Virus record (IMG/VR): IMGVR_UViG_3300037307_000719
Span: 1 to 64,000 of that record
Origin: a virus
Strand: one strand, 5' to 3'
Length of the DNA: 64,000 nucleotides
Each line of letters starts with the position of its first letter. Within the stretch, counting starts at the first letter, position 1. Shown one piece after another: positions 1-64,000 of the stretch. Both the position numbers and the translations under genes were made by a program. A model generated the notes under the pieces. It had not been told where the DNA came from and did not search any database. It saw only the letters and a program-made list of their open reading frames with translations.

Positions 1-12
1 CGTTCGTCTGAT

Positions 13-621
13 TCATTTGCGCTCCCACGGTTCGGCGTATGGCAGCCCCACGAAGGCGAAGACAGCTTCCTCGCTGTCCATCGCTGTCACGGTTCCGTCG
101 GCGAGCTTGGTGTATCCGATGCCGTAGGGATTCCATCGGTAGCCGCGCCGTTGCGCTTCGGTGGCGATCCTCGTGTTGCTGTCGGCGGGGCCGGTGCGGC
201 AGACCAGATAGTTGCACCATGATTCCTCGACCGTGCGGAACAGATCGACTGGCATCCCGGAGCGGTGGACGGCGAGCTTGTTTTTGTCGCCCCATGCCGT
301 GCCGCCTGTTTTCGACGGGCGTTTCGTCAGCGTGCCATCGGCCAGCATCCGTGTTATTTCCTCATCGGCCAGGCTCACGGATTGCGTCGAGAACATATCC
401 AGCGGGCGGTCCTCCATCCGTGAGATGTAGAGGATTTCCACGTCGCCTACTTCGGCTTTCCGGCGGCGGAGACTTCCGGCCACGATTAGCTTTTCGCAGA
501 ATGGTTTCAGGCGGTCGCACAGTTCGCGGGCCACGTCGAGCGCGACGCTTCTCGGCCACTTCACTTTCGCAACAGACGAACAAGGCGCGGCTCCTAACGG
601 GGTATTACTTTCCATGGTCAT
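13..621 (-). CDS. Minimal family-X DNA polymerase / Pol-beta-like nucleotidyltransferase
   Basis: 202-aa ORF. GSLRRRKAEVGDVEILY resembles the Pol-beta palm metal site (GS-RR-x5-GD-x-D, here D-x-E). It is followed by MPVDLF (third acidic residue) and the thumb-like CRTGP..NTRIA..RGYRWNPYGI. Confidence 0.75.
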   Translation of the reverse strand: MTMESNTPLGAAPCSSVAKVKWPRSVALDVARELCDRLKPFCEKLIVAGSLRRRKAEVGDVEILYISRMEDRPLDMFSTQSVSLADEEITRMLADGTLTKRPSKTGGTAWGDKNKLAVHRSGMPVDLFRTVEESWCNYLVCRTGPADSNTRIATEAQRRGYRWNPYGIGYTKLADGTVTAMDSEEAVFAFVGLPYAEPWERK

Positions 622-982
622 TTCGTTGGCTTCCCTTTTGCTCCCGCAGGAGCGCTGTATCGTTCTGAGAATCCAAGTGCATCAGGCGGTCCATCTCCGC
701 CGCGATGAGAGCGCCAGCCTTGGCCAGATTTCGGAGCGGATCGCGGGACGGCTTCCACCACTCAACTCCCCATGGCCATTCCTTGGTTGCCTGAGATTCC
801 AGTTTTAGCTTCTCGAAGCTCTCAAGCGGAAAGGTAGTTTTGAGTCCGTGATACAGCGCATACGATGCAGCGGCATAGGCAAGTTGACCTTCCGGATGCT
901 GACTGTCATGCTCTGGTGTCCATCCCTCTGCGGTGATTTGCCGCTCACGCTCGGCGGCGATAAGTTGGATTCCTGTTTTCAT
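605..982 (-). CDS. Conserved phage protein, unknown function
   Basis: 125-aa ORF. The motif ERERQ..EGWTPEHD..H..GQL..AA.Y is recalled from other phage ORFs. It overlaps the next gene by 17 nt. Confidence 0.7.
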   Translation of the reverse strand: MKTGIQLIAAERERQITAEGWTPEHDSQHPEGQLAYAAASYALYHGLKTTFPLESFEKLKLESQATKEWPWGVEWWKPSRDPLRNLAKAGALIAAEMDRLMHLDSQNDTALLREQKGSQRNDHGK

Positions 983-1051
983 AGTCGGTGATAATTCTAG
1001 CTGATTCTCAGAACAAGGGCACTGCTGGCAACCCCTGCCAGCGGGCGAGTT

Positions 1052-1417
1052 CTATTTTGAAGCGGAGTCTTGGGGCGCTGGCTGGGTTGCCAGAGTTCTA
1101 TCGTTCAGCGGAGGAAGATCGAGCAGTAGGTCAACCAGTCGTTCGCGGCCCTTGATGCCGTTGCCATCCTTTGCAAAGAGCCACCATTTCCCGTCCTGTT
1201 TTACGATCCGCGCCCCATCCTCAAGACACGCTTCAATGTGTTCGATGGATAGCACCGCGCCACCCATGACTTCGCAGCATTCGAGGATCAGCTTGCCGTT
1301 GTCGCGTTCTTTCTGGTGCGGTGCCATGCGCGCCCGCGCCACGAAAAGACGCTGAACAAGGAGAAGAAGCCGACCCGCATCAGCGGGCAGTTCTGTTTTG
1401 AGAATCGGGAGTTTCAC
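1052..1417 (-). CDS. Hypothetical protein
   Basis: Same frame as ORF 1052..1663. The GTG at 1415-1417 overlaps the upstream TGA (GTGA coupling). Alternative ATG starts lie at 1471 and 1327. A hairpin at 1024-1042 lies downstream of the stop. Confidence 0.5.
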   Translation of the reverse strand: MKLPILKTELPADAGRLLLLVQRLFVARARMAPHQKERDNGKLILECCEVMGGAVLSIEHIEACLEDGARIVKQDGKWWLFAKDGNGIKGRERLVDLLLDLPPLNDRTLATQPAPQDSASK

Positions 1418-1707
1418 GGCGCTGATGTGGTTGGTTTTTCTTGTGCGTTCGTGGGATAAATGGTTTTCCATCGCCTGTTTGTGATCTTGCCATCTTTGGA
1501 GAAGGCTCGGTATTCGCAGTGCAGTTCTCTCCGGTCTATCATCCACGGGCCGACGCGGAGCATGAACGCTACGGACTCGCTCGAAGTTCCCGCCCATTGC
1601 TTCGGGAGATTCAGGCGTTTTTCCTCGCGGGCGACGAACCCACGAACAAGCCGTCTCACGCAACCGCTGACGCGGTTGCTGTTTGGTGGCAGTGAGTTTG
1701 ATTTCAT
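1414..1707 (-). CDS. Hypothetical protein
   Basis: Same frame as ORF 1414..1728. The ATG at 1705-1707 lies 1 nt after the upstream stop at 1709-1711. Confidence 0.55.
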   Translation of the reverse strand: MKSNSLPPNSNRVSGCVRRLVRGFVAREEKRLNLPKQWAGTSSESVAFMLRVGPWMIDRRELHCEYRAFSKDGKITNRRWKTIYPTNAQEKPTTSAP

Positions 1708-1708
1708 C

Positions 1709-2170
1709 TCAGCGGTGCGTGGACTCATGATCTTGTCCTTTCTCTCCGGGCGTCATAGCCCTAGCTCTAGCTGAAGAAACCGGAAGGCAACCCTTGGCGA
1801 TCCATTCGGCGTGTTGCTCCCGCGTGCGGCCGAGTGCAATGACCCACCAAGCCTCAGACCTGCCGTGAGAGGTGGTGCATGCGTGGATGGCGTCCCATGC
1901 CGCTTTTGCGGTCGGGTGTTCTCCCTTCTGCCGGTCGTCGAGATCGTCCCATTCGGCGGGCTTGTATTTGTTCAGGCAAGCAGGCCATTGCCAGCAATTC
2001 ATATCCACGTAGGCGGCGTTCCGTTCGGCTTCGGGCAATTTCAGAAGAACGGCCAACAAGTCTGGCATGGTGATTTCCGCCAAGTTTTTGTCATCGGCTA
2101 CGGGTTGCGGTGATTCGGGATCGGTCTGGTGTGTCATGGTTTCATGCTTCATTGCGAGGGGGCTTGTCAT
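1709..2170 (-). CDS. Hypothetical protein
   Basis: 153-aa ORF with non-repetitive composition. The start is uncertain (ATG at 2170, 2152 or 2137). Confidence 0.65.
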   Translation of the reverse strand: MTSPLAMKHETMTHQTDPESPQPVADDKNLAEITMPDLLAVLLKLPEAERNAAYVDMNCWQWPACLNKYKPAEWDDLDDRQKGEHPTAKAAWDAIHACTTSHGRSEAWWVIALGRTREQHAEWIAKGCLPVSSARARAMTPGEKGQDHESTHR

Positions 2171-2483
2171 CGATTGCGCTCTCCGTGGCTATCGATGAGT
2201 TTTCCCCATAGGGGCATCCGTTCGGAGTTTGGAGTCCGTTTAGGGCGGCTTGCATTTGCCGGATTTCGGCTTCCAGACGTTCGGCGATGCATCGGTTTTT
2301 GCGCGTTGTGCGACCGAGCGAGGCGTCGTGTTCGATTAGAAGCTCCTGCGTGTTTTCGATTCCCGCCCGGATGGCTTCTTGAGCTGCATAGATCGAGTCT
2401 TTCCGCATGGACCAGCTTTCGGGCAGATACTCCTGCGGCATCCGGCTTCCGCAGATGATATGTGTTGGATCAGGGATTGTCAT
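2142..2483 (-). CDS. Hypothetical protein
   Basis: Same frame as ORF 2142..2531. The first ATG is at 2481-2483; the longer form would start at TTG 2531. Confidence 0.6.
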   Translation of the reverse strand: MTIPDPTHIICGSRMPQEYLPESWSMRKDSIYAAQEAIRAGIENTQELLIEHDASLGRTTRKNRCIAERLEAEIRQMQAALNGLQTPNGCPYGENSSIATESAIDDKPPRNEA

Positions 2484-2520
2484 TGGGTGGATTTGTTGCG
2501 ACGGCGGACATGGTTTTGGG

Positions 2521-2835
2521 TTATCGGGCAAGGTGAGAAAGCAGTTTGGAGAGCATGGATTGGTGCATGGCCTCGGCCTGTTCTCTGGAGCCGGAGCACC
2601 GAGATTGTTCCTGATCGAGAGGGCCGCCGAAGATCATGGTTTCCCACAGGATGGGCGGACCTTCGGAGAAGTTGTGATTGATGCCGAGGAAGACGGTTGA
2701 AACCGTCGCGCCACGGACTGACGTGCCGGCGACCTTGCGGTTTGCGGATTCATACCAGACGGCCCATTTCATGAGGTCCGGTTCGGCGGTCGGTTCACCG
2801 TTTTCATTGAGGGTGTAATAACGATGAGGGCTCAT
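2521..2835 (-). CDS. Conserved small phage protein
   Basis: The real part of ORF 2521..3120 starts MSPHRYY. The ATG overlaps the methyltransferase stop (ATGA at 2832-2835). The LWETMIFGG-type motif is recalled from phage ORFs. The N-terminal Pro-rich extension is rejected. Confidence 0.75.
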   Translation of the reverse strand: MSPHRYYTLNENGEPTAEPDLMKWAVWYESANRKVAGTSVRGATVSTVFLGINHNFSEGPPILWETMIFGGPLDQEQSRCSGSREQAEAMHQSMLSKLLSHLAR

Positions 2836-4373
2836 GGGGTTAGGGCTTCGAGTTCGTCGAGCAGGGCGAGGTTGCGGGCGAAGGCCTCGGGGTGGATGGC
2901 GGTGATGTCCGGGGCGTCGGGGAGTTGGAAGTGGCGGGCGAGGTCTTCGAGGGAGCGGGTGGTATGGAGGGTTCCGGCGCGGTCGGGGTTGAAGATGAAG
3001 TGGATGGGGTTGAGGGTTGGGTGGTGGAGGGTGATGCGGAGGTCGGTGCCGCGGACAAGGATGGTTTCCTGGGAGCGTTTGCCGGCGTGGTATCTGGGGC
3101 GGGATTCCTCTTTTTTCCATTCGATGGTTTCGGTGGAGAGTTTGTATTTTTCCCCGGCTTGGAAGTGGTCGATAGTTTCGATGCAGAGGAGTTCCTCGGC
3201 GTCATCGATCCAGCCGATGCGCTGGATGGTGGAGACAGGGGAGAGCGGGGCGCGGTCTTGGTTGAAGGAGGCGAGAGCGGAATCGATGGCCTGGCGGGCG
3301 TCCGGGGAGATGGACCAGAGGCCGGAGTCGATGACTTCCTGGAGGGCGAGGCGGGTGCCGCGCTGGAGGGTGAGTTCGAGCGGGTGTTTGCGGTTGAGGG
3401 AGTGGAGGAAGGAGGAGAGGCGGGCGTCGATGGTGGAGGAGCGTTCCTGGAAGAGTGATACGTGGGTGCGGATGCGGCCGTCGGTGGCGAGGGTGACGTT
3501 GTCGCGGGAGTGGGATGGGTCGTTGCGGCGGATCATTTCGTCGCCACAGGCGTCGAAGTATCGGGAGGCGGCGGAGGCATCCCATGGCTGGGTGATGCAG
3601 CGGGCTTTGAAAAGATCGCGGCGGGCGGAGTCGAGCGCAGTGGCAAGTCGGTCTGGAGTAAGGGGGGTAATAAAGGTTTGTGTTTCGGGGCCGTTGGTGT
3701 GGTTGCCGGAAAGGTAGAGGACTCCGATGCGAAACGCCTTTTCTTGTTCGGGGCGGAAGCCGACGCCCGGGAAGAAGTTTGGGATGTCGAGCAAGAGCCA
3801 GGCGTGTTCAAAGCAGGAGGGATATTTGTTGTGAAGGAGATTGAGGGTGGAGGCATTGGCAATGAGCATGGCCTCGCCGTTGGTGCTCATAAGGTGAGGG
3901 AGCATGCGGAGGGTTGCGTGGGTGGAGTCGAGGGAGGTTTTGCCGTCGAGCCCTTGCGCAAGGGTTTCGTGGAGGAGTTTGACGGGCCAGTTGAGGGAGA
4001 AGGGAGGGTTGGCGAGGATGAGGTCGAAGCGGGTGTTGGTTTCGATGAGGAGGGGGTAGAGATCGAGCACGTCGCCGGTGAAGTGGGAGAAGATGGGATC
4101 GCAGCCGATGGGTTCCCATTGCTTGGGTTTGCCGGGGTGGGCGGCGGGATCGAGGTCGAGTGCCATGACCTCGCGGGTTTCCGGGGTAGCGACGCCGCGG
4201 AGCAGGGAGCCGTTGCCGCAGTGGAGGTCGAGCAGGGAGCGGCGGAAGGAGGGGAGAGCGGCGGCGAGGGCGCGCGCCCATGGTTCCGGGGTGAAGTATT
4301 GTTGGAGGCCTTTGGTGAGGGAGAGGGATGCGGGTGAAGTGAGGGCGGCGGGGGTGATGGATTGGCGTTTCAT
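2832..4373 (-). CDS. DNA methyltransferase, gamma-class (N6-adenine type), with large C-terminal presumed target-recognition domain
   Basis: 513 aa. AdoMet motif I is LLDLHCGNGSLL, followed by catalytic motif IV LANPPF (NPPF). A C-terminal extension of about 300 aa follows. Confidence 0.9.
   Translation of the reverse strand: MKRQSITPAALTSPASLSLTKGLQQYFTPEPWARALAAALPSFRRSLLDLHCGNGSLLRGVATPETREVMALDLDPAAHPGKPKQWEPIGCDPIFSHFTGDVLDLYPLLIETNTRFDLILANPPFSLNWPVKLLHETLAQGLDGKTSLDSTHATLRMLPHLMSTNGEAMLIANASTLNLLHNKYPSCFEHAWLLLDIPNFFPGVGFRPEQEKAFRIGVLYLSGNHTNGPETQTFITPLTPDRLATALDSARRDLFKARCITQPWDASAASRYFDACGDEMIRRNDPSHSRDNVTLATDGRIRTHVSLFQERSSTIDARLSSFLHSLNRKHPLELTLQRGTRLALQEVIDSGLWSISPDARQAIDSALASFNQDRAPLSPVSTIQRIGWIDDAEELLCIETIDHFQAGEKYKLSTETIEWKKEESRPRYHAGKRSQETILVRGTDLRITLHHPTLNPIHFIFNPDRAGTLHTTRSLEDLARHFQLPDAPDITAIHPEAFARNLALLDELEALTP
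3951..3964. repeat. Palindrome CCCTTGCGCAAGGG (14/14)
   Basis: Inside the methyltransferase gene (translated TLAQG). Confidence 0.95.
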
Positions 4374-4417
4374 GGTAAAAGCTGAAAATCTGAAATGCGA
4401 AAAAGCTGAAAAAGAGG
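4374..4417 (+). repeat. GCTGAAAN octamer array (direct)
   Basis: GGTAAAAGCTGAAAATCTGAAATGCGAAAAAGCTGAAAAAGAGG. It abuts the start codon of the methyltransferase gene (CAT 4371-4373). Confidence 0.9.
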
Positions 4418-4957
4418 TCAGATGGGAAAGGTGTGTTGCTCGGTGGAGATATGCCCGGCGGAGGCGGGTGGAATGCGGGAGGCGGGCTTGTAGTTGAGGA
4501 TTACGGTGAGGGTGGTGATGAGGCGGAGGTCGGAGGAGCAGCCGAGGTATTCGAGCAGGTCGGGGAGATTGAGGCGCCAGTACATGAGGCGGAAGGGAAG
4601 GGTGTGCATCCAGCGGCGTGCGAATTTGAATTCGTCATCGGGCAGGTCTCCCGAGCGCCAGTTTTTGATGGCGGATTGCTGGAGGTCGATGTGGAACCAG
4701 GATTTTGATTCCGGGTGGAGATAGACAAGTTCGAGGATGGGGTTGTCTGCAAAGCCGATCTTCGCGCCGTTGTTGGCGTAGAAAACGTAGGAGTTGTTGA
4801 GCCTGGGCTTGGCCCAGCGGGTGGCCATGGTGAAGCGTGGTTTGTAGTGGAGGCGTATCCACGCGAGGAAGGTTTGGTGTTCGTCAACGTCCTTGGCGGT
4901 GGACTGGCCGAGGGGAAAGTGGCGGAGGGATGGTTTGGCTGGTTTCGGCTCGTTCAT
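4418..4957 (-). CDS. Hypothetical protein
   Basis: The real part of ORF 4418..5206 starts MNEPKP. ATGA overlap with the upstream gene at 4954-4957. Confidence 0.7.
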   Translation of the reverse strand: MNEPKPAKPSLRHFPLGQSTAKDVDEHQTFLAWIRLHYKPRFTMATRWAKPRLNNSYVFYANNGAKIGFADNPILELVYLHPESKSWFHIDLQQSAIKNWRSGDLPDDEFKFARRWMHTLPFRLMYWRLNLPDLLEYLGCSSDLRLITTLTVILNYKPASRIPPASAGHISTEQHTFPI

Positions 4958-5352
4958 GGGATGTCCTCTGGGATCAAGGTGGAGAAGATGACGGAGAGCG
5001 TGGCTTGAAGGCGGAAGGCATTTTCGAGGTTGTGGCCTTCTTGTTCCCAGTTTTTCTTGAAGCGGCGGAGGGAGGCCAAATTGGGGAGAGAGTTGATGGT
5101 GTTGAGCAGGGGCTCTTGGAGAATCCTGCTTTTGGCAAAGTGGTTTTTGAGGTGGATTTCCATGTGGACGTAAGGAGTATCTTTGTACAATTGGATGAGG
5201 ATGCAATACGGCTCACAGTCGACGACGGCGTCGGACAAAGACATTAAACCGTCCTCGTGATGAGTGAGAGGCAGTTCCATTTTGTTCCACAACTCTTTGA
5301 TGCGAAGAGCGAATGTTTCCGACTCCGTGGTTGCGAAGGGGTGTTCAGACAT
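4954..5352 (-). CDS. Hypothetical protein
   Basis: 132-aa ORF with balanced composition. It is coupled to both neighbouring genes. Confidence 0.75.
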   Translation of the reverse strand: MSEHPFATTESETFALRIKELWNKMELPLTHHEDGLMSLSDAVVDCEPYCILIQLYKDTPYVHMEIHLKNHFAKSRILQEPLLNTINSLPNLASLRRFKKNWEQEGHNLENAFRLQATLSVIFSTLIPEDIP

Positions 5353-5926
5353 GGTGAAAATTGAGGCGCGGGTTGAGGCGAGAGGCGACTTTGGAGGCGA
5401 TGAATTCGCGGAACTCCTGATGGGCGGCGGCGATGGCGCGGCTCATATTGACGGGAGGGCTGGTGGAGATGCCGCAGACGCTCTCAAAGGCTTGGGCGGA
5501 GAAGCGGAATCCCCAGCGCGGGGTGAGGCGCAGATTGGAGCTGCTGGTCGGCGGGCTTTCAGCAAAGGAAACCAAGGCAAGGTGGCGGATGCCGGGCGGG
5601 GGATCGAGATTTTTGAATCCTGCGAGCAGGCGATAATTGTTGCCGTATCCGGACAAGTTAAACGGGAGCAATCCGTTAAAGCCGGGGCCGCCAAGCCACT
5701 GGCGGGAGACGGTGGCGGTGATTTCCACATCGCAGACCTTGTAAGGGGCTTCTGAAAGTTTGCGGGAAACGGTTTCCGCAAAGATGGACCAGCAGCGCGG
5801 ATGAGGGGAGAAGGCGAGGCTTTTGACGCGGGCCACGCCGCTGATCGGGCCGGAGTTGTAAACGGTGTAGGTGTCTGCCAGAGAGCGGGCGACTTTTTTG
5901 CGCTGGGATGAGGTAATGCGGCTCAT
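5345..5926 (-). CDS. Hypothetical protein
   Basis: The real part of ORF 5345..6010 starts MSRITSS (ATG 5924-5926), 2 nt after the upstream stop. Confidence 0.7.
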   Translation of the reverse strand: MSRITSSQRKKVARSLADTYTVYNSGPISGVARVKSLAFSPHPRCWSIFAETVSRKLSEAPYKVCDVEITATVSRQWLGGPGFNGLLPFNLSGYGNNYRLLAGFKNLDPPPGIRHLALVSFAESPPTSSSNLRLTPRWGFRFSAQAFESVCGISTSPPVNMSRAIAAAHQEFREFIASKVASRLNPRLNFHHV

Positions 5927-5928
5927 GA

Positions 5929-6102
5929 TCAGGGCAGCAGCTTGAGCAGGCGGACGAGGAGGTATGCGGCGACGAAAAGGGAACCGGCCAGGCAGGTGAA
6001 GCCGAGGCACCAGCGGAGCAGGCAGGCAGGCAGGCCGTGAGGGGCGGATAGTTCCGCACCGATGAAGATGAGCGGCAGGCCGGGGTAGAGGAAGTGTTTC
6101 AT
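5929..6102 (-). CDS. Small hydrophobic (membrane) protein
   Basis: 57 aa, MKHFLYPGLPLIFIGAEL...LFVAAYLLVRLL, with two hydrophobic segments. The ATG at 6100-6102 is preceded by a heptamer-repeat leader. Confidence 0.5.
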   Translation of the reverse strand: MKHFLYPGLPLIFIGAELSAPHGLPACLLRWCLGFTCLAGSLFVAAYLLVRLLKLLP

Positions 6103-6104
6103 AA

Positions 6105-6157
6105 GTGAGCCGTGAGCCGTGATCAGTGAGGAGAGGAAGAGGAAGAGGAAGAGGGGC
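6105..6157 (+). repeat. GTGA(G/T)C(C/A) heptamer array followed by (GAGGAA)n
   Basis: GTGAGCCGTGAGCCGTGATCAGTGAGGAGAGGAAGAGGAAGAGGAAGAGG. It abuts the start at 6102. Confidence 0.8.
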
Positions 6158-6323
6158 GGCACTTGCGGTGGGTTTTGACGAAGTCCTTGGTGAGAAGCTC
6201 GAATTGACGGAGCTGGAGAGGGACGGGCAGTGGAGCGGCGGCTCCGCAATGCTCGCATTTCATGCGTGGGCGGAAGGAGTCTTTGGTGGTAAAGACGAGG
6301 TGATTGGGGATGGATTCAGACAT
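6123..6323 (-). CDS. Small Cys-containing hypothetical protein
   Basis: 66 aa, MSESIPNHLVF..MKCEHCG... The ATG at 6321-6323 overlaps the end of the VWA gene by 8 nt. The rest of ORF 6123..7046 is rejected. Confidence 0.45.
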   Translation of the reverse strand: MSESIPNHLVFTTKDSFRPRMKCEHCGAAAPLPVPLQLRQFELLTKDFVKTHRKCRPSSSSSSSPH

Positions 6324-7566
6324 TGATGGGGACGTGGATGGTGGTGCCGAAGGGAGCCTTGGCCTTGGGGTGGCCGAAGTTCGCCCAGAGGACGGGGAAG
6401 TCCGGGGCTCGATCCGGGAAGCAGCCTTCGAGGTCGGTGAGGAAGATGAGGCAGGCGGGAGGCTCCGGCAGGTCATTGATGGCATGGAAGACGGGTCGGA
6501 AGTCGGTTCCGCCGCCGCCTTCGGGGACGAATTGGAGGAGTGTGTCACCGGGTTTGAATTCCTCATGCTGATGGATTGTGGTGTCACAGGAGAGGAGGTG
6601 CATGGTTTCGGGGCGGCAGAGGTCCAGCACGCCTTGGAACTCGGAAAGGATGGCTTGGACGAGCTGCGGGTAGCAGAAGATGGAGCCGGAGGTATCGAAG
6701 GCACCGACGATGGGGCCGAGAGCCTCGGATTGGAGGGACGGGAGGATGAAGCCGCGCTGGAGGAAGCGGCGGTTGGGGCGGCGGAACGAGTAATCGTCCC
6801 GGGAGAGGCGGTGGCAGAACTCGCGCACGTAGTCGGTCCAAGGGACGGTGGGCTCGGTGAGTTCCTCGACGAGGGATTTGAGCCATGCGGGGAGGTTGCC
6901 GCGGTTTTTCTGGCGTTCGACGGTGGCGGCCTGGTGGACGGCGGCCTTCCAGTCGTCTTCGAGAGAATCGGACGGTGGCGGCGGATTCCCCCCTGAATTC
7001 CCTGTGCCGTCACCGTCCTTGGGTTCTCCGTTGCCTTGACCGTCACTGGAATCGTCCGGTGAATCCGAGGGATCGGATGCTGGTTGGTCGAAGGCTCCGG
7101 GAGATTGGTAGGAAGGGGGGGGCTGGCCGCCGTTTTTCTGTTGTTGCTGTTCTTCCTGCTCCATGAGGTGGTAGATTTCCTCGGTGGAAAGGCCGGCGTA
7201 TTGCGGCTTGCAGTGGCCGTTTGGGGGCATGGTGATGCGGCCGTCGGTGGCGTGCTGGAGTTTGGAGATGATTTCCCAGGATGCCTGGTCGGCGGCGGCG
7301 TTCCAGCGTTCGAGATCGCGCGCGCCGCGGCGCCAGAGGTGGCCTTGGGCGCAGTGGATGATGTTTTCGATCATCTGGCCGGCGAGCTGTGGCTCGGTGA
7401 GTTTGGCGGCGTAGTCCGGGTTGATGCGGATGGTTTTGCCGTCCACATGGGATGCGGGAGTGGCGGGATCGAGCGAGGATTCCAGCTTGAAGGCGAGGGT
7501 GCCGAAGAAAGGCGCGTCGAGGATGAGGTTGAGGCGGGCTTTTTTGAGGCGATCGTGGAGGGACAT
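6316..7566 (-). CDS. VWA-domain protein with N-terminal DUF2201-like putative metallopeptidase region
   Basis: 416 aa. The N-terminus carries LDAPFFG and HCAQGH. An acidic Pro/Gly/Asp linker follows. The C-terminal region has a MIDAS-like DxSxS motif (GAFDTSGS). Confidence 0.85.
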   Translation of the reverse strand: MSLHDRLKKARLNLILDAPFFGTLAFKLESSLDPATPASHVDGKTIRINPDYAAKLTEPQLAGQMIENIIHCAQGHLWRRGARDLERWNAAADQASWEIISKLQHATDGRITMPPNGHCKPQYAGLSTEEIYHLMEQEEQQQQKNGGQPPPSYQSPGAFDQPASDPSDSPDDSSDGQGNGEPKDGDGTGNSGGNPPPPSDSLEDDWKAAVHQAATVERQKNRGNLPAWLKSLVEELTEPTVPWTDYVREFCHRLSRDDYSFRRPNRRFLQRGFILPSLQSEALGPIVGAFDTSGSIFCYPQLVQAILSEFQGVLDLCRPETMHLLSCDTTIHQHEEFKPGDTLLQFVPEGGGGTDFRPVFHAINDLPEPPACLIFLTDLEGCFPDRAPDFPVLWANFGHPKAKAPFGTTIHVPINV

Positions 7567-7571
7567 GGTGT

Positions 7572-7612
7572 GGTAAAAGCTAAAATGCTGAAAAGCTGAA
7601 AAGCTGAAAGGT
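7572..7612 (+). repeat. GCTGAAAN octamer array (direct)
   Basis: Lies 5 nt from the VWA gene start codon (7566). A palindrome copy follows. Confidence 0.9.
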
Positions 7613-7616
7613 GAGG

Positions 7617-7630
7617 CTCTTGCGCAAGGG
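7617..7630. repeat. Palindrome copy CTCTTGCGCAAGGG (13/14)
   Basis: Intergenic. It abuts the stop of 7631..7897. Confidence 0.9.
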
Positions 7631-7897
7631 TCAGAAGGAGATGGTGAAGGTGAAGTTCGAGATGAAGAGAGAGCCCGCCGGAGAGCCGTTCATGTGGCAG
7701 CCCGGGAAGAATTCAGTGGCCTCGGTTTTGAATGAGACATCGGAAACGGAGGCTTTGCCATTGAGGACGAGGTTCAAGTAACCAGCAATGGTAAGGACAT
7801 AGCTTTTCGGGTCCGTTTGGGATGCTCCGAGGCGATTGGCGGCGGCGATGGAGACGAGTTTTTCGCCAAAGTCGTAGGCTTCTTCAGTGGTCATCAT
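7631..7897 (-). CDS. Hypothetical protein
   Basis: 88-aa ORF between the AAA and VWA genes. Its stop is directly followed by a palindrome copy. Confidence 0.65.
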   Translation of the reverse strand: MMTTEEAYDFGEKLVSIAAANRLGASQTDPKSYVLTIAGYLNLVLNGKASVSDVSFKTEATEFFPGCHMNGSPAGSLFISNFTFTISF

Positions 7898-8258
7898 GGG
7901 AGGGATCGGGCGGGTTCCAGGCGAGGATGGCGGTGAGGGCGACGGTGTCGCGGAAGTCGAGGGAGGAGAGTTCCGGGTAGTGGGAGTTTTCGCGGTTGGC
8001 CATGGTGGTGCGCCAGACGGCGAGGCGTCCGGGGAGGTCGTAGGGGAGGAAGGCGATATTGCCGTTGAGGCAGGCGGAGGATGAGCCGAGCTGGATGGTG
8101 GGAGGCTCGGTGGCGGTGCGCAGCCCCCATGAGAGGCGGAGTTTGCCGCGAATCCAGAGGCCGCCCGGAGCGAGGTCCGGGCGGGTGTTTGGGACGCCGA
8201 GGATGGATATGGCGTGCTGGACGAAGGCGAATTCGTCGGTTTCCTCGAAGATGGTCAT
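7884..8258 (-). CDS. Hypothetical protein
   Basis: 124-aa ORF. The ATG at 8256-8258 lies just downstream (minus sense) of the inverted octamer array. Confidence 0.7.
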   Translation of the reverse strand: MTIFEETDEFAFVQHAISILGVPNTRPDLAPGGLWIRGKLRLSWGLRTATEPPTIQLGSSSACLNGNIAFLPYDLPGRLAVWRTTMANRENSHYPELSSLDFRDTVALTAILAWNPPDPSHDDH

Positions 8259-8264
8259 TGCGAA

Positions 8265-8360
8265 GGCAAAAGCTGAAATTTTGAGACGCTGAAATGCTGA
8301 AATGAAGAGGAAAAGCGCGGAGCTTTTTCAGTATTTCAGCATTTTAGTTTTTCAGCATTT
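8265..8360. repeat. Inverted pair of GCTGAAAN arrays (long hairpin)
   Basis: Left arm 8265-8310, right arm 8323-8360 (TTTCAGC units). It lies between the AAA gene stop and the next start codon. Confidence 0.85.
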
Positions 8361-8361
8361 A

Positions 8362-9357
8362 TTACGAAAGCGCCTTGATGTTGTCGCAGGCCCAGTTGGT
8401 GAAGGCGGAGGTGTTTTGGAGGGAGGATTCGCGGGCGAGGGCATCCCTTACGGCGAAGACCTCGTGTTCCTTGGGCAGGCGTTTGAGGTATTTGGTGATG
8501 GAGTCGAAGTTGGTTTTGGTGGCGCGGAGGCTGAGGGCTACGGCGATGGCGAAGAGGGTTGCGGCGTCTTCGGCGGCGGGGACGCGGGCCTTGTCCGGGT
8601 TTTTGATGCATTCGTCGGGGTCCGGCAGGTTGCGATAGACCTTGAGGAAACCGAGGAACTCGGCGGCCCAGCCCTCGCCGCAGGCACCGGCGAGGATGTC
8701 ATGGGTGTGGAGACCGGCGGCAAAGAGGCGTGCGGCGGCGGCGACGGTGCGTGGGGATGGGGAATTGGTCAGTTCGCGGGTGGGTTTGAAGGCGTGGAGG
8801 ACGTCCATGCCGCGGAACATGACGAAGGCGAGGATTTCCTCGCGGATGTTGTTTTTCTGAGCCCAGCGGACCCACTCGACGTGGTCGGCGTGGAGTTCGA
8901 TGATGGTGTCCCAGCGGGATTTTACGGGTTCGAGGATGGACTGGACGCCGGCCATGTGGGAGGAGTCATTGGTTGCGCCGCAGAAGACGACTTCGTCGGA
9001 GATTTTGTGGCCGTCGATCTCGCGCTGCTGGATGAGCTGCATGAGGGCGGCCTGCACGGCATGGGGAGCCTGGCCGATGTCATCGATGAAGCAGATGGTG
9101 AGGGAATCCGCTTCGATGAGGCGGCGGAGCTGGCCGTAGGGGAGGAATTCCGCGTGTTTGCCGACGATGGCAGGGAGTCCCTTGAAGTCCACGGGGTCCG
9201 AGACGGCGGGGTGCATGATGACGAGGTCCGCCTTGGCGGAGCGAGCGGCGGCGGTGACGATGTCCGTCTTGCCGATGCCTGGAGCGCCCTTGATGAGGAT
9301 TTTGAGGCGGTTTTGGAAGGCGACGGAGAGGGTTTTGGTGAGTTGGGATGGTTTCAT
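8362..9357 (-). CDS. MoxR-like AAA+ ATPase
   Basis: Starts MKPSQL (ATG 9355-9357). Walker A is GAPGIGKT and Walker B is LTICFIDDI. The upstream part of ORF 8362..9558 is read-through of the repeat array. Confidence 0.9.
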   Translation of the reverse strand: MKPSQLTKTLSVAFQNRLKILIKGAPGIGKTDIVTAAARSAKADLVIMHPAVSDPVDFKGLPAIVGKHAEFLPYGQLRRLIEADSLTICFIDDIGQAPHAVQAALMQLIQQREIDGHKISDEVVFCGATNDSSHMAGVQSILEPVKSRWDTIIELHADHVEWVRWAQKNNIREEILAFVMFRGMDVLHAFKPTRELTNSPSPRTVAAAARLFAAGLHTHDILAGACGEGWAAEFLGFLKVYRNLPDPDECIKNPDKARVPAAEDAATLFAIAVALSLRATKTNFDSITKYLKRLPKEHEVFAVRDALARESSLQNTSAFTNWACDNIKALS

Positions 9358-9360
9358 AGG

Positions 9361-9421
9361 GGTAAAAGCTGAAATTTTGAAAAGCTGAAATGCTGAAAAG
9401 CTGAAATGCTGAAAAAAGAGG
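9361..9421 (+). repeat. GCTGAAAN octamer array (direct, about 6 units)
   Basis: Abuts the AAA gene start (9357). Confidence 0.9.
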
Positions 9422-9643
9422 TCAGTAGGCGATGTGGATGGGGGCGATTTTGCGGCGGTGCCAGCCGCGGCGGTGGCGCTCGCGGGCGGTGATTTTGCGG
9501 AGGCGTTGTGATTCCATGAGTGCCTGATGGCGGGCATGGCGGGATTGGAGGTCGGCAAGGGCTTGCTCGACGTTTTCCGGGGTGATTTCAGGGGTGGTTT
9601 TCAATTTCTTGGGCATGGTGTTGTTGGGTGCTTGGTTGGACAT
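9422..9643 (-). CDS. Small basic hypothetical protein; first gene after an AT-rich promoter region
   Basis: Starts MSNQAPNN (ATG 9641-9643). An alternative ATG lies at 9614-9616. Confidence 0.55.
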   Translation of the reverse strand: MSNQAPNNTMPKKLKTTPEITPENVEQALADLQSRHARHQALMESQRLRKITARERHRRGWHRRKIAPIHIAY

Positions 9644-9710
9644 TGGAATAAAATTCAATAGTTGGTAAAGTTGACAAGAAAAAATGGTGATAACGCCAAA
9701 ATTTGGGGAA

Positions 9711-9728
9711 TTGTTCCACGTGGAACAA
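9711..9728. promoter_or_regulatory. 18-bp perfect palindrome TTGTTCCACGTGGAACAA next to an AT-rich promoter-like stretch (operator candidate)
   Basis: Read directly from the sequence. The AT-rich region 9644-9710 lies upstream (minus sense) of gene 9422..9643. Confidence 0.5.
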
Positions 9729-9730
9729 GA

Positions 9731-9780
9731 GAGTGAGCAGTGATCAGTGAGCAGTGATCAGTGATCAGTGGAGGAGAAGA
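9731..9780 (+). repeat. GTGA(T/G)CA heptamer array + GTGGAGGAGAAGA
   Basis: GAGTGAGCAGTGATCAGTGAGCAGTGATCAGTGATCAGTGGAGGAGAAGA. It lies between the 18-bp operator-like palindrome and a 14-bp palindrome copy. Confidence 0.9.
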
Positions 9781-9794
9781 CCCTTGTGCAAGGG
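9781..9794. repeat. Palindrome variant CCCTTGTGCAAGGG
   Basis: Intergenic. Central CpG transition. Confidence 0.9.
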
Positions 9795-9797
9795 TGC

Positions 9798-9830
9798 GAA
9801 AAAGCCCGCTGTCCGGGGGACGAGCGGGCT
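9798..9830 (-). terminator. Rho-independent terminator (minus strand)
   Basis: Stem AGCCCGCT / AGCGGGCT, with a T-run on the minus strand (complement of GAAAAA). Confidence 0.7.
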
Positions 9831-10009
9831 GGTGGAGGGAGGGAAAGAGGAGCCCCGGCGCGGGCGGCGGGAGCCGCAGATATGGCCTACAATACAGACA
9901 TAAACGCCAGGGAAACCGCGTCGGGGCAGGGGTCCGTCACGCCCTTGCGGGCGGTCCTGCCAAAGACGGAAGCGGGACGGTCGATGGCAACGAGGCCAAA
10001 GGGAGGAAA

Positions 10010-10306
10010 TCAGGTGGTGGCGGGGCCGTCAAGTTGGCTTTCGACCCAGGAGTGGAGCTGGTCGCGGATGAAATCGGTGGGCGGTTCATCGGCGATGAAG
10101 AGGAGGAGGCCGTTGACTTCCTCCTCGTTGTCGGCGGAGCTTGGGGTGAAGCCGGATTGGTTGATGACGACGGCGTGGCGTCCGTCTGGTAGAGTGAGGG
10201 GTTTCCAGATGGTGTTGCAGCCGGGAGGGATGGCGGGGGTGTCGAGTCCGTGTTCGGCGAGGAAGGCGAGGACTTGGCGGTGCTGGAGGAGGGCGGAGAT
10301 ATTCAT
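10010..10306 (-). CDS. Hypothetical protein
   Basis: Starts MNISALLQH. ATGA overlap at 10303-10306. The long Pro/Arg-rich N-terminal part of ORF 10010..10786 is rejected. Confidence 0.65.
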   Translation of the reverse strand: MNISALLQHRQVLAFLAEHGLDTPAIPPGCNTIWKPLTLPDGRHAVVINQSGFTPSSADNEEEVNGLLLFIADEPPTDFIRDQLHSWVESQLDGPATT

Positions 10307-10608
10307 GTCGTGGTGGATGGGTGGGCGGTGCGTTTTTTGAGCAGGATGGCGTAGCCTTTGGGTTTGAGCGGGCGGGTTTTGACGAGGAGGAAGCCGTGGG
10401 AATCTTCCTGCTTGAGAAAGGTGGTGCCGGACGGGAGGGTGATTTCCCAGCTTTTTTTGCCGATGCGGCGGAGGATGGCGTCGCGGTTTTCGTGGTAGGA
10501 ATAAGCGGAATACCAGCCGCCGCGCCTTCTGTGATTGGTGCAGGTGGTCCACTGGATGTGGCCGCGGAGGTGTTTGATGGCGTCGAGGACGGTGGTGCGG
10601 AAGGACAT
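10303..10608 (-). CDS. Hypothetical protein
   Basis: 101-aa ORF. The ATG is directly preceded by a CTGCTCA heptamer leader. Confidence 0.7.
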   Translation of the reverse strand: MSFRTTVLDAIKHLRGHIQWTTCTNHRRRGGWYSAYSYHENRDAILRRIGKKSWEITLPSGTTFLKQEDSHGFLLVKTRPLKPKGYAILLKKRTAHPSTTT

Positions 10609-10610
10609 GG

Positions 10611-10646
10611 GAGTGAGCAGTGAGCAGTGAGCAGTGGAGGAGAAGA
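10611..10646 (+). repeat. GTGAGCA heptamer array + GTGGAGGAGAAGA
   Basis: Abuts the start at 10608. A palindrome copy follows. Confidence 0.9.
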
Positions 10647-10659
10647 CCCTTGCGCAAGG
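10647..10659. repeat. Palindrome copy CCCTTGCGCAAGG (13)
   Basis: Intergenic. Confidence 0.9.
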
Positions 10660-10689
10660 TTGGGCTTTGCGTTGCTGCGCCCGAACAAG

Positions 10690-10947
10690 TCAGGCGACGG
10701 CGGCGAGGGTTTTGAGCGCTTCGATTTCGACGGCTTTGAGTTGCCAGCACCAGGTCATGTCGAGTTCGACATGCCAGCCGGGGCATTCGCAGCCGCCTTG
10801 GGCGAGGCGGCGGAGCTTGGCGCGGATTTCCTCATTGGTCATCTGGCCGAAGTCGAGAATGAGGGTGGAGCGGCATTTGAGGCAGGAAAAGCGGACGCGG
10901 CGGGAGCCGTCTTCATCGCAGCGGTAGGGTGTAAGGATGTCGCTCAT
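10690..10947 (-). CDS. Small Cys-rich (zinc-ribbon-like) protein
   Basis: Starts MSDILTPYRCDE. Contains Cys pairs CLKC and CEC. ATGA overlap at 10944-10947. Confidence 0.65.
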   Translation of the reverse strand: MSDILTPYRCDEDGSRRVRFSCLKCRSTLILDFGQMTNEEIRAKLRRLAQGGCECPGWHVELDMTWCWQLKAVEIEALKTLAAVA

Positions 10948-11147
10948 GGCTGGAGGGTTTCGAGGATGGTGCCGTGGCGGTGGAGCATGGAAACGGCGTT
11001 TTGCGGGCAGTAGTGGAAGGGGTGTTCGGCAAAGTCGTCGGTGGAGTAGCGGTCGAGCACGACGCAAATCGGCACGCCGGACATATCGGCGGTTTTAGCG
11101 GCATCTTTGCAGATAGCGATGAAGTGAGGCAGGGCGGCTTGAAGCAC
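10944..11147 (-). CDS. Hypothetical protein
   Basis: 67-aa ORF with a GTG start at 11145-11147. Confidence 0.5.
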   Translation of the reverse strand: MLQAALPHFIAICKDAAKTADMSGVPICVVLDRYSTDDFAEHPFHYCPQNAVSMLHRHGTILETLQP

Positions 11148-11181
11148 GGCGGAGGCTTCGGCGGAAAAAGGTCGGGAGTGT

Positions 11182-11820
11182 TCATGCGGCGACCTTGATG
11201 TTCATGCGGTGAAGGACAAGGGAGGCGATGGCTTGCTCGGGGGATGGGGCCATGATCCAGTGGTAGGTGGAGCGGGCCAGGTAGGAGGTGTGGTGTTGGG
11301 TGCGGCCGATCCAGTCGTGGCGGCAGTGGCGGAAGGTTGTCCACTCGGCGCGGGTGACGCCGGGGTGATCCGGGAGAGGGGTGAGAATGGCGTTGCGTGG
11401 GACAATGCGGGTGGCCTGATGGGTGGATTTGAGGCGGGTGAGCTTGCAGGTGAAGCTGGACAGGCCGCCGGTGTAGATTTTTCCGGAGTAGATGAAGGGG
11501 ACGTCGGTGGGGAGGAATTGGATGTCGATGCGGGCGACGCCGTACCAGTTGTGGCCTTTGGGGTTGAAGCCGATGCTGAACGGTTTGTTGAAGCCGTAGG
11601 GTTCGTGGTAGGTGGAGGATTCAGACCAATCCGGGGAGTGGATGGTGATGGACGGCACCTCCATGTTTTCGGCGGAGGAGATCTGGTAATGGACGGGGAT
11701 TTTGTCGTAGGGTTGGTGGTCGGGGCGGTGCTGGCGGAAGTAATGGGAGCAGTCCTTGTAGTATTTCCAGAAGTGAAGATCGGCCTCGCACCAGAGGGTT
11801 TCGTGGGTTCCGTGGGTCAT
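11182..11820 (-). CDS. Hypothetical protein
   Basis: 212-aa ORF rich in aromatic and His residues, non-repetitive. The ATG abuts an octamer array. Confidence 0.8.
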   Translation of the reverse strand: MTHGTHETLWCEADLHFWKYYKDCSHYFRQHRPDHQPYDKIPVHYQISSAENMEVPSITIHSPDWSESSTYHEPYGFNKPFSIGFNPKGHNWYGVARIDIQFLPTDVPFIYSGKIYTGGLSSFTCKLTRLKSTHQATRIVPRNAILTPLPDHPGVTRAEWTTFRHCRHDWIGRTQHHTSYLARSTYHWIMAPSPEQAIASLVLHRMNIKVAA

Positions 11821-11822
11821 GG

Positions 11823-11864
11823 GGTAAAAGCTGAAAGGTGAAAGCTGAAACGCTGAAATGAAAA
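11823..11864 (+). repeat. GCTGAAAN octamer array (direct)
   Basis: Abuts the start at 11820, with a terminator hairpin on its other side. Confidence 0.9.
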
Positions 11865-11892
11865 GCCCGCTGTCCGGTGGGACGAGCGGGCG
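11861..11892 (-). terminator. Rho-independent terminator (minus strand), near-identical copy of 9798-9830
   Basis: Stem GCCCGCT / AGCGGGC followed on the minus strand by TTTTCATTT. Confidence 0.7.
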
Positions 11893-11914
11893 GGGTCATG
11901 GGAAGGAAATGGAC

Positions 11915-12130
11915 TTATTGGTCCAAGTGAGGCAAACTTTGGATGTTTTTGATGGGGAAGTCGGAGAGGGTGAGGTTGGTGACTTTGAAGCCGTGGCGGA
12001 GGGCGAGGGTAGCGAGGAAGGGGGACTTTAGGACGAGCCGATGGATTTCCTCATGACGCTGCCGCGATTCGGCAAGAGACAGGCGGCGCTTGGGTTTGAT
12101 GGCGTGGATGGAGTAGGGGCGGCGTTTCAT
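11915..12130 (-). CDS. Hypothetical protein
   Basis: 71-aa ORF. ATGA overlap at 12127-12130. A terminator hairpin lies downstream. Confidence 0.6.
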   Translation of the reverse strand: MKRRPYSIHAIKPKRRLSLAESRQRHEEIHRLVLKSPFLATLALRHGFKVTNLTLSDFPIKNIQSLPHLDQ

Positions 12131-12372
12131 GGTGTTTCTTCCGGTTGGAAGGGAATTGATGCGTAATCGCCGTTGAGGGAGTATTCCGCTGCGGTGGCGA
12201 TCCTCACTGGGACATCTTCAAACCAGCAGTTTCGCAGGTATTCCTCGACCCGGTGATAAGGCCACCACCAGAAGTCTTCAAAGCCGGGAGTATTTTTGAA
12301 GCCAACGGCCACAAGCACACAGCGGTCTCGCACATGCTGTTGGAGAGGGGGACGAAAGGAGTTCCAGTTCAT
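12127..12372 (-). CDS. Hypothetical protein
   Basis: Starts MNWNSF (ATG 12370-12372), 5 nt after the upstream stop. Confidence 0.65.
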   Translation of the reverse strand: MNWNSFRPPLQQHVRDRCVLVAVGFKNTPGFEDFWWWPYHRVEEYLRNCWFEDVPVRIATAAEYSLNGDYASIPFQPEETP

Positions 12373-12377
12373 ACGGG

Positions 12378-13250
12378 TCACGCGGCTTCTTCGGTTAGGG
12401 CGGAGTCTTCCATCCATGGGGCCATGGTGGCGAGGATGGAGTTGGCTTTGTCGAGGGCGCGGGAGCGGTCGGAGCGGGACTCGGTGAGGGTCTCGGGGTG
12501 GAGGGAGCAGATCTGGGACTGGATGGACTGGCGGAGGGACTCGATTTCGGGGTCATCGAGGACGTTGATGTCAGGGAGGGAGTGGCAGAGGTCGCGGAGG
12601 GAGTTGAGGGTGGCGTCGGTGAGGCGGGAATCCGGGTTGGCGAGGCGTTCGACGAGGGCGGCGACGGGGGCGGCGATGCGGCGGTAGAGGTCGCGGGTGG
12701 CGTTGGTTTCCGCTTGTTGGACGCGGGCGTCGAGGGAGGCCTGGACCTCGGCCATGTCCTCGGAGGCGAGGGTGACGCGGAAGTCTTCCTTGTGGGGGAC
12801 GGGGGTGGCGGAAATCTCGCAGCGGAAGCGGCGGGCGGCCTCGAAGCGGTGGGGGTATTCGTCTTCCTTGAAGAGGGAGCCGCGCATTTCGCGGGCTTGG
12901 TTGATCCATTCGTCGTAGTGATCGATGAACCCTTGCACAAGGGTCTCGCGCTTGAAGCGGAGGTCGCGGATTTTTTCCATGTACTCGGTGAAGATGCGGG
13001 AGGCGATGATGCGCTCGCCCTTGTCCATCCATGGGAGGGTCTTGGAGTAGTGGAAGGAGCGGATCTGGCCGTCGATGGAGCGGATGGGTTCCATAGCGGC
13101 GCGGGGCCAGAGGCGGGACATCCAGCGTCCGGCATCGGCATCGGCCTGTTGCTGGAAGAGGACGTCACGGGTGATGTCCTTGTCCTGGCGGGTGGAAGGG
13201 ATGCCGGTGAGGGTCAAGCTGATGAGGAGGGATTTGTCGTGGAGGCTCAT
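12378..13250 (-). CDS. Conserved phage/plasmid-type protein, unknown function
   Basis: 290 aa, starts MSLHDKS (ATG 13248-13250) and abuts an octamer array. The upstream part of ORF 12378..13664 is rejected as repeat read-through. Confidence 0.85.
   Translation of the reverse strand: MSLHDKSLLISLTLTGIPSTRQDKDITRDVLFQQQADADAGRWMSRLWPRAAMEPIRSIDGQIRSFHYSKTLPWMDKGERIIASRIFTEYMEKIRDLRFKRETLVQGFIDHYDEWINQAREMRGSLFKEDEYPHRFEAARRFRCEISATPVPHKEDFRVTLASEDMAEVQASLDARVQQAETNATRDLYRRIAAPVAALVERLANPDSRLTDATLNSLRDLCHSLPDINVLDDPEIESLRQSIQSQICSLHPETLTESRSDRSRALDKANSILATMAPWMEDSALTEEAA
12930..12943. repeat. Palindrome variant CCCTTGCACAAGGG
   Basis: Inside gene 12378..13250. Confidence 0.9.
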
Positions 13251-13253
13251 GGT

Positions 13254-13299
13254 GGTAAATGCTGAAATTCTGAAACACTGAAAAGCTGAAATGAAGAGG
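13254..13299 (+). repeat. GCTGAAAN octamer array (direct)
   Basis: Abuts the start at 13250. Confidence 0.9.
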
Positions 13300-13321
13300 C
13301 GATGGGGAGGGATGAGTGGGG

Positions 13322-13714
13322 TTAGAGTGATCCGTGAGCCGTGGAAGAGGCCAGGAGAGGAATGGTTTTGTTGCGGATGGCGCGGGTGTATTGGACTTTG
13401 GCATCGGGCGGGAGGGAGGCGAAGTCTTGGGGGCCGGCGGGTGTCATGACGCGGGCGGAGATGCAGCAGCCTTGGCCGGAGCCCATGAAGGCGGGGAGGT
13501 CTGGGATTTCGCGGTGGATGAAGGCGAGGGTGGACGGCGGGAGGTAGTGCCCGGGGTTTGCCATGAGGCCGCAGCGGGATTGGTCGGGGTTGGTTTCGTC
13601 CCATTCGAGGGCCGGGCAGGAGGAGCCGGGGCGGGCACCGATGAAGGACTGGGCGGCGGGGCAAGGGGTGGCGAGGCAGCAGAGTCCGCAGTGGGTGCAG
13701 GGATGGGGGAACAT
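13322..13714 (-). CDS. YkgJ-like Cys-rich metal/Fe-S-binding protein (CxxCxxCC family)
   Basis: N-terminal CTHCGLCC plus further Cys residues (SSCP, RCG, GCC). 130 aa. Confidence 0.8.
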   Translation of the reverse strand: MFPHPCTHCGLCCLATPCPAAQSFIGARPGSSCPALEWDETNPDQSRCGLMANPGHYLPPSTLAFIHREIPDLPAFMGSGQGCCISARVMTPAGPQDFASLPPDAKVQYTRAIRNKTIPLLASSTAHGSL

Positions 13715-13716
13715 GG

Positions 13717-13827
13717 GGTAAAAGCTGAAATTTTGAAACGCTGAAACGCTGAAATGAAGAGGAAGAAAAGGGAGTGGAGCGCTCTGATTTCAGCTTTTCA
13801 GTATTTCAGCATTGCAGCTTTTTTTGA
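13717..13827. repeat. Inverted pair of GCTGAAAN arrays (long hairpin)
   Basis: Left arm 13717-13761, right arm 13786-13826, followed by TTTTTTT. It abuts the start at 13714. Confidence 0.85.
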
Positions 13828-13920
13828 AAGGGACGGCCCGCCGTGGCGGGGTGCAATGGCTGGCTCCGGTCCCGGGATGACGGCGGGTGGAGTGCCACGG
13901 CGGGCAGAGGGGGAAGAGCC

Positions 13921-13953
13921 GAGTGATCAGTGATCAGTGATCAGTGATCAGTG
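13921..13953 (+). repeat. GTGATCA heptamer array x4 (four GATC sites)
   Basis: GAGTGATCAGTGATCAGTGATCAGTGATCAGTG. It overlaps the 3' end of the 36-aa ORF. Confidence 0.9.
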
Positions 13954-14044
13954 CAAGATAGAGGAGGGTGGCGACGGCGGCGGTCCAGGCGAGCAGGGCG
14001 AGGATGGCGGGCAGGGCGGAGTCGTGGTGGAGGTGGAGTTTCAT
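13934..14044 (-). CDS. 36-aa hydrophobic peptide
   Basis: MKLHLHHDSALPAILALLAWTAAVATLLYLALITDH. ATGA overlap with the dnaN stop. Its 3' end and stop lie inside the GTGATCA array. Confidence 0.4.
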   Translation of the reverse strand: MKLHLHHDSALPAILALLAWTAAVATLLYLALITDH

Positions 14045-15168
14045 GCGGCGGCTTCGGTTTTGGTTTCGGTGGTGATGCGCATGGGCATGAGGACGACGAG
14101 GGCGGTGGGGTTGCGGAGGACACCGGGGGACATGGAATCCGAGAGGTGGAGGGTTCCGGGGACGGCTTCGATGGCGTCGGCGAGGAAGTGGGGGTTGAAG
14201 GCGATGGGTGGAGGGTTTCCCCTGAGCAGGGCGGTGGTGGTGAGGCGGCGGGATTTGCCTTGGGAGAGGTCGATGAAGTGAGGGAGGCGCGGAGTGAGGG
14301 AGAGGGCATCCGAGGAAGGGAGGGAACGGAGCCACTTGGCGACGCCGTCGGGGTCCGAAAACGTGACGGAGGAGGTGAGGGATTCCGGATGGGGGATGAC
14401 CTGGCGGTAGTTGGGGAAATTTCCGTCGATGAGTTTGGTGACGATTTGCCATTCCGGAGTGCGGACGGAAAGGAAGCGGACTTTGGTATGGTCCGAGTGG
14501 ATGGCAGCGGCGGCGGCAACGGGGCCGAGGCGTGCGATGGCGATGCAGGCTTTTGACGGGACGATGGCGGGTTCCGGAGTGACCTTGGCTGGGACGTGGA
14601 AGAGGCGGCGGCCATCGGTGGCGACGACGGTGCCGCCCATTTCAGGATCGAGCAGGGCGCCGTTGAGGACGTAGCGGGAGTCGTCCTTCGACTGGAAGGG
14701 GATGGAGGCGGCGATGACTTGGAGGGACTTTGCGGGGAGGAGGCAGAGGTGATCCGTGGATGGTATGGGCGGTGGGGCTGGGAACTCGGAAGTGGGGAAA
14801 GAATCGAGTTCGGCCCGGGCGGACATGCCCGCGCTGACGTAGAGGCAGACGGCGTCCGGGGTGTTTGAGGAGAAGCGTTTCGAGTGTGGGGCGAAGCTGA
14901 TGCGGACGGGTGTTTTGCGATCCGGCTTGATGGCGGCGAGCTGCTTGAAGTCGAGGCAGACGGAGCCCGGGGTGGAGGGATCATCAAGAAGGAACTGCTG
15001 GAACAGGGTGAGATCGAGGTCGGTGGAGGCGACTTCGAGATTGCGTCCGCAAGGGGAGACGGTGAAGCGGATGGAGCCGAGGATGGGCAGGCGGGGCTTG
15101 CCATCCATGGCGAGCTTGGCGCGGCGGAGGAGATCGGCAAAGACGGAGGATGGGATGGAGAGATACAT
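14041..15168 (-). CDS. dnaN: DNA polymerase III beta sliding clamp
   Basis: 375 aa. Contains KLIDGNFPNYRQVIP and the C-terminal VVLMPMR, both canonical clamp motifs. Confidence 0.93.
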   Translation of the reverse strand: MYLSIPSSVFADLLRRAKLAMDGKPRLPILGSIRFTVSPCGRNLEVASTDLDLTLFQQFLLDDPSTPGSVCLDFKQLAAIKPDRKTPVRISFAPHSKRFSSNTPDAVCLYVSAGMSARAELDSFPTSEFPAPPPIPSTDHLCLLPAKSLQVIAASIPFQSKDDSRYVLNGALLDPEMGGTVVATDGRRLFHVPAKVTPEPAIVPSKACIAIARLGPVAAAAAIHSDHTKVRFLSVRTPEWQIVTKLIDGNFPNYRQVIPHPESLTSSVTFSDPDGVAKWLRSLPSSDALSLTPRLPHFIDLSQGKSRRLTTTALLRGNPPPIAFNPHFLADAIEAVPGTLHLSDSMSPGVLRNPTALVVLMPMRITTETKTEAAA

Positions 15169-15170
15169 GG

Positions 15171-15280
15171 GGCAAAAGCTGAAAGGCTGAGAATCTGAAA
15201 GGCTGAAAGGAAGAGATGAAAAAAAGAGAGGAGGCTCTGATTTCAGCTTTTCAGATTCTCAGCATTTCAGCGTTTATTTT
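15171..15280. repeat. Inverted pair of GCTGAAAN arrays (long hairpin)
   Basis: The arms share the core GCTGAGAATCTGAAA. The loop contains GAGAGGAGG (CCUCCUCUC on the minus-strand RNA). It abuts the dnaN start at 15168. Confidence 0.9.
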
Positions 15281-15284
15281 TAGA

Positions 15285-15298
15285 CCCTTGTGCAAGGG
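15285..15298. repeat. Palindrome variant CCCTTGTGCAAGGG
   Basis: Intergenic. It abuts the stop of 15299..15475. Confidence 0.9.
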
Positions 15299-15475
15299 TC
15301 AGCGGGTGATGTAAGCGTTGAGACCGATGGTGACGGGCTTGCCCTTGACTGTGGCGGCGGTCTTGACGTTGCCCTTGGAGGAGGCGACGACGAGGGTTTT
15401 GCCGGAGGCGGAGGGGGTGGGGGTCTGCATGGGGATGCGGACGACGAGCATTCCGTTTTCGATGGTGACGTTCAT
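15299..15475 (-). CDS. Small conserved phage protein
   Basis: 58 aa, MNVTIENGMLVVRIPMQ..SGKTLVVASSKGN... The stop TGA directly abuts a palindrome copy. Confidence 0.65.
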   Translation of the reverse strand: MNVTIENGMLVVRIPMQTPTPSASGKTLVVASSKGNVKTAATVKGKPVTIGLNAYITR

Positions 15476-15494
15476 GGTGGTGGTGGTGGGTTGG

Positions 15495-15534
15495 AGTGAG
15501 AAGTGATCAGTGAGCAGTGAGCAGCGGAAGAGGT
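15495..15534 (+). repeat. GTGA(T/G)(C/A)A heptamer array
   Basis: GAGTGAGAAGTGATCAGTGAGCAGTGAGCAGCGGAAGAGG, 20 nt from the start at 15475. Confidence 0.85.
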
Positions 15535-15568
15535 CAGGAGCCGGACGGCGGCTTTGCCCTTGCAACGC

Positions 15569-15603
15569 AAAAAGGCCCGGCTGCCGTGAGGGGCAGCCGG
15601 GCC
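15569..15603 (-). terminator. Rho-independent terminator (minus strand)
   Basis: 12-bp perfect stem GGCCCGGCTGCC / GGCAGCCGGGCC, followed on the minus strand by TTTTTG. Confidence 0.75.
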
Positions 15604-15624
15604 TTGGGCGGGGCGGAAAAAGGT

Positions 15625-15933
15625 TCAAGGGGTTGGGTAAGAATCCGGATTCCACTGTGATTCTGGTGGGAAAGCGGGAAGAGGTGCCCAATGGCTAGGG
15701 TTAATGCTTTCCAATTCGTGATAAAGGAAATGGTAGGCATACTCCCACCATCCTTGAGGGAGGATCATGGTGGCGTAGCCGGATGAGGTTTCGACATTGT
15801 ATTCCAAAGACATTCCATCGGTCAAAACGCCGACGGTGATCCACTAATCGAAAGTGTCCCGTCGATCTTCCGGGCCGCAGAGCATGACGCGCTCATTGAT
15901 TGGCGGAAGGCGGTCTGTAACAGGAATCCACAT
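15625..15933 (-). pseudogene. DUF551-like phage gene interrupted by one in-frame TAG
   Basis: Reading from ATG 15931-15933 gives MWIPVTDRLPPINERVMLCGPEDRRDTFD-TAG-WITVGVLTDGMSLEY...SHWAPLP. Both halves are in the same frame and the TAG is at 15843-15845. Confidence 0.6.
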
Positions 15934-15966
15934 GATGGGGGAAGTTTGAAGGGAGGCGGAGAGGAA

Positions 15967-16002
15967 GTAAAGCCCGACCGCGCGGGAGGGGCGCGGTCGG
16001 GC
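15967..16002 (-). terminator. Hairpin downstream of the acidic-repeat gene (weak U-tract)
   Basis: 12-bp stem GCCCGACCGCGC / GCGCGGTCGGGC, followed on the minus strand by TTTAC. Confidence 0.5.
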
Positions 16003-16084
16003 CGGGTTACAATCCGGCCCGACCGCCGGAATCCATGCGTTATGGCATGAGGGCAGTAAGCCCGGGGTTGGGGTTGCTGGGGAA

Positions 16085-17077
16085 TCAGGCGGCTTGGGCG
16101 GCCTGGACGGTGGATTCCAACTCGGCGGTTGCCTGATGGAGGAAGGCGACGAGCTTGGTCATGTCCTCGGCATTGAGGTCCATGGCATCGATGAGGGCGG
16201 AGTTCAGGCGATCGACAATGGAGTCGAGGGTGACGGGCGGGGCCGGTGGCGGGGTGGCCGCAGCCTTGGGAGTGGGGGCGGGGGCGGGTCCGCCGACGGT
16301 ACCGGGGCCGTTGATGATGACGGCTTCGGGAGCTTCATCGTCGGCTTCTTCGTCGTCGGCCTCTTCGTCGTCGGCCTCTTCGTCGTCGGCCTCTTCGTCG
16401 TCGGCCTCTTCGTCGTCGGCCTCTTCGTCGTCGGCCTCTTCGTCGTCGGCCTCTTCGTCGTCGGCCTCTTCGTCGTCGGCTTCTTCGTCGTCGGTTTCCG
16501 CGACGGGTGGCGGGGTTGGGTTGGCGGCTTCCTGGGCCTTGATGCGTTCGAGTTCGGCGGCATCGGCGGCTTGTTGGGCGCGGAGTTCCTCCTCTTCCTT
16601 GAGCTTGGCCTCGCGCTCGGCGATGGTCATGCCGTGGTCATGGAGGCAATCCAGCTCGGCGCCGACGGCGGCGGTGTTGCCGGAGAGGAGGATGGTGGCG
16701 AGGGCTTCCGGGGCGAGTTTCACCTTGGACTTACCCTTGAGGATGAGATCCCCGATGCGGGCGGTGCGGAAGGTGATGACGGCGTCGAACTTCTCCTCGG
16801 GGACGTGGCCGGGGACGACCAGGGCGGAGATGAGGTTGGCGACGGTGCGGGCGGAGTGGATGCTTCCCTCGGAAACTCCACGGGACTTCAGCATTCCATA
16901 GACGGTCTGGCCGGCACGGAGTTTGATGCTGTCGAGGTGGTAGATCAGCTTGCCGCGATCCACGAAGGCGCGGTTGATGACCTTGGACTGGGCTGCGATC
17001 TGGTCGGCGGTGGCGGCAGCGGTGAGGCTGGCGACATCGGCGAGCATGAGGCCGGTGGATTTGGTTTTAGCGGACAT
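16085..17077 (-). CDS. Protein with a long acidic (DDEEA)n tract
   Basis: 330 aa. It has a globular N-terminus, a coiled-coil, eleven 15-nt repeat units encoding DDEEA, and a Pro/Ala linker. Confidence 0.85.
   Translation of the reverse strand: MSAKTKSTGLMLADVASLTAAATADQIAAQSKVINRAFVDRGKLIYHLDSIKLRAGQTVYGMLKSRGVSEGSIHSARTVANLISALVVPGHVPEEKFDAVITFRTARIGDLILKGKSKVKLAPEALATILLSGNTAAVGAELDCLHDHGMTIAEREAKLKEEEELRAQQAADAAELERIKAQEAANPTPPPVAETDDEEADDEEADDEEADDEEADDEEADDEEADDEEADDEEADDEEADDEEADDEAPEAVIINGPGTVGGPAPAPTPKAAATPPPAPPVTLDSIVDRLNSALIDAMDLNAEDMTKLVAFLHQATAELESTVQAAQAA
16336..16500. repeat. Tandem 15-bp repeat x11 (CGTCGTCGGCCTCTT), encodes (DDEEA)n on the minus strand
   Basis: Read directly. 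The central nine units are identical. Confidence 0.95.
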
Positions 17078-17252
17078 GGCGGTGGTGGTGGTGTTGTTGT
17101 TTCATGGTTGGGGTTGGATTCTCGGGTGGAGAGGGGGAAGAGTGAGCCGTGGAAGAGTGAAGAGACCCTTGCGCAAGGGTCCGAGGAAACTTGATGACGT
17201 TGCGCGGAGTGCGGACGGGGAAAGGGATGATGTTGGAGATGGGGGCGTTCAT
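17067..17252 (-). CDS. Doubtful small ORF
   Basis: 61-aa ORF whose second half runs through intergenic-type repeats and a palindrome copy. Confidence 0.25.
   Translation of the reverse strand: MNAPISNIIPFPVRTPRNVIKFPRTLAQGSLHSSTAHSSPSPPENPTPTMKQQHHHHRHVR
17166..17179. repeat. Palindrome CCCTTGCGCAAGGG (14/14)
   Basis: Upstream of the start at 17077. Confidence 0.95.
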
Positions 17253-17300
17253 GGACGGCTATGGGAAAGGGGTTGGGGCGGCCCTTGCGGGCCGCGGGGG

Positions 17301-17864
17301 TTAGAAGTTGAGGAGGTGGTTGGCGAGATCAGCGGCGCGGCGGGGCCAGCGGCGGGCGAAGGTGGCGCGGACTTGATCCGGGGTGAGGGTGAGGCCGGAG
17401 GAGACGCGGACCTTGGAAGAGCGATTGGTGAAGGAGTATTCCACGCCGTCGCCATCAGTGACGGTGCGGGTGATGATTTCCACCCGGCGTTTCAGCTCCA
17501 CGGGTTTTCCGGCGTTCGGTCCCTTTTTTGGGATGCGGAATTGTGGGGGCGAGTGGGGGACAAAAAAGGTTTTGACGTCCTCACCCTTGAAAGCGGGCGT
17601 GGTGGAATAGGCGACGACCCATGAGGGCGGTGGAGGGTCTTGCCAGTCGATTACGCTGGATGCGGCGGCCATGGCGGCGAGGAGGTCCGGGTTTGCCAGG
17701 GTGCCCTTGGGTTTCGGGCGGGGGAGAGGCGGGTGCCAGGGGCCGTTTTCGTCCGGGTGGACATTGGCGCGGATCGGGCGGGGCGGGCCGGTGCGGGAAT
17801 ACACGGGCGGGGCCGCTTCATTCAAAATCCGGGCTCTTGCGATGTTGTGGGGATGATGTTTCAT
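17301..17864 (-). CDS. Hypothetical protein
   Basis: Starts MKHHPHNI (ATG 17862-17864), just after a terminator T-run. 187 aa. Confidence 0.7.
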   Translation of the reverse strand: MKHHPHNIARARILNEAAPPVYSRTGPPRPIRANVHPDENGPWHPPLPRPKPKGTLANPDLLAAMAAASSVIDWQDPPPPSWVVAYSTTPAFKGEDVKTFFVPHSPPQFRIPKKGPNAGKPVELKRRVEIITRTVTDGDGVEYSFTNRSSKVRVSSGLTLTPDQVRATFARRWPRRAADLANHLLNF

Positions 17865-17871
17865 GGCTTCA

Positions 17872-17900
17872 CAAAAAAGGGTGAGCGGTTGCCCGCTCAC
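17872..17900 (-). terminator. Rho-independent terminator (minus strand) after the moron gene
   Basis: Stem GTGAGCGG / CCGCTCAC with a GCAA loop on the minus-strand RNA, followed by TTTTTT. Confidence 0.75.
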
Positions 17901-17912
17901 CCTTGCGCAAGG
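17900..17912. repeat. Palindrome copy CCCTTGCGCAAGG (13)
   Basis: Lies between the moron gene stop and its terminator. Confidence 0.9.
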
Positions 17913-17926
17913 TTGCTTTTGATTTG

Positions 17927-18805
17927 TCAGGCTGTGATGTTTTCTGATTGGAAGGATTCCAAGGCGCGCACTAGGTCAAATTGCCAAGGCGCGCTTGAAA
18001 TGCTTTCCGCCCGCAAGGCGATTGCCCCTTGTTTTAGATAGGAGGCAAGCTCCGCCCGCTTTGAGCGTTCTTGCGCCTTGGAAAGGCCGTTGCCGCTTTG
18101 CGTTCGGGTGACAATGGCAATCACCAAGCGGCGGAACCCGTTCGCCTTGGAAACCGCTTTGCGGGATAGGTCCACCCGTTCCATCGCGGCAATGCAAGAT
18201 TCGATTTGTTCCAAGCGTTCCCGCAGGCGTTCCAATCTTTCCGCGTCGGTTTCCTTGTCATATTCTGGCAAGGCCAATTGCGCAAGGGTTGGCTGGGAAT
18301 CCGGTAAAGGCCGCCAACGGCGATTCAAATCAAGCCCCTTGCGGCCTTCCACCATGCGGAAGCATTCGCCAACATCCTCCCGATTCAAGGGGCGGGAAAA
18401 CGCATTGCGCGAGGCTAGCACTAGTCCCACGATGCCGGAAATTTCCGCCTTATCGGTTTCTGATAGGGTGATTGGTTGCCGCTTTCCTCGCTTTGCGCGG
18501 GTTGATTGAGCAATCAGGCAATCAAGGGTTTCCCGCCATGATTGGCCAAGGGGGACCGCAAGGCCGCCCGCGTCGGGATGTCCGCCGCGTGATTGCCGCT
18601 TGTCCCTTGTCCCCGTTAATGATCGGGAAACTAGGTTGGCGACAAATTCAACGGTTGCGAGCGCAATTGCGTTTTCGGTGGATTCCTTGGAAAGGTGAAT
18701 TTCCAAGCGGTTCCGCCAGTATTCCCCGCCGTGATTCTCTGAAAGATTCACGCGTGATGAAAAAGCGGCAAAAGCCGCGTGTGTGTCGTTAGGTTGCGTT
18801 TTCAT
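17927..18805 (-). CDS. Hypothetical protein with foreign codon usage (moron-like)
   Basis: 292 aa. It uses TTG/CTT, GAA, CAA and TCA codons, unlike the CTG/GAG/CAG-rich neighbours. It has its own upstream repeat region and a downstream terminator. Confidence 0.8.
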   Translation of the reverse strand: MKTQPNDTHAAFAAFSSRVNLSENHGGEYWRNRLEIHLSKESTENAIALATVEFVANLVSRSLTGTRDKRQSRGGHPDAGGLAVPLGQSWRETLDCLIAQSTRAKRGKRQPITLSETDKAEISGIVGLVLASRNAFSRPLNREDVGECFRMVEGRKGLDLNRRWRPLPDSQPTLAQLALPEYDKETDAERLERLRERLEQIESCIAAMERVDLSRKAVSKANGFRRLVIAIVTRTQSGNGLSKAQERSKRAELASYLKQGAIALRAESISSAPWQFDLVRALESFQSENITA

Positions 18806-18819
18806 GGCGACGAAAGGCT

Positions 18820-18963
18820 AGCGTTTCCGCTTTCGCTTGTCACCCTTAAAGGGTCGCAAGGCGCAAGGGATTCGCGGTTTTCGTCGGTTTTTTTCGATTT
18901 CCGCGCGGTTTCATAGCGTTTCCCTTGTCACCCTTAAAGGGGCGTAGGGCGCAAGGGATTCGG
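18820..18963. repeat. Two ~45-57-bp direct repeats (iteron/operator-like) upstream of the moron gene
   Basis: AGCGTTTCC..CTTGTCACCCTTAAAGGG.CG.A.GGCGCAAGGGATTCG occurs at 18820-18877 and 18915-18963. Each copy contains the dyad CCCTTAAAGGG and a palindrome half-site GCGCAAGGG. Confidence 0.7.
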
Positions 18964-18973
18964 AAATTTTAGC

Positions 18974-18986
18974 CCCTTGCGCAAGG
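18974..18986. repeat. Palindrome copy CCCTTGCGCAAGG (13)
   Basis: Lies at the upstream edge of the moron island. Confidence 0.9.
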
Positions 18987-19080
18987 TTTCAGAAACCCGG
19001 AAGATCAAGCATAATTATGAATAATTACGTTTGTGTGAAGGTGGTGGAGAGGCGGGGGGTGAGCCTGGTGCCGTCGGTGA

Positions 19081-19124
19081 GGTAAAACTGAAAGGCTGAA
19101 ACGCTGAAATGCTGAAAAAAGAGG
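19081..19124 (+). repeat. GCTGAAAN octamer array (direct)
   Basis: Lies just downstream of the stop of 19129..19398. Confidence 0.85.
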
Positions 19125-19128
19125 AGAT

Positions 19129-19398
19129 TCAGAGGGTGCGCTTTTTTGGGGTAGCCGTCCGGTTGGCCATCCAGTGAGAGGTGGCGAGGAAGTCTTCGGC
19201 ATTGGGGACGATGGAACCGGCGCGCAGGCGAGTGATGAGGTTGTGGTTCGAGCGGATGGTGCGGCGGCCCTGGGTGGTGAGGAAGCGGGCGAGATCCGCG
19301 CGGGAGCCGCGGGCCTCGGTTGCGGCAAGGAACAAGGGGCGCCATCCGTCGAGAAAAGGGGTGTGGGTGAGGCGTTGTTTGCCGGGAGCGGTTTTCAT
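19129..19398 (-). CDS. Hypothetical protein (possible DNA-binding)
   Basis: 89-aa ORF. ATGA overlap at 19395-19398. Confidence 0.65.
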   Translation of the reverse strand: MKTAPGKQRLTHTPFLDGWRPLFLAATEARGSRADLARFLTTQGRRTIRSNHNLITRLRAGSIVPNAEDFLATSHWMANRTATPKKRTL

Positions 19399-19601
19399 GG
19401 AGAGTTGGGGACGTGGGGTTTGATGTTTTGGATGTAGTTTTGGGTGCGTTTGGATTCGAGGCGGTTGAGGCGGAGGTGTTCGAGGCGGTCGGTCTGGGAG
19501 GTGGTGACCGGGAATTGGAGGCGGGTGTAGAGGAAGAGGAGGAGGGACGCGAGCAGGACGAGGAGAAGCCAGAAGGGAGGGTGTTTGTAGCGTTTTTGCA
19601 T
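19395..19601 (-). CDS. Small membrane-anchored protein
   Basis: 68 aa with an N-terminal hydrophobic helix, FWLLLVLLASLLLFLY. Confidence 0.6.
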   Translation of the reverse strand: MQKRYKHPPFWLLLVLLASLLLFLYTRLQFPVTTSQTDRLEHLRLNRLESKRTQNYIQNIKPHVPNSP

Positions 19602-19625
19602 GGGGTGAAGGTAGGGCGGGAGCGG

Positions 19626-19639
19626 CCCTTGCGCAAGGG
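19626..19639. repeat. Palindrome CCCTTGCGCAAGGG (14/14)
   Basis: Lies in the early/late divergent region. Confidence 0.95.
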
Positions 19640-19649
19640 GTTTGTCATC

Positions 19650-19694
19650 TTAAAAGCTGAGATACTGAAATGCTGAAACGCTGAAAAGAAGAGG
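19650..19694 (+). repeat. GCTGAAAN octamer array (direct)
   Basis: Lies in the divergent region between the early and late blocks. Confidence 0.85.
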
Positions 19695-19711
19695 GGATGG
19701 TGCGGCTGTCG

Positions 19712-19716
19712 TTGAC
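19712..19716 (+). promoter_or_regulatory. TTGAC box, 19 nt before ATG 19731
   Basis: TTGACGCGGAGGGCGGGATATG. Confidence 0.6.
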
Positions 19717-19730
19717 GCGGAGGGCGGGAT

Positions 19731-19994
19731 ATGGCGGCGGAGAACTGGATGGAGATTTACCGGAGTTACGAGGCGGCGGAGCTGAATGATGAGATCGCGC
19801 AGTTGAAGAAGGACTTGCGCGGGGCGCTGACGGCTCAGGGGAGCGGGAGTGTGAGTCACCAGCGGGACGTGGTGATGCTGGAGAACCGGCTGCAAGCGGC
19901 GACGCGGGTGAAGAACGAGCGGGCGAACCGAGGCAAGGGGAACGGGATGAAGGGGACGGTGGATTTTTCGAGGAACGGCTGGGGGAGGTTGTGA
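19731..19994 (+). CDS. gpW-like head-tail joining protein (positional call)
   Basis: 87-aa ORF immediately upstream of the portal gene. A TTGAC box lies 19 nt upstream. Confidence 0.6.
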   Translation: MAAENWMEIYRSYEAAELNDEIAQLKKDLRGALTAQGSGSVSHQRDVVMLENRLQAATRVKNERANRGKGNGMKGTVDFSRNGWGRL

Positions 19995-20012
19995 GGAAAA
20001 AGGAGAAAGGAG

Positions 20013-20249
20013 ATGGTGATGCAGGCGTTTTTGGTGGTGGAGCTGGATGTGGACCGTGAGGCGCGGGTGGTGGTGGAGCCTGGGCGGGAGGCGTTGATGA
20101 TGGTGCATGAGGACATGCATTATCCGCTGGAGCAGCCGTGGGCGAGGCCGCCGACGGAGGCGGAGCGGGCGGAGGTGATGGAAAAGATCGGGCGTGGGGA
20201 GATGCGGGTGGTGAAGACGGGGGGTGGACTGACGATTGAGGATTGTTGA
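20013..20249 (+). CDS. Hypothetical protein
   Basis: 78-aa ORF with an AAGGAG Shine-Dalgarno sequence upstream. Confidence 0.55.
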   Translation: MVMQAFLVVELDVDREARVVVEPGREALMMVHEDMHYPLEQPWARPPTEAERAEVMEKIGRGEMRVVKTGGGLTIEDC

Positions 20250-20281
20250 TTTTGGATTTTTGATTGGGGAGATGGGGCGCG

Positions 20282-20286
20282 TTGAC
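20282..20286 (+). promoter_or_regulatory. TTGAC box, 19 nt before ATG 20301
   Basis: TTGACGCCGGGAGGGAGTCATG. Confidence 0.6.
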
Positions 20287-20300
20287 GCCGGGAGGGAGTC

Positions 20301-21992
20301 ATGCCGAAGTTGAATTTTCTGGAGCGGAGTTTGAGTGGAGTGGCTCCGCAGTGGGCGACGGATCATGCGGTGGCGAGGGCGAGGCTGAAGATGTTCGAGG
20401 CGGAGCCGGACTGGGCGAGCAGCTCGGTGAGGGGGAGGGCGGCGACGGCTGGAGACCAGGCGAACTCGGAAAGCTGGAAGAAGCAGCGGGAGCGGATCGA
20501 GGCGATCTGGGAGGGCCGGGCGATGGAGGAGAACCTGTGCGTGATCGCGGGGCTGCTGGACAAGATTTCGATGTACACCATCGGCAACCTGGAATACCGT
20601 CCGCAGACGGGGGACAAGGCGGCGGACCGGGAGTATGCGGATTATTTCCACGAGAAGTGCGGGGAGATCGATGTGACGGGGCGGCACCGGCTGAAAAAGC
20701 TGGCGGAGCTGGCGGTGCGGAGCATGTTCCGGGACGGGGAGTTCGGGTTTGTGGAGAGGCAGGAGGGACTGGACTACAAGCTCCAGGCGATCGAGGGGGA
20801 CCGAATCGGGAACCCGAACCAGCTCTCGCAGGCGGAGGACAACATCGGGGGGATCAAGATCGACATTGGGACGGGGCGGGTGACGGGGTATGAAATCCAC
20901 CGGAGGACGCGGACGAACCAATACCGGCTGGAGGGGACGATCGGGCCGGAGCGGTTCATCCACCTGTTCCGGCCGACGCGCTGCGACCAGTATCACGGGG
21001 TCTCGATTTTGAAGCCGGTGATTCCGCACGCGAAAGACCTCTACGAGTTGTTCGGCTATGAGAAGGTGGCGGCGAAGTTTGCGGCGAGTTTTGCGGGTTT
21101 GTTGAAGTCCGCCGATCCGTTCAGCCCGGACGGGGCAAACACGTGGGATACGCGGGGGACAGGCTCGAAGCTGCCAATGATGCAGGCGCAGGCAGGCACG
21201 CTGCAACGCATCAGCAAGGGGGAGGAAGTGGTGTTCGCGCCGGGGACGCAGCGGCCGAGCGGGGCGTTCATCGCGCTGGTGCAGGCGATTTTCCGTGAGA
21301 TCGCGCTGGGGACGAACCTGCCGTATGGGTTCATCTATGACATGGCGGTGTTTGGCGGGGTGACGGCGCGGCTGGAGACGCAACAGGCGGACCGGGTGTT
21401 CCAGCGTTTCCGGGAGATGCTGGTGGACACGATGCTGGAGCGGGTGAAGCGGAAGGTGCTGCTGGCGGGCATCGCCAAGCGGGAGATCCGGGCGGTGAAG
21501 ATGTGGAACAAGGGGAGCTGGAACTTCGGCGCGAGCCTGACAGGGGACATCGGCCATCAGGTGCAGGCGGACTCGACGATGGTGACCTTCGGGGTGAAGA
21601 CGCGGACGCGCTGGGCGGCGGAGCTGGGCGAGACGTTCGTGGACCTTGCGGACGAGGCGGCGAGCGAGATCGAAACCTTGCAACAGATTTCCGCGGAGCG
21701 GAACATTCCGCTGGAGCTGCTGAATGCGAGCCTGACGAACCCGACGGAGCTGGTGGCGAACCTGGCGAAGGCGCAAGCGGGGATTTCCGACGAGCCGGAG
21801 CCGCCGCCGGGGATGATCGGCCAGATTGGCGACAAGGGGGCGAAGACGGTGATTGATCTGCTGACGGCGGTGGGCCGGGGCGAGATCGACCGCCAGAGCG
21901 CGCGGATGACGCTGATTACGGTTCACGGGATGGAGCCGAGAGCGGCGGAGGCGGTGCTGCCGGACCCGATGAGGAGCCTACCGGCGGGGTAA
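20301..21992 (+). CDS. Portal protein (lambda-type)
   Basis: 563 aa. Position and overall pattern resemble lambda-family portals. TTGAC box plus GGGAGG upstream. Confidence 0.9.
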   Translation: MPKLNFLERSLSGVAPQWATDHAVARARLKMFEAEPDWASSSVRGRAATAGDQANSESWKKQRERIEAIWEGRAMEENLCVIAGLLDKISMYTIGNLEYRPQTGDKAADREYADYFHEKCGEIDVTGRHRLKKLAELAVRSMFRDGEFGFVERQEGLDYKLQAIEGDRIGNPNQLSQAEDNIGGIKIDIGTGRVTGYEIHRRTRTNQYRLEGTIGPERFIHLFRPTRCDQYHGVSILKPVIPHAKDLYELFGYEKVAAKFAASFAGLLKSADPFSPDGANTWDTRGTGSKLPMMQAQAGTLQRISKGEEVVFAPGTQRPSGAFIALVQAIFREIALGTNLPYGFIYDMAVFGGVTARLETQQADRVFQRFREMLVDTMLERVKRKVLLAGIAKREIRAVKMWNKGSWNFGASLTGDIGHQVQADSTMVTFGVKTRTRWAAELGETFVDLADEAASEIETLQQISAERNIPLELLNASLTNPTELVANLAKAQAGISDEPEPPPGMIGQIGDKGAKTVIDLLTAVGRGEIDRQSARMTLITVHGMEPRAAEAVLPDPMRSLPAG

Positions 21993-22051
21993 AAGCTGAA
22001 AAGCTGAAAGGCTGAAAAGCTGAAAGGCTGAAAAGCTGAAAGGCTGAAAGG
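21987..22051 (+). repeat. GCTGAAAN octamer array (direct, 7 units, most regular)
   Basis: The portal stop TAA lies inside GGGTAAAAGC. Units alternate GCTGAAAA and GCTGAAAG. Confidence 0.95.
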
Positions 22052-22063
22052 CCGGGCGCGGCG

Positions 22064-22068
22064 TTGAC
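22064..22068 (+). promoter_or_regulatory. TTGAC box, 19 nt before ATG 22083
   Basis: TTGACTTCCGGTGGCAGGGATG. Confidence 0.6.
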
Positions 22069-22082
22069 TTCCGGTGGCAGGG

Positions 22083-25000
22083 ATGGACCGATATGATGCG
22101 CGGAAGGTGACGCCGGTGGAGGCGAGTGCGAAGCTGGACGGGGTGTATGCGCGGGCGACGAGGGACGGGGTGTTTGCCAAGAGCGGGGTGCGGATGGCGG
22201 TGCCGCATGTGGAGAAGCGGCTGAAGCGGTATTTCCGGAAGCGGCCTGACGGGGCGCTGGAGGGGGAGCTGTGGCGAAGGAAGGCGGGGATCGAGCAGAT
22301 CGCGGGGGAGGCGCGGCGCGGCGGTGATGCGGCGAGGAAGCTGAAGCTGCATGTGTTTCCCGGGCAGGCGTCCCCTCCCCTGCCCTTTGGCGCGGTGCGG
22401 CGGGTGAAGGGGCACAAGGTCAAGGATGACGCGGGGGTGCAAAAGCGGCTGCGGAAAGCCTTGCGCAAGGGTCACGAAGGGGTGGTGGTGCGCGGAGCGG
22501 ACGGGGGGAAGGTGAAGCTGAAGCCGGAGATGGACCGGGAGTGGAGGGTCGAAGGTCTGAAAGTCGGAAAGTCGGGAGGTCTGAAGAGGAAGACGGTTCT
22601 GACGATGCGGACGGAGGACGGGAGGCCGTTCAAGGTTCAGGCGGGTGGCGGGGCGATGGGGGCGAAGGCGGGAGACCAGGTGACGGTGCGTTACTCGGGA
22701 TTGACACGGAGCGGGAAGCCGAAGGCGGCGGTGGCCGTGCGGGTGCGCAACGAGAAGGATTTTTCCATGAAACATTTCAAGACGAAGCCGGAGCTGACCG
22801 AGCGTGAGCGGGAGCAGGTTTCCAAGGACCGGAAGGCGCTGATGAAGGGGGCGGTTTTGACGGCTCTTGGCGGTGTGGCGGCGTATGGGGTTTTGCGGAT
22901 GCCGAAGTTCCGCAACGTGAAGGAAACGAGGACGCCCGCGGTGCTGCGGATGGGTCAGCGCGGGGTGGTAACGGGCCGGATGCACGGGCCGAAGCTGCCG
23001 GTGCCGGAGAAAGTGAAGGAAACGAGGACGCCCGCGGTGCTGCGGATGGGTCAGCGCGGGGTGGTAACGGGCCGGATGCACGGGCCGAAGCTGCCGGTGC
23101 CGGAGAAAGTGAAGGCACCGGGATTCAAAGAGGCGGCGCGGCTGAACAACGAGCGCAAGGGCGGGGTGAAGCGGCTGGTGAAGGCGGCGGAGCTGAAGCG
23201 GGAGCGGGCGTATGGGGCGCTGAAGCCACCGAGCGCGAAGCGGCTGGCCAAGCTGAACCCGGCGGTGCGGGCGCGCTACGAGCGGATGGACGAGGTGGCG
23301 CGGAGCAGCGGCCAACGGGGCTGGCTGCCAAGCGCGGCGACGGCAAAGAACACGAAGAAGGCACAAGGGCTGGGGGCGACCGGACAACTCAGCCCGGGCG
23401 AGGTGAAAAACGCGAGGAAGACCTGGCGGGTGAAACGGCAGAAGGCGCGGCAGGACTTGCTGCAATACCGGGAACAGAAGAATTTTTCCATGAAAACGCA
23501 GGACGACAGGAAGCAGGGATCAAACGGCGAGAAGCTGAAAAACGCGGCGGTGGCTGGCGGTGCGCTGGCCAGCGGCGGCGCGGCGGTCTATGGAGCGCGG
23601 CAGTGGGGCAAAACGAACAAGGCGCTGCGGGCTCACGCGGACGCTCTGGCGGCGCAACTGACGCCGAAGGAGATCGCCCGGCAAGTGGGCGCGGAGGTGG
23701 GCGGCAAGGCGAAGCGGACGCTGCGCGGGTATTTCCCGACCTTCATCAAGGCGGGGAAGAAGGTGAGCAAGGTGATGAAGACGCGGGTGAAGGGATTTGA
23801 AGAAAAGCCGCTGACGCATGAGGAGCTGGTGCAGCGGTATGGGCAAAGTCAGAAAAGCGGCAGACAGAAGAAAGAAGATCGGAAGCGCAAGCGCGGGTGG
23901 TTGTTTGAGACTCCTGCCTCGCGGTTGCTGAATTTTGGCAATGCGGAGCAGTGGCGGCGGGAGAGCGACCAGCGGTATGGGAGTCCGCTGAAGGGGGCGA
24001 TGGGCCTTGAGAAGGGGTATTACCGGAAGGACGCGGACGGTGAGCCGATCATCGAGGCACTGCCATTCCGGCAGGCGCAGGTCATCAAGAGCACCTACAA
24101 CAAGGCGAAGAAGGTGCAGAAATACGGCACGCGGGGTAGCGGCCTGCTGAAGGACGCGGGCGCGGTGGTGGCGGGGAGGCCAAGGGAAAAAGACCGCGCC
24201 GGGCGGGAGAAGAAACGCGAGTGGGAAAAGCCGTGGTTCAAGACGGCGGCGCGCAACGCGGCGATCACCGGGGCGATCCTGGTGGGCGCGAAGCATGTGG
24301 CGAAAGATCCGGAGAAGTGGCGCAAGCGGGTGAACAAGCATGTGATCCGGCCGATCAACCGGAAGGTGCCGGATTATTTGAAGGAGTGGGAGGAAGGGGT
24401 AAAAGCTGAAACGCTGAAAAGCGGAAATGCTGAAATGAAGAGTTTTGCGACTCCGGCGGGGAAGCTGTTGGGGAAGTTTGAGAAGCCCTTGCGCAAGGGT
24501 GGGCTGGGGAAGTTCCTGGGGCCGAGTGAGGTGCAGCGGACGGTGGCGAAGCAGCGCAAGGCACTGGCGGGCCGGGTGAAGGCGGCGGCGGCAAAGGGGA
24601 ATCAAAAGGCGGCGGCGATGGTGCCGCGAGTGAAGCATCACGCGGCGATGAAAGAGGCGGGCGTGAAGGCGTCGGAGCGGCGGCAGAAGGATGCCATCCG
24701 GGGCTTAAAAAAAGGCGCGGGGATCGCGGCTGGGGGTGCGGTGCTGGGCGGGGCGGCGATGAAGCTGCACGCGGACCAGCCGGAGGACCGGAAAGTGCGG
24801 GTGGGTGCGCGGTTCCGCAATGCTTTGGTGGGGGCGGCGGCGGGCTCTTATCTCGGGGCCGGTCTGCACACGGGCAAGAGCGGGTTCCGTGGGGCACGGC
24901 TTGGCGCGCTGGCGGGCGGGTTGATCGGCGCGGTGAGCAATCCGAAGCGCAAGCAGGTGATTGAGGATTTGCCGGTGGCGAGCTTTGCGGTAAAAGCTGA

Positions 25001-25391
25001 AACGCTGAAAAGCGGAAAAGCTGAAATGAAGAGGTTTGGGACTCCGGCCTCGCGCTTGCTGCATTTCGATGTGGATGCGGCGATGGCGGGGTGGGACATT
25101 CGTGATCCGAGGGGAAAGAGTGCGCGGGTGTATGCGCCGGGATCGAGGCGGCGCCACCGCAGGCCGAAGGAGTGGCATGAGCGGAAGGAGAACCGGGACA
25201 AGCTGGCGGCGGCGGCGGTGATCGCGGCAGGCGTGGGCGGGCTGGCGGTGGGCACGAAGCTGGGCAGGAAGCTGGCGCTGCGGAAGCAGGCGGCGGTGCC
25301 CTCCCCTGCTCCGGGCGGCATCAGCTACGGGCCGAAGATGGGACCGCGCAGCACGGTGAGGCCGGAAGGGTTTTACGGGCGGAGACGTTGA
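22083..25391 (+). CDS. Giant Lys/Arg/Gly-rich protein with an N-terminal ATP-dependent DNA ligase domain
   Basis: Ligase/nucleotidyltransferase motifs are present: I KLDGVYA, III LEGELW, IV EGVVVRG, V KVKLKP, plus an OB-like segment. The rest carries glycine-zipper hydrophobic segments and repeated modules. The ATG at 22083 is 19 nt from a TTGAC box. Confidence 0.75.
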   Translation: MDRYDARKVTPVEASAKLDGVYARATRDGVFAKSGVRMAVPHVEKRLKRYFRKRPDGALEGELWRRKAGIEQIAGEARRGGDAARKLKLHVFPGQASPPLPFGAVRRVKGHKVKDDAGVQKRLRKALRKGHEGVVVRGADGGKVKLKPEMDREWRVEGLKVGKSGGLKRKTVLTMRTEDGRPFKVQAGGGAMGAKAGDQVTVRYSGLTRSGKPKAAVAVRVRNEKDFSMKHFKTKPELTEREREQVSKDRKALMKGAVLTALGGVAAYGVLRMPKFRNVKETRTPAVLRMGQRGVVTGRMHGPKLPVPEKVKETRTPAVLRMGQRGVVTGRMHGPKLPVPEKVKAPGFKEAARLNNERKGGVKRLVKAAELKRERAYGALKPPSAKRLAKLNPAVRARYERMDEVARSSGQRGWLPSAATAKNTKKAQGLGATGQLSPGEVKNARKTWRVKRQKARQDLLQYREQKNFSMKTQDDRKQGSNGEKLKNAAVAGGALASGGAAVYGARQWGKTNKALRAHADALAAQLTPKEIARQVGAEVGGKAKRTLRGYFPTFIKAGKKVSKVMKTRVKGFEEKPLTHEELVQRYGQSQKSGRQKKEDRKRKRGWLFETPASRLLNFGNAEQWRRESDQRYGSPLKGAMGLEKGYYRKDADGEPIIEALPFRQAQVIKSTYNKAKKVQKYGTRGSGLLKDAGAVVAGRPREKDRAGREKKREWEKPWFKTAARNAAITGAILVGAKHVAKDPEKWRKRVNKHVIRPINRKVPDYLKEWEEGVKAETLKSGNAEMKSFATPAGKLLGKFEKPLRKGGLGKFLGPSEVQRTVAKQRKALAGRVKAAAAKGNQKAAAMVPRVKHHAAMKEAGVKASERRQKDAIRGLKKGAGIAAGGAVLGGAAMKLHADQPEDRKVRVGARFRNALVGAAAGSYLGAGLHTGKSGFRGARLGALAGGLIGAVSNPKRKQVIEDLPVASFAVKAETLKSGKAEMKRFGTPASRLLHFDVDAAMAGWDIRDPRGKSARVYAPGSRRRHRRPKEWHERKENRDKLAAAAVIAAGVGGLAVGTKLGRKLALRKQAAVPSPAPGGISYGPKMGPRSTVRPEGFYGRRR
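22459..22471. repeat. Palindrome copy CCTTGCGCAAGGG (13)
   Basis: Inside the ligase domain (translated ALRKG). Confidence 0.9.
22917..23108. repeat. Perfect tandem duplication, 2 x 96 bp
   Basis: 22917-23012 equals 23013-23108. Each copy encodes VKETRTPAVLRMGQRGVVTGRMHGPKLPVPEK. Confidence 0.95.
24407..24442 (+). repeat. GCTGAAAN array inside the giant ORF (third unit GCGGAAAT)
   Basis: Translated as VKAETLKSGNAEMK. The unit that would place a TGA in the ORF frame reads GGA instead. Confidence 0.9.
24486..24499. repeat. Palindrome CCCTTGCGCAAGGG (14/14)
   Basis: Inside the giant ORF (translated PLRKG). Confidence 0.95.
24989..25033 (+). repeat. GCTGAAAN array inside the giant ORF (third unit GCGGAAAA)
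   Basis: Translated as VKAETLKSGKAEMK. It shows the same stop-removing substitution. Confidence 0.9.
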
Positions 25392-25392
25392 A

Positions 25393-25496
25393 GGTAAATG
25401 CTGAAAACTGAAACGCTGAAATGCTGAAAGGAAGAGGGCGGAGGCGCATTTCTTTTTCTGATTTCAGCGTTTCAGCATCTCAGCGTTTCAGCGTTT
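25393..25496. repeat. Inverted pair of GCTGAAAN arrays (long hairpin)
   Basis: Left arm 25393-25436, right arm 25458-25496. It lies between the giant ORF stop and the next TTGAC box. Confidence 0.85.
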
Positions 25497-25506
25497 GCCC
25501 TAGAAG

Positions 25507-25511
25507 TTGAC
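25507..25511 (+). promoter_or_regulatory. TTGAC box, 19 nt before ATG 25526
   Basis: TTGACACACGGGAAAGGTCATG. Confidence 0.6.
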
Positions 25512-25525
25512 ACACGGGAAAGGTC

Positions 25526-26221
25526 ATGGCTCAGGAATCTTTGAAATCGTTGGAGGAACGCATGGACGAGCAGCTCCATGCGTTTGGGTATGGGGCATCC
25601 GAAGAGGAAACCCGGGGCAACCGCTCGGGACGACTGGTGGGGGCGGCGGCTGTCGGCACGGCGGGTGCGCTCGGGTTTGCGAAGCGCAAGCAGATCGCGC
25701 ACGGTGCGGGAGCCGGACTTGAAAAGGCCGGGGACATGCTGCGGCGCAAGGCGACGCTCGGGCCACGGGCGGCGGTGCTCAACCCGAACCGGATGCGCAA
25801 GGCGGCGGGACAGGCAGGAGACGTGCTGCTGCGCGGGGCGAAGAAGCTGAAAGGGTTTGGCGAGGTGTCCGCGCTGATCGAGCTGGCCGAGCGGGTGGCG
25901 GAGCTGGAGCTGGAGGCGGAGGAGGAGCTGATTGAGTTTGGCCGTATGGACGACATGCGTGCAAAAGCCAAAGGCTACGCCGGGCAGGCGAAGGCTGGTT
26001 ATGGCAAGGCTCGCAAGGCGGGGATGAGCATGGCTGCCGGGGCTGGTGCCCGTGCGGCGGATGGCGCGGCGCTGCTCAAGAAGTATCCAGGGCGTGCCGG
26101 TGGCATCGCAGGCGGGGTGGCCGCACTGGCAGGAGCCGGAGCGTATGGGATGCACCGCCACAAGAAAGCCAAGCGCCGGGATGAGCTGCTGGCGAGGTTC
26201 AAGAGCGGCAAGGCCGAATGA
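25526..26221 (+). CDS. Gly/Ala/Lys-rich protein with glycine-zipper segments (possible internal virion protein)
   Basis: 231-aa ORF with a TTGAC box 19 nt upstream. Its composition resembles the C-terminal modules of the preceding ORF. Confidence 0.75.
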   Translation: MAQESLKSLEERMDEQLHAFGYGASEEETRGNRSGRLVGAAAVGTAGALGFAKRKQIAHGAGAGLEKAGDMLRRKATLGPRAAVLNPNRMRKAAGQAGDVLLRGAKKLKGFGEVSALIELAERVAELELEAEEELIEFGRMDDMRAKAKGYAGQAKAGYGKARKAGMSMAAGAGARAADGAALLKKYPGRAGGIAGGVAALAGAGAYGMHRHKKAKRRDELLARFKSGKAE

Positions 26222-26230
26222 TTTTTCAAA

Positions 26231-26306
26231 CGCAGGGTAGTTGAATCGGTAAAACGCTGGGCTCATACCCCGGAGGCTGTGGGTTCGATTCCCACTCCTG
26301 CAACCA
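26231..26306 (+). tRNA. tRNA-Met (CAT) with initiator (fMet) hallmarks and an encoded CCA
   Basis: A 76-nt cloverleaf was folded by hand. Features: C1-A72 mismatch, G29-G31:C39-C41 triple G:C pairs, anticodon loop CTCATAC, T-arm GTGGG-TTCGATT-CCCAC, G18G19, discriminator A73, terminal CCA. Confidence 0.9.
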
Positions 26307-26312
26307 GTTTTT

Positions 26313-26350
26313 GGGTAAATGCTGAAACGCTGAAAAGCTGAAACGAAGAG
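26313..26350 (+). repeat. GCTGAAAN octamer array (direct)
   Basis: Lies immediately after the tRNA. Confidence 0.85.
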
Positions 26351-26366
26351 ATGAAATTTTGAGACC

Positions 26367-27365
26367 ATGAACACACGATTGCTGGAAAGGTTGGACGCGA
26401 GGCTGAAGGAATTCATTTCCACGGAGGAACTGCCGTATGGGAGCGGGTTGATGGGGCCGAGCGAGAAGCCGAATTTTCCGGCGTTGTATCTGAGCCGCTC
26501 GACGGACCCTGGGCTGATGAAGCTGCCGGGCGAGGGCAGCGCGATGGTGCGCTACAAGGTGAAGCGGCGGGAGATCGATGAAAGCCGGGACGACGGGCAG
26601 CCGTTGTATGGGGCGAGCATCGAGATCCGGGAGATCGAGCCGGTGGCGGAGGAGGCGGAAGAGACGGGGCTGGAGAGCACGGTGTTTTTGAAGGAGTTTG
26701 CGGGTGGGTATGTAAATACCGATGAAGGAATCAAAAAGGAAAAAGGTATTGGCTCGCATCTAACGCGGAACGCCGGGAAGTATGTGGGAGGCGTTTTAGC
26801 CCCTGGTTCTTTGGGGCTATCGTTTGCGGGTGGCTACCTGATTGATAAAAAGCGCCGGAAGGGCAACATCGAAAGAACAAAAATTGAGGCCAAGCAGCCT
26901 TTGAAAGCTAAAGGTGATCCGGTGAATCGTAAAGAAAAGACGGGGCTGGAGAGCACGGTGTTTTTGAAGGAGTTTGCGCGGACTCCGGTTGGGAAGGTTT
27001 ACCCTTCCGCAAAATCGTTTTTTGGAGACCCGATTGTGAAAGGTCAGGTTTTGGTAAGGCACGGAAGAATGAGCAAGTCGGCCGCAACGGCAAAGCGTGC
27101 CGGGACTCATTCTATTCTTGCAAAGGCCGAAAGAAAGAAGTCAGCGGATGCCTTAAAACACGCTCGCAAGTTGGGGTTACGGGGCCATGAGTTTGGCGAG
27201 GCTCGTGACCGGGATGGTGAGGGGCGGTTTGCGGCGGGGAATGTGCCTGGGCCGCAGGACTATGCGATTGCGGATGCGGTGGCGAGGAAGCGCGGGAAGC
27301 GGGCGATGGCTCCGGTGGGCGGGGTGAACATTGCGCGGAATGCGCGGGGGCGCGTCGCCATGTGA
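26367..27365 (+). CDS. Lys-rich hypothetical virion-module protein with an internal duplication
   Basis: 332-aa ORF. It contains a 40-bp perfect direct repeat (TGLESTVFLKEFA twice) flanking a lower-GC segment. Confidence 0.75.
   Translation: MNTRLLERLDARLKEFISTEELPYGSGLMGPSEKPNFPALYLSRSTDPGLMKLPGEGSAMVRYKVKRREIDESRDDGQPLYGASIEIREIEPVAEEAEETGLESTVFLKEFAGGYVNTDEGIKKEKGIGSHLTRNAGKYVGGVLAPGSLGLSFAGGYLIDKKRRKGNIERTKIEAKQPLKAKGDPVNRKEKTGLESTVFLKEFARTPVGKVYPSAKSFFGDPIVKGQVLVRHGRMSKSAATAKRAGTHSILAKAERKKSADALKHARKLGLRGHEFGEARDRDGEGRFAAGNVPGPQDYAIADAVARKRGKRAMAPVGGVNIARNARGRVAM
26663..26978. repeat. 40-bp perfect direct repeat pair (26663-26702 and 26939-26978), in-frame, 276 bp apart
   Basis: GACGGGGCTGGAGAGCACGGTGTTTTTGAAGGAGTTTGCG occurs twice. 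The intervening DNA has lower GC. Confidence 0.9.
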
Positions 27366-27423
27366 TTGCCGAGTGATGATTGAGGATTTTTGAATTTTGA
27401 TTTTGATAGAAAGAACCAAGACC

Positions 27424-27600
27424 ATGAGTGATACCAACAACACGACCAACGAATCTCCCGGCACTGCTTCCGTTCCGCCCGTCAAGGCGGGTGCCATCAG
27501 CCGCGCCAGTGCTGCCGCAAAGCCGAAAGGCGGCGGAGTGCGGGTGTGGGTGAAGGACTCCAAAACCGGCGAACGGCGTGAGGTGACCCGGAGAGGCTGA
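27424..27600 (+). CDS. Small hypothetical protein
   Basis: 58 aa starting MSDTNNTT. The stop TGA directly abuts a palindrome copy, and a terminator follows. Confidence 0.5.
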   Translation: MSDTNNTTNESPGTASVPPVKAGAISRASAAAKPKGGGVRVWVKDSKTGERREVTRRG

Positions 27601-27614
27601 CCCTTGTGCAAGGG
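27601..27614. repeat. Palindrome variant CCCTTGTGCAAGGG
   Basis: It abuts the stop TGA at 27598-27600. Confidence 0.9.
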
Positions 27615-27643
27615 TGGGCCGGCAGAATACGCTGCTGTGATCC

Positions 27644-27697
27644 CGCCCCGGTGTCCGGATCGCTCTCCAAGCGGTCGGGGCGCCGGGGTTTTTTTGG
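27644..27697 (+). terminator. Rho-independent terminator (plus strand)
   Basis: GC-rich hairpin CCCCGG..CCGGGG followed by TTTTTTT. Confidence 0.7.
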
Positions 27698-27735
27698 GTA
27701 AATGCTGAAACGCTAAAAAGCTGAAATGCTGAAAG
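27696..27735 (+). repeat. GCTGAAAN octamer array (direct)
   Basis: Lies immediately after the terminator T-run. Confidence 0.85.
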
Positions 27736-27748
27736 GGGCGGGGGGACG

Positions 27749-27753
27749 TTGAC
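27749..27753 (+). promoter_or_regulatory. TTGAC box, 22 nt before ATG 27771
   Basis: TTGACTTCGGGACGGGTGGTGTATG. Confidence 0.55.
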
Positions 27754-27770
27754 TTCGGGACGGGTGGTGT

Positions 27771-28952
27771 ATGAGCACGAACACCATTAGCAAGTTTCCG
27801 GCGGTTTATCATTTCGAGAGCGGGGCGAGCAGCCTGAACGTGGACAAGGAGAAGGGGGTGATCTATGGCGTGAGCCTGATTACTTCCGGCATCACGGCCA
27901 AGGGTCATGACCTTGAGGTGGATGGCAAGACGCTGGAGCAGATGCTCTCCTGCGCGGAGAAGAAGGGGAAGATCCCGGTGAAGTGGAATCACAAGACGGG
28001 AGCGGACGCGGTGAGCGGGTATTTGAGAAACTTCCGGATCGAGGGGCGCAAGCTGGTGGGGGACTGGAAGCTGCTGAAAAGCCACGAGCGGTATCAGCAC
28101 GCGCTGGAGCTGGCGAGCGAGATGCCGGAATGCCTTGGTCTCTCGACCTCGTTCCGAGGGGAGGACGAGGTGGTGGGTGACCGGAAGTTCGCACGCTGCA
28201 CGGAGCTGGTGAGCGCGGACCTGGTGGCGAGTCCGGCGGCGAATCCGAACGGGTTTTTCGAGGAAGGGCCGGGCGAGGTTGACAGGCAGGGAAAAGGCAT
28301 GGCCGAGAAAGCACAAACAAACAGCGCCGGAACCCCGTCCCAAGAGAAGGAATTCTCGCTTGCGGATGTCATGGCCGGTATTTCGCAAATCAATCAACGC
28401 ATCGACGGGATCGAGGAAAAGGTAACGTCCTTTGAAGCGTTTCAGGATGAAGTGATCCGGTCCTTTGAGGAGGGCATGGATGATGACGACGGGGGTGGAG
28501 AAGGCGCGGGCGGCGAGGCCGACGTGGAATTCTCCAGCGGTGCGGAAGCGCTGCAATACCTGCATGAGAAGCTCGCCTCCATCGAGGACGCGAAGGAAAG
28601 CGCGAAGATCGAGCGCGCCTTTGCCGCCTACGACGAGAAGGTCGAGGCACTCATCGAGCTGAACGAGCAACTCGCCACGGAGAACGCGGCGATGGCCGAC
28701 GCTCTGATGGAGTTCCAGGAAAAGACCGGACGCGAAGTGCATTTCAGCGTGGGCGCGGAAGGCGGCTACGAACACCAGCTTTCCGAGACAACTCCGGACG
28801 GACGCAAGCTCACCGAGTTCGAGGCCCGCTGCAAGCAGTTCGAGGCAAACGGCAAGAGCGAGACCGAGGCCATCACGCTGGCCATGAAGGAAGATCCGAA
28901 GCGCTACCAGAAGCACTTGCAGGCGCTCGGGATCATCAACCGCAGCCTGTAA
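27771..28952 (+). CDS. Prohead protease (HK97/S78-like) fused to a scaffold-like coiled-coil
   Basis: The N-terminus has IPVKWNHKTG (His motif) and GLSTSF (Ser motif). The C-terminal half is acidic coiled-coil. It lies upstream of the decoration and capsid genes. Confidence 0.8.
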   Translation: MSTNTISKFPAVYHFESGASSLNVDKEKGVIYGVSLITSGITAKGHDLEVDGKTLEQMLSCAEKKGKIPVKWNHKTGADAVSGYLRNFRIEGRKLVGDWKLLKSHERYQHALELASEMPECLGLSTSFRGEDEVVGDRKFARCTELVSADLVASPAANPNGFFEEGPGEVDRQGKGMAEKAQTNSAGTPSQEKEFSLADVMAGISQINQRIDGIEEKVTSFEAFQDEVIRSFEEGMDDDDGGGEGAGGEADVEFSSGAEALQYLHEKLASIEDAKESAKIERAFAAYDEKVEALIELNEQLATENAAMADALMEFQEKTGREVHFSVGAEGGYEHQLSETTPDGRKLTEFEARCKQFEANGKSETEAITLAMKEDPKRYQKHLQALGIINRSL

Positions 28953-28991
28953 CCCGGAACGCCGAACCAACACGAGGAAGGAACCAACAAC

Positions 28992-29594
28992 ATGCAAAAC
29001 ACATCTCCAGTATTCTCGGTGCCCGCCAGTGCGGCGGACCTAGCGCCCTACCGCAGGGCGAAAATCACGGCCACCGGAGCGGCTTACGCCGGTTCCGGCG
29101 AGGCGGCCGTAGGAACCCTGCTGCCGGGTGATCCGGGCGACGAGGAACAAAGCGCCGTGCAGGATCTCACCTTCGGCGTCCACTTCGCCACCATGGGAAG
29201 CAACACCGACATCGCCATCGGCGACGAGGTGGAGGCTGCCGCGGACGGCAAGATCGTGAAACTTTCCGCCGGACCCGCCGTGGGCGTGGCTCTGGAAGCG
29301 GGGGTTGATGAGAACGACGTGATCCGCGTCAAGTATTACCCGAACCCGGGCACCTTCAAGGTCGTCGCGGCGGGCATTCATGCCTGGGCGGGTGGAGCGG
29401 CCACGACGGACTCCATCGCCGTGGCGGGGCTGCTGGCGACCGACATTGTCCTTGTGACGCTGTCGGCGCGGGCCTCGACCGAAACGCTGGTGCTGGCCGT
29501 GAACGACGCGGCCAACGACCAGATCGACCTGACGCTGAGTGCCAACGGCACCAACGCCACCACCAAACTCAGCTACGCGGTGCTCCGCGCCTGA
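28992..29594 (+). CDS. Head decoration / cement protein (DUF2190-like)
   Basis: 200 aa. Contains GDEVEAAADGKIVKL..AVGVALEAG. Positioned between the protease and the capsid gene. Confidence 0.75.
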   Translation: MQNTSPVFSVPASAADLAPYRRAKITATGAAYAGSGEAAVGTLLPGDPGDEEQSAVQDLTFGVHFATMGSNTDIAIGDEVEAAADGKIVKLSAGPAVGVALEAGVDENDVIRVKYYPNPGTFKVVAAGIHAWAGGAATTDSIAVAGLLATDIVLVTLSARASTETLVLAVNDAANDQIDLTLSANGTNATTKLSYAVLRA

Positions 29595-29631
29595 TAGAAA
29601 CGGAACCAGAATCTGAAAGGACAAGACACAG

Positions 29632-30606
29632 ATGTACAACAATTCGACAGCGGTTTATCGTCCGGACATCCAGGCGTTCCTCATGCAGGCGCAGGGTGCG
29701 GAGAAGTATTTCATTGCGGACAAGGTATTCCCTGTCCTCAACGTCGGCAAGCGTTCCGGGCAATACCCTCGCATCAAGATCGGCGAGGGCAGCCTGATGC
29801 GCAAGGACATCACCAAGCGCAACGCGACGGGCACCTACAACGAGGTTTCCCGCAAGCATAGCTGGGATGACTACAAGCTGGTGGACCGGGGACTCAAGGA
29901 GCGCATCGACGACGACAAGGCGGCGGAGATGGAGGACTTCTTCGACCTCGAAGTGACCACGGCGGACCTGGTGCGGCGGATGATGATGATCGACCGCGAG
30001 GTGAATGCGGCGGAGACATTGATCGATACCAATGTGTTCGCGGCAGAGAACGCCAAGGTGAACTACACCGAGGCTCTGATCGCCACCAACGACTTCCCGT
30101 ATGACATGAATCTCGCCATCGAGAAGCTGTTGCTGCGGGGCTGCGAGGTGAACGCCATCGTGATGACCCACAAGGTCTGGAACTACGTGCGCCGGACGAA
30201 GCTGCTGCAAGACTACATCTTCGGCTCGCAGGACACGACCAAGCGCAAGCTCATCAAGCGCAGCGACGTGGGCAGCGCATTTTCCGAGGAAAACAACCGC
30301 GAGATCGAGATCATCGTCGGCAGTGCGGGATACGACAGCTCGAACCGGGCGAAGGACACTCCATCGCTCAGCCACATCTGGCCGACCAGCCACATCTGGG
30401 TGGGCTGTCTGAAGGGCGGCGACTTCAAGGCGGGCGGCGTGGGCCGGACGCTGAGCTGGACACAGTCCGTGAAGAGCGGCCTGTTCGAGACCGAGACCTG
30501 GCGCGACGAGGACCGCCGCGGAGACATGGTGCGCGTGCGCAGCTACTCCAACGAGAAGGTCATCGACGAGACGGCCGGACAGCTTGTGACGACCAACTTT
30601 GCCTGA
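29632..30606 (+). CDS. Major capsid protein (HK97 fold; gpE / Mu gpT-like)
   Basis: 324 aa. Called from position and pattern (FPVLNV..YPRI...). A strong terminator follows. Confidence 0.88.
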   Translation: MYNNSTAVYRPDIQAFLMQAQGAEKYFIADKVFPVLNVGKRSGQYPRIKIGEGSLMRKDITKRNATGTYNEVSRKHSWDDYKLVDRGLKERIDDDKAAEMEDFFDLEVTTADLVRRMMMIDREVNAAETLIDTNVFAAENAKVNYTEALIATNDFPYDMNLAIEKLLLRGCEVNAIVMTHKVWNYVRRTKLLQDYIFGSQDTTKRKLIKRSDVGSAFSEENNREIEIIVGSAGYDSSNRAKDTPSLSHIWPTSHIWVGCLKGGDFKAGGVGRTLSWTQSVKSGLFETETWRDEDRRGDMVRVRSYSNEKVIDETAGQLVTTNFA

Positions 30607-30642
30607 TGAGGCAAAAGCAGAGGTAGCAGAGTAGAGGGCAAT

Positions 30643-30678
30643 GCGCCACCGGGAGGGACACCGGTGGCGCATTTTTTT
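30643..30678 (+). terminator. Rho-independent terminator after the major capsid gene
   Basis: 10-bp perfect stem GCGCCACCGG / CCGGTGGCGC followed by ATTTTTTT. Confidence 0.85.
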
Positions 30679-30687
30679 GCCGGATGA

Positions 30688-30692
30688 TTGAC
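30688..30692 (+). promoter_or_regulatory. TTGAC box, 21 nt before ATG 30709
   Basis: TTGAC-A-CCCTTGCGCAAGGG-C-ATG. Confidence 0.55.
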
Positions 30693-30693
30693 A

Positions 30694-30707
30694 CCCTTGC
30701 GCAAGGG
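30694..30707. repeat. Palindrome CCCTTGCGCAAGGG (14/14)
   Basis: Lies between the TTGAC box and ATG 30709. Confidence 0.95.
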
Positions 30708-30708
30708 C

Positions 30709-31050
30709 ATGGGCAGCGCGTTTTGGGAAAACTTCGATGCGGCCAACCAGGTTGCCGTGGACGTGATGGGCGAGGAAGTCCTGCTGGACGGACATTCGGT
30801 AACGGGAGTGGTGGACCCGCAAAGCTACCAGGAAGGAGCGGCGGTGGGAGGACGCAAGGGCATCCTGCGCTGCGGCATTCTGGTGACGCGGGAGGTGATG
30901 GATGCGGTGCCGCCACGGGACGGCATGGTGGTGGAGCTGCGAGGGCTGATCGGGCGGGTGGAAAGCTGGGAGCCGCTCGGGCCGATGGCCGGGGTGCTGC
31001 TCAATGTGGGGCCATACAACCGCTGGAGCGGCGAGGTTCCCGGGGTGTGA
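30709..31050 (+). CDS. Head-tail connector / head completion protein (putative)
   Basis: 113 aa from ATG 30709. The leader is TTGAC box, then palindrome, then ATG. Confidence 0.65.
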   Translation: MGSAFWENFDAANQVAVDVMGEEVLLDGHSVTGVVDPQSYQEGAAVGGRKGILRCGILVTREVMDAVPPRDGMVVELRGLIGRVESWEPLGPMAGVLLNVGPYNRWSGEVPGV

Positions 31051-31051
31051 A

Positions 31052-31065
31052 CCCTTGCACAAGGG
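31052..31065. repeat. Palindrome variant CCCTTGCACAAGGG
   Basis: Lies 1 nt after the stop at 31050. Confidence 0.9.
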
Positions 31066-31069
31066 CGTG

Positions 31070-31074
31070 TTGAC
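31070..31074 (+). promoter_or_regulatory. TTGAC box, 19 nt before ATG 31089
   Basis: TTGACACAGCCCGGGAGGCATG. Confidence 0.6.
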
Positions 31075-31088
31075 ACAGCCCGGGAGGC

Positions 31089-33326
31089 ATGGATGTTTTT
31101 CTGAATCGCGGAACGGGTTTGCTGGTGCGCGGGGTGGGTCTCAGTGCGGTGGTTTCATCCATGACCGTCAAGGCGCGGGACACGCTGGTCCTGGATGTGT
31201 GGGTGTTTCGCGGCAGCGAGCTGGAGGATCTTTCCGCCGGGAGCAGTCTGGCGTTTCTGGTGAAAACCGGAGTGAAGAGCACGGACGCGACGCTGGCCGT
31301 CGCGGAAGGATGGGAGCAGGTGGAGGACGAGACAGGGCACTACCGCGCGGCGCTGAACCTGAATACCGTGCCATTGGTGGCCGCCGTCGCGGATCTGGAC
31401 GAGATTTCCGCCGTGGGCGAGCTTTCGTGGAGTGCGGACGGGGTGGCCTGGCAAAGCAGCAACACGGTGCGGGTGACGATCGCCAACGACGTGTTCAAGG
31501 GATCGGAGGGAACGCCGGACGAGCTGCCGACTCCGGATGACAACTGGGTTGCCCATGGCCATCCGCAGACGCTCACGGCGGAGCAGAAGCTCACCGCCCG
31601 CGAGAACATCGGGGTGGAGCCGATCATCCGCACGGCGGCGGAGGGGAGTCCGGATAACAGCGTGACACCTACCGCAATCGGGCAGAAATGCTTTGTGGGT
31701 GATACTCCTCCGTATGACGAGGTGTGGGTGGCGGAGAGTATCAGTCCGCCTGTATGGGTGCAGGATGTTGCGTCTGGCGGCCCAGCCGAGACCACGTCTT
31801 CTATCCTCTTAAAACTTCAAGGAGCCGCGCTTAATCCAGACAAGATTGGGGCTGAGTTTCTCACTCAGGGTGTAACTAATATTATTTCGATTGAAGAAAG
31901 TCGTGCGCTTGAGGCCGCTGATTTCAATAAACTTGTTTATTGTGAAACGGCAGGTCTTGTTCTTACATGCCCTCCCCTTGCGTCAAACGGAACAATCCTG
32001 CTTGCCCCGATCCAGACAGTTGTGTTGGATGGAACAGTCAATCTCTATGATGTGGCTGGTTCGTCAGTGTCCTCAGTAAGTCCAGAGGACGGGGTTGTGG
32101 CCTTGGAATACTCTACCGTTGCCGGATGGAAAATACGCAGACTGCACACACCAGCGGAGACCACAGCTTCAACTCTCCGACTCCTTATTGGCGAGGCCGC
32201 TGTCGAAAACAGAATCGGGTCTGAGTATCTACCGGATGCGCTTGTTCTTGCAGACGGCATCCCGAGTTCCGTTATCACCAGACCACAGTCCATAGGGTAT
32301 GATCTTGCCGGAGGGGTGATTGAACACGATGGCACCATGCAATTTGTCGTTGAGAGCCGTTTTGGGATATTTGTTTTTGAGGTTCTGGTGGTGACTGGCA
32401 ATGACTGGGAAGTCTGGGCCGAAGATCTGGTCACAGCCGCCATGGCGGACGGGCAATTCACCCAAAACCTTGAGATGTCTCTTGTTGGGTCCGTGCTTAC
32501 CATCGGCGCGTTGAGTCCTGCTTTGTATGATCCGAGCATGAGGCTTACCGTGTCACTGCGCGATGGTGCGACCATGGGGTATCCCGGTATTGATGTCATC
32601 CTCACCAACTATGGAGAAGTATTGCCGCTTTTGGGAGAGCCGGTTGGGAGACTTTGCTATGTCCAAGACCCGGGAGTCTGGTATCGGTGGGACGGCACGG
32701 AATGGGTGCCTGATTCTTCAGCAATTATCATCCGCACTGCTGCGGAAGGGAACCCTGACAGCCCGAACATTCCCGACCAGTATGTGCTGACCGGGACCAT
32801 GCTGGACGCAAGCAACAACCCCATTCCGGTTCCGGTGACGCTGGACCGGGTTGCGGATGCCCAAGGACATCCAAGCTGGGAAGGTGGAGGCTGGCGGATC
32901 ATGTGGGCAAACAACGACTGGCTTATCTTTTTGATTGATGGCGGCTACTCGGCCATCACATCGGCGCTAAGTGGGGAACTTCCCCATGATCCGCCAACAT
33001 TTGGGTGGATCTTTGACGAAGGTTCCGGTGATCCCGTGTTGACGCCGCAGCCGATCACTCCACTGGCCATCGGTCAGAAATGCTTTGTTGGTGATGCCGC
33101 GCCGTATGACTCGTCATGGACCGCACAGAGCTTGAGCCCGGTTGTGTGGGTGCAGGACTCGGTTGGTCCTGCCGGGCCGGAGGGTCCGGCGTTGAGTCTC
33201 GGTAGCGCCCTGACCCTTTTCGGGCTGACCTCCTACGCCGATTTGACCGCCGCCAACGCGGCCCTTCCGATTGGTCGCATCTACTACGATCAGACACTCA
33301 ACACCCTTAACGTAACCACCGCATGA
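31089..33326 (+). CDS. Fibre / receptor-binding protein with a duplicated domain and a low-GC central insert
   Basis: 745 aa. The segment AIGQKCFVGD..PYD..W....S.SP.VWVQD occurs twice. The central roughly 0.9 kb has atypical composition. Confidence 0.85.
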   Translation: MDVFLNRGTGLLVRGVGLSAVVSSMTVKARDTLVLDVWVFRGSELEDLSAGSSLAFLVKTGVKSTDATLAVAEGWEQVEDETGHYRAALNLNTVPLVAAVADLDEISAVGELSWSADGVAWQSSNTVRVTIANDVFKGSEGTPDELPTPDDNWVAHGHPQTLTAEQKLTARENIGVEPIIRTAAEGSPDNSVTPTAIGQKCFVGDTPPYDEVWVAESISPPVWVQDVASGGPAETTSSILLKLQGAALNPDKIGAEFLTQGVTNIISIEESRALEAADFNKLVYCETAGLVLTCPPLASNGTILLAPIQTVVLDGTVNLYDVAGSSVSSVSPEDGVVALEYSTVAGWKIRRLHTPAETTASTLRLLIGEAAVENRIGSEYLPDALVLADGIPSSVITRPQSIGYDLAGGVIEHDGTMQFVVESRFGIFVFEVLVVTGNDWEVWAEDLVTAAMADGQFTQNLEMSLVGSVLTIGALSPALYDPSMRLTVSLRDGATMGYPGIDVILTNYGEVLPLLGEPVGRLCYVQDPGVWYRWDGTEWVPDSSAIIIRTAAEGNPDSPNIPDQYVLTGTMLDASNNPIPVPVTLDRVADAQGHPSWEGGGWRIMWANNDWLIFLIDGGYSAITSALSGELPHDPPTFGWIFDEGSGDPVLTPQPITPLAIGQKCFVGDAAPYDSSWTAQSLSPVVWVQDSVGPAGPEGPALSLGSALTLFGLTSYADLTAANAALPIGRIYYDQTLNTLNVTTA

Positions 33327-34192
33327 AACCACGAATTTTCATTTTTCTGATACTGGCCAACTCCTTGTTGGCGCAGCCGTCGCTGGTCAATTCCGATCAG
33401 TTGTCGTTGTTGCAAACCAAGACGATCACGGATACCGGGAGCTACTTCAGCACTGACACCGTGGAAGGTGCCTTGGCGCAGCTCGGAGCTGCCGGAGGCG
33501 GAGGGGCCACAAACCTGACCTACACTTCGTCAACAAGACTACTTGAATCATCGAGTGGCACCGACGTTACTCTACCTCTGGTGACTTCCACCACTGCCGG
33601 GCTTGCCCCTTTGTCCGGTGGCGGCACTTCCACTTTTCTTAGAGCGGACGGAACATGGGCCGTTCCTCCCGGCGGAACTGGAGGCATCGACCTTGCGGGC
33701 GATTTTGTCTGGACGGGCGATCACGACTACACCGGAGCGACGGTAAGTCTCGGGTCTCTCACCATCGGAACGCTGTCCGCCACCACGGCAACGGCAACAA
33801 CTCCGGCAGCCGCCGATTCCGATACCAGTGTGGCGACTACGGCCTTTGTGACGGAAGGCAAGGTCCAGAAGATTTACACGGAGAAACTCGCTGTGAGCCA
33901 CACACTCACCGCATCCGAGTGCTACGGAGGAGTCTATTATGTCACCGCTGCGAGTGTGGTTCTCACACTGCCTCCCGTTGCGGACGGCATGTCCATCACC
34001 GTTATCTCCACCGGAATAAATACCGTGACCGTTGATCCCGACGCGGGCGATCTGATCGTGAGGGACGGGACGGCCCAAGCGGACGGCATTGCCATCACGT
34101 CCACTGGTGAGGCCGGAGACATCGCCGTCCTGACCTATTACGACTCAACCGGATGGTATGCCGCCACAAATTCTTGGACGCAACAGCCATGA
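33323..34192 (+). CDS. Tail fibre protein
   Basis: 289 aa. Contains the fibre-type motifs FLRADGTWAVPPGG and SDTSVATTAFV. ATGA overlap with the upstream gene. Confidence 0.85.
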   Translation: MKPRIFIFLILANSLLAQPSLVNSDQLSLLQTKTITDTGSYFSTDTVEGALAQLGAAGGGGATNLTYTSSTRLLESSSGTDVTLPLVTSTTAGLAPLSGGGTSTFLRADGTWAVPPGGTGGIDLAGDFVWTGDHDYTGATVSLGSLTIGTLSATTATATTPAAADSDTSVATTAFVTEGKVQKIYTEKLAVSHTLTASECYGGVYYVTAASVVLTLPPVADGMSITVISTGINTVTVDPDAGDLIVRDGTAQADGIAITSTGEAGDIAVLTYYDSTGWYAATNSWTQQP

Positions 34193-34920
34193 AAATCCTA
34201 TCAATCATCCTCTTTATGCTGACGGCGGGGCTTGCCGCCCCTCCTCATCTTGCCGTCATCGCCAAGAAAAAGGCGGATGTAGGCGTTACCCCAGTATCAC
34301 CCGGCACAACGTCCATGGTGGCGGCGTTCGACATGAACGACACTACGCCGGGTGACGGATATGTTGACTCCCACTCCACCTATGACATGTCGGGCGGGGC
34401 GGGCTTTCAGACCGCCGTACCACCGGAATACGGTATTGCACAAGAAGGCGTCGGGCGTTACTCCAACGGAGACTTGGACGACGCCCTCTTGATTCCGGTG
34501 AGTGATATTGGTTTCGCAATACGCTTCCAGTATTACGGCGCGTCCGCCATCAATGATGACATTTTCAGTTCTGGCGGGGATTTTCAGGCTGAGTGGAGGT
34601 CGAACGGCATCTATGTCGAATGGTACAACATACCGATCACGGTCCCTCAAGTGCCGGTCAAAGGGGTGTGGTATGTTCTCGTCGGCAGCTACAACAACGC
34701 GACGAACACCATGACGTGCTGGATAAACGGAGGGAAGGAAACGTCAGGGACCGGGACCGAGGCCACATCAAAGGGCAGCACGGTTCTTGGAGGTGATAGA
34801 TACGGTGCGGCTTCTGATATTTACATCGACTACGCTTATTTTTGGAGAAAACAACTGACCATAGAAAATGCAACATTCCTTTACAACTCTGGCAATACTC
34901 TTAATTACAGCGATCTGTAA
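34189..34920 (+). CDS. LamG/concanavalin-like lectin-fold protein with an N-terminal signal-like helix
   Basis: Starts MKILSIILFMLTAGLA. The C-terminal pattern WYVLVGSYNN..WINGG..LGGDRY is typical of LamG jelly-rolls. ATGA overlap. Confidence 0.75.
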   Translation: MKILSIILFMLTAGLAAPPHLAVIAKKKADVGVTPVSPGTTSMVAAFDMNDTTPGDGYVDSHSTYDMSGGAGFQTAVPPEYGIAQEGVGRYSNGDLDDALLIPVSDIGFAIRFQYYGASAINDDIFSSGGDFQAEWRSNGIYVEWYNIPITVPQVPVKGVWYVLVGSYNNATNTMTCWINGGKETSGTGTEATSKGSTVLGGDRYGAASDIYIDYAYFWRKQLTIENATFLYNSGNTLNYSDL

Positions 34921-37156
34921 CGCGGACACTATTTCGTGGACGGCACCGGAAGCCACACCAGCGGGCAGTGCTCCGGCGATCACTGGATACGAGGTATGGA
35001 AGCGGCAAGGCCGCGAGTGGCAGCTCGACCAAAGTGTTTCATCCGCGACAACCACGGCAACCGTGTCCCCCGGAGTCGGGAATCTGGAAGGCGAATTTGC
35101 CGTGCGGGCCTTGTGGTCTGGCGGAAGGACCGCTCTCAGTGATCCTGTTTTTACGAATGACTGGTTGCAAAACCTTCCAACACCGGATGGTTCCAACACC
35201 GTGAACAACACCATGAGTCGTGCCGCGATCCAAGCGGTGCTCAACGCCGCTCAACCGGGCGATGTTATCTACTTCGACGGAGGGGAGTATTTGCATACCA
35301 CCGACGACAGTATGCTTCAACTCGGAGGCTCCACCGGCGCGGTGGACGGGCAGCCCGGAAAACACATCACGATCATGCCTATCCCCGGTGAGACGGCAAC
35401 ATTCCGTGGAAACCCATCTCTAACAAACGACCATCGCTGTTTTAGTTTTACTGGAGACTACTGGAGAATCTACGGCATGACGATTACGGAGATGGGGGAA
35501 GAAGCCATCCGCGGATACAGCAAAGGAGGAAGGATCGAGGAAAACACCATTTACAACGGCTGGCGGACAGGGATCACGATGGGTGGAGGTCCGACAATGA
35601 CTGTCTGTGAAGACATGGAAGCTCGTTACAACAAGTGCAGTTATCATCAGATACAAAACGGGCTGAGTTGGGGCAATGATTATGGAGCAACTACAAGGAA
35701 TTTCCGTTTCATCCGCAACGTAAGTTTCAAGAACGGATTCGATATTGCCACCAATCGCTTGAATGAGTTTGGCGGAGGGAACTCTGACGGCATTGCCGGG
35801 GCAAAGGGTTTCATGCTCGCAGTGACCGAAAATGAGAACGGTTTTGATGCGTGGGACTTCCCTGAAGGGACAGCCGTAACCGGAAGCGTGTTTCATCAAA
35901 ACATCAACTTTATGAACGCTGATGACGCGATGGACCTGCTGCCCGGACATGGAGCAAGTATTGTAGGAAACCTCGCTTGGGGCAACACGCCGTCAGGGCA
36001 GTCCGCCGTGAAGATTGTTTTGGACAGCTACGGGAAAGGCACCTACATCGGTAATACCTGCATCGGGACAACCAACTATCCCTACGATTCCGACACGCTC
36101 TATTTGGCGAGCATGGACCCGCCTATCGAAGTGGGGGATGTGGTTCTTGGAGCGTCCAGCGGAGCAACCGGAACTGTCACGGACGTTGTAACCTTTACAG
36201 GAGGGGCTGGATGTCCTCCGTGGGGCATCTACCTTTCCGGCGAGTCTGGATCATTTTTTGATAACGAGACAATCACTGTTGGTGGAGTTCCGCACGGAGT
36301 CGCGGAGGTGAATGGCCAGCTTGGACTCAACCTACGCCCTTACGGCATGACTCTTTGGTACGAAAACGGAAGCGGATCGTTCCCGGCTGGGCAGGTTGTT
36401 ACAGGCTCCGTCAGTGGAGCGACCGCAACGATAAACGGAGCTACCTTGAAAAAAGGTGATCCATTGCTTGGCACCGCCGAAGGGATCGTCCGAATCGGCG
36501 GAACGATGACGAATCAGTTCCGAGCGGAGGATAGTCTGATTGTTGGCGGGGTGACGGTTGCCGACATTCATGAGGAAAACGGCAGGATCGGTTTTGAGCC
36601 CGGCGAGAATTTCGTCGCAAACAGCACGATGTATGGAGCTGCCGCCATCTCCAACACGTATGACCCGTTCACGCACGGAGCATCCGGGGCCACCAGAGGC
36701 AATATCGTCCAAGGGGAGAATATCAACTACACTTACGGGCAGACATCTTCGGATAATTTCTTAGGGGAAGACGAGGCTGGAAGCCCTGATTTGCACAACC
36801 CTGCATACGATCCACGACTGCCGGTTCTGACTGGTACAACCGTTCAGGAGCAATGGCGCAATCTTTACCGCGAGCACATGGAGCAGATCATGCCGACGCC
36901 GGGTGGCAACATGCACGATGCGATGGTGTTTGAGCCGATGTTCCACCACGCCACCCCCGCCGATCATCCAACCAAACCGAGCGATCCAGCCGATCTGACC
37001 AAGCTGCATTGGTATGGGTCCGCGCCGGATATTGGAGCCAGCCAGTTCACCGAGTATTGGCCTCCGGTTGTCACGGTTACGGATGGTGGGAACGGACTCG
37101 CAGCCGGAACAGCCACAGCAGCCACAGCAACCGCAACCAATCTAAGCACGCCATGA
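34868..37156 (+). CDS. Tailspike-like polysaccharide depolymerase (right-handed beta-helix) with an N-terminal FN3-like domain
   Basis: 762 aa. Repeated N/G-rich beta-helix rungs are visible (NTIYNGW, NKCSYHQ, IRNVSFKNG, HQNINFMN). The N-terminus has ITGYEVWKR. Confidence 0.85.
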   Translation: MQHSFTTLAILLITAICNADTISWTAPEATPAGSAPAITGYEVWKRQGREWQLDQSVSSATTTATVSPGVGNLEGEFAVRALWSGGRTALSDPVFTNDWLQNLPTPDGSNTVNNTMSRAAIQAVLNAAQPGDVIYFDGGEYLHTTDDSMLQLGGSTGAVDGQPGKHITIMPIPGETATFRGNPSLTNDHRCFSFTGDYWRIYGMTITEMGEEAIRGYSKGGRIEENTIYNGWRTGITMGGGPTMTVCEDMEARYNKCSYHQIQNGLSWGNDYGATTRNFRFIRNVSFKNGFDIATNRLNEFGGGNSDGIAGAKGFMLAVTENENGFDAWDFPEGTAVTGSVFHQNINFMNADDAMDLLPGHGASIVGNLAWGNTPSGQSAVKIVLDSYGKGTYIGNTCIGTTNYPYDSDTLYLASMDPPIEVGDVVLGASSGATGTVTDVVTFTGGAGCPPWGIYLSGESGSFFDNETITVGGVPHGVAEVNGQLGLNLRPYGMTLWYENGSGSFPAGQVVTGSVSGATATINGATLKKGDPLLGTAEGIVRIGGTMTNQFRAEDSLIVGGVTVADIHEENGRIGFEPGENFVANSTMYGAAAISNTYDPFTHGASGATRGNIVQGENINYTYGQTSSDNFLGEDEAGSPDLHNPAYDPRLPVLTGTTVQEQWRNLYREHMEQIMPTPGGNMHDAMVFEPMFHHATPADHPTKPSDPADLTKLHWYGSAPDIGASQFTEYWPPVVTVTDGGNGLAAGTATAATATATNLSTP

Positions 37157-37539
37157 GCGACCAAGAGAGAATCGACCGAATTGAACAGCGGCAGGACGAT
37201 CAGGAGAGACGCATTGCCGCGAAGCTCGACCAGATATTCAAGTCGTTGGAAGAGATGCGCCTTGAGCGGGTCAAGAACATGGCCACCACGGAGCGTGATC
37301 TTGAGCGGGCCGTGAACGTCAATACCGCGACTTTGCTGCGGGTGGAGCGGCTGGAGCTGAAGATGATCGACCTGGAGCGGAAGCATGACGACCACGAGCG
37401 GGAATCCGCGAAGAAGTTCGCCTGCATCGACCAGCAGAAGTCATGGTTCATCGGCGCGTTCAGTGTGGTTGGATTCGTTTCTTCGATCCTCGGTGCCCTA
37501 AGCATCATGCTCATCAAATACTGGCTGGAAAAGTCATGA
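37153..37539 (+). CDS. Coiled-coil protein with a C-terminal transmembrane anchor (holin/spanin-like)
   Basis: 128 aa. The C-terminus is WFIGAFSVVGFVSSILGALSIMLI. ATGA overlaps on both sides. Confidence 0.7.
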   Translation: MSDQERIDRIEQRQDDQERRIAAKLDQIFKSLEEMRLERVKNMATTERDLERAVNVNTATLLRVERLELKMIDLERKHDDHERESAKKFACIDQQKSWFIGAFSVVGFVSSILGALSIMLIKYWLEKS

Positions 37540-38120
37540 AACCACCACTTGAAAAAGCCATTATCCCGTTCATGGGATTCACCGAAAAGGAGGGTGAGCT
37601 ATCCGGCACCGAAGATGCGTTTCGTTTGGTCCTGCGCAAGTTCGCCTCACCTTCCGTGACAGTCTATCACCCTCGTTCGTGGGCCGCCGACGTGCGAAAG
37701 ATCGCAGCGCAGCTCGTGCGTTTTGGCGTGAAGGAAATTGTCATCATCTCCTACTCGCATGGCTCCGCCGCAGCCGTTGCACTCGCCAAGGAATGTGCGA
37801 AGAACAAAATTTCCGTTAGTAAGTGGCTGTCTTGCGATGCTGTCGCCCGGCCAAGGCTGCCACGCCACAATCTTTTCCAAATCTTCACCCTGCCGCGAGT
37901 TCTGGCGGCCAACGCCCATATCAAGGTTCCGGCCAACGTGATGGAGGTGGACGGCGTTCGCCAACGCACCCAATGGCCCTACGGCTGCGACTTAAAAGCC
38001 ACTGGTTACACCCGGCACAAGTGCCTTAAATACCTCATGGCCGGGCACACTCAAATCGACTCTCACCCTGACTGGTGGGCGCTGGTCGAAAAGCACCTAA
38101 CCGAGTGGACCACACCATGA
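37536..38120 (+). CDS. Alpha/beta-hydrolase (esterase/lipase-like) in the lysis cassette
   Basis: 194 aa with the nucleophile elbow IISYSHGSAAA (S-x-S-x-G). It sits between the TM protein and the endolysin. Confidence 0.75.
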   Translation: MKPPLEKAIIPFMGFTEKEGELSGTEDAFRLVLRKFASPSVTVYHPRSWAADVRKIAAQLVRFGVKEIVIISYSHGSAAAVALAKECAKNKISVSKWLSCDAVARPRLPRHNLFQIFTLPRVLAANAHIKVPANVMEVDGVRQRTQWPYGCDLKATGYTRHKCLKYLMAGHTQIDSHPDWWALVEKHLTEWTTP

Positions 38121-38986
38121 AAACCATCATCCATCTCGACGGCGACGCCTATGCCTTGGATGCCCGCAAGCCGATCCACAAAGGCATGCACCACCCAGAC
38201 GTTGAAATCCTGAAACGCATCCTGCGGCGGAACGGATTCTGGGCCGGGAGCAACTCGACGTTTTTCGGAGCGGAGACCGAAAACGCTGTGAAGTATTTCC
38301 AGAGCACCCACATCGACAAGGACGGGAAGTTTTTGCTCACTGATGGCGTGGTCGGTCCGAAGACATGGTGGGCACTCTACAACGCCTCCGGGCCGGAACA
38401 GCAAAACAACATCCCGACGCCAAAGACCGAGTTCGAGGAGCGGTATGGCATGCTCTCGATAACGAGGCAGGTGTTTCTGGATGCCGCTCTCAAGGAACAT
38501 TACGAGCGGACCCACGAGATACCGGACGGCAGCAACAAAGGCGATGGCGTCAACAAGCTGATTGCCGGGTTCGGTCCCGCGCCGTGGTGCATGCTTTTCG
38601 TCTCATGGCTTCACAAGCAGGCAACGGGCGAATGGCCGCTCGGCCACCAGCACGCGCATGTTCAGACGTTCTGGCGAGATGCCTCCAAGGCTGGCATGAC
38701 ACTGGCCAAGAGCGCGGTCCCGGCACCGGGCGACTGCATCGTGTGGGCGTTCCCCGGTGGCTCCGGCCACATCGCGGTTGTGGTGGCAACGAGTGCGAGC
38801 GGCAAGACGATCAACACCATCGGCGGGAATGAAGGCAATCGGGTCAAGCTGGGCGTCCGTTACCCGGAGCAAGAGCGGCATGTGGTTGGCTACGTGCGGC
38901 TTTTCGGCGATGCCCCGAGCGACTTCCCTTTCCGGCTGATTGATAAAACGGAGGCGGGCGGAATGACTTTGGCCGACAGCCGGTGA
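38117..38986 (+). CDS. Endolysin: peptidoglycan-binding domain + CHAP/NlpC-P60-like amidase
   Basis: PG-binding pattern: GFWAGSNSTFFGAETENAVKYFQ...DGVVGPKTWWAL. Catalytic-type Cys (PAPWCMLFVSW) and His (GSGHIAVVV) are present. Confidence 0.9.
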   Translation: MKTIIHLDGDAYALDARKPIHKGMHHPDVEILKRILRRNGFWAGSNSTFFGAETENAVKYFQSTHIDKDGKFLLTDGVVGPKTWWALYNASGPEQQNNIPTPKTEFEERYGMLSITRQVFLDAALKEHYERTHEIPDGSNKGDGVNKLIAGFGPAPWCMLFVSWLHKQATGEWPLGHQHAHVQTFWRDASKAGMTLAKSAVPAPGDCIVWAFPGGSGHIAVVVATSASGKTINTIGGNEGNRVKLGVRYPEQERHVVGYVRLFGDAPSDFPFRLIDKTEAGGMTLADSR

Positions 38987-38987
38987 C
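38983..38987 (+). promoter_or_regulatory. GTGAC box variant, 19 nt before ATG 39002
   Basis: GTGACATGGGCTGAAGGGTATG. The TGA within the box is the endolysin stop codon. Confidence 0.45.
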
Positions 38988-39001
38988 ATGGGCTGAAGGG
39001 T

Positions 39002-39208
39002 ATGTTCCGCATCGATGTGAAGATCAGGGAAGGGCAAAGCCGCTGGAGGTGGAGGATGTCAGGGCGGGTCTCCCGCTGGCTGAACCGTTTCGCCTGGCGC
39101 AAGCCGCCCTTGCGCAAGGGCGGTGAGGCGGTGGCGCGGCGGCGCGAGCCGAAGACGGAGGGGGAGAAAGCCTTGTGGGAGGCGATGGGCTGGAACGGGG
39201 AATCATAA
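39002..39208 (+). CDS. Small Arg/Trp-rich protein
   Basis: 68-aa ORF. A GTGAC box variant lies 19 nt upstream of the ATG, the same spacing as the TTGAC boxes. It contains a palindrome copy. Confidence 0.45.
   Translation: MFRIDVKIREGQSRWRWRMSGRVSRWLNRFAWRKPPLRKGGEAVARRREPKTEGEKALWEAMGWNGES
39107..39120. repeat. Palindrome CCCTTGCGCAAGGG (14/14)
   Basis: Inside small ORF 39002..39208. Confidence 0.95.
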
Positions 39209-39222
39209 CGGGCGGAACGATC

Positions 39223-39639
39223 ATGAGCATGTTGAAACACGGACTGGCAAAAGCATGGGCGGAACACTTGTCCGGGGCGGCGGGTTTCCCGTTTTTCCCG
39301 GGCCGTCATGACGGAGACACGGCGCCGCCGTTCGGTGTGGTGGTGGTGAAAAGCCTGCGGCAGACCGTGCCGGGCGACGACGTGCATGTGGCGGACGTAA
39401 GGGTGGTGGTGGTGAGCGATGTGGCGGACGGCCCGGCCCGGATGCAGGAAAGAAAGGTGGAGCAGGCCTATGCGGCGATCGAAGGAACGCCAAGGCAGGC
39501 AGTGGACCTGACAAACAAGGTCAGGCTGTGCGGTTTTGTGTTGGAGGAGATCGAGCAGGCACAGGGATCGGGGGATGACGGGAGGATGGTTTACAGCGAT
39601 GTGTTCCTGTTGAAGGCCGGGGTGGCCCGGGCGGGTTGA
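39223..39639 (+). CDS. Tail completion / terminator-like protein (positional)
   Basis: 138 aa starting MSMLKH, immediately upstream of the tube gene. Confidence 0.7.
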   Translation: MSMLKHGLAKAWAEHLSGAAGFPFFPGRHDGDTAPPFGVVVVKSLRQTVPGDDVHVADVRVVVVSDVADGPARMQERKVEQAYAAIEGTPRQAVDLTNKVRLCGFVLEEIEQAQGSGDDGRMVYSDVFLLKAGVARAG

Positions 39640-39640
39640 C
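39636..39640 (+). promoter_or_regulatory. TTGAC box, 19 nt before ATG 39655
   Basis: TTGACATGCCGGGTGAGGCATG. The TGA within the box is the upstream gene's stop codon. Confidence 0.6.
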
Positions 39641-39654
39641 ATGCCGGGTGAGGC

Positions 39655-40023
39655 ATGGCTTTCACGCAACACGGCAATCAGGAATATGTGTTCGGCTTTG
39701 ATGACGCTGACGCGACGACGCTCGCAACCACCATCGGGCTGAAACCACAAACGCTGTCCCTCCAATACGAGCCGGAATTCACGGCCGAGGCACAGGATGA
39801 GAACGGCGAAGTGGCCGCCGTGGTGGTGGGTCAGGACAAGGTGAACTTCACCATGACCGGATACATCGTGGATCAGGCCGCGCTGGAGGCCGCGACGGAC
39901 TTTGAGTTCGGCGGGCGGTTCTTCATCATCACCGGACGCAAGCTGGACACGTCCAACACCGAGTTCAAAAAAGGCGAGGTCAGCGGCATGAGCTATGCGG
40001 GCATCGTGGCACCGACGCCGTAA
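39655..40023 (+). CDS. Major tail tube protein (putative)
   Basis: 122-aa ORF with TTGAC box and SD. It lies upstream of the chaperone-like and tape measure genes. Confidence 0.75.
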   Translation: MAFTQHGNQEYVFGFDDADATTLATTIGLKPQTLSLQYEPEFTAEAQDENGEVAAVVVGQDKVNFTMTGYIVDQAALEAATDFEFGGRFFIITGRKLDTSNTEFKKGEVSGMSYAGIVAPTP

Positions 40024-40095
40024 GAATTTCGTAGCAGGGATAAAATGCGAAAAGTGCGAGGGAGCGCGGTTTGAGGAAGCCGCGCTCCCTTCATT

Positions 40096-40100
40096 TTGAC
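40096..40100 (+). promoter_or_regulatory. TTGAC box, 21 nt before ATG 40117
   Basis: TTGAC-A-CCCTTGCGCAAGGG-T-ATG. Confidence 0.55.
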
Positions 40101-40101
40101 A

Positions 40102-40115
40102 CCCTTGCGCAAGGG
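40102..40115. repeat. Palindrome CCCTTGCGCAAGGG (14/14)
   Basis: Lies between the TTGAC box and ATG 40117. Confidence 0.95.
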
Positions 40116-40116
40116 T

Positions 40117-40737
40117 ATGAGGAACCGGGATCGATTCTGCGAGGCGTTCGCCCATGTGGGGCATGTGGTGATGGGGCGGCGGCTGGAGCCGTTTTCGCTG
40201 CGGCACCGGTTCTGGCTGGAGGCGATGGAGAGCCCACTGGTGGCTGGCGGGGTGGTGGGGCTGATGGATTTGGAGCTGGCGAGCCGGATTTGCGCGATGC
40301 CCTTCGCCCGGCTGAACCGGGATGTGCCGGAGATGCTGACACGCGGGCCGCGCTGGCGGGACAAGCTGCGTTATTTGTGGTGGATCTGCCGCGGGGAGGC
40401 GGCGCGGGAGTATGAGAAATTCCAGGATTACTTTCTGGATTACGGCTGCCCTCCGGCGACGCATGGAGCCGGGCCTGCAACCAACAACGGGAAACGGTAC
40501 GAGGCGATGCCGGGCCTGCTGGCACTCATCACGGCACTGGTAAGGGGAAGCGGTTGGGAACCGGAAACGGTGTGGGCACTCGCCCCCGGCGCTGCGGAGT
40601 GGTATCTGGTGGGAATCTTTTCCCACCGTGGCGTGGACATGAGGCTCAAGACGGAGCACGACGAGGAATTCGAGGAAGGCATGAGGCGGGAAATGGCCGG
40701 AAAGCGGGAGTCCGTGGAATCAACCGCAGAGCGTTGA
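40117..40737 (+). CDS. Tail assembly chaperone-like protein (positional)
   Basis: 206 aa from ATG 40117, directly upstream of the tape measure gene. No obvious G/GT-type second frame was seen. Confidence 0.65.
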   Translation: MRNRDRFCEAFAHVGHVVMGRRLEPFSLRHRFWLEAMESPLVAGGVVGLMDLELASRICAMPFARLNRDVPEMLTRGPRWRDKLRYLWWICRGEAAREYEKFQDYFLDYGCPPATHGAGPATNNGKRYEAMPGLLALITALVRGSGWEPETVWALAPGAAEWYLVGIFSHRGVDMRLKTEHDEEFEEGMRREMAGKRESVESTAER

Positions 40738-40738
40738 C
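40734..40738 (+). promoter_or_regulatory. TTGAC box, 19 nt before ATG 40753
   Basis: TTGACGCCGGGCGGATGGCATG. The TGA within the box is the upstream gene's stop codon. Confidence 0.6.
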
Positions 40739-40752
40739 GCCGGGCGGATGGC

Positions 40753-43700
40753 ATGGCGGCGAATCCGAGTGGAGCTGGCGGCGGACTGCCGCCAAATGCA
40801 GGACAACAAGCAGGACAACAGGCGGCGCAGGCGGCGCAACAAGCGGCAGGGGCATACAGCGGCGGCTTGAAAAAGCTGACGGCGCAGTGGGGAGACTTCG
40901 CCGACGCTCTGGTGGCTCCGGCGATCACGCTGGCGGCGGGCGGTAGCAAGGTGCAGGCGGCGTGGAGCGGCGTGCGGGCGGTGCTGGAGGCGAAGGTGCT
41001 GGGGCCGCTCGGGCTGGTGACGGGAGCCTCCGCCGGACTGCTGCTGGTGACGCGCAGGCTGATCGCGGAATGGCGGACGATGGGTGTCCAGAGCGCGAAG
41101 GCCATCGAGACGCTGACGCTGCAATTCAAGCCCCTGCTCGGCAGTATGGAGCTGGCAAAGCAGCGGGCGCGGGAGATTTTCGATTTCTCGGTAAAGACGC
41201 CGTTCAAGTTCCCTGATCTGGCGGAGGGCAACAAGATCCTGCAAAGCCTGACGCGAGGCGCGCTGGCCAGCAAGGATGGGATGACGCTGGTGGGTGATGC
41301 GGCCTCGGTGGCGGGCGCGGACTTTGCCGATACGGCGCGGCAGGTGGGGCGGCTTTACGACGGCCTGATGAGCGGGCGTCCGGTTGGCGAGGCGGCCTTC
41401 CGGCTGCAAGAGCTGGGCCTGATTTCCGGGCAGACGCGGACACAGATCGAGGCGATGCAGGCGGCGAATGCGGCGGGCAGCGCGGTATGGGCGGTGGCGC
41501 AGAAAGACCTGGAGCGGGCCAAGGGGGCGATGGAGGTGCTGTCCCAAAGCGTGGCAGGTCTGGAAAGCACGTTTGAGGACACGCGGCAACAGCTTGAAGC
41601 GGGATTCGGCCAAGGGTTCATGGAGGGAGAAAAGGCGGCGATCCGCAGCGCGACAGCCGCGATGGAGGCGATGACTCCGGTGGCGGAGGTGCTGGGGCGG
41701 AACCTCGGCCAGCTCGATACGTGGTGGGAGCAGCTCAAGAGCAAGCTGGTGGGGGTGGCGACTGGCAGCAAGGTGTTCACCAGCGCTATCACCGGAGCGG
41801 GGCTGGCGGTGGTGGGTTTCTCGGCAGCGGTGCTGCTGGCGGCTGGCACGCATCTGCTGCGGTTTCTCGCCGGGGTGCGCAGCGTGGCAGCCGGGCAGGC
41901 GGCTCTGACGGCGGCGACGATGGCGGCTACGGGAGCGCAGACGGTGGCGGGGCTGGTAGGGACGCAGCTCGCCAGCGCGTATGCGGCTCTGGTCACCGCG
42001 CTCAAGGCGGTGGCGGCAGGCAGCTATCTGAGTGCGGCGGCAAACCTGAAGGTGGCGGCGGCGGAAACCATCGCGGCGTTCCGGACGAACGCTTTGGCGG
42101 CCTCCCAGGTGGTTCTGAAAGGGGCATTCCTGCTGGCACGCACGGCGGCGCTGGTTCTGGCTGGCACGCTGCGGGCGGTGGCGGCGGCGATGGTGCTGAC
42201 GCCGATTGGAGCGTTTTCCACGGCCTTGGTGGTGGCGGGCGGAGCCTTGTTGAGTTTCTACACCTCGATGAAAAAAGCGCGGGAGGAGCTGGCCGCCTAT
42301 GCTGCCAGCGCGCAGGCGGTGGTGGAGAACATGGACGCGCAGGCAAGAGCGATCCGCACGGTGGCCGACCTGCAACGGGCGGAGGCGGACATCGTGCGGG
42401 AGCTGACTCAGGCATACCTTGAGCTGGAGCAGGCCAAGGCGGGTGGTGACGAGAAGCGGGCGGAGATTGCCCGGCGCAAGATCGATGAGCTGCTGGCGAC
42501 CCAGCGCAAGGTGCGCGGCTTGAGCGGCAGCACGGAACTCAGCGAAGAGCAAATGGCACGGGAGGACGCCCGGAAGGAACTCGCCAAGGAGGCTCGCAAG
42601 GCGCGGGATGAGGATGAGGCGGGACGTGGCGCGGCCAGCGCGGTGGCGGTGGCGCGGCGGCAGATGGAGGAAAGCGAGGCGAAACGGCAGGCAGCAAGGC
42701 TGGCGGAAGAGGAGGAAAAACGGGTGGAGCAAGCCAAGGCGGCCTTGCGGCGGCGGATGGAGGATGAGGCCAAACGGGAGGAGGCATTGCGGTCCCGCCA
42801 GGCGGCCTTGAAAGGGGAGATTCTTGAGAGGCAGGCGGTGGCGAGGAGCACTGCGGTGGGAGGACCGGGGGACCAGTCCGGCGCGGCATGGAAGGCGACC
42901 TTGGCGGCGGATGAGGCGAAGAAGCTGCAAACCGCGCTGGACGAGGTGGAGCGGGCCTTGGGCAACATCGAGGAAGCGCGGCGGGCCAACGCGGAACAAG
43001 AAGCACGGGTGGCGCTGGAAAGCGCGAGCGAGCTGGCGGTGCTCAATGAGAAGCTGGCGATTTATGCCCGCATGGAGGGCGCGGTGCAGGCCGTTGCGGA
43101 CCAGCGGAAGAGGCTCGGTGAGGCGGAAAAAAACGAAAGCCTGAATGCCGGGAAACGGGCGGAGGCGGTGGAACAGGCCCAGGCGGCGCTGCGGCAGGCG
43201 ATGGAAGAACAGTCCCGCGCCGAAGCTCTGGCGGCCGCTACGGGCGTGAAGGGCTGGCGGGCCATCGACCAGCAGAACAACCAGCGGCGCGTGCAGGAAA
43301 TCAAAACCGAGCGGGAGGATGATCTGAGCCCGGTGAAGCGCGAGGAAGAGGCGCGGCGGCTGCGGGATGCGGAGCTGGCCCTTGCGCAAGGGCGGGTGGA
43401 AACGGAGAGCCGGATCGCGGACTTGCGGCTGAAGGGCTACGAGCGCGAGGCTGCGATGCTGGAGTTTGCCAAGCGGGACTTGAGCCTCCGTTACCAAAGG
43501 AAGCGCATCGATGATGATGGCTACGCAAAAGAAAGGGCGATTCTGGCCGAGCGCGAGGCGGCGCTGAAACGCGAGGCGGACAAAACGCGGGCGGAGCTGA
43601 ACGGAGCGCTGACCATGGGCAACCTGCGGCGGAGGGAGGAAGCCGCACGCAGCGCGGGCAGGGTGGAGGAAGCGGAGGCGCTGCGCAAGCAGGCGGAGGC

Positions 43701-44262
43701 GGCGGAGGATGCGGCGACCAGGCGGGACGCCATTGCGGAAGCGGAAGGTCTGCCGGAGTCCGAACGCGCCGCCTATGTGGCGCGGCGCATGGAGGAAGAG
43801 CGGGCGGCGCGGGAGCAGGCGCTGGACCAGTCCGAGACGGAGCGGGAACTGAGGCGGCAGCAGGCCGACGCGGAGCGTGGCATGGCCGCGGCGGAGGTGA
43901 AGGCGCGGGCGGCGGAGATCGGCGGCAGCGGACGGGAGGCGCGGCGCGTCCGCGAAGACGCGGCGCGGAAGCAGGATGAGGCGGCCCGGGCGCAGGCGAT
44001 GCAGGGATACCGTGACATGGGCTACGGCGACAAGCAGGCGGATGCCATGGCAAACGAGGATGTGAAGCGGGCGCAGGCGCAGCGGATCATCGAGCAGATG
44101 CAGGGCTACAAGGGAAGCGTGATCGCCTCCAGTCTGGCACAGGTGGGCGGCGGTGGCGGGGTGGCGGGCACGGACCCGAGTGTGGCGTTGCAGGAAAAAA
44201 TGGTCGAGCTGCTCAAGGACATCGCGGATGCCTCAAAGGACAATGTGGACCGTGTCTGGTGA
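40753..44262 (+). CDS. Tape measure protein
   Basis: 1,169 aa. Ala/Gly-rich hydrophobic central segments are followed by a long Glu/Arg/Ala coiled-coil. Confidence 0.92.
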   Translation: MAANPSGAGGGLPPNAGQQAGQQAAQAAQQAAGAYSGGLKKLTAQWGDFADALVAPAITLAAGGSKVQAAWSGVRAVLEAKVLGPLGLVTGASAGLLLVTRRLIAEWRTMGVQSAKAIETLTLQFKPLLGSMELAKQRAREIFDFSVKTPFKFPDLAEGNKILQSLTRGALASKDGMTLVGDAASVAGADFADTARQVGRLYDGLMSGRPVGEAAFRLQELGLISGQTRTQIEAMQAANAAGSAVWAVAQKDLERAKGAMEVLSQSVAGLESTFEDTRQQLEAGFGQGFMEGEKAAIRSATAAMEAMTPVAEVLGRNLGQLDTWWEQLKSKLVGVATGSKVFTSAITGAGLAVVGFSAAVLLAAGTHLLRFLAGVRSVAAGQAALTAATMAATGAQTVAGLVGTQLASAYAALVTALKAVAAGSYLSAAANLKVAAAETIAAFRTNALAASQVVLKGAFLLARTAALVLAGTLRAVAAAMVLTPIGAFSTALVVAGGALLSFYTSMKKAREELAAYAASAQAVVENMDAQARAIRTVADLQRAEADIVRELTQAYLELEQAKAGGDEKRAEIARRKIDELLATQRKVRGLSGSTELSEEQMAREDARKELAKEARKARDEDEAGRGAASAVAVARRQMEESEAKRQAARLAEEEEKRVEQAKAALRRRMEDEAKREEALRSRQAALKGEILERQAVARSTAVGGPGDQSGAAWKATLAADEAKKLQTALDEVERALGNIEEARRANAEQEARVALESASELAVLNEKLAIYARMEGAVQAVADQRKRLGEAEKNESLNAGKRAEAVEQAQAALRQAMEEQSRAEALAAATGVKGWRAIDQQNNQRRVQEIKTEREDDLSPVKREEEARRLRDAELALAQGRVETESRIADLRLKGYEREAAMLEFAKRDLSLRYQRKRIDDDGYAKERAILAEREAALKREADKTRAELNGALTMGNLRRREEAARSAGRVEEAEALRKQAEAAEDAATRRDAIAEAEGLPESERAAYVARRMEEERAAREQALDQSETERELRRQQADAERGMAAAEVKARAAEIGGSGREARRVREDAARKQDEAARAQAMQGYRDMGYGDKQADAMANEDVKRAQAQRIIEQMQGYKGSVIASSLAQVGGGGGVAGTDPSVALQEKMVELLKDIADASKDNVDRVW
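43379..43392. repeat. Palindrome CCCTTGCGCAAGGG (14/14)
   Basis: Inside the tape measure gene (translated LAQG). Confidence 0.95.
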
Positions 44263-44265
44263 GGT

Positions 44266-44270
44266 TTGAC
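44266..44270 (+). promoter_or_regulatory. TTGAC box, 19 nt before ATG 44285
   Basis: TTGACACAGGAGCAGAGGTATG. Confidence 0.6.
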
Positions 44271-44284
44271 ACAGGAGCAGAGGT

Positions 44285-44989
44285 ATGGAGGAACGCAAGT
44301 ATGGGGCCGCGAACGGGGCGATCCTGGGCCACGCCGGGGAAATTCATGTTTCGCGGGAAGGTCTGTGGACCGGGAGTTGCCGATACCGGGTGCCGAAAGG
44401 GCGGTATGATCTGATGCCGAAGATCGGGAGCGTGCATCCTTACGCGGAGTTTCTGTTCGTGGAGAAGCTGCGCGTCATCTACACGGAGGGGTTGTGGACC
44501 GTGTTGTGTGAGTATGCGGGAGCCAGTTTCACCTCTTCCGGGGTAACCGATGCCACGTATGAGCTGAGTCCCGGCACGGGGAGCGAACCGATCGAAATCC
44601 ATCCGGAGTTTGACGAGTTCGCGGGCACTCCCAGCGCGCCAAACGAGGATAACAAGCCCTTGTTCCGTGATCCGGTGACGGGATTCCCCTCGACGGATGA
44701 CGAGGTGGCGGAGTTTGACCGGTTCCAGAGCGGAAGCCCGCTTTACGGGGTGAAGTCCTACATCTGCCAGAACAATACCGTTTGGACGAAGCGGTGGACG
44801 CAGAAGAACAAGCCGGAAGACGAGCCACTGAAGGTGGTGAGTTCCCCGCCCGGCCCGGCGCCGGAGTATGGCGGTGCCTACAACTGGCTGCAATACCCGG
44901 TGGCTTACAGCGTGCGGGGGAATGTTTATTCCTGTTCCCAGAACTGGCTTTCCAGCGGGCCGAAGGGGTGGTCAACCGTGATTTACTGA
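44285..44989 (+). CDS. Distal tail / baseplate protein (positional)
   Basis: 234-aa ORF after the tape measure gene. TTGAC box 19 nt upstream. Confidence 0.75.
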   Translation: MEERKYGAANGAILGHAGEIHVSREGLWTGSCRYRVPKGRYDLMPKIGSVHPYAEFLFVEKLRVIYTEGLWTVLCEYAGASFTSSGVTDATYELSPGTGSEPIEIHPEFDEFAGTPSAPNEDNKPLFRDPVTGFPSTDDEVAEFDRFQSGSPLYGVKSYICQNNTVWTKRWTQKNKPEDEPLKVVSSPPGPAPEYGGAYNWLQYPVAYSVRGNVYSCSQNWLSSGPKGWSTVIY

Positions 44990-44993
44990 GATC

Positions 44994-46133
44994 ATGAGCG
45001 ATTTTCCGGGACGAGGTTTTCGAGAGCTGCCGCGTGGAGAGCCGGTCGGCAAGGTGCTGACGCTGGAGTGGATGTCGATGGTGCAGGAGGACATCAAAGC
45101 CCTTGCGCAAGGGCGGCATATCACCGTGGAGGGAGGAATGACGCGCCGCAGCGGCGAGCATGGCGTGAACATCGGCGCACCGGCGGAGCGCAGGACATGG
45201 CAAAGGACCGGGCGGTTCAGGGTGTGGCCGCATCCGCAGGCGAAGAGGCTTTACATCAGCCCGGGATCGGTGGCGCGGATTGATCCGCTGGACCCTGTGG
45301 GGCTAGTGGTTCCGGCTTACCCGAAAGTGGGGGAAGACCCGCTGGACGAGCCAAGGTGGCTGGATCTTGCCGATCTGGAGGAAGGGCAGACCTACGTGGT
45401 GGCCCTGATCCTGACCGAGGAGGAGCAGTGGATCGAACTCAGGGAAGTGGAATCCGCCGGGGATGAAGTGAGCGAAGACGATGAGGCCGCCATTCTGGAG
45501 CTGGCGGAATTCCAAGTCTCGTTTGTGGATGAAACCCTGGTGGTGGAAAACCTGGAGCAGTTTTGGGAGAGTGATGTCATCTGGCCGAAGAGTGAAAGCT
45601 CGTCATCGTCCTTGCTGTCCTCCGAGTCTTCCTCCGAAGCGTCTTCCTCCGAAGCCTCCTCTTCCATTGGCTCTGATGAGGGATCATCCATCGGGTCTGA
45701 TGGAGGTTCGTCCGGTGGATCGGATGGAGGGTCTGACAAAAGCACGGCGATTGTTCCGGCGTCATGGAGCAAGCAAGGCTACACCGCGCTGTTCACGGAA
45801 GAGGCTCCGGACGTGCGCTTCCATGACGTGATGAAGGTGAAGATCACGGGCCGGGTGACATGGGCGGAGATGGACCCGCGATATGTGGAAGTCTGCGCGG
45901 AAGGGACGATATGGGTCCAGGGTGTGGCCGCAGACCGTCCTTTCCCGGTAGGAGTGCGCGTGTGCGGAGGAGAAATCCGCATCGAGTGCGGCCGGTGGCG
46001 GCGTCCGGGCGAGGTGACGGTTTCCCTGACGGGCATCCGCAAGGGCTTTGTCAATCTCCGCTTCCCGGACAAAACGCGGGCTGAATTCGAGGCGAACGAA
46101 CGCTTCCTGAACATGAACAAACCAAGAAAATGA
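44994..46133 (+). CDS. Tail-tip protein with an internal Ser-rich linker
   Basis: 379 aa. The central tract is SESSSSSLLSSESSSEASSSEASSSIGSDEGSSIGSDGGSSGGSDGGSD. Confidence 0.8.
   Translation: MSDFPGRGFRELPRGEPVGKVLTLEWMSMVQEDIKALAQGRHITVEGGMTRRSGEHGVNIGAPAERRTWQRTGRFRVWPHPQAKRLYISPGSVARIDPLDPVGLVVPAYPKVGEDPLDEPRWLDLADLEEGQTYVVALILTEEEQWIELREVESAGDEVSEDDEAAILELAEFQVSFVDETLVVENLEQFWESDVIWPKSESSSSSLLSSESSSEASSSEASSSIGSDEGSSIGSDGGSSGGSDGGSDKSTAIVPASWSKQGYTALFTEEAPDVRFHDVMKVKITGRVTWAEMDPRYVEVCAEGTIWVQGVAADRPFPVGVRVCGGEIRIECGRWRRPGEVTVSLTGIRKGFVNLRFPDKTRAEFEANERFLNMNKPRK
45100..45113. repeat. Palindrome CCCTTGCGCAAGGG (14/14)
   Basis: Inside gene 44994..46133. Confidence 0.95.
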
Positions 46134-46363
46134 GCAGTGAATACGGCAGTGAAAAATCCTCGGGATCGATCAGCGAGAGCATGGCCTCATCGAGCGAAAG
46201 TTCCGGTTCATCGAGCATGATGGATTCATCGGGTATGGATTCGTCGGGTATGGATTCGTCGGGGGCGACGGATTCCTCGGGAGTTATTTATGATTCCTCC
46301 GGTTCATCGAGCATGATGGACTCGTCGGGTATGGATTCATCGGGCATGGACTCATCGAATTAA
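46130..46363 (+). CDS. 77-aa Ser-rich repeat protein (MDSSG repeats)
   Basis: ATGA overlap with the upstream gene. Two blocks of SSSMMDSSGMDSSGMDSS are present. Confidence 0.6.
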   Translation: MSSEYGSEKSSGSISESMASSSESSGSSSMMDSSGMDSSGMDSSGATDSSGVIYDSSGSSSMMDSSGMDSSGMDSSN

Positions 46364-46369
46364 GCAGCC

Positions 46370-48508
46370 ATGGATCATGCCTCTGCGACACCGATTGTAA
46401 TTCCGCTGCATCACGGGGGCGGAAAGTTCAGGAACGATTCCGAGCTGCGCTATGCGCTGCGGTCGATTGCCAGACATTTCAAAGGCAGCCACCGGATCAT
46501 CATCGTGGGCAAGAAGCTGCCCGCATGGATACAGGGGGTGGAGCATGTGTATGGGGAGGGCTTGAAGTCCTCCCTGATCGCGGCGGCGAATTGTTTCCCT
46601 GACGGATTCTTGTGGTGGTATGACGATTGTTGTCTGCTGCGGGACAGCACGGTGGAGGAGCTGAAGGTCACGCCGGCTTGCAAGGGCTGGGGCAAGCCCA
46701 AAACAGCATGGAGCCGCAAGCTGGAAAAAATCCGGCAAAGGCTGGTGAAGGAAGGATACCCGGCAAGGGATTATTCCCGTCCGCACGGTCCATACTGGTT
46801 CGACAAGGGAATGGTGGACGAGGGCTTTTCCGACTGGCCGGGCATGAAGGCGAAATTCCCATGGGAAAGCTGGATTTTGTCCAAGCGCGACTGGCCGCGC
46901 TGCCATGGGACGGTGCAGCAATACTATGGTCCTTTCCGCTCACCTCCGGGCGGGAACCGAAGATATGTGAACTGGTCTGACAGGGGATTCACCTCCGGAT
47001 TGCGGTCTTATCTGGACGCCCGGTTCCCGGAGACGAGCTGCTACGAGACCTCCGTGCCGGAGCGCGGGCCGGTGGCAAGCTCCTCTCCGCGCGTTACTGT
47101 GGTGGTGGCGATGAAGGGCAGGACGGAGGCCTGGGTGCGGCATGCGCGGAGCTGGCTCAATCATCCGATGGTGGCGGAATGCGTGGTGGTTGACTGGTCG
47201 GATGAGAATCCGGTGGCATCCCACCCCGGAGTGATGGAAATCATGGAAGAGTATCCGTTTGTGAAAATCGTCCGGGTCGAAAACGAGGCGGCTTTTCACA
47301 TAGGCAAGGCGTTCAATGTGGGGTTCAGCCGTGCGAGCATGGATTTGATCGCCAAGACGGACGCCGATGTGGAGCTGGTCAACCCGCTGTGGTTCATGCT
47401 CGCGGCAAAGGATGTGGCGAGCGGATCGGGCGTTTTTTACAAAGGGAAGGGCAAGGGGCTGCCGGGGACGTTTCTGGCCACAAGGGAGATGGTTCAAAAA
47501 GTTGGGGGATTCCGCGAGGACTTTGTCGGCTACGGCTGGGACGATACGGACCTCTACAAGCGGATGTCGTCGGCGGGTGGCGTCTTGAAGATGTATGGCA
47601 AAGGGGTGTTGTATCACGAACCCCATTCCGACGCCAAGCGCACCGAATACTATCAGAATAAGCGCAGGAAAACCACGATGCGCCGGAACCGCACCATCGC
47701 TCTGGACGGGTCGAAGCCGCCGCCTCCAAGCGTCTATCAGGTCATAAGCTCAAGCGGCAGGCTGGAGGTCTTGGAGAAGGCCACCCAGAGATTGTGCGGT
47801 CCCTTGCTGCCGTTGGACACATGGGCGGAGGCGTTCGAGCCTTATCGTGGGATGAAGGTCAACCCGCCCGAGCTGGCAAGGGGAAACGCCGGTGACAGGA
47901 TGATCTGGCAGGCCGTAAGGGCTCTTTACTCCCATTACGGACTGACCGTGGTTTCCAAAGACTGGGACGTTTTTATGTGGCCGGGAGGCGGCAACATGGG
48001 TAGAAAATATGCGGGCAACCGAGCGATCCGAAGGCGACATTTCCAGAACGCCGTGAAACGCGGAACCCCTATTGTGATCCTACCTCAATCGTGGACGGGC
48101 GATGATCCCGACGTCCCGGCATCGGCGGTCGTATTCGCAAGGGAGCGTGCGACGATGCCGCCGGGCAGCAGCCTGCTGCCCGATCTCGCGCTTGCATGGT
48201 CCGGCATGGTGACATGCCCGCCTGCCGTGGATGACAGGCCGGACGAAGAGTGGTTCATGCGGCGGGACAAGGAGAAAACGGGAGACACGCGCGGCATCGA
48301 CCCGGCGATAGGATGCAAAAGCGTCACGGCTTATCTGGAGCTGGCAGCCGGGAGGAAACACGTCCACACCAACAGGCTGCACTTTGCCATTGCCTGCCTG
48401 ATCGTGAACACTCCTGTCACCTTGCGTCCTGGGAGCTACGGCAAGAACCGTGGCGTGTGGGAATACTCGCTGGCCGACCTCGGCTGCAAATGGGGAGGTG
48501 AAGCATGA
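46370..48508 (+). CDS. Multi-domain glycosyltransferase / pyruvyl-transferase
   Basis: 712 aa. The N-terminal module is sugar-transferase-like. The central module is GT2-like (VVVAMKG.., DADVE, GGFREDFVGYGWDDTDLYKRM). The C-terminal module resembles polysaccharide pyruvyl-transferases (WPGGGNMG, HTNRLHFAIA). Confidence 0.85.
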   Translation: MDHASATPIVIPLHHGGGKFRNDSELRYALRSIARHFKGSHRIIIVGKKLPAWIQGVEHVYGEGLKSSLIAAANCFPDGFLWWYDDCCLLRDSTVEELKVTPACKGWGKPKTAWSRKLEKIRQRLVKEGYPARDYSRPHGPYWFDKGMVDEGFSDWPGMKAKFPWESWILSKRDWPRCHGTVQQYYGPFRSPPGGNRRYVNWSDRGFTSGLRSYLDARFPETSCYETSVPERGPVASSSPRVTVVVAMKGRTEAWVRHARSWLNHPMVAECVVVDWSDENPVASHPGVMEIMEEYPFVKIVRVENEAAFHIGKAFNVGFSRASMDLIAKTDADVELVNPLWFMLAAKDVASGSGVFYKGKGKGLPGTFLATREMVQKVGGFREDFVGYGWDDTDLYKRMSSAGGVLKMYGKGVLYHEPHSDAKRTEYYQNKRRKTTMRRNRTIALDGSKPPPPSVYQVISSSGRLEVLEKATQRLCGPLLPLDTWAEAFEPYRGMKVNPPELARGNAGDRMIWQAVRALYSHYGLTVVSKDWDVFMWPGGGNMGRKYAGNRAIRRRHFQNAVKRGTPIVILPQSWTGDDPDVPASAVVFARERATMPPGSSLLPDLALAWSGMVTCPPAVDDRPDEEWFMRRDKEKTGDTRGIDPAIGCKSVTAYLELAAGRKHVHTNRLHFAIACLIVNTPVTLRPGSYGKNRGVWEYSLADLGCKWGGEA

Positions 48509-49209
48509 ATCCGGGAACAACGGTCGTTTGCAGGCAGGGGATGTGCAACAGGCTGCGAGTCATGTTCACATGGAGGCAGTGCGCGGAGCATGGAGGCTGG
48601 GTTTTCCTTTGGCAGAAAAACGCGGCCTGCCCTGCGGAATACGAGGAGTTGTTCGAGCCGGTGAGCGGGGTGGAAGTCACCCGTGTTCTCGACAGCCGTG
48701 CCAACGTGGTGGATTCGTGGCATACTCATCCGGATTGGAAAGACCCGGGAGGGTTCCTCTATCAGGGATTGCGCCCGAAGCCAGCCGTTGCGGCGGAGGT
48801 GGCGCGGTGGGTTGGATCGCTGGGCGGCGCGGGAAATTATCTATCCATCCATCACCGGGGCACGGACCTGACCCAGCGCATGCAGAAACAGGGTATGAAA
48901 AACACGCCTCCCGAACGCCAGATGGAGTTCCTCGACCAATGCCCGCCCGACTTGCCGATCTGGCTGGCGACGGATGATGCGGCAACCCAAGACAAGTTCA
49001 TGGCACGATATGGCGAACGGATGAGGTTTCAAGAGTTCGGCCCGGCGTCAGGGAAACGCCAGACCGGAATGAGCCATGCCTTGGTTGACGCCTATGTCTG
49101 CATGCTGGCCAAGCACCACGCGGGATGCTGGAAATCATCCTTCTCGGCGTTCATCCGTCATCATCGAAGCCGTGTTTCCCGCGCTGAAATCATGAGCCTC
49201 GTTTCCTAG
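48505..49209 (+). CDS. GT-B type glycosyltransferase (fucosyltransferase-like, tentative)
   Basis: 234 aa with IHHRGTD, WLATDD and SSFSAF motifs. ATGA overlap with the upstream gene. Ends in TAG. Confidence 0.7.
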   Translation: MNPGTTVVCRQGMCNRLRVMFTWRQCAEHGGWVFLWQKNAACPAEYEELFEPVSGVEVTRVLDSRANVVDSWHTHPDWKDPGGFLYQGLRPKPAVAAEVARWVGSLGGAGNYLSIHHRGTDLTQRMQKQGMKNTPPERQMEFLDQCPPDLPIWLATDDAATQDKFMARYGERMRFQEFGPASGKRQTGMSHALVDAYVCMLAKHHAGCWKSSFSAFIRHHRSRVSRAEIMSLVS

Positions 49210-49224
49210 TCCGATGGTCCCTGT

Positions 49225-49686
49225 TCAGAACGGAATATCATCATCTTCGTCGCACGGCTGGCTTGCGGGGGTGGTGGAGCGGTTTGAGGGGACCGACATG
49301 TTGCGGGGTTCCTGACGGCTGCTTGTGGCTGCGGATGGTCTTGATGACGGGTCTCCGGATGGAAGGAACTGGATGGTTTCTCCGATGACCTTGAGCTTGG
49401 TGCGTTTTTTGCCGCTGTCCTTGTCTTCCCAGCTTTCAAGGGTGAGGCGGCCTTCAAGGAAGATGCCGCGGCCTTTGGCGAGGTATTTTGCCGCCAGCTC
49501 GGCGGTCTTGCCCCATAAAGTGCAATCGACAAAGGTGGTATCTTCCTGCTTGGCGCCGTTGTCGTCTTTCCAGGTGCGGTTGATGGCGATGCAAATATCG
49601 GCAACGGCGGTGCCGCGCGGGGTGTAGCGGACTTCGATGTCACGGGTGAGATTTCCCATGAGCATGACTTTGTTGTAGGATGACAT
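49225..49686 (-). CDS. ssb: Single-stranded DNA-binding protein
   Basis: 153 aa. OB-fold N-terminus (VMLMGNLTRD) and acidic C-terminal tail DEDDDIPF. Confidence 0.95.
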   Translation of the reverse strand: MSSYNKVMLMGNLTRDIEVRYTPRGTAVADICIAINRTWKDDNGAKQEDTTFVDCTLWGKTAELAAKYLAKGRGIFLEGRLTLESWEDKDSGKKRTKLKVIGETIQFLPSGDPSSRPSAATSSRQEPRNMSVPSNRSTTPASQPCDEDDDIPF

Positions 49687-49713
49687 GATGTGGATGGCTT
49701 GGTTGTTGTAGGT

Positions 49714-49968
49714 TCAGTTGAGAATCGGGTTTGCCGGGGCGGATGGCAGGCCGGGGTGATCGAAGTCGTTGAGGAAGCGCGAGGCCTGGGAAACCTCCCT
49801 CAATGCCTCGCTCAAGGAGTGACAGAAGGTGTTGGGATCGCCCTTGGCGTTCGTGGCATCGATCTCGATGTGGGTGGGCATGTTGGGTTTTCTGGAAATC
49901 GTGGCGATTGATTGCCCCTTGTCGTCATAGACCTCGAATTTCCAGATCAGGCGGGTGGGATTGCTCAT
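49714..49968 (-). CDS. Hypothetical protein
   Basis: 84 aa starting MSNPTRLIWKFEVY. The upstream part of ORF 49714..50229 is rejected. Confidence 0.6.
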   Translation of the reverse strand: MSNPTRLIWKFEVYDDKGQSIATISRKPNMPTHIEIDATNAKGDPNTFCHSLSEALREVSQASRFLNDFDHPGLPSAPANPILN

Positions 49969-49985
49969 GTGGTGGTTGGTGGTGG

Positions 49986-51758
49986 TTATGCTTTTTGGAT
50001 GAAGTAGCGTTTGTGGCGGCCCTCCCCTTTCGAGAGGAAGCGGACGCGGATGATCTGGCCGGTGGCCTCGTCGCGGAAGGTGTGGATGGTGCCCTTCTTG
50101 GTGGCGTGGCGCTTGAGAAGGATGCCCATTTTCGAGTTCCCCTTGCCGTCCAGAAAGAAGGTGTGGACCGCTTGGTGGCCGGACTCCGGGCGGAGCGGGC
50201 GGACATCCTCCTTGCCAAACATGTTCCATGGAAACAGCCCGTGCTCCCAGCAGTGGTGGATGAGTTCCTGGGTGGTGAAGTCCACGTGGTTGATCTTGTG
50301 GAGGATCTTGACGAGGGTGAGGACGTCATCCATTTCGGAATCCCCCGCGTTGTCCAGCAAGGGCCGCTCCAGCATGTCTCCGAACATGGCAAACTCGACC
50401 ATGCCGCCGATGATCTGGCCCCATGTCTCAAAGCCGAGACGGGTCTTGTGGATGTCCGCCAGCGGGCGTCCAGCATGGTCCCAGTGGCGGACAATGGCCC
50501 AGAGGCAGGAGAGGATGTGACGGCGGTTCTCAGGCTTGGCGAGCCAGACGTCGTTGATGAGGGTCTCGGCGCGGGCGCGGGACTGGACATCGCTCTCCTC
50601 GACGTAGAGGTCGCAGACCAGACAGCGGTGGGAGATGTCCGTGCCGGCATTCACGTTGTTGCCGGTGATGAAGATGACGGTGTTGTTTTCCGCCACAAAA
50701 GTCTCGGTCTTGCCAAGGACGCGGCCAGTCCAGAGTGGGGTGGTGAAAAGGCTTTCCAGCTTGTCGGAGGCGATGAAGTCGCGGACGTTGTCGAAGCAGA
50801 TGTAGGGGGACGCGGCGAGGATTTCGGAATCGAGAATCTTGGCCAGGCTTTCCTCATCCTTTCGCCATCCCTGACTCTTGAAGGTGCCATAGACGGGGGC
50901 GGTGGAGATTTTCACCAGCAGGGTCTTGCCGGAGCGTTGGGCGTTCGCGTTCATGATGAAGCCCATGCGGCTGGCTTCCTTTGGCACGCAGTTCGCGGCG
51001 AAGAGGGCGAGCATCGAGCCAATCTGCACGGCGAGGCTGCGGGATGTGCGGTAGGTGCGCGGGGTGCCATCGTCGTTTTCCCGGTAAAGCGGGCAGGACT
51101 CGCTCGGGACGATGGGCTCCGACCAGTCGTTGAACGGGAACTCGTGGTAAAGATCGTAAAGGTGCCAGAAGGCGTCGGCGATGGTCATGGAGTCATCGAA
51201 ATAACCGTCCGACATGACGGGGCCGGTGATGGGCGGGCGGGCCGGGTCCGGCGGCTGGGGGGTAATGTTCCCCTCGAAGACATAGGTGCCAGTGGTGGGA
51301 TCATAGCCGGGGGAGCAGAGGATGAGGGCACCGTGGTCGGTGATGATCGGCACGGGCGAGGGATAGACGCGGTTCACGATTGGCATGGAGGTAATGAATT
51401 CAGGAGAGTGGAGGCAGAGCTTTGCGTGGGTCTCGGTCATGTCCCGGATTTCCTGGAACGGGTTCCCATCGCGGTCCATCTTGGTCCGGTAGCAGATGAA
51501 GTATTGCTCGCTCCATGAGACGAAGGCGGAGGGCGGCATCTGGGCCAGCCGCCCGTCGAACGGATGCATCGGCAGAGTGGCGCGGCGATAAAGCTCGGCG
51601 CCGGAGGATTTGAGGACATGGGCGACGTCCGCGTTGAACGAGCGTTGCAACTCGTTCGCGCCCGGGAGTGGTATTTTTGGCAGTGCTCCGAACCTTGCTG
51701 CGGCCGGACCTGTTAGCTTTTGGAGGATGGGAGACTTGCTGCTGCGTGTGCGCGGCAT
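49986..51758 (-). CDS. P-loop NTPase, probable replicative helicase (SF3 / D5-VirE-like, tentative)
   Basis: 590 aa. Walker A is NANAQRSGKT and the Walker B-like segment is PYICFDNV. It lies next to the primase gene. Confidence 0.8.
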   Translation of the reverse strand: MPRTRSSKSPILQKLTGPAAARFGALPKIPLPGANELQRSFNADVAHVLKSSGAELYRRATLPMHPFDGRLAQMPPSAFVSWSEQYFICYRTKMDRDGNPFQEIRDMTETHAKLCLHSPEFITSMPIVNRVYPSPVPIITDHGALILCSPGYDPTTGTYVFEGNITPQPPDPARPPITGPVMSDGYFDDSMTIADAFWHLYDLYHEFPFNDWSEPIVPSESCPLYRENDDGTPRTYRTSRSLAVQIGSMLALFAANCVPKEASRMGFIMNANAQRSGKTLLVKISTAPVYGTFKSQGWRKDEESLAKILDSEILAASPYICFDNVRDFIASDKLESLFTTPLWTGRVLGKTETFVAENNTVIFITGNNVNAGTDISHRCLVCDLYVEESDVQSRARAETLINDVWLAKPENRRHILSCLWAIVRHWDHAGRPLADIHKTRLGFETWGQIIGGMVEFAMFGDMLERPLLDNAGDSEMDDVLTLVKILHKINHVDFTTQELIHHCWEHGLFPWNMFGKEDVRPLRPESGHQAVHTFFLDGKGNSKMGILLKRHATKKGTIHTFRDEATGQIIRVRFLSKGEGRHKRYFIQKA

Positions 51759-51812
51759 GGAGGTGGGTGAAGGTAAGTGTTCTGAGGATCATCATCGGGA
51801 TCAAAGGGGAGG

Positions 51813-53126
51813 TCAGGCTACGAGCGGCAGCTCCGGGGCGCGTTCCGGGTGGTCTCTGGCGGCGATGTAGGAAGCCCAAGCCAGGGACAAATCATGATAG
51901 AGGTCTTCCGGCACCCGCGACTTCCTCCAGTGGCGGTCCCAGTCCCGCAGCGGGCGGCGGCCCTTTGGGCGTGCGGTGTCCCTTACGACGTAGGTGGCGG
52001 CGCGTCCGATCGCGTCGAGCGTTCCGGCGCGCTCCCTGCACCATTGCAGAAAGGTTGGTCCCCTGCCCTTGCGCAAGGGCATGAGAGGCAGCAGGTGGTG
52101 CAGCAGGATGTCCCGTGTGACGGCTCCGGACTTCACCAGATCATTGAAGTCCTGCTTTTCCTCGGTGGGCCAGAAGGCGACCACGTCCCTCACCATGGGA
52201 TGAAGGCGGTCCAGCAATCCCTCACCCTCGAACCAGCGTGCGCCCGCCCCGTCCGCATCCGCAATGGCAAACAACCGGGCCTTGGGGTTCAGGTTGTGGG
52301 CGAAGAGCTTGGAACCTGACGAGGCTCCGCGCAGACCAATGACGGCAACCGGCGGCCATGTCTCGCGGCGGTGCCAGCCCATGACGGAGACAAGGGCGAG
52401 GGCGTCCCACTGCCCCTCCATGAGGAACAGGTATTCCGCCGTCGAGGGATTCCCTATGAGGAAGGGCCAGGCACCGCATTTTTTTGGGTTGAAATTCCAT
52501 GAGGCTTTCGCATCGCGGCCGTGGTGGCCCTTGCTACCCGGGGCCAGACGAATGTGAACGGAAACAGGCAGCGGACCCGCGGCTGACGGCATTTCCACAA
52601 GGAACGCCTCACGCATGGAATCCCACCACTGGTAGCTGCCCATGAGCCCGTGGCTCGCGGCCCATCTCACGCAGTCCGGGTCGATCCCCCGCCACTCGGC
52701 GATGCGGTTGATTTCTCCTTCCGCCCGCAGCAGGCGGTCGCACGCCTCCTGCCAAACCGCGAGCTGATGCCCGGTCATCGGAACGGGCGTGTTGTCCTCT
52801 TTTTTGGCTGGTGCGGGCTTTGGCGCGGAGCGGGCAGCCGGGTTTGGGCTGATCCCATGGGACGAGGCCAGTCTCTCCAGAGTGTCCTTCAGGGAGGTTC
52901 CCCATGTCTTCTGCAAGTAGTCGATCGCGTCGCCTCCCGCACCGCAGCCAAAGCAATGAAATCGGCCCGTGTCATCATCCACCTGGCAGGAAGGAGTTCT
53001 TTCCTCATGAAACGGGCAGCACGAAAACCGCGCCGTGCCGGAACGCCGAACCGGATGACCGTCCCTCTCGAACAAAGTGGAGAGCGGAGGCAGGGACTCC
53101 TTGATGCGCGTGATGTCGTACTTCAT
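51813..53126 (-). CDS. DNA primase (CHC2 zinc finger + Toprim)
   Basis: Starts MKYDITRIK (ATG 53124-53126). Zinc finger: CCPFHEERTPSC..HCFGCGAGGD. Toprim-like: EGQWDAL...FAIADADGAG. Confidence 0.9.
   Translation of the reverse strand: MKYDITRIKESLPPLSTLFERDGHPVRRSGTARFSCCPFHEERTPSCQVDDDTGRFHCFGCGAGGDAIDYLQKTWGTSLKDTLERLASSHGISPNPAARSAPKPAPAKKEDNTPVPMTGHQLAVWQEACDRLLRAEGEINRIAEWRGIDPDCVRWAASHGLMGSYQWWDSMREAFLVEMPSAAGPLPVSVHIRLAPGSKGHHGRDAKASWNFNPKKCGAWPFLIGNPSTAEYLFLMEGQWDALALVSVMGWHRRETWPPVAVIGLRGASSGSKLFAHNLNPKARLFAIADADGAGARWFEGEGLLDRLHPMVRDVVAFWPTEEKQDFNDLVKSGAVTRDILLHHLLPLMPLRKGRGPTFLQWCRERAGTLDAIGRAATYVVRDTARPKGRRPLRDWDRHWRKSRVPEDLYHDLSLAWASYIAARDHPERAPELPLVA
52066..52079. repeat. Palindrome CCCTTGCGCAAGGG (14/14)
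   Basis: Inside the primase gene (translated PLRKG). Confidence 0.95.
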
Positions 53127-53128
53127 GC

Positions 53129-53142
53129 CCCTTGCGCAAGGG
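53129..53142. repeat. Palindrome CCCTTGCGCAAGGG (14/14)
   Basis: Lies 2 nt upstream of the primase start codon, at the edge of attP. Confidence 0.95.
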
Positions 53143-53341
53143 TTTGAAGTTCGTCCAAGGAGCGTAATGCTACGGCGTTTGCTACGCTCGTTTGTAAGTT
53201 GCTGATAATCAGCCAGCGGAACGGGAGGGATTCGAACCCTCGGTAATATCCTCCCTTGTAATTGCTTGGGAAATCGAGATAAAACGTGATGAAACAAGAT
53301 AGGATTTGACCTAGTTTGCTACGCTGTGCTCCGTTGGGTCT
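53143..53341. promoter_or_regulatory. attP-like region: tRNA 3'-end fragment flanked by 12-bp arm-type direct repeats
   Basis: The minus strand of 53217-53241 reads GAGGGTTCGAATCCCTC-CCGTTCC-G (T-arm plus acceptor 3' strand). No matching 5' acceptor strand lies upstream. GTTTGCTACGCT occurs at 53177-53188 and 53314-53325. The integrase gene is adjacent. Confidence 0.7.
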
Positions 53342-54361
53342 GTGGCCAGTTGTTTCCAGCGCAAGGACTCCCCGTTTTTCTGGATTCGGTTCAAAACACC
53401 TGATGGGAGATGGAAGCAGCGGTCTTCCGGCGTGAGAACGGATGCGCCGGGGGCGTTGCGCAAGGTCCACCAGATGGTGGTGGAGGAAACGGCACGGGAG
53501 GCGATGCGGGAAACGGAGGGTGCTTCGGCGATGTTCCGGCACTGGGTTCCGGGCTGGATCGATTACCGTTACAAGAACGAGAGGTCGAGGGTTCGGTGTT
53601 TGAATGCGTGGGCTCATTGGTCAGTGTTCTTGGAGGAAAGGAGGTTGGCTCACCCGGCGGAGATGACTTATGCGGTGGCCCATGAGTTCATGCGCTGGAG
53701 GACGAATCCGCCGAAGGGGGCGGCAAGGCGCGTGGCGGCGTGGAATACGTCGGTGGTGGAGGTGAGGTTCATGGGTGCGGTGATGCAGGAGGCGCTGCGG
53801 CGCGGCTGGATTGCGGTGAATCCGTTCGCGTCCCTCGGGCTGTCGAAGCGGGCGAGCAAGGAGAAGCGGGCGATCACGCGGGAGGAGGAGGAGAGGATTT
53901 TCGAGGCGTTGAAACGCAAGAAGGGCGCGCCGTGGATGTGGGAGGCGTTCCTGGTGGCGATGCGGCAGGGCTGCCGGATGCGGGAGGTGGCGGTGCCGAT
54001 GGAGCAGGTGGACGAGAAGGCGATGGTGATCGTCTTCAATGCGAAGGGAGGGAAGAAGCATGCGGCACCCTTGCACAAGGATCTGCTGCCGCTGGTGAGG
54101 AAGGCGAGACGGGAGAAGAGGAATGTGCTGGTGAGGCTGCCGCGCCAGCCTTCGCCGAAGTGGGGGAAGTTTTTCTCGGGCATGGGGATGGATGATCTGT
54201 GTTTCCATTGCACGCGGGTCACGGTGGTCACGAGGCTTTGTGAAGCCGGGTTTTCGGAGAGCCAGACGATGGCTTATGTGGGGCACGCTTCGGCGTCGGT
54301 GCACGCGATTTACCGGAAGATGAGGCCGACTGCGGTGGCTGCTTTGGGGAGTGCGTTGTAG
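53342..54361 (+). CDS. int: Tyrosine recombinase / phage integrase
   Basis: 339 aa. The N-terminus FWIRFKTPDGRWKQRSSG is an SAM-like arm-binding pattern. The C-terminus has HCTRVT (H-x-x-R) and GHASASVHAIY (catalytic Tyr). Confidence 0.92.
   Translation: MASCFQRKDSPFFWIRFKTPDGRWKQRSSGVRTDAPGALRKVHQMVVEETAREAMRETEGASAMFRHWVPGWIDYRYKNERSRVRCLNAWAHWSVFLEERRLAHPAEMTYAVAHEFMRWRTNPPKGAARRVAAWNTSVVEVRFMGAVMQEALRRGWIAVNPFASLGLSKRASKEKRAITREEEERIFEALKRKKGAPWMWEAFLVAMRQGCRMREVAVPMEQVDEKAMVIVFNAKGGKKHAAPLHKDLLPLVRKARREKRNVLVRLPRQPSPKWGKFFSGMGMDDLCFHCTRVTVVTRLCEAGFSESQTMAYVGHASASVHAIYRKMRPTAVAALGSAL
54068..54080. repeat. Palindrome variant CCCTTGCACAAGG
   Basis: Inside the integrase gene. Confidence 0.85.
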
Positions 54362-54566
54362 CGAAGACCTTGAAGGACTCGCAGCTTTCAAGGAAGGTGC
54401 GGGCCATGAGCAGGGACGCCTTGCCGCCGGGCATGGTGAAGCCGTGCCATTTCATGGCTTTGATGTATTGGGTGGAAACACCCAGCTCGGAGGCGAGTTC
54501 CTTGGCGTTTCTGAGGCGACTGAGGTATCTCTCGACCTCGATCTGTGGGGTGGATTCATCCTGCAT
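54228..54566 (-). CDS. HTH protein (excisionase/regulator-like)
   Basis: Starts MQDESTPQ. Helix-turn-helix-like segment NAKELASELGVSTQYIKAM. Its 3' end overlaps the integrase 3' end convergently. Confidence 0.55.
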   Translation of the reverse strand: MQDESTPQIEVERYLSRLRNAKELASELGVSTQYIKAMKWHGFTMPGGKASLLMARTFLESCESFKVFATTHSPKQPPQSASSSGKSRAPTPKRAPHKPSSGSPKTRLHKAS

Positions 54567-55341
54567 GGTCCGGGTCTCCGGTGAGGGATTCTTCGAGTGC
54601 GGCGGCAAGGGTGATCATGGGGGTGAGCAGCTCCAGCAAGGCGCGGCGCTGGGGGGTGGGGAGCTTTACGATGCGGTCGGGGCCGCCCATTTCCCTCTCC
54701 CATTGCTGGAGCTTGAAGACGACGCCCTGGATGGTGTTGATGCCGCTGCCTTGTCCGGAGAGGGCGGTGATCTGGGAGGTGTGAAGGATTTTCCCGGCCT
54801 GGATGGAGCGGGAAAGCTCGAGCGGGGAGAGGGATTCTCGTTTGGCGATGGATGCCCAGCGTTCCTGTTCCTGCGGGCTGGGGAGCTTGGAGAGGACGAA
54901 GTAGTGTTCGGAGTTGAGGGCGTGTTTTTCGCGGAAGTCCAGCGAGGTCTGGCCGATGGAGTCGGCCTTGGTGACGTCGGCAAGGTCGAACTCGGCTTGT
55001 TCGAGGGCGACGGCGACGCGGGCGACGCCGAATTTTTCGCGGCCGTAGTTGATGTGGTCCGCAAGGACGCAGTGGAAGGCGCTCTTGACCGAGTGGATGG
55101 TCTTGAGCAGGTCGAGCCATTGTTCGTAGGAGATGTGGCCCTCGATGTGGAGGCCGTGCGGGGTGCAGCGGATGTTCTGGCCGCTGGCGAGGATGATGGT
55201 GGAGGCGTTGCGGGCCTCAGTTGGCGTTTGGGGTGGCGGGTCTGCGGATTTTCGAGAGGAGGGCCGTGGCGGTTTGGGCGCTGATTTTTTTGTTGCGCCA
55301 GTGGCGGGTTTTCCCGACTTGGGAGTAGATTTTGCAGGCAT
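54556..55341 (-). CDS. Hypothetical protein (Lys/Pro-rich N-terminus)
   Basis: Frame of ORF 54556..55443 from ATG 55339-55341. The start is uncertain because it overlaps the upstream gene by about 125 nt. Confidence 0.6.
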   Translation of the reverse strand: MPAKSTPKSGKPATGATKKSAPKPPRPSSRKSADPPPQTPTEARNASTIILASGQNIRCTPHGLHIEGHISYEQWLDLLKTIHSVKSAFHCVLADHINYGREKFGVARVAVALEQAEFDLADVTKADSIGQTSLDFREKHALNSEHYFVLSKLPSPQEQERWASIAKRESLSPLELSRSIQAGKILHTSQITALSGQGSGINTIQGVVFKLQQWEREMGGPDRIVKLPTPQRRALLELLTPMITLAAALEESLTGDPDHAG

Positions 55342-55942
55342 GTTCGCTTTTTTGGTGGGTGGATGGGGTGAGGCCGAGAGAGCGTTGCCACGCTTTGACG
55401 ACTTTGGAGATGGCGGAGGCGGTGATGTGGTTTTGGCGGGCATATTCGCGTTGGCAGGGAAGTCCGTTGAGGGCGGCGAGCTTGGCGGCGAAGGCGAGCC
55501 CGGCGCTGTTGATTTTGGGGTTCTTGGATGAGAGAAGGCCGCCGACGATGATCTGGAGGTAGTTGGCCTTTTCGACCCGCACGGCGGTATCCACCTCGGT
55601 TTGGTGCCAGCGGAGAATCTCGCCGGCCTGCTGCGGGGTGATGGAGAAGCGGTCCGCGATGACGCTTTCGGGGGTGTCGATGACGGTCATGTCGGGCTCG
55701 CATTTGGCTAGGGATGAGTCTGCGATGTCCGAGACGGAGAAGGGTGAATGGCCGCCGACATCCGTTGAATCGTCTGGAGCGGAGTCCACATTGAGGCGGC
55801 GGACTTTTTCCCGCTCTTCCTCGGATAGTGAGGCGATCCACTCGGCGTGGGCTTTTTTCGCCTCGTTGTGGAGGGCTCTGGCGTGGGCCTCGTAGCTGCC
55901 CGTCGCCCTTGTGCAAGGGTGTTTGTCAGGCGGCTTTTTCAT
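55217..55942 (-). CDS. Hypothetical regulatory-region protein (possible HTH)
   Basis: 241 aa from ATG 55940-55942. The C-terminal segment ITASAISKVVKAWQRSLG is HTH-like. Confidence 0.65.
   Translation of the reverse strand: MKKPPDKHPCTRATGSYEAHARALHNEAKKAHAEWIASLSEEEREKVRRLNVDSAPDDSTDVGGHSPFSVSDIADSSLAKCEPDMTVIDTPESVIADRFSITPQQAGEILRWHQTEVDTAVRVEKANYLQIIVGGLLSSKNPKINSAGLAFAAKLAALNGLPCQREYARQNHITASAISKVVKAWQRSLGLTPSTHQKSEHACKIYSQVGKTRHWRNKKISAQTATALLSKIRRPATPNAN
55906..55919. repeat. Palindrome variant CCCTTGTGCAAGGG
   Basis: Inside gene 55217..55942. Confidence 0.9.
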
Positions 55943-56129
55943 TGGCACAGGATGCTCTTTGGGTGAATTCCTGCTCCAAGGTGGCCCATTCGATCGCCTC
56001 TTCTGGGCTGGAACAGGTGGCCGTCCTCATGGCTCGCAAGAAGTCGAGCACTTGAGTCAGAACCTTCTTTTTCGGGGTGGTTTGGGCCAATTTCTCGTCT
56101 TTGCTCTCTTCGGTTTGGGTGGGTGTCAT
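55926..56129 (-). CDS. Small Cro-position protein
   Basis: 67 aa starting MTPTQTEESK. It is the first gene leftward of the AT-rich divergent region. Confidence 0.5.
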   Translation of the reverse strand: MTPTQTEESKDEKLAQTTPKKKVLTQVLDFLRAMRTATCSSPEEAIEWATLEQEFTQRASCANEKAA

Positions 56130-56242
56130 GACGTTGTTGCCTTTGGAATAAAGGCCAAATGTGGGAAGATTTATCAAGCTCGAATAAATAAAATTTGCAC
56201 TTTTCCCAAGTGTTGGCATTTTGTCCCTTTCTCCCACTCGTT
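56130..56242. promoter_or_regulatory. AT-rich divergent promoter/operator region (immunity switch, putative)
   Basis: 113 bp of much lower GC lie between divergent genes 55926..56129 (-) and 56243..56644 (+). Confidence 0.5.
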
Positions 56243-56644
56243 ATGAAATTCCCTAATTACCTAAAATATTTCGTTGATACTGAGAAGTATCGGTTGGTTT
56301 CACTTGCCAAAAGGTCGAATGTTCACGCCTCGGACTTGTCAAAAGTTCTAAACAAAAAGAAAACCTGTGGGCTGAAAATGGCGATCCAGGTCATCGAGGG
56401 GCTGGAGCCGGAGCATCAGGCGCAGGCGTTGATGCTTTGGATCGCGGATCAGATTCCACCGCAATTCCAGCATTTGCTCTACATCGTGCGGGCCGATGAC
56501 AGGAACGATAAGCCGAAAGATGTGGATATTCGCACGATTGAGGGATCAATCCAAGTGTTGGAGAAGAAGGCGGAGACCAACGATGCTTTGCGCACTGTTT
56601 TGCTGAATCTGGCACAGGCGTTTGCCATAGAGGATGCTGGCTAA
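56243..56644 (+). CDS. XRE/CI-like HTH repressor (putative)
   Basis: 133 aa. HTH-like segment LVSLAKRSNVHASDLSKVLNKKK. A terminator follows. Confidence 0.7.
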   Translation: MKFPNYLKYFVDTEKYRLVSLAKRSNVHASDLSKVLNKKKTCGLKMAIQVIEGLEPEHQAQALMLWIADQIPPQFQHLLYIVRADDRNDKPKDVDIRTIEGSIQVLEKKAETNDALRTVLLNLAQAFAIEDAG

Positions 56645-56689
56645 TCCCCTCCCCCGCACCCCTTTGGGTCTATTTTCCGACCCCTTCCC

Positions 56690-56728
56690 GACCTCCGCAG
56701 ACCCTTGCTCTCGGAGGTCTTTCTGTTT
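56690..56728 (+). terminator. Rho-independent terminator after the repressor-like gene
   Basis: Stem GACCTCCG / CGGAGGTC followed by TTTCTGTTT. Confidence 0.75.
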
Positions 56729-57065
56729 CAACGCATAGTGTATTTTGGGGAATAGGTGGAAAGGGTGGTACTGGGTTTTTGGACCTAATAAAGAAAAACC
56801 TGAAAGGTTCGGATTTGTGTCTTTGTCTCGTTTTTCGACGCCTTTCTAAAACCCAAGACCACCCAAGCCCTCCTTGTCTCATTATCCAATCGCAGCAAGA
56901 AAAAACATCCACCACCGTAAAAGGAATCTATTTACAATCAGTGCCTTGCAGGTTGCGAAGCATAGCTTGGTATCGCTATGCGGGGGGTGTTTTTGGATGT
57001 CTCATTTTGGGGGCAACCCCTGCCCATGACCCCTGCTGGGGAGACATGAGGGAGGCAATGTCGCG

Positions 57066-57070
57066 TTGAC
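57066..57070 (+). promoter_or_regulatory. TTGAC box, 20 nt before ATG 57086
   Basis: TTGACATAGAGAGAGAGGCGATG. Confidence 0.55.
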
Positions 57071-57085
57071 ATAGAGAGAGAGGCG

Positions 57086-57685
57086 ATGGAACAGGATCAA
57101 CCCGAGTTGCCTGTGGGGGAAGCGGAGGAGAGGCTTTCGCAGTGGGCCAAGAACCAAACCGAGCTTGCGGCGGAGCTGGGCTGTGCGCGGGAGACGATTC
57201 AGCGGTGGTTGAAGGCGGGCGATCCGGATTGTCCGGGGAAGACAAGCGACGGGCGCTACAACGTATCGTTGTGGAAGATCTGGATTGAGACGAAGGGGAA
57301 GAAGGTCCGGGCAGCGGTGAAGGGTAGGGACAAGGGGGCGCTGGAGATGGAGAACATGCGGCTGCGGAACGAGAAGCTGCAAATCGAGAATCTGCTGAAA
57401 CAGGGCGAGCTGCTGCATGTGGACGAGGTGTGCGGGGTCTTGACCGAAATGATGGGAGCGTTCGTGAAAAAAGTGCGCGGGATGAAGCACACGCTGCCGA
57501 ACGCGGTGGTGGGGGTTTCGATACCGGAGGCGACGAAGCGGGTGGATCGTGAGGCGGTGGAGGCGCTTCTGGAGCTATCGCTGGGCGAGTGGGCAAAAAA
57601 AAAACCGTTTTGGTCGAGCGTTTATGCGCGGCTGCAAGACCTTCAACGGACACACAGCCTTGGAAGTGGGCTGAGCGACACGTAA
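57086..57685 (+). CDS. Terminase small subunit (Nu1-like HTH)
   Basis: 199 aa. N-terminal HTH QTELAAELGCARETIQRWLKAG. Followed by, and overlapping, the TerL gene. Confidence 0.85.
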   Translation: MEQDQPELPVGEAEERLSQWAKNQTELAAELGCARETIQRWLKAGDPDCPGKTSDGRYNVSLWKIWIETKGKKVRAAVKGRDKGALEMENMRLRNEKLQIENLLKQGELLHVDEVCGVLTEMMGAFVKKVRGMKHTLPNAVVGVSIPEATKRVDREAVEALLELSLGEWAKKKPFWSSVYARLQDLQRTHSLGSGLSDT

Positions 57686-59409
57686 TCAATCCGGTGGACA
57701 ACAGCCGGTGGTCTTCGGAGGACTCGGTGTTTTTGCGGCAGATCATGGAGGATTTTGCCGATCCGGAGGTGAACGAGATTACGGTTCTGTGTTCGGCGCA
57801 GAGTGCGAAGACGTTGACGCTGCTGGCATTGCTGGCGTGGTTGCTGGCGGAAGATCCGGGGCCGGTGTTGTGGGTGACGGCGAAGCTGGGGGAAGCGAAG
57901 AAGATCAGCAAGGGGCGGGTTTTGCCGTTGTTGGAGAAGTGCGCGCCGGTGGCGGAAAAGATGCCGACGAGCCGGATGTTCAAGACGACGCTGGAGATTT
58001 ACTTTCCGGGAGCGCCGTTGATTCTGACTGGAGCGGAGAGTCCGGCCTCGCTGCAATCGACGCCGTTCCGGTATGTGATTCTGGACGAGGCGAGGAGTTA
58101 TCCGCCCGGTGCTTTGGAAATGGTGAGCAAGCGGTTCCGCTCCTACACCAGCAATTACAAGAAGGTCATCATCACCACGCCGGACAAGGAGGGTGATGCG
58201 GTGCACCGGGCATTTCAGGCCGGGCATCAGGCGCATTGGGAGGTTCCGTGCCCGAAGTGCGGGCACTTTCACGAAATGGAGTGGGGGGATGAAAAGTCGG
58301 CGGGCGGGATGAAGTGGGACAAAACCCCGGAGACTTACGACGAGGAGAAAAAGGCGTATCACTACGAGAAGCTGAAAGAGACCATGCGGTATCACTGCTG
58401 GAATCCGGACTGCGATCATGTGTGGCGGGACGCGATGCCGGAGCGGAAATACATCAGCACGACGGGAAGCTGGGTACCGAGGAATCCGAACGCGCCGTCC
58501 AACAACAAGAGCTACACCTGGAACGCGCTGCTGCCGTGGTGGCCGAGCTGGTATGACCAGATGGTGGAGTTCTTGCAGGCGAAAAAAGCCATGGAGTGGG
58601 GCGATTGGTTTCCGTTGAAGGACCACTTCAACGAAACGCGGGGTCAGGTATGGACGAACCGGCACCGTTACGGGGAGGACGACAAGTATCTGGCGGAAAG
58701 GGTGGCGCAGTATGATCCGTGGGAACCGTGGGAGCATGAGGTGCGGCGGTTCATGACAGTGGACGTGCAGGGTGCGGGAGGGCGCCACTTCTGGTATGTG
58801 ATCCGGGCGTGGGGAGCGGGTGCGAAGAGCCGTCTGCTGGCGTATGGGAAGGCGTGGTCATGGGAGGAGCTGGCGAGCAAGGCGCAGGAATGGAAGGTGG
58901 ACCCGGACAACCTGGTGATCGACTCCGGGCAGTGGGCACCGGAGGTTTATCAGAAGGTGATCGACTCGGGTTATCGGTGGAAGGCGTTCAAGGCCGACGA
59001 CAAGGACGGGTTCAAAATCCACGGGAAGAAGTGGCTTTACCAGAAGTCATGGGTTGATCCGACGCTTGGGAAGGTGAAGGACAGGACGGTGAGGGACATC
59101 GAGCTTTACCTATGGGCGAAGTATGGGGTGATCGAGCGGCTGGATGCGATGATGCATGGGGTGATGGGCGACTGGCAGGTGTTTCCTGACACCGGGGAAG
59201 ACTACAACTTGCAGGTCACGGTATGGGACCGGCGCTCGCGGATCATGCGGCACGGCGGCGAGATGCTGGAGTGGTTCCAGAAGAGGAAGGAGGATCACCT
59301 TGCGGACTGCGAGCAGATGCAGGTAGTGGCGGCTGCGGCAACAGGATTGATGCACATGCCCGAAGAGCTGGAGCTGTGGAACGCGCAGAAGCCGAAGGCC
59401 GAGGTCTGA
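57589..59409 (+). CDS. Terminase large subunit (lambda GpA-type)
   Basis: 606 aa. Its N-terminus aligns by eye with lambda gpA (..WAERHV..FLRQIMEDF..VLCSAQSAKT). Walker B is RYVILDEA. GTG start at 57589. Confidence 0.92.
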   Translation: MGKKKTVLVERLCAAARPSTDTQPWKWAERHVINPVDNSRWSSEDSVFLRQIMEDFADPEVNEITVLCSAQSAKTLTLLALLAWLLAEDPGPVLWVTAKLGEAKKISKGRVLPLLEKCAPVAEKMPTSRMFKTTLEIYFPGAPLILTGAESPASLQSTPFRYVILDEARSYPPGALEMVSKRFRSYTSNYKKVIITTPDKEGDAVHRAFQAGHQAHWEVPCPKCGHFHEMEWGDEKSAGGMKWDKTPETYDEEKKAYHYEKLKETMRYHCWNPDCDHVWRDAMPERKYISTTGSWVPRNPNAPSNNKSYTWNALLPWWPSWYDQMVEFLQAKKAMEWGDWFPLKDHFNETRGQVWTNRHRYGEDDKYLAERVAQYDPWEPWEHEVRRFMTVDVQGAGGRHFWYVIRAWGAGAKSRLLAYGKAWSWEELASKAQEWKVDPDNLVIDSGQWAPEVYQKVIDSGYRWKAFKADDKDGFKIHGKKWLYQKSWVDPTLGKVKDRTVRDIELYLWAKYGVIERLDAMMHGVMGDWQVFPDTGEDYNLQVTVWDRRSRIMRHGGEMLEWFQKRKEDHLADCEQMQVVAAAATGLMHMPEELELWNAQKPKAEV

Positions 59410-59410
59410 G

Positions 59411-59423
59411 CCTTGCGCAAGGG
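59411..59423. repeat. Palindrome copy CCTTGCGCAAGGG (13)
   Basis: Lies exactly between the convergent stops TGA 59407-59409 (+) and TCA 59424-59426 (-). Confidence 0.9.
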
Positions 59424-59765
59424 TCAGGTTTCCTTGAGCAGGTAGAAGTAGCGCACGGAGAGGTTGCCGTCTTTCTCCGCGCCGTCTCGCATGGAGGTGA
59501 TGCACCATGGAGGGGAGACGCGGTAGGCGGTTTCGATGGCCATTTCCATGCAATCAATCGAGTGATCGGTAAGGGTGTCGCCGGATTCGAGGTATCGCAA
59601 GATGGGAGAGGGAGGAGTGACGCGGGAGAATTCCTGCCATTGGTCAGGCGGTGATGCGGAAAGATCCTGTGGGTCGAGGTCGGAAAAGTCCTCGTCTGGA
59701 TCGAGGCCGAGGGAAAGCAGCATGGCGCGGAATTCTTCGTCGGAGATAGGGCGTTTGGGTTTCAT
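59424..59765 (-). CDS. Hypothetical protein
   Basis: 113-aa ORF. ATGA overlap with the SNF2 gene stop. Its own stop abuts a palindrome copy. Confidence 0.7.
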   Translation of the reverse strand: MKPKRPISDEEFRAMLLSLGLDPDEDFSDLDPQDLSASPPDQWQEFSRVTPPSPILRYLESGDTLTDHSIDCMEMAIETAYRVSPPWCITSMRDGAEKDGNLSVRYFYLLKET

Positions 59766-61759
59766 GGTGATTTCTTGCGGCCTTGGATGAGCTTTTGTTT
59801 GAGCCTTTCCTTGGCGACGGCAAAGTCAAAAAGCGGGTCGGTGGTGAGGCCGGCCTTGGCGCGGGCTATGTCTGCGGCGGTGACTTTGGGGGAGACGATG
59901 GGTGGGTGCCATTCGCGGAAGCGTTGTTGGGACCAGCCGAGGCGTTTGCGGATGGCGGGCCAGGAGGATTCGAGCACGGATTCATCGGTGTGGGGGCCGG
60001 AGGATTTGAAGGAGTCGAAGGCGGCGGCGAGCAGGAGTTCGGGGTCGATGTCGTCCACGGTCTCGGGGAAGAGGCGGCCGTCGAGCATGAGCTGGGCGGT
60101 GTCGCTTTTGTCGGAGAAGAGGTCTTTCATCCGTTCATCGATTGATCCGGATGTGATGATGGGATAGACGGTGACTGGGCGTGGCGAGTTGAGCCGCCAG
60201 ATGCGGTCCACGAATTGGGCGAAGACATCGTAGGCCCATGGGTAGCCGACGGCGATGAGGTGGGCGCAGTTCTCGAACGAATGGCCGCGGCCCATGGCCT
60301 CGTAGGATGCGATGAGGGTGGAGGCTTGGCCGCGCTTGAACGAGGCGGCGAGCAGGCCGCGGGTTTCGGGCGAGGTGGAGCCGTCGAGCAGCATGGCTTC
60401 CACTTGGGCTTCGAGGAGCAGGCGGTGGAGGGTTTGGTTGAAGTGGGCGAAGGGCGAGCCGACCATGATTTGTTCGCCGTTGTCGAGCAGATCGGAGATC
60501 AGGCCGAGGACGGTGACGAGCTTCGGGGTCCATGGGGTCCAGGAGCGAAGGCGGCCGGGGTGGGCGTTGGAGATGACGTCAGCGAGGCTTGGAGAGTCCG
60601 GGCAAAGTGCGGCGATGCGGAGGTTGGTGAGCTGCATACCGAGGGCGGCGAGGCCGGAAACGCGGGTGCCGGGCCGCCCGGCGGGCGCGGTGGGGCGGAA
60701 GTCGAGGTGTTCCTTGTACACCGTCGCTTGGGCGGAGCCCATGGCGCACTCGACGGGGCGGACGGTTTTCGGGACGATGGACTCGCCGCAGTCCGCCTTG
60801 CGGCAGCGCAGGACGACGGGTGCGAGGAGCCGCCAGAGGCGCTGGACGTTGCAGACGCGGGCGGTGGTTTTCTGGATGCGGACGCTGGAGCGGCGGCGGT
60901 TTTCGTTGGCGGCCTTGTATTCCTCGCGGGTGAGGTAGCGGTCGATTTCGAGGTGTTGGCGGGCGAATTGTTCCTTGCCGTCGGGGCCGTAGGGCCAGCG
61001 GGAGGTGGGGTTTTGATGGCCGCCGGAAGCCCACCAGGCGAGGGTGAAGATGGATTCCATGCGGTTTTTGGCCGGGGTTCCGGTCATGAGCAGGCGGAAT
61101 TCCGGGTTGAGCAGGGTGATGCCTTTGGAGGTTTTCGAGTCGCCCTGGATGGCGGTGGCCTCGTCGAGCACGATGCAGTCGAATCCCGCGCCGAGGCCTT
61201 CGAGCTGCTTGAGTTCGCGGGCGAAGCTGGGTTTCCAGACGCAGGTGATGCCGCCGCGCTCGGTGCCGACGCCGTGCATGTATTCGGAGAAGTCCGGTTT
61301 GCGTCCGAGCAGGCGGGCGAGGGAGTATTCCTTGGCGAGGGTGCGGGCCTCGATGAGGCGTTGTCGTTCGCGCTGGCGCATGACGATTTTGCCCTTGGCA
61401 TTCACCTCCGGCTCCCACTCGTCCGCGCCGTTGCGGGTGAGTGCTTCGTAGCCGACGAGGTAGAACTTGGGGAGCTGGCCCTTGCGCAAGGGCTGCGCGG
61501 GGCGATCGATGCGATGGTGGCGGACATCGTCCATGTCCTTGATGGTGGGAAGCGGGATACCGAAGTGCTTGATGGCGGTTTCGCGGAGTTGGGAGTGGAG
61601 GTCTGCCGGGGCGGCGAGCAGGACGCGGCGGGCACGCCAGAGGAAGGGGATGCAGAACCCGGCAAACGATTTTCCGGTGCCCTGTTCATGGGCAAGGACA
61701 AGGCCATTGACGAGGGCGGCGCGGGCATAGTGGTCACGCTGGAATGGTTTGAGACGCAT
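59762..61759 (-). CDS. SNF2/RAD54-family helicase
   Basis: 665 aa. Motif I AHEQGTGKS, motif II IVLDEATAIQ, motif III LLMTGTPAKN, motif VI-like QFVDRIWR. Confidence 0.93.
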   Translation of the reverse strand: MRLKPFQRDHYARAALVNGLVLAHEQGTGKSFAGFCIPFLWRARRVLLAAPADLHSQLRETAIKHFGIPLPTIKDMDDVRHHRIDRPAQPLRKGQLPKFYLVGYEALTRNGADEWEPEVNAKGKIVMRQRERQRLIEARTLAKEYSLARLLGRKPDFSEYMHGVGTERGGITCVWKPSFARELKQLEGLGAGFDCIVLDEATAIQGDSKTSKGITLLNPEFRLLMTGTPAKNRMESIFTLAWWASGGHQNPTSRWPYGPDGKEQFARQHLEIDRYLTREEYKAANENRRRSSVRIQKTTARVCNVQRLWRLLAPVVLRCRKADCGESIVPKTVRPVECAMGSAQATVYKEHLDFRPTAPAGRPGTRVSGLAALGMQLTNLRIAALCPDSPSLADVISNAHPGRLRSWTPWTPKLVTVLGLISDLLDNGEQIMVGSPFAHFNQTLHRLLLEAQVEAMLLDGSTSPETRGLLAASFKRGQASTLIASYEAMGRGHSFENCAHLIAVGYPWAYDVFAQFVDRIWRLNSPRPVTVYPIITSGSIDERMKDLFSDKSDTAQLMLDGRLFPETVDDIDPELLLAAAFDSFKSSGPHTDESVLESSWPAIRKRLGWSQQRFREWHPPIVSPKVTAADIARAKAGLTTDPLFDFAVAKERLKQKLIQGRKKSP
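61479..61492. repeat. Palindrome CCCTTGCGCAAGGG (14/14)
   Basis: Inside the SNF2 gene (translated PLRKG). Confidence 0.95.
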
Positions 61760-61810
61760 GATATTTCAGGAAGGCGTAGGTAGTGGCGGGTGGGATGAGG
61801 TGGGTTCTTT

Positions 61811-62185
61811 TCAGGTGGAGCGGGTGCGGGTGTCAGGGTCTTGAAGGACGGCGGTGAGGTAGGTGATGGCTTGAAAATCGGTGATGATTTCTTTTTCAAT
61901 GGCCTGAAGGAGTTCTCCGCGCCAAAGGGAAAGGGTTTCCTTTAAAGAGAGGTGTTTATGGGATAATGTGAAAACATCACGAAAAGGCTGATCGTTGGTG
62001 AGAGCCCATGCTTCGAGTTGGTTTTCGACCATGAATAAAAGGAACCGGATTTTCACGCTGCCTTTCCAGAATTCCGTTTTTGGCATCTTTTTGAAGCCTC
62101 CGTTTTGGATAACGGAAACACCGGCAAGAGCGGCGGCGCGGTGGATGAAATCCAACTTGGCCTTACCGTCTTCACTGAGAGTCAT
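61811..62185 (-). CDS. Hypothetical protein
   Basis: 124 aa starting MTLSEDGK. The upstream Arg-rich part of ORF 61811..62371 is rejected. Confidence 0.65.
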   Translation of the reverse strand: MTLSEDGKAKLDFIHRAAALAGVSVIQNGGFKKMPKTEFWKGSVKIRFLLFMVENQLEAWALTNDQPFRDVFTLSHKHLSLKETLSLWRGELLQAIEKEIITDFQAITYLTAVLQDPDTRTRST

Positions 62186-62612
62186 GGTTGTTCTGGTTGG
62201 ACGATTCCGCCGCAGTGATCGCAGATGCCGCCGACAAAGCCGCGGGGTTCGCCGCAGCATTCGGGTTGCGGGCTGGCGTGATGACGAGGATCGATTCCCG
62301 GTAAAGAGGCAGCGGGATATTCGTGATGGCTTCCGGTTCGACCTCGAAGGTGAGAGTGGTGATTCCCTCATTGTCGGTGCCGGCTTGGATTAGAACTGCG
62401 GGGATGCGGAGGTTCATTTTTGCTCTGGGTATGAATCCGTGGTGTAGAAACTTCTCGAAGGATAGCTCTTCGATGTTGTGGATTTGTTGTTGTAGGTTTT
62501 CAGTCGCTTCTTTTTTTGCGGCTGTGAATGCTTCTTCGGGTTTTTGTCCGATCTTGCGGTTGTAGTAGCCATCGATGATATGGCCTGCGTTGAGTTCTTC
62601 GTGGAGGTTCAT
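62172..62612 (-). CDS. Hypothetical protein
   Basis: 146 aa starting MNLHEELN. ATGA overlap at 62609-62612. Confidence 0.65.
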   Translation of the reverse strand: MNLHEELNAGHIIDGYYNRKIGQKPEEAFTAAKKEATENLQQQIHNIEELSFEKFLHHGFIPRAKMNLRIPAVLIQAGTDNEGITTLTFEVEPEAITNIPLPLYRESILVITPARNPNAAANPAALSAASAITAAESSNQNNHDSQ

Positions 62613-62806
62613 TTTGGTTGGATGGTGATGGTTCCGGAGAGGCCTGGTTCGGCGGTGTCCTTGGCGAGGCGGATGGCCTTGTCCTTGGTGGGGGCGGTGC
62701 CTTGGAGGTTGCCGTTGAAGCGGACTTCCCAGCCTTTGCGGGAGCGGCGGCCGAGGATTTGGATAGTGCAAGGGCCGATGCGGATTTCGGTGGAGATGGA
62801 GTTCAT
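62609..62806 (-). CDS. Small hypothetical protein
   Basis: 65 aa starting MNSISTEIR. The ATG abuts an octamer array. Confidence 0.55.
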   Translation of the reverse strand: MNSISTEIRIGPCTIQILGRRSRKGWEVRFNGNLQGTAPTKDKAIRLAKDTAEPGLSGTITIQPK

Positions 62807-62807
62807 C

Positions 62808-62843
62808 GGGTAAAAGCTGAAAAGCTGAAAAGCTGAAATGAAG
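62808..62843 (+). repeat. GCTGAAAN octamer array (direct)
   Basis: Abuts the start at 62806. Confidence 0.9.
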
Positions 62844-62846
62844 AAA

Positions 62847-63155
62847 TCAGGCGGCGGCGTTTTTAGCGGGCCATTCGATGGTGAAACCGGAGCGTTCGAG
62901 GATGCGGGCGTATTCGTGCCAGGTGATTTCGTAGATGCCATCGAGGCGGCAGCGGTGGACGGTTTTCAGCCAGCGTTTGGCGGTGCGGGTGGCGATGGTT
63001 AGGGTTGGAGCGTTGACGAAAACCTCATGGGTTCCATAACGCTTGTGGCGGGCACCTTTGGAGGACAGCAGGTAGGAACCAAATGCGCGGTAGATGCGGC
63101 GAGAGCGAAGATCGCCCGGCAAGTCGAAGAGTTCAGGGTGGTCGAGGTGGTTCAT
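62847..63155 (-). CDS. Hypothetical protein
   Basis: 102 aa starting MNHLDHPELF. Confidence 0.6.
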   Translation of the reverse strand: MNHLDHPELFDLPGDLRSRRIYRAFGSYLLSSKGARHKRYGTHEVFVNAPTLTIATRTAKRWLKTVHRCRLDGIYEITWHEYARILERSGFTIEWPAKNAAA

Positions 63156-63333
63156 GATGGCGGATGGACAGATATTGTTTGAGGATGACGTCGGCCATTT
63201 TCGCGTGGTCTTGTGCGGAAGTGACAAGAGACCGACGTTCATCGGAGGCATGGTGCTGATTGTCGGCTTCGATGATGTCGATCTGGGCTTGGGCAAGGTG
63301 GTGCCATGCTTGTTGGAGGGCGGGGGTGGTCAT
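63133..63333 (-). CDS. Small hypothetical protein
   Basis: 66 aa starting MTTPALQQAW. It overlaps the next gene by 23 nt. Confidence 0.45.
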   Translation of the reverse strand: MTTPALQQAWHHLAQAQIDIIEADNQHHASDERRSLVTSAQDHAKMADVILKQYLSIRHHEPPRPP

Positions 63334-63369
63334 GTGGATTGGAGGGTGATCAATGCCCACGAAGCATCG

Positions 63370-64000
63370 TTATGGGTTTTCGCGGTTATCGACATTTTCC
63401 GGATGGCATAATACGCTGTTGTGCCAATGAAGCGACCCGTCAGGAGCAATCTCCACGGTGTAAGTTTCAAGTTCCGCGAGGCAACGGAAGCGCGTCCGCA
63501 TGAACCCGAAGTCCCGGCTGACGTGGTGGTGTCCGAAGATCCACAGTTCCGGCCGGTGAGCTTCCAGCATGGCTTGGAGCAGCCGCGAGGTGGCATTCGG
63601 CTGATAGCCACGGATCGGCATCGGCGCTCCTGATTCGAAGATTCCGCACGGCGCGTCATGAGTGACCATCAGTCGCGGTTTGGCGGCGGCGTAGGCGTCG
63701 AACGCATCGCGCATTTGCGCGGCGCTCAGCTCCTCGTCTCGCCACCAGTCGCGGCCCTCCATGCGGTGTGCGCGGTCGATGCTCCACGCCCCAGAGACCC
63801 AGAAGAGCGATCCACTTCCGCCGAACTCACCAAGGTAGCGTGGATTCCGGCGGCACATTTCCGGGTCGTCGTGGTTGCCCCGGATGAACCAGAAGTCTTG
63901 CCGTTTCGTGACGCTCTCATGGATGGCCACCGGCGATACGAACCCGAGTCCGAGGTCGCCGACGTGGATCACCGGACAGCCTAGCTTGGCGAGTTTCTTC
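63370..64000 (-). CDS. Calcineurin-like metallophosphoesterase (5' end beyond the window)
   Basis: Contains VGDLG, RGNHD and FGHHH motifs. The frame stays open upstream to the window edge (..KKLAKLGCPVIHVGD), so the first DxH motif is probably outside the window. Confidence 0.85.
   Translation of the reverse strand, partial: KKLAKLGCPVIHVGDLGLGFVSPVAIHESVTKRQDFWFIRGNHDDPEMCRRNPRYLGEFGGSGSLFWVSGAWSIDRAHRMEGRDWWRDEELSAAQMRDAFDAYAAAKPRLMVTHDAPCGIFESGAPMPIRGYQPNATSRLLQAMLEAHRPELWIFGHHHVSRDFGFMRTRFRCLAELETYTVEIAPDGSLHWHNSVLCHPENVDNRENP

Follow-up and report, generated by a model that had tools for sequence, protein, structure and literature searches.

A conserved giant protein encoded after the portal gene of a Verrucomicrobiota phage joins a putative minimal DNA ligase domain to a tail with in-frame copies of an intergenic repeat

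Enzymes injected together with phage DNA, such as the N4 RNA polymerase, T4 Alt and the P1 Dar proteins, determine how an infection proceeds in its first minutes. Ejection or internal core proteins of podoviruses include T7 gp14-16 and P22 gp7, gp20 and gp16, with T7 gp16 carrying a transglycosylase, while Mu N and T4 gp2 are end-protection proteins. Polyvalent proteins combine at least two distinct effector domains, usually with MuF, metallopeptidase, InPase or others as hallmark domains, and a gene position directly after the portal is classic for packaged minor head proteins of the MuF/gp7 type (PMC5512222). InPase has been described as specific to phage-type polyvalent proteins, which are presumed to be packaged. 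The text of the polyvalent-protein paper mentions RNA ligases but not DNA ligase (PMC5512222). [quoted passage not shown] 250-280 aa; canonical Lig E is almost wholly proteobacterial, and a phage link has been sought in the literature with none found (PMC8455567). Lig E enzymes seal nicks and can also join cohesive ends, though less well (PMC10799422).

The window analysed here is a stretch of 64,000 nt of viral DNA (IMG/VR record IMGVR_UViG_3300037307_000719, positions 1 to 64,000) in which a giant ORF occurs among the head genes, as follows.

20301..21992, + strand: portal protein of the lambda family, directly upstream of the giant ORF
22083..25391, + strand: giant post-portal ORF, 1,102 aa, pI 11, K+R 23%
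25526..26221, + strand: syntenic protein 1, basic and Gly-rich, no assigned function
26367..27365, + strand: syntenic protein 2, no assigned function, with a box-like motif FLKEFARTP
27771..28952, + strand: head maturation protease-like protein (weak match)

The giant ORF begins with an ATG at 22083 and ends with a TGA at 25389-25391 with no stop in frame 0, as compared to 60 and 20 stops in the other two forward frames; the probability of such an opening by chance is ca. e^-20, computed at the lower of these two stop densities. GC3 is 0.72-0.90 in every 300-nt block, which indicates that frame 0 is coding along the whole ORF. An in-frame GTG occurs at 22074, ahead of the ATG. The ORF reported in an earlier note on this DNA is therefore real, and nearly all the sequence details given there were found. 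Its assignment to the head module is supported by the portal, protease-like, scaffold and capsid neighbours, with which it is co-oriented; scaffold and capsid follow further downstream, and the genome also encodes TerS/TerL. The location proposed for it, between portal and protease, is accurate for the portal, but two genes and a tRNA-Met precede the protease-like gene. The order portal, giant gene, two small genes, protease-like gene, scaffold and capsid is conserved.

The N-terminal part of the product corresponds to a ligase-type domain with the following features.

22083..22766, + strand: minimal Lig E/T7-type ATP-dependent DNA ligase domain (NTase + OB), residues 1-228
22131..22151, + strand: motif I KLDGVYA, residues 17-23, with the catalytic Lys17 predicted from the alignment with Lig E
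22257..22274, + strand: motif III LEGELW, residues 59-64, with E60, G61 and E62 invariant
22476..22496, + strand: motif IV EGVVVRG, residues 132-138
22509..22526, + strand: motif V KVKLKP, residues 143-148, with K145, K147 and P148 invariant

Residues 1-228 matched phrog_114, "ATP-dependent DNA ligase", in PHROG (E 6e-12) and the Lig E structure 8u6x in the PDB (E 1.8e-7; profile E 1.7e-11). The AF2 model of the domain has a pLDDT of 70-80 over residues 15-222, and its top 14 Foldseek matches are all DNA ligases (E 3.5e-9 to 2e-4), the best being the Lig E, ASFV, T4, Chlorella virus and T7 enzymes. Sequence and predicted fold thus both bear out the ATP-dependent ligase-type domain that had been proposed for the N-terminus: motifs I, III, IV and V are all present as given in the earlier note, the lysine expected to be adenylated (K17) is kept and the predicted structure matches DNA ligases. 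In the Pfam scan of the giant protein, for which the gathering score was the criterion, PF01068 gave no match and PF14743 reached 24.4 bits, under the cut-off of 28.

Considering sequence and fold together, the best matches are Lig E (N. gonorrhoeae 8u6x, Psychromonas 4d05, Alteromonas 6gdr) and the T7 and Chlorella virus ligases, minimal enzymes which, as here, consist of NTase and OB only, without an extra DNA-binding domain. Motifs I (KLDG), III (LEGELW), IIIa (LHVFP), IV (EGVVVR) and V (KVKLKP) all align with those of Lig E, as does the C-terminal OB strand (KPKAAVAVRVR in the phage domain versus TPKFATFVRVR). K17-L-D-G is invariant in all members bearing the domain, and K17, E60-G61-E62, E132-G133 and K145/K147 are invariant across diverged members with identities as low as 39%. 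Unlike Lig E, the phage domain has no periplasmic leader, motif I starting at residue 17 with no hydrophobic leader; it is ca. 25-40 residues shorter, with an NTase shorter than in any solved Lig E and reduced IIIa-IV and IV-V loops; it is followed in the same chain by an 870-residue tail, and its gene lies in a head module; and the host phylum is Verrucomicrobiota. A further difference concerns the motif I Arg (KxDGxR), which is present in Lig E and ASFV ligase but is replaced by Tyr22 here and by Tyr or His in 17/17 aligned members. Because of this replacement and the shortened NTase, catalytic competence is not assured. Lig E sensu stricto was rejected for residues 1-228, which are leaderless and followed by 870 further residues; the domain rather represents a phage-borne, leaderless relative of Lig E.

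Beyond residue 228, the protein has a pI of 11 and is helical or disordered with Gly/Ala-rich hydrophobic segments, AF2 confidence being low everywhere past residue 230. Its features are listed below.

22755..22772, + strand: junction AAGGATTTTTCCATGAAA (KDFSMK), conserved OB end (RNxxDF), degenerate box
22851..22901, + strand: hydrophobic Gly/Ala segment 1, residues 257-273
22917..23115, + strand: perfect 96-bp tandem duplication (32 aa x 2.1), variable region
23478..23495, + strand: junction AAGAATTTTTCCATGAAA (KNFSMK)
23544..23594, + strand: hydrophobic Gly/Ala segment 2, residues 488-504
23880..25277, + strand: conserved C-terminal core, residues 600-1065, common to ca. 300 clusters of post-portal proteins
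23904..23939, + strand: FxTPA box 1 (FETPASRLLNFG)
24444..24479, + strand: FxTPA box 2 (FATPAGKLLGKF)
24717..24767, + strand: hydrophobic Gly-zipper segment 3, residues 879-895
24885..24935, + strand: hydrophobic Gly-zipper segment 4, residues 935-951
25035..25070, + strand: FxTPA box 3 (FGTPASRLLHFD), opening the most conserved module (AGWDIRDPRGKSARV...KEWHE)
25203..25253, + strand: hydrophobic segment 5, residues 1041-1057, the strongest (KD 2.1)

Tails of this type bear 3-5 "FxTPAxRLLxF" boxes. In the giant ORF, F-x-TPA-x-x-LL occurs at residues 608, 788 and 985, in agreement with the three-fold peptide F(E/A/G)TPA(S/G)(R/K)LL noticed before, and it was found in no other long ORF of the window save for a related FARTPVGKV in the 26367-27365 gene. 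The junction AAG(G/A)ATTTTTCCATGAAA does recur twice in frame, at 22755 as reported and at 23478 instead of 23475; at the position of the latter, a full KNF-xTPA box occurs in orthologues P0005 and P0006. Using a Kyte-Doolittle mean above 1.0 over 17 residues as cut-off, five hydrophobic segments were retained (starting at residues 257, 488, 879, 935 and 1041) and two weaker ones occur at ca. 722 and 914, so that the six Gly-zipper segments previously counted are roughly right. These segments are weakly hydrophobic, and a Gly-zipper_YMGG match at residues 911-951 is sub-threshold. The 96-bp tandem duplication had gone unreported.

At least 18 relatives, from Verrucomicrobiota phages or prophages, have ligase and tail in one frame, always after a lambda-type portal. 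This architecture was found in 11 proteins of a 5.8e9-sequence set and in 18-19 of the 155 family representatives; L001, L002, L004, L006, L012 and L013 are single-ORF orthologues. No stop interrupts the ORF in any relative, down to ca. 38% identity, and no relative has the modules as separate, stop-terminated genes, all full-length relatives being single ORFs; short database entries resemble contig-end fragments or the minimal core and not single modules. Judging from these sequence comparisons, ORF 22083-25391 is one conserved gene and no recent fusion, contrary to the earlier proposal that formerly separate genes had been joined by loss of stop codons. A search with the C-terminal core returned 304 cluster representatives in which the core is always C-terminal and the N-termini vary in length. 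The last ca. 450 residues, a part of the protein that matched no Pfam or PHROG family, define a wider family of ca. 300 sequence clusters in which the N-terminus is a ligase, InPase, DUF6321 or NlpC/P60-like domain, InPase and DUF6321 each occurring in 6/38 long, more distant relatives. One giant protein, that of L009 (a prophage of Verrucomicrobium sp. BvORR034), has an LRAT/NlpC-P60 domain and no ligase fusion; a stand-alone PF01068 ligase gene is inserted directly after it, indicating that the link between ligase and module arose twice.

Other remarkable features of the tail are two copies of a repeat element of ca. 45 nt, GGTAAA-(GCTGAAAN)x4-GAAGAG, that occupies at least 17 sites in the genome. 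Those at this locus are the following.

21989..22050, + strand: intergenic element with 7 units, holding the portal stop codon, upstream of the giant ORF
24398..24442, + strand: in-frame element copy 1 (GGTAAA + 4 x GCTGAAAN + GAAGAG), unit 3 with a T-to-G change
24989..25033, + strand: in-frame element copy 2, with the phase and T-to-G change of copy 1
25393..25499, no strand: element and inverted copy forming a 107-nt hairpin directly 3' of the giant ORF stop (-56.5 kcal/mol, z -7.3)

As the earlier note had described, the arrays at 24405-24436 and 24996-25027 are read in frame, unit 3 of each is GCGGAAA where GCTGAAA would place an in-frame TGA, and both run into an in-frame ATG (MKSFATP and MKRFGTP). 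The T-to-G change was found in none of the intergenic copies. A single T-to-G change can open just one of the frames; both copies sit in this frame, which automatically puts the ATG of the element in frame; shared frame, T-to-G change and in-frame ATG are therefore dictated by the sequence of the element itself. For this reason, the view of the post-array ATGs as vestigial start codons was rejected, and Met is not conserved at these sites in relatives. Orthologues P0004, P0007 and L001 run straight through "...ASF-xTPA..." without an array, which implies that the arrays are linker insertions of 45-51 nt, or precise losses. The in-ORF copies consist of the repeat element and nothing else of an intergenic region proper; in this arm, such regions have a TTGAC-containing spacer before the start codon. 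Arrays are ca. 10-fold enriched in giant ORFs relative to other ORFs. As read from the DNA, the in-ORF arrays are in-frame insertions of the phage's own intergenic element into tail linkers. Copies may have landed in disordered linkers just 5' of FxTPA boxes and may survive because a single T-to-G change opens the sole frame that one change can open. The Rickettsia palindromic elements, reportedly shown by Ogata et al. in 2000 to be inserted in frame into protein genes, are likewise short, genome-wide repeats found both between and within coding sequences and tolerated in surface or linker regions of proteins. Unlike these, the phage element consists of four 7-8-nt units in tandem between fixed flanks, related phages differ in its unit sequence, and its copies within coding sequence are gathered mainly in one gene family.

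Like polyvalent proteins and MuF-effector fusions, the giant protein is large and encoded beside the portal, with the virion genes of a portal-terminase phage (PMC5512222). Unlike polyvalent proteins, it has no MuF, metallopeptidase or other catalogued domain, and no second effector or hallmark domain was found, the ligase being the sole recognisable catalytic domain here and in the 10 closest relatives. Identity with MuF/SPP1 gp7 was rejected, since Phage_Mu_F was matched in neither Pfam nor PHROG and only the post-portal gene position is common. The locus resembles those of T7 and P22 ejection proteins in having three consecutive non-capsid head-module genes and hydrophobic segments, and the cell-wall-hydrolase-type NlpC/P60-LRAT domain of L009 parallels the T7 gp16 transglycosylase. 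Unlike these ejection genes, the giant gene comes after the portal and before the protease gene, and no similarity to known ejection proteins was found in Pfam or PHROG. The earlier idea of an internal or ejection protein thus receives indirect support, through InPase in C-terminal relatives and NlpC/P60-LRAT in one.

Gene position and analogy suggest that the giant protein is probably packaged in the capsid and injected with the DNA. We lean slightly towards a polyvalent- or ejection-type effector carrying a putative ligase and, with the same mild preference, towards a conserved "cargo" protein that a lineage of temperate Verrucomicrobiota phages encodes in its head module and that would deliver this ligase. 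The C-terminal ca. 450-870 residues, very basic and largely disordered or helical, are the family-defining chassis. They would direct incorporation into the procapsid beside the portal and, once infection starts, exit along with the DNA and membrane contact, a process in which the boxes may have a role. The N-terminal 228 residues are an interchangeable enzymatic head. The ligase may receive its adenylate in the producer cell, enter the capsid and reach the next cell together with the genome. There it would seal the incoming DNA at nicks or annealed ends, so that this can circularise prior to integration or replication, or so that damage by host nucleases is repaired.

Alternatively, the product may be an unpackaged, late-expressed membrane- or DNA-associated factor, in effect an ordinary phage ligase tethered near portal or membrane, that closes nicks in DNA which is concatemeric or still maturing, either ahead of packaging or while it proceeds. 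Among the window proteins that were scanned, no second ligase turned up, so that the domain could indeed be the ordinary ligase of the phage, and co-orientation with the head genes, a very basic composition fitting DNA binding and the hydrophobic segments would agree with this. We nevertheless regard it as unlikely, because the replacement of the ligase by InPase, DUF6321 or NlpC/P60-like domains on the same chassis better fits swappable delivered effectors, and because of the post-portal position discussed above (PMC5512222). Loss of ligation altogether, leaving a module that binds nicks or ends and would hold or protect a genome end in the capsid and after injection in the manner of Mu N or T4 gp2, would account for the Tyr/His at motif I in every member, the shortened loops and the Pfam scores; this appears improbable, given that members as little as 39% identical still share an unchanged catalytic Lys and unchanged motifs III, IV and V, which is hard to explain without nucleotidyl-transfer chemistry.

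The least probable explanation, and a very doubtful one, is a stop-loss fusion across intergenic arrays whose products would still separate, by internal initiation at the post-array ATGs (24435 and 25026) or by prohead-protease cleavage at the junctions. The in-ORF arrays are full copies of an otherwise intergenic element and an in-frame ATG follows each of them; the protein is built of modules that all open with an FxTPA box, and cleavage at the boxes is conceivable. Against this, relatives have no junction stops, P0004, P0007 and L001 lack the arrays, the in-ORF copies lack the TTGAC spacer, the post-array Met is not conserved, and frame, base change and ATG are all forced by the element.

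Returning to the delivered effector, a broader reading that combines it with the repeats is possible, if on balance doubtful. A pre-adenylated, single-turnover minimal ligase on a disordered, membrane-active carrier would be packaged and injected with the genome and would seal its ends or nicks on entry, while the "4 x 7-8-nt + GAAGAG" elements would be an active, genome-specific repeat class, changing unit sequence between relatives and keeping its architecture, that repeatedly colonises the linkers of this family in frame and so leads to its modular growth.

For annotators, arrays within the giant ORF should be taken neither as gene boundaries nor as sequencing errors; they offer a clean natural case of repeats remodelling a protein. 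The previously unannotated family of ca. 300 clusters in Verrucomicrobiota phages, with its conserved chassis and swappable enzymatic heads, is a useful handle for finding new injected effectors. If the proposed delivery is true, the phage would be the first with a DNA ligase delivered by its virion, and Lig E-type enzymes may have had their origin in such a viral setting. A delivered ligase would add to the injected enzymes a new activity, the immediate sealing or repair of the incoming genome, and would suggest a counter-measure to nicking or cutting defences.

The giant ORF that directly follows the portal gene runs without interruption from the ATG at 22083 to a TGA at 25389-25391 (1,102 codons, with an in-frame GTG at 22074), and the two other forward frames carry 60 and 20 stops over the same stretch. 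Computed at the lower of two stop densities, the chance of an accidental opening of this frame is ca. e^-20. Both GC3 (0.72-0.90) and third-position G (0.51-0.75) are even across all 300-nt blocks, which indicates that a single frame is coding throughout. The four ligase-type motifs proposed in the earlier note were all recovered, together with its two in-frame GCTGAAAN arrays (24405-24436 and 24996-25027), the GCGGAAA unit that in both replaces the one creating an in-frame TGA, the in-frame ATG following each array, the F-x-TPA-x-x-LL peptide in three copies and several hydrophobic segments rich in Gly/Ala. The 18-nt junction reported at 22755 and 23475 does occur twice, the second copy being located at 23478. 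A perfect 96-bp tandem duplication (22917-23115; VKETRTPAVLRMGQRGVVTGRMHGPKLPVPEK x 2), which had escaped that note, lies where the ORF varies most and could be either very recent or a product of assembly. The ORF is solid and its protein family is new to annotation; a look-up in public assemblies returned no record of the exact protein sequence.

The gene also occurs as a single ORF in two IMG/VR contigs, L001 (1,181 aa) and L002 (1,388 aa), with 67% and 62% identity in protein alignment. A search of 5.8 billion proteins returned only 11 matches (894-1,388 aa), all collinear with the giant protein, and a profile of its C-terminal part collected 304 members from 1.84 billion cluster representatives; among 155 proteins fetched from the latter search, 18-19 have a ligase domain at or near the N-terminus. 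As judged from these comparisons, the giant ORF is one conserved gene and not a fresh fusion. No match was found by tblastn of the giant protein against 50,697 GenBank phage records, and a metagenome scan for close relatives, in which the arrays might be polymorphic in presence or absence, found none; a profile scan gave 9 loci only, all distant. At the loci for which DNA was available, gene order is constant and comprises a lambda-family portal, the giant gene, two small basic genes, a protease-like gene, a scaffold and the major capsid protein. BLASTP detected no paralogy between the giant protein and the two small downstream products. Genome matches name Akkermansiaceae, Oceaniferula, Verrucomicrobiaceae and Verrucomicrobium sp. 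BvORR034 as hosts, one of the matches being a prophage within a 1.95-Mb contig. The window itself is nearly a whole temperate phage genome, with its replication genes on the minus strand.

Main features of the window
20301-21992 (+), portal
22083-25391 (+), giant gene
25526-26221 (+), first small basic gene
26231-26306 (+), tRNA-Met (CAT), in the head module between the two small genes
26367-27365 (+), second small basic gene
27771-28952 (+), protease-like gene
38075-38986, endolysin
46370-48508, 712-aa protein among the late genes
53342-54361, integrase
57086-59409, TerS and TerL

Going round the genome, the terminase genes are ca. 25 kb from the portal, with the minus-strand replication arm in between; portal and terminase genes of the lambda type are not usually arranged in this way. 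In L001 and L002, tRNA-like 3' ends (GGTTCGATTCCC...) were detected at the position equivalent to that of the tRNA-Met. The 712-aa late protein has glycosyltransferase and polysaccharide pyruvyl-transferase matches and may modify glycans of the host surface or of the virion. GC skew ranges from +0.26 to +0.40 over 2-28 kb; because it is strongly positive both where genes lie on the minus strand (1-19.7 kb) and where they lie on the plus strand (20-28 kb), it is not set by the direction of transcription, and unidirectional replication is a possible cause.

For residues 1-228, matches were obtained with phrog_114, "ATP-dependent DNA ligase" (E 6e-12), and with solved Lig E structures, the latter covering NTase and OB domains alike (8u6x, E 1.8e-7, or 1.7e-11 with the family profile); the curated Pfam ligase models stayed below threshold. 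AlphaFold gave a pLDDT of 70-80 for residues 15-222, and DNA ligases (Lig E, ASFV, T4, Chlorella virus and T7) make up all of the best 14 Foldseek matches. K17 of KLDG, E60-G61-E62, E132-G133 and K145/K147/P148 are invariant in members down to 39% identity, and the arginine of KxDGxR is replaced by Tyr or His in every member with the ligase domain. No solved Lig E has loops as short as those found here between motifs IIIa-IV and IV-V. Most, not all, of the tests for ligase membership gave a positive outcome, and we take the domain for a probably active but unusually minimal ligase. Canonical Lig E is defined as periplasmic (PMC8455567); no leader peptide was found in the giant protein, so that the domain is not a canonical Lig E in this sense.

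The remainder of the protein (residues 229-1102) has a pI of 11 and a Lys+Arg content of 23%, and is predicted by AF2, with low confidence, to be helical or disordered. Since the full-length AF2 run, based on an 11-sequence alignment, was confident for the ligase domain only, fold searches are uninformative on this tail. Pfam and PHROGs searches of the whole protein and its 10 closest relatives revealed nothing besides the ligase and sub-threshold Gly-zipper matches. Every member nevertheless contains 3-5 copies of the box F-x-T-P-A-x-[RKG]-[LIM]-[LIF]-x-F, in which the F, T, P and A columns do not vary; the KDFSMK and KNFSMK junctions are degenerate versions of this box, and the second junction corresponds to a full KNF-xTPA box in two orthologous proteins, P0005 and P0006. 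The family core corresponds to the last ca. 450 residues, with box 1 followed by GKPRxRDxxGRxKKREWEKxWF, AGWDxRDPRGxSARVFAPGSRxRxRRxKEWHE and a hydrophobic segment. In distant members the ligase is missing and other domains occur on the same chassis: InPase and DUF6321 were each found in 6 of 38 long members of the C-terminal family, DUF6321 also in the related loci L007 and L010, and an LRAT/NlpC-P60 domain in the giant protein of L009, a Verrucomicrobium sp. BvORR034 prophage. The ligase-tail fusion is absent from L009, and two genes (10703-11422 and 11492-12421) are inserted in its head module right after the giant gene. One encodes a stand-alone Lig C/D-type ATP-dependent ligase (PF01068 and PF04679); its neighbour, likewise a stand-alone gene, would be SRAP-like, judged by eye from an N-terminal MCNRY. 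A ligase of a different subfamily beside the giant gene indicates that a ligase joined the same module independently.

The arrays belong to an element of ca. 45 nt composed of GGTAAA(A/T), four units of GCTGAAAN (32 nt) and (T/G)GAAGAG, of which the window contains at least 17 copies versus 0 expected by chance.

Intergenic copies of the element in the window
4377-4412, intergenic copy
7579-7610, intergenic copy
8268-8304, paired with an inverted copy (hairpin 8268-8360)
9364-9415, intergenic copy
11823-11858, intergenic copy
13261-13292, intergenic copy
13734-13754, paired with an inverted copy (hairpin 13734-13822)
15178-15209, paired with an inverted copy (hairpin 15178-15275)
19087-19118, intergenic copy
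19656-19687, intergenic copy
21995-22050, copy with seven units instead of four
25400-25430, paired with an inverted copy (hairpin 25396-25496)
26321-26344, intergenic copy
27704-27735, intergenic copy
62816-62839, intergenic copy

Single copies are always on the plus strand, regardless of the direction of the adjacent gene. Elements of the minus-strand left arm adjoin a neighbouring gene's start codon by their GGTAAA end and occupy nearly all of the spacer between minus-strand genes; those of the right arm include the upstream gene's stop codon in that end. A role as translational enhancer or "unstructured leader" was rejected, since the strand is fixed whatever the gene direction and AGCU repeats can pair; candidate roles include a phage-protein binding site, a recombination linker or a replication/packaging signal. 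Paired copies, 30-50 nt apart, form ca. 32-bp perfect hairpins devoid of a U-tract. The one that was folded, immediately 3' of the giant ORF (25393-25499), has -56.5 kcal/mol (z = -7.3), and similar inverted pairs occur in L002 (7392-7486, 7780-7857, 14172-14283) and in the related locus L013 (4351-4467, 14499-14621). These hairpins are probably transcript-end or processing structures. A second tandem 7-mer family (AGTGATC / AGTGAGC, 3.6-5.6 copies) was observed in the minus-strand arm at 9732-9770, 10612-10636, 13922-13953 and 15495-15524. Many plus-strand structural genes, the giant ORF included, have a TTGAC 17-20 nt upstream of their ATG (22064-22068 and 27749-27753 in the window; ca. 7495, 7866 and 14293 in L002; ca. 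1660 in L001; also in L012 and L013). Such a distance led us to reject a sigma-70 -35 box, and folding predicts no stable hairpin around this motif.

Comparable arrays were found in six relatives (L002, L013, L004, L008, L012 and L001), with ca. 4 units of 7 nt and often the GAAGAG flank, the unit itself differing (AGAGACC, AGACGCA, GGTCAGC, CAACTCT, TGAATTT, AGTTGAG, GATAGGA and others). The giant ORF has five in-frame arrays in L002 and six in L008; the in-ORF units of L002 and of L013 correspond to those of intergenic arrays in the respective genome, and a 39-nt version, AGACGCA-AGACTTG-AAGACGCA-AGACGCA-AGA-GAAGAGG, is identical in both. The same architecture with different units implies turnover of the units or their co-evolution with some trans-acting factor. 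Over 12 loci, array density is 0.45 per kb in giant ORFs versus 0.04 per kb in other long plus-strand ORFs. Our literature search did not reveal any account of arrays of this kind from Verrucomicrobia phages.

The earlier note had taken the in-ORF arrays for former gene boundaries and proposed a stop-loss polyprotein with possible internal starts. The two copies are full-length and identical at 44 of 46 positions, with unrelated upstream flanks. The consensus element has stops in all three frames, of which only one is closed by no more than a single stop, unit 3's TGA; both copies lie in this frame, both read GGA there, and the 3' flank A-TGAAGAG then reads ATG AAG AG. The element's own sequence thus dictates the shared phase, the shared T-to-G change and the "start codon" alike. 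In P0009, another orthologous protein, GCTGAAA-type peptides occur at both array sites and the "SRN" peptide would imply an independent T-to-C/A fix. P0004, P0007 and L001 read straight through "...ASF-xTPA..." without an array, L001 doing so at a site where L002 has one, and true intergenic regions of the right arm continue after the element with a TTGAC-containing spacer that the in-ORF copies lack. The arrays are therefore 45-51-nt linker insertions or precise losses and not remnants of gene boundaries, and we regard the stop-loss polyprotein as very improbable.

Two other rival explanations were considered. A catalytically dead, end-binding ligase-like domain, for which one might invoke the replaced arginine and the short loops, is rather improbable, the catalytic-type motifs being invariant. 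That the protein is unpackaged and simply a tethered "ordinary" phage ligase is unlikely too, if somewhat less so. We lean, by a modest degree of confidence, towards a capsid-packaged cargo protein. Its mode of action is proposed to resemble that of polyvalent/MuF-effector proteins and possibly that of podovirus ejection proteins, although sequence-based tests placed it in none of these groups. Post-portal MuF proteins have been pointed to as carriers of effector domains (PMC5512222). Text searches of the literature found no phage virion or ejection protein with a DNA ligase. Cleavage by the prohead protease at the FxTPA boxes would be compatible with such a packaged cargo.

In the cargo reading, the conserved chassis would be a basic, disordered and weakly membrane-active carrier of a swappable enzymatic head, which in this clade would be a minimal ligase acting on the incoming genome. 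Nick sealing is documented for Lig E enzymes, as is a less efficient sealing of cohesive ends (PMC10799422). A temperate phage would have to circularise before integrating, and a pre-adenylated ligase delivered in this way could perform one turnover without ATP.
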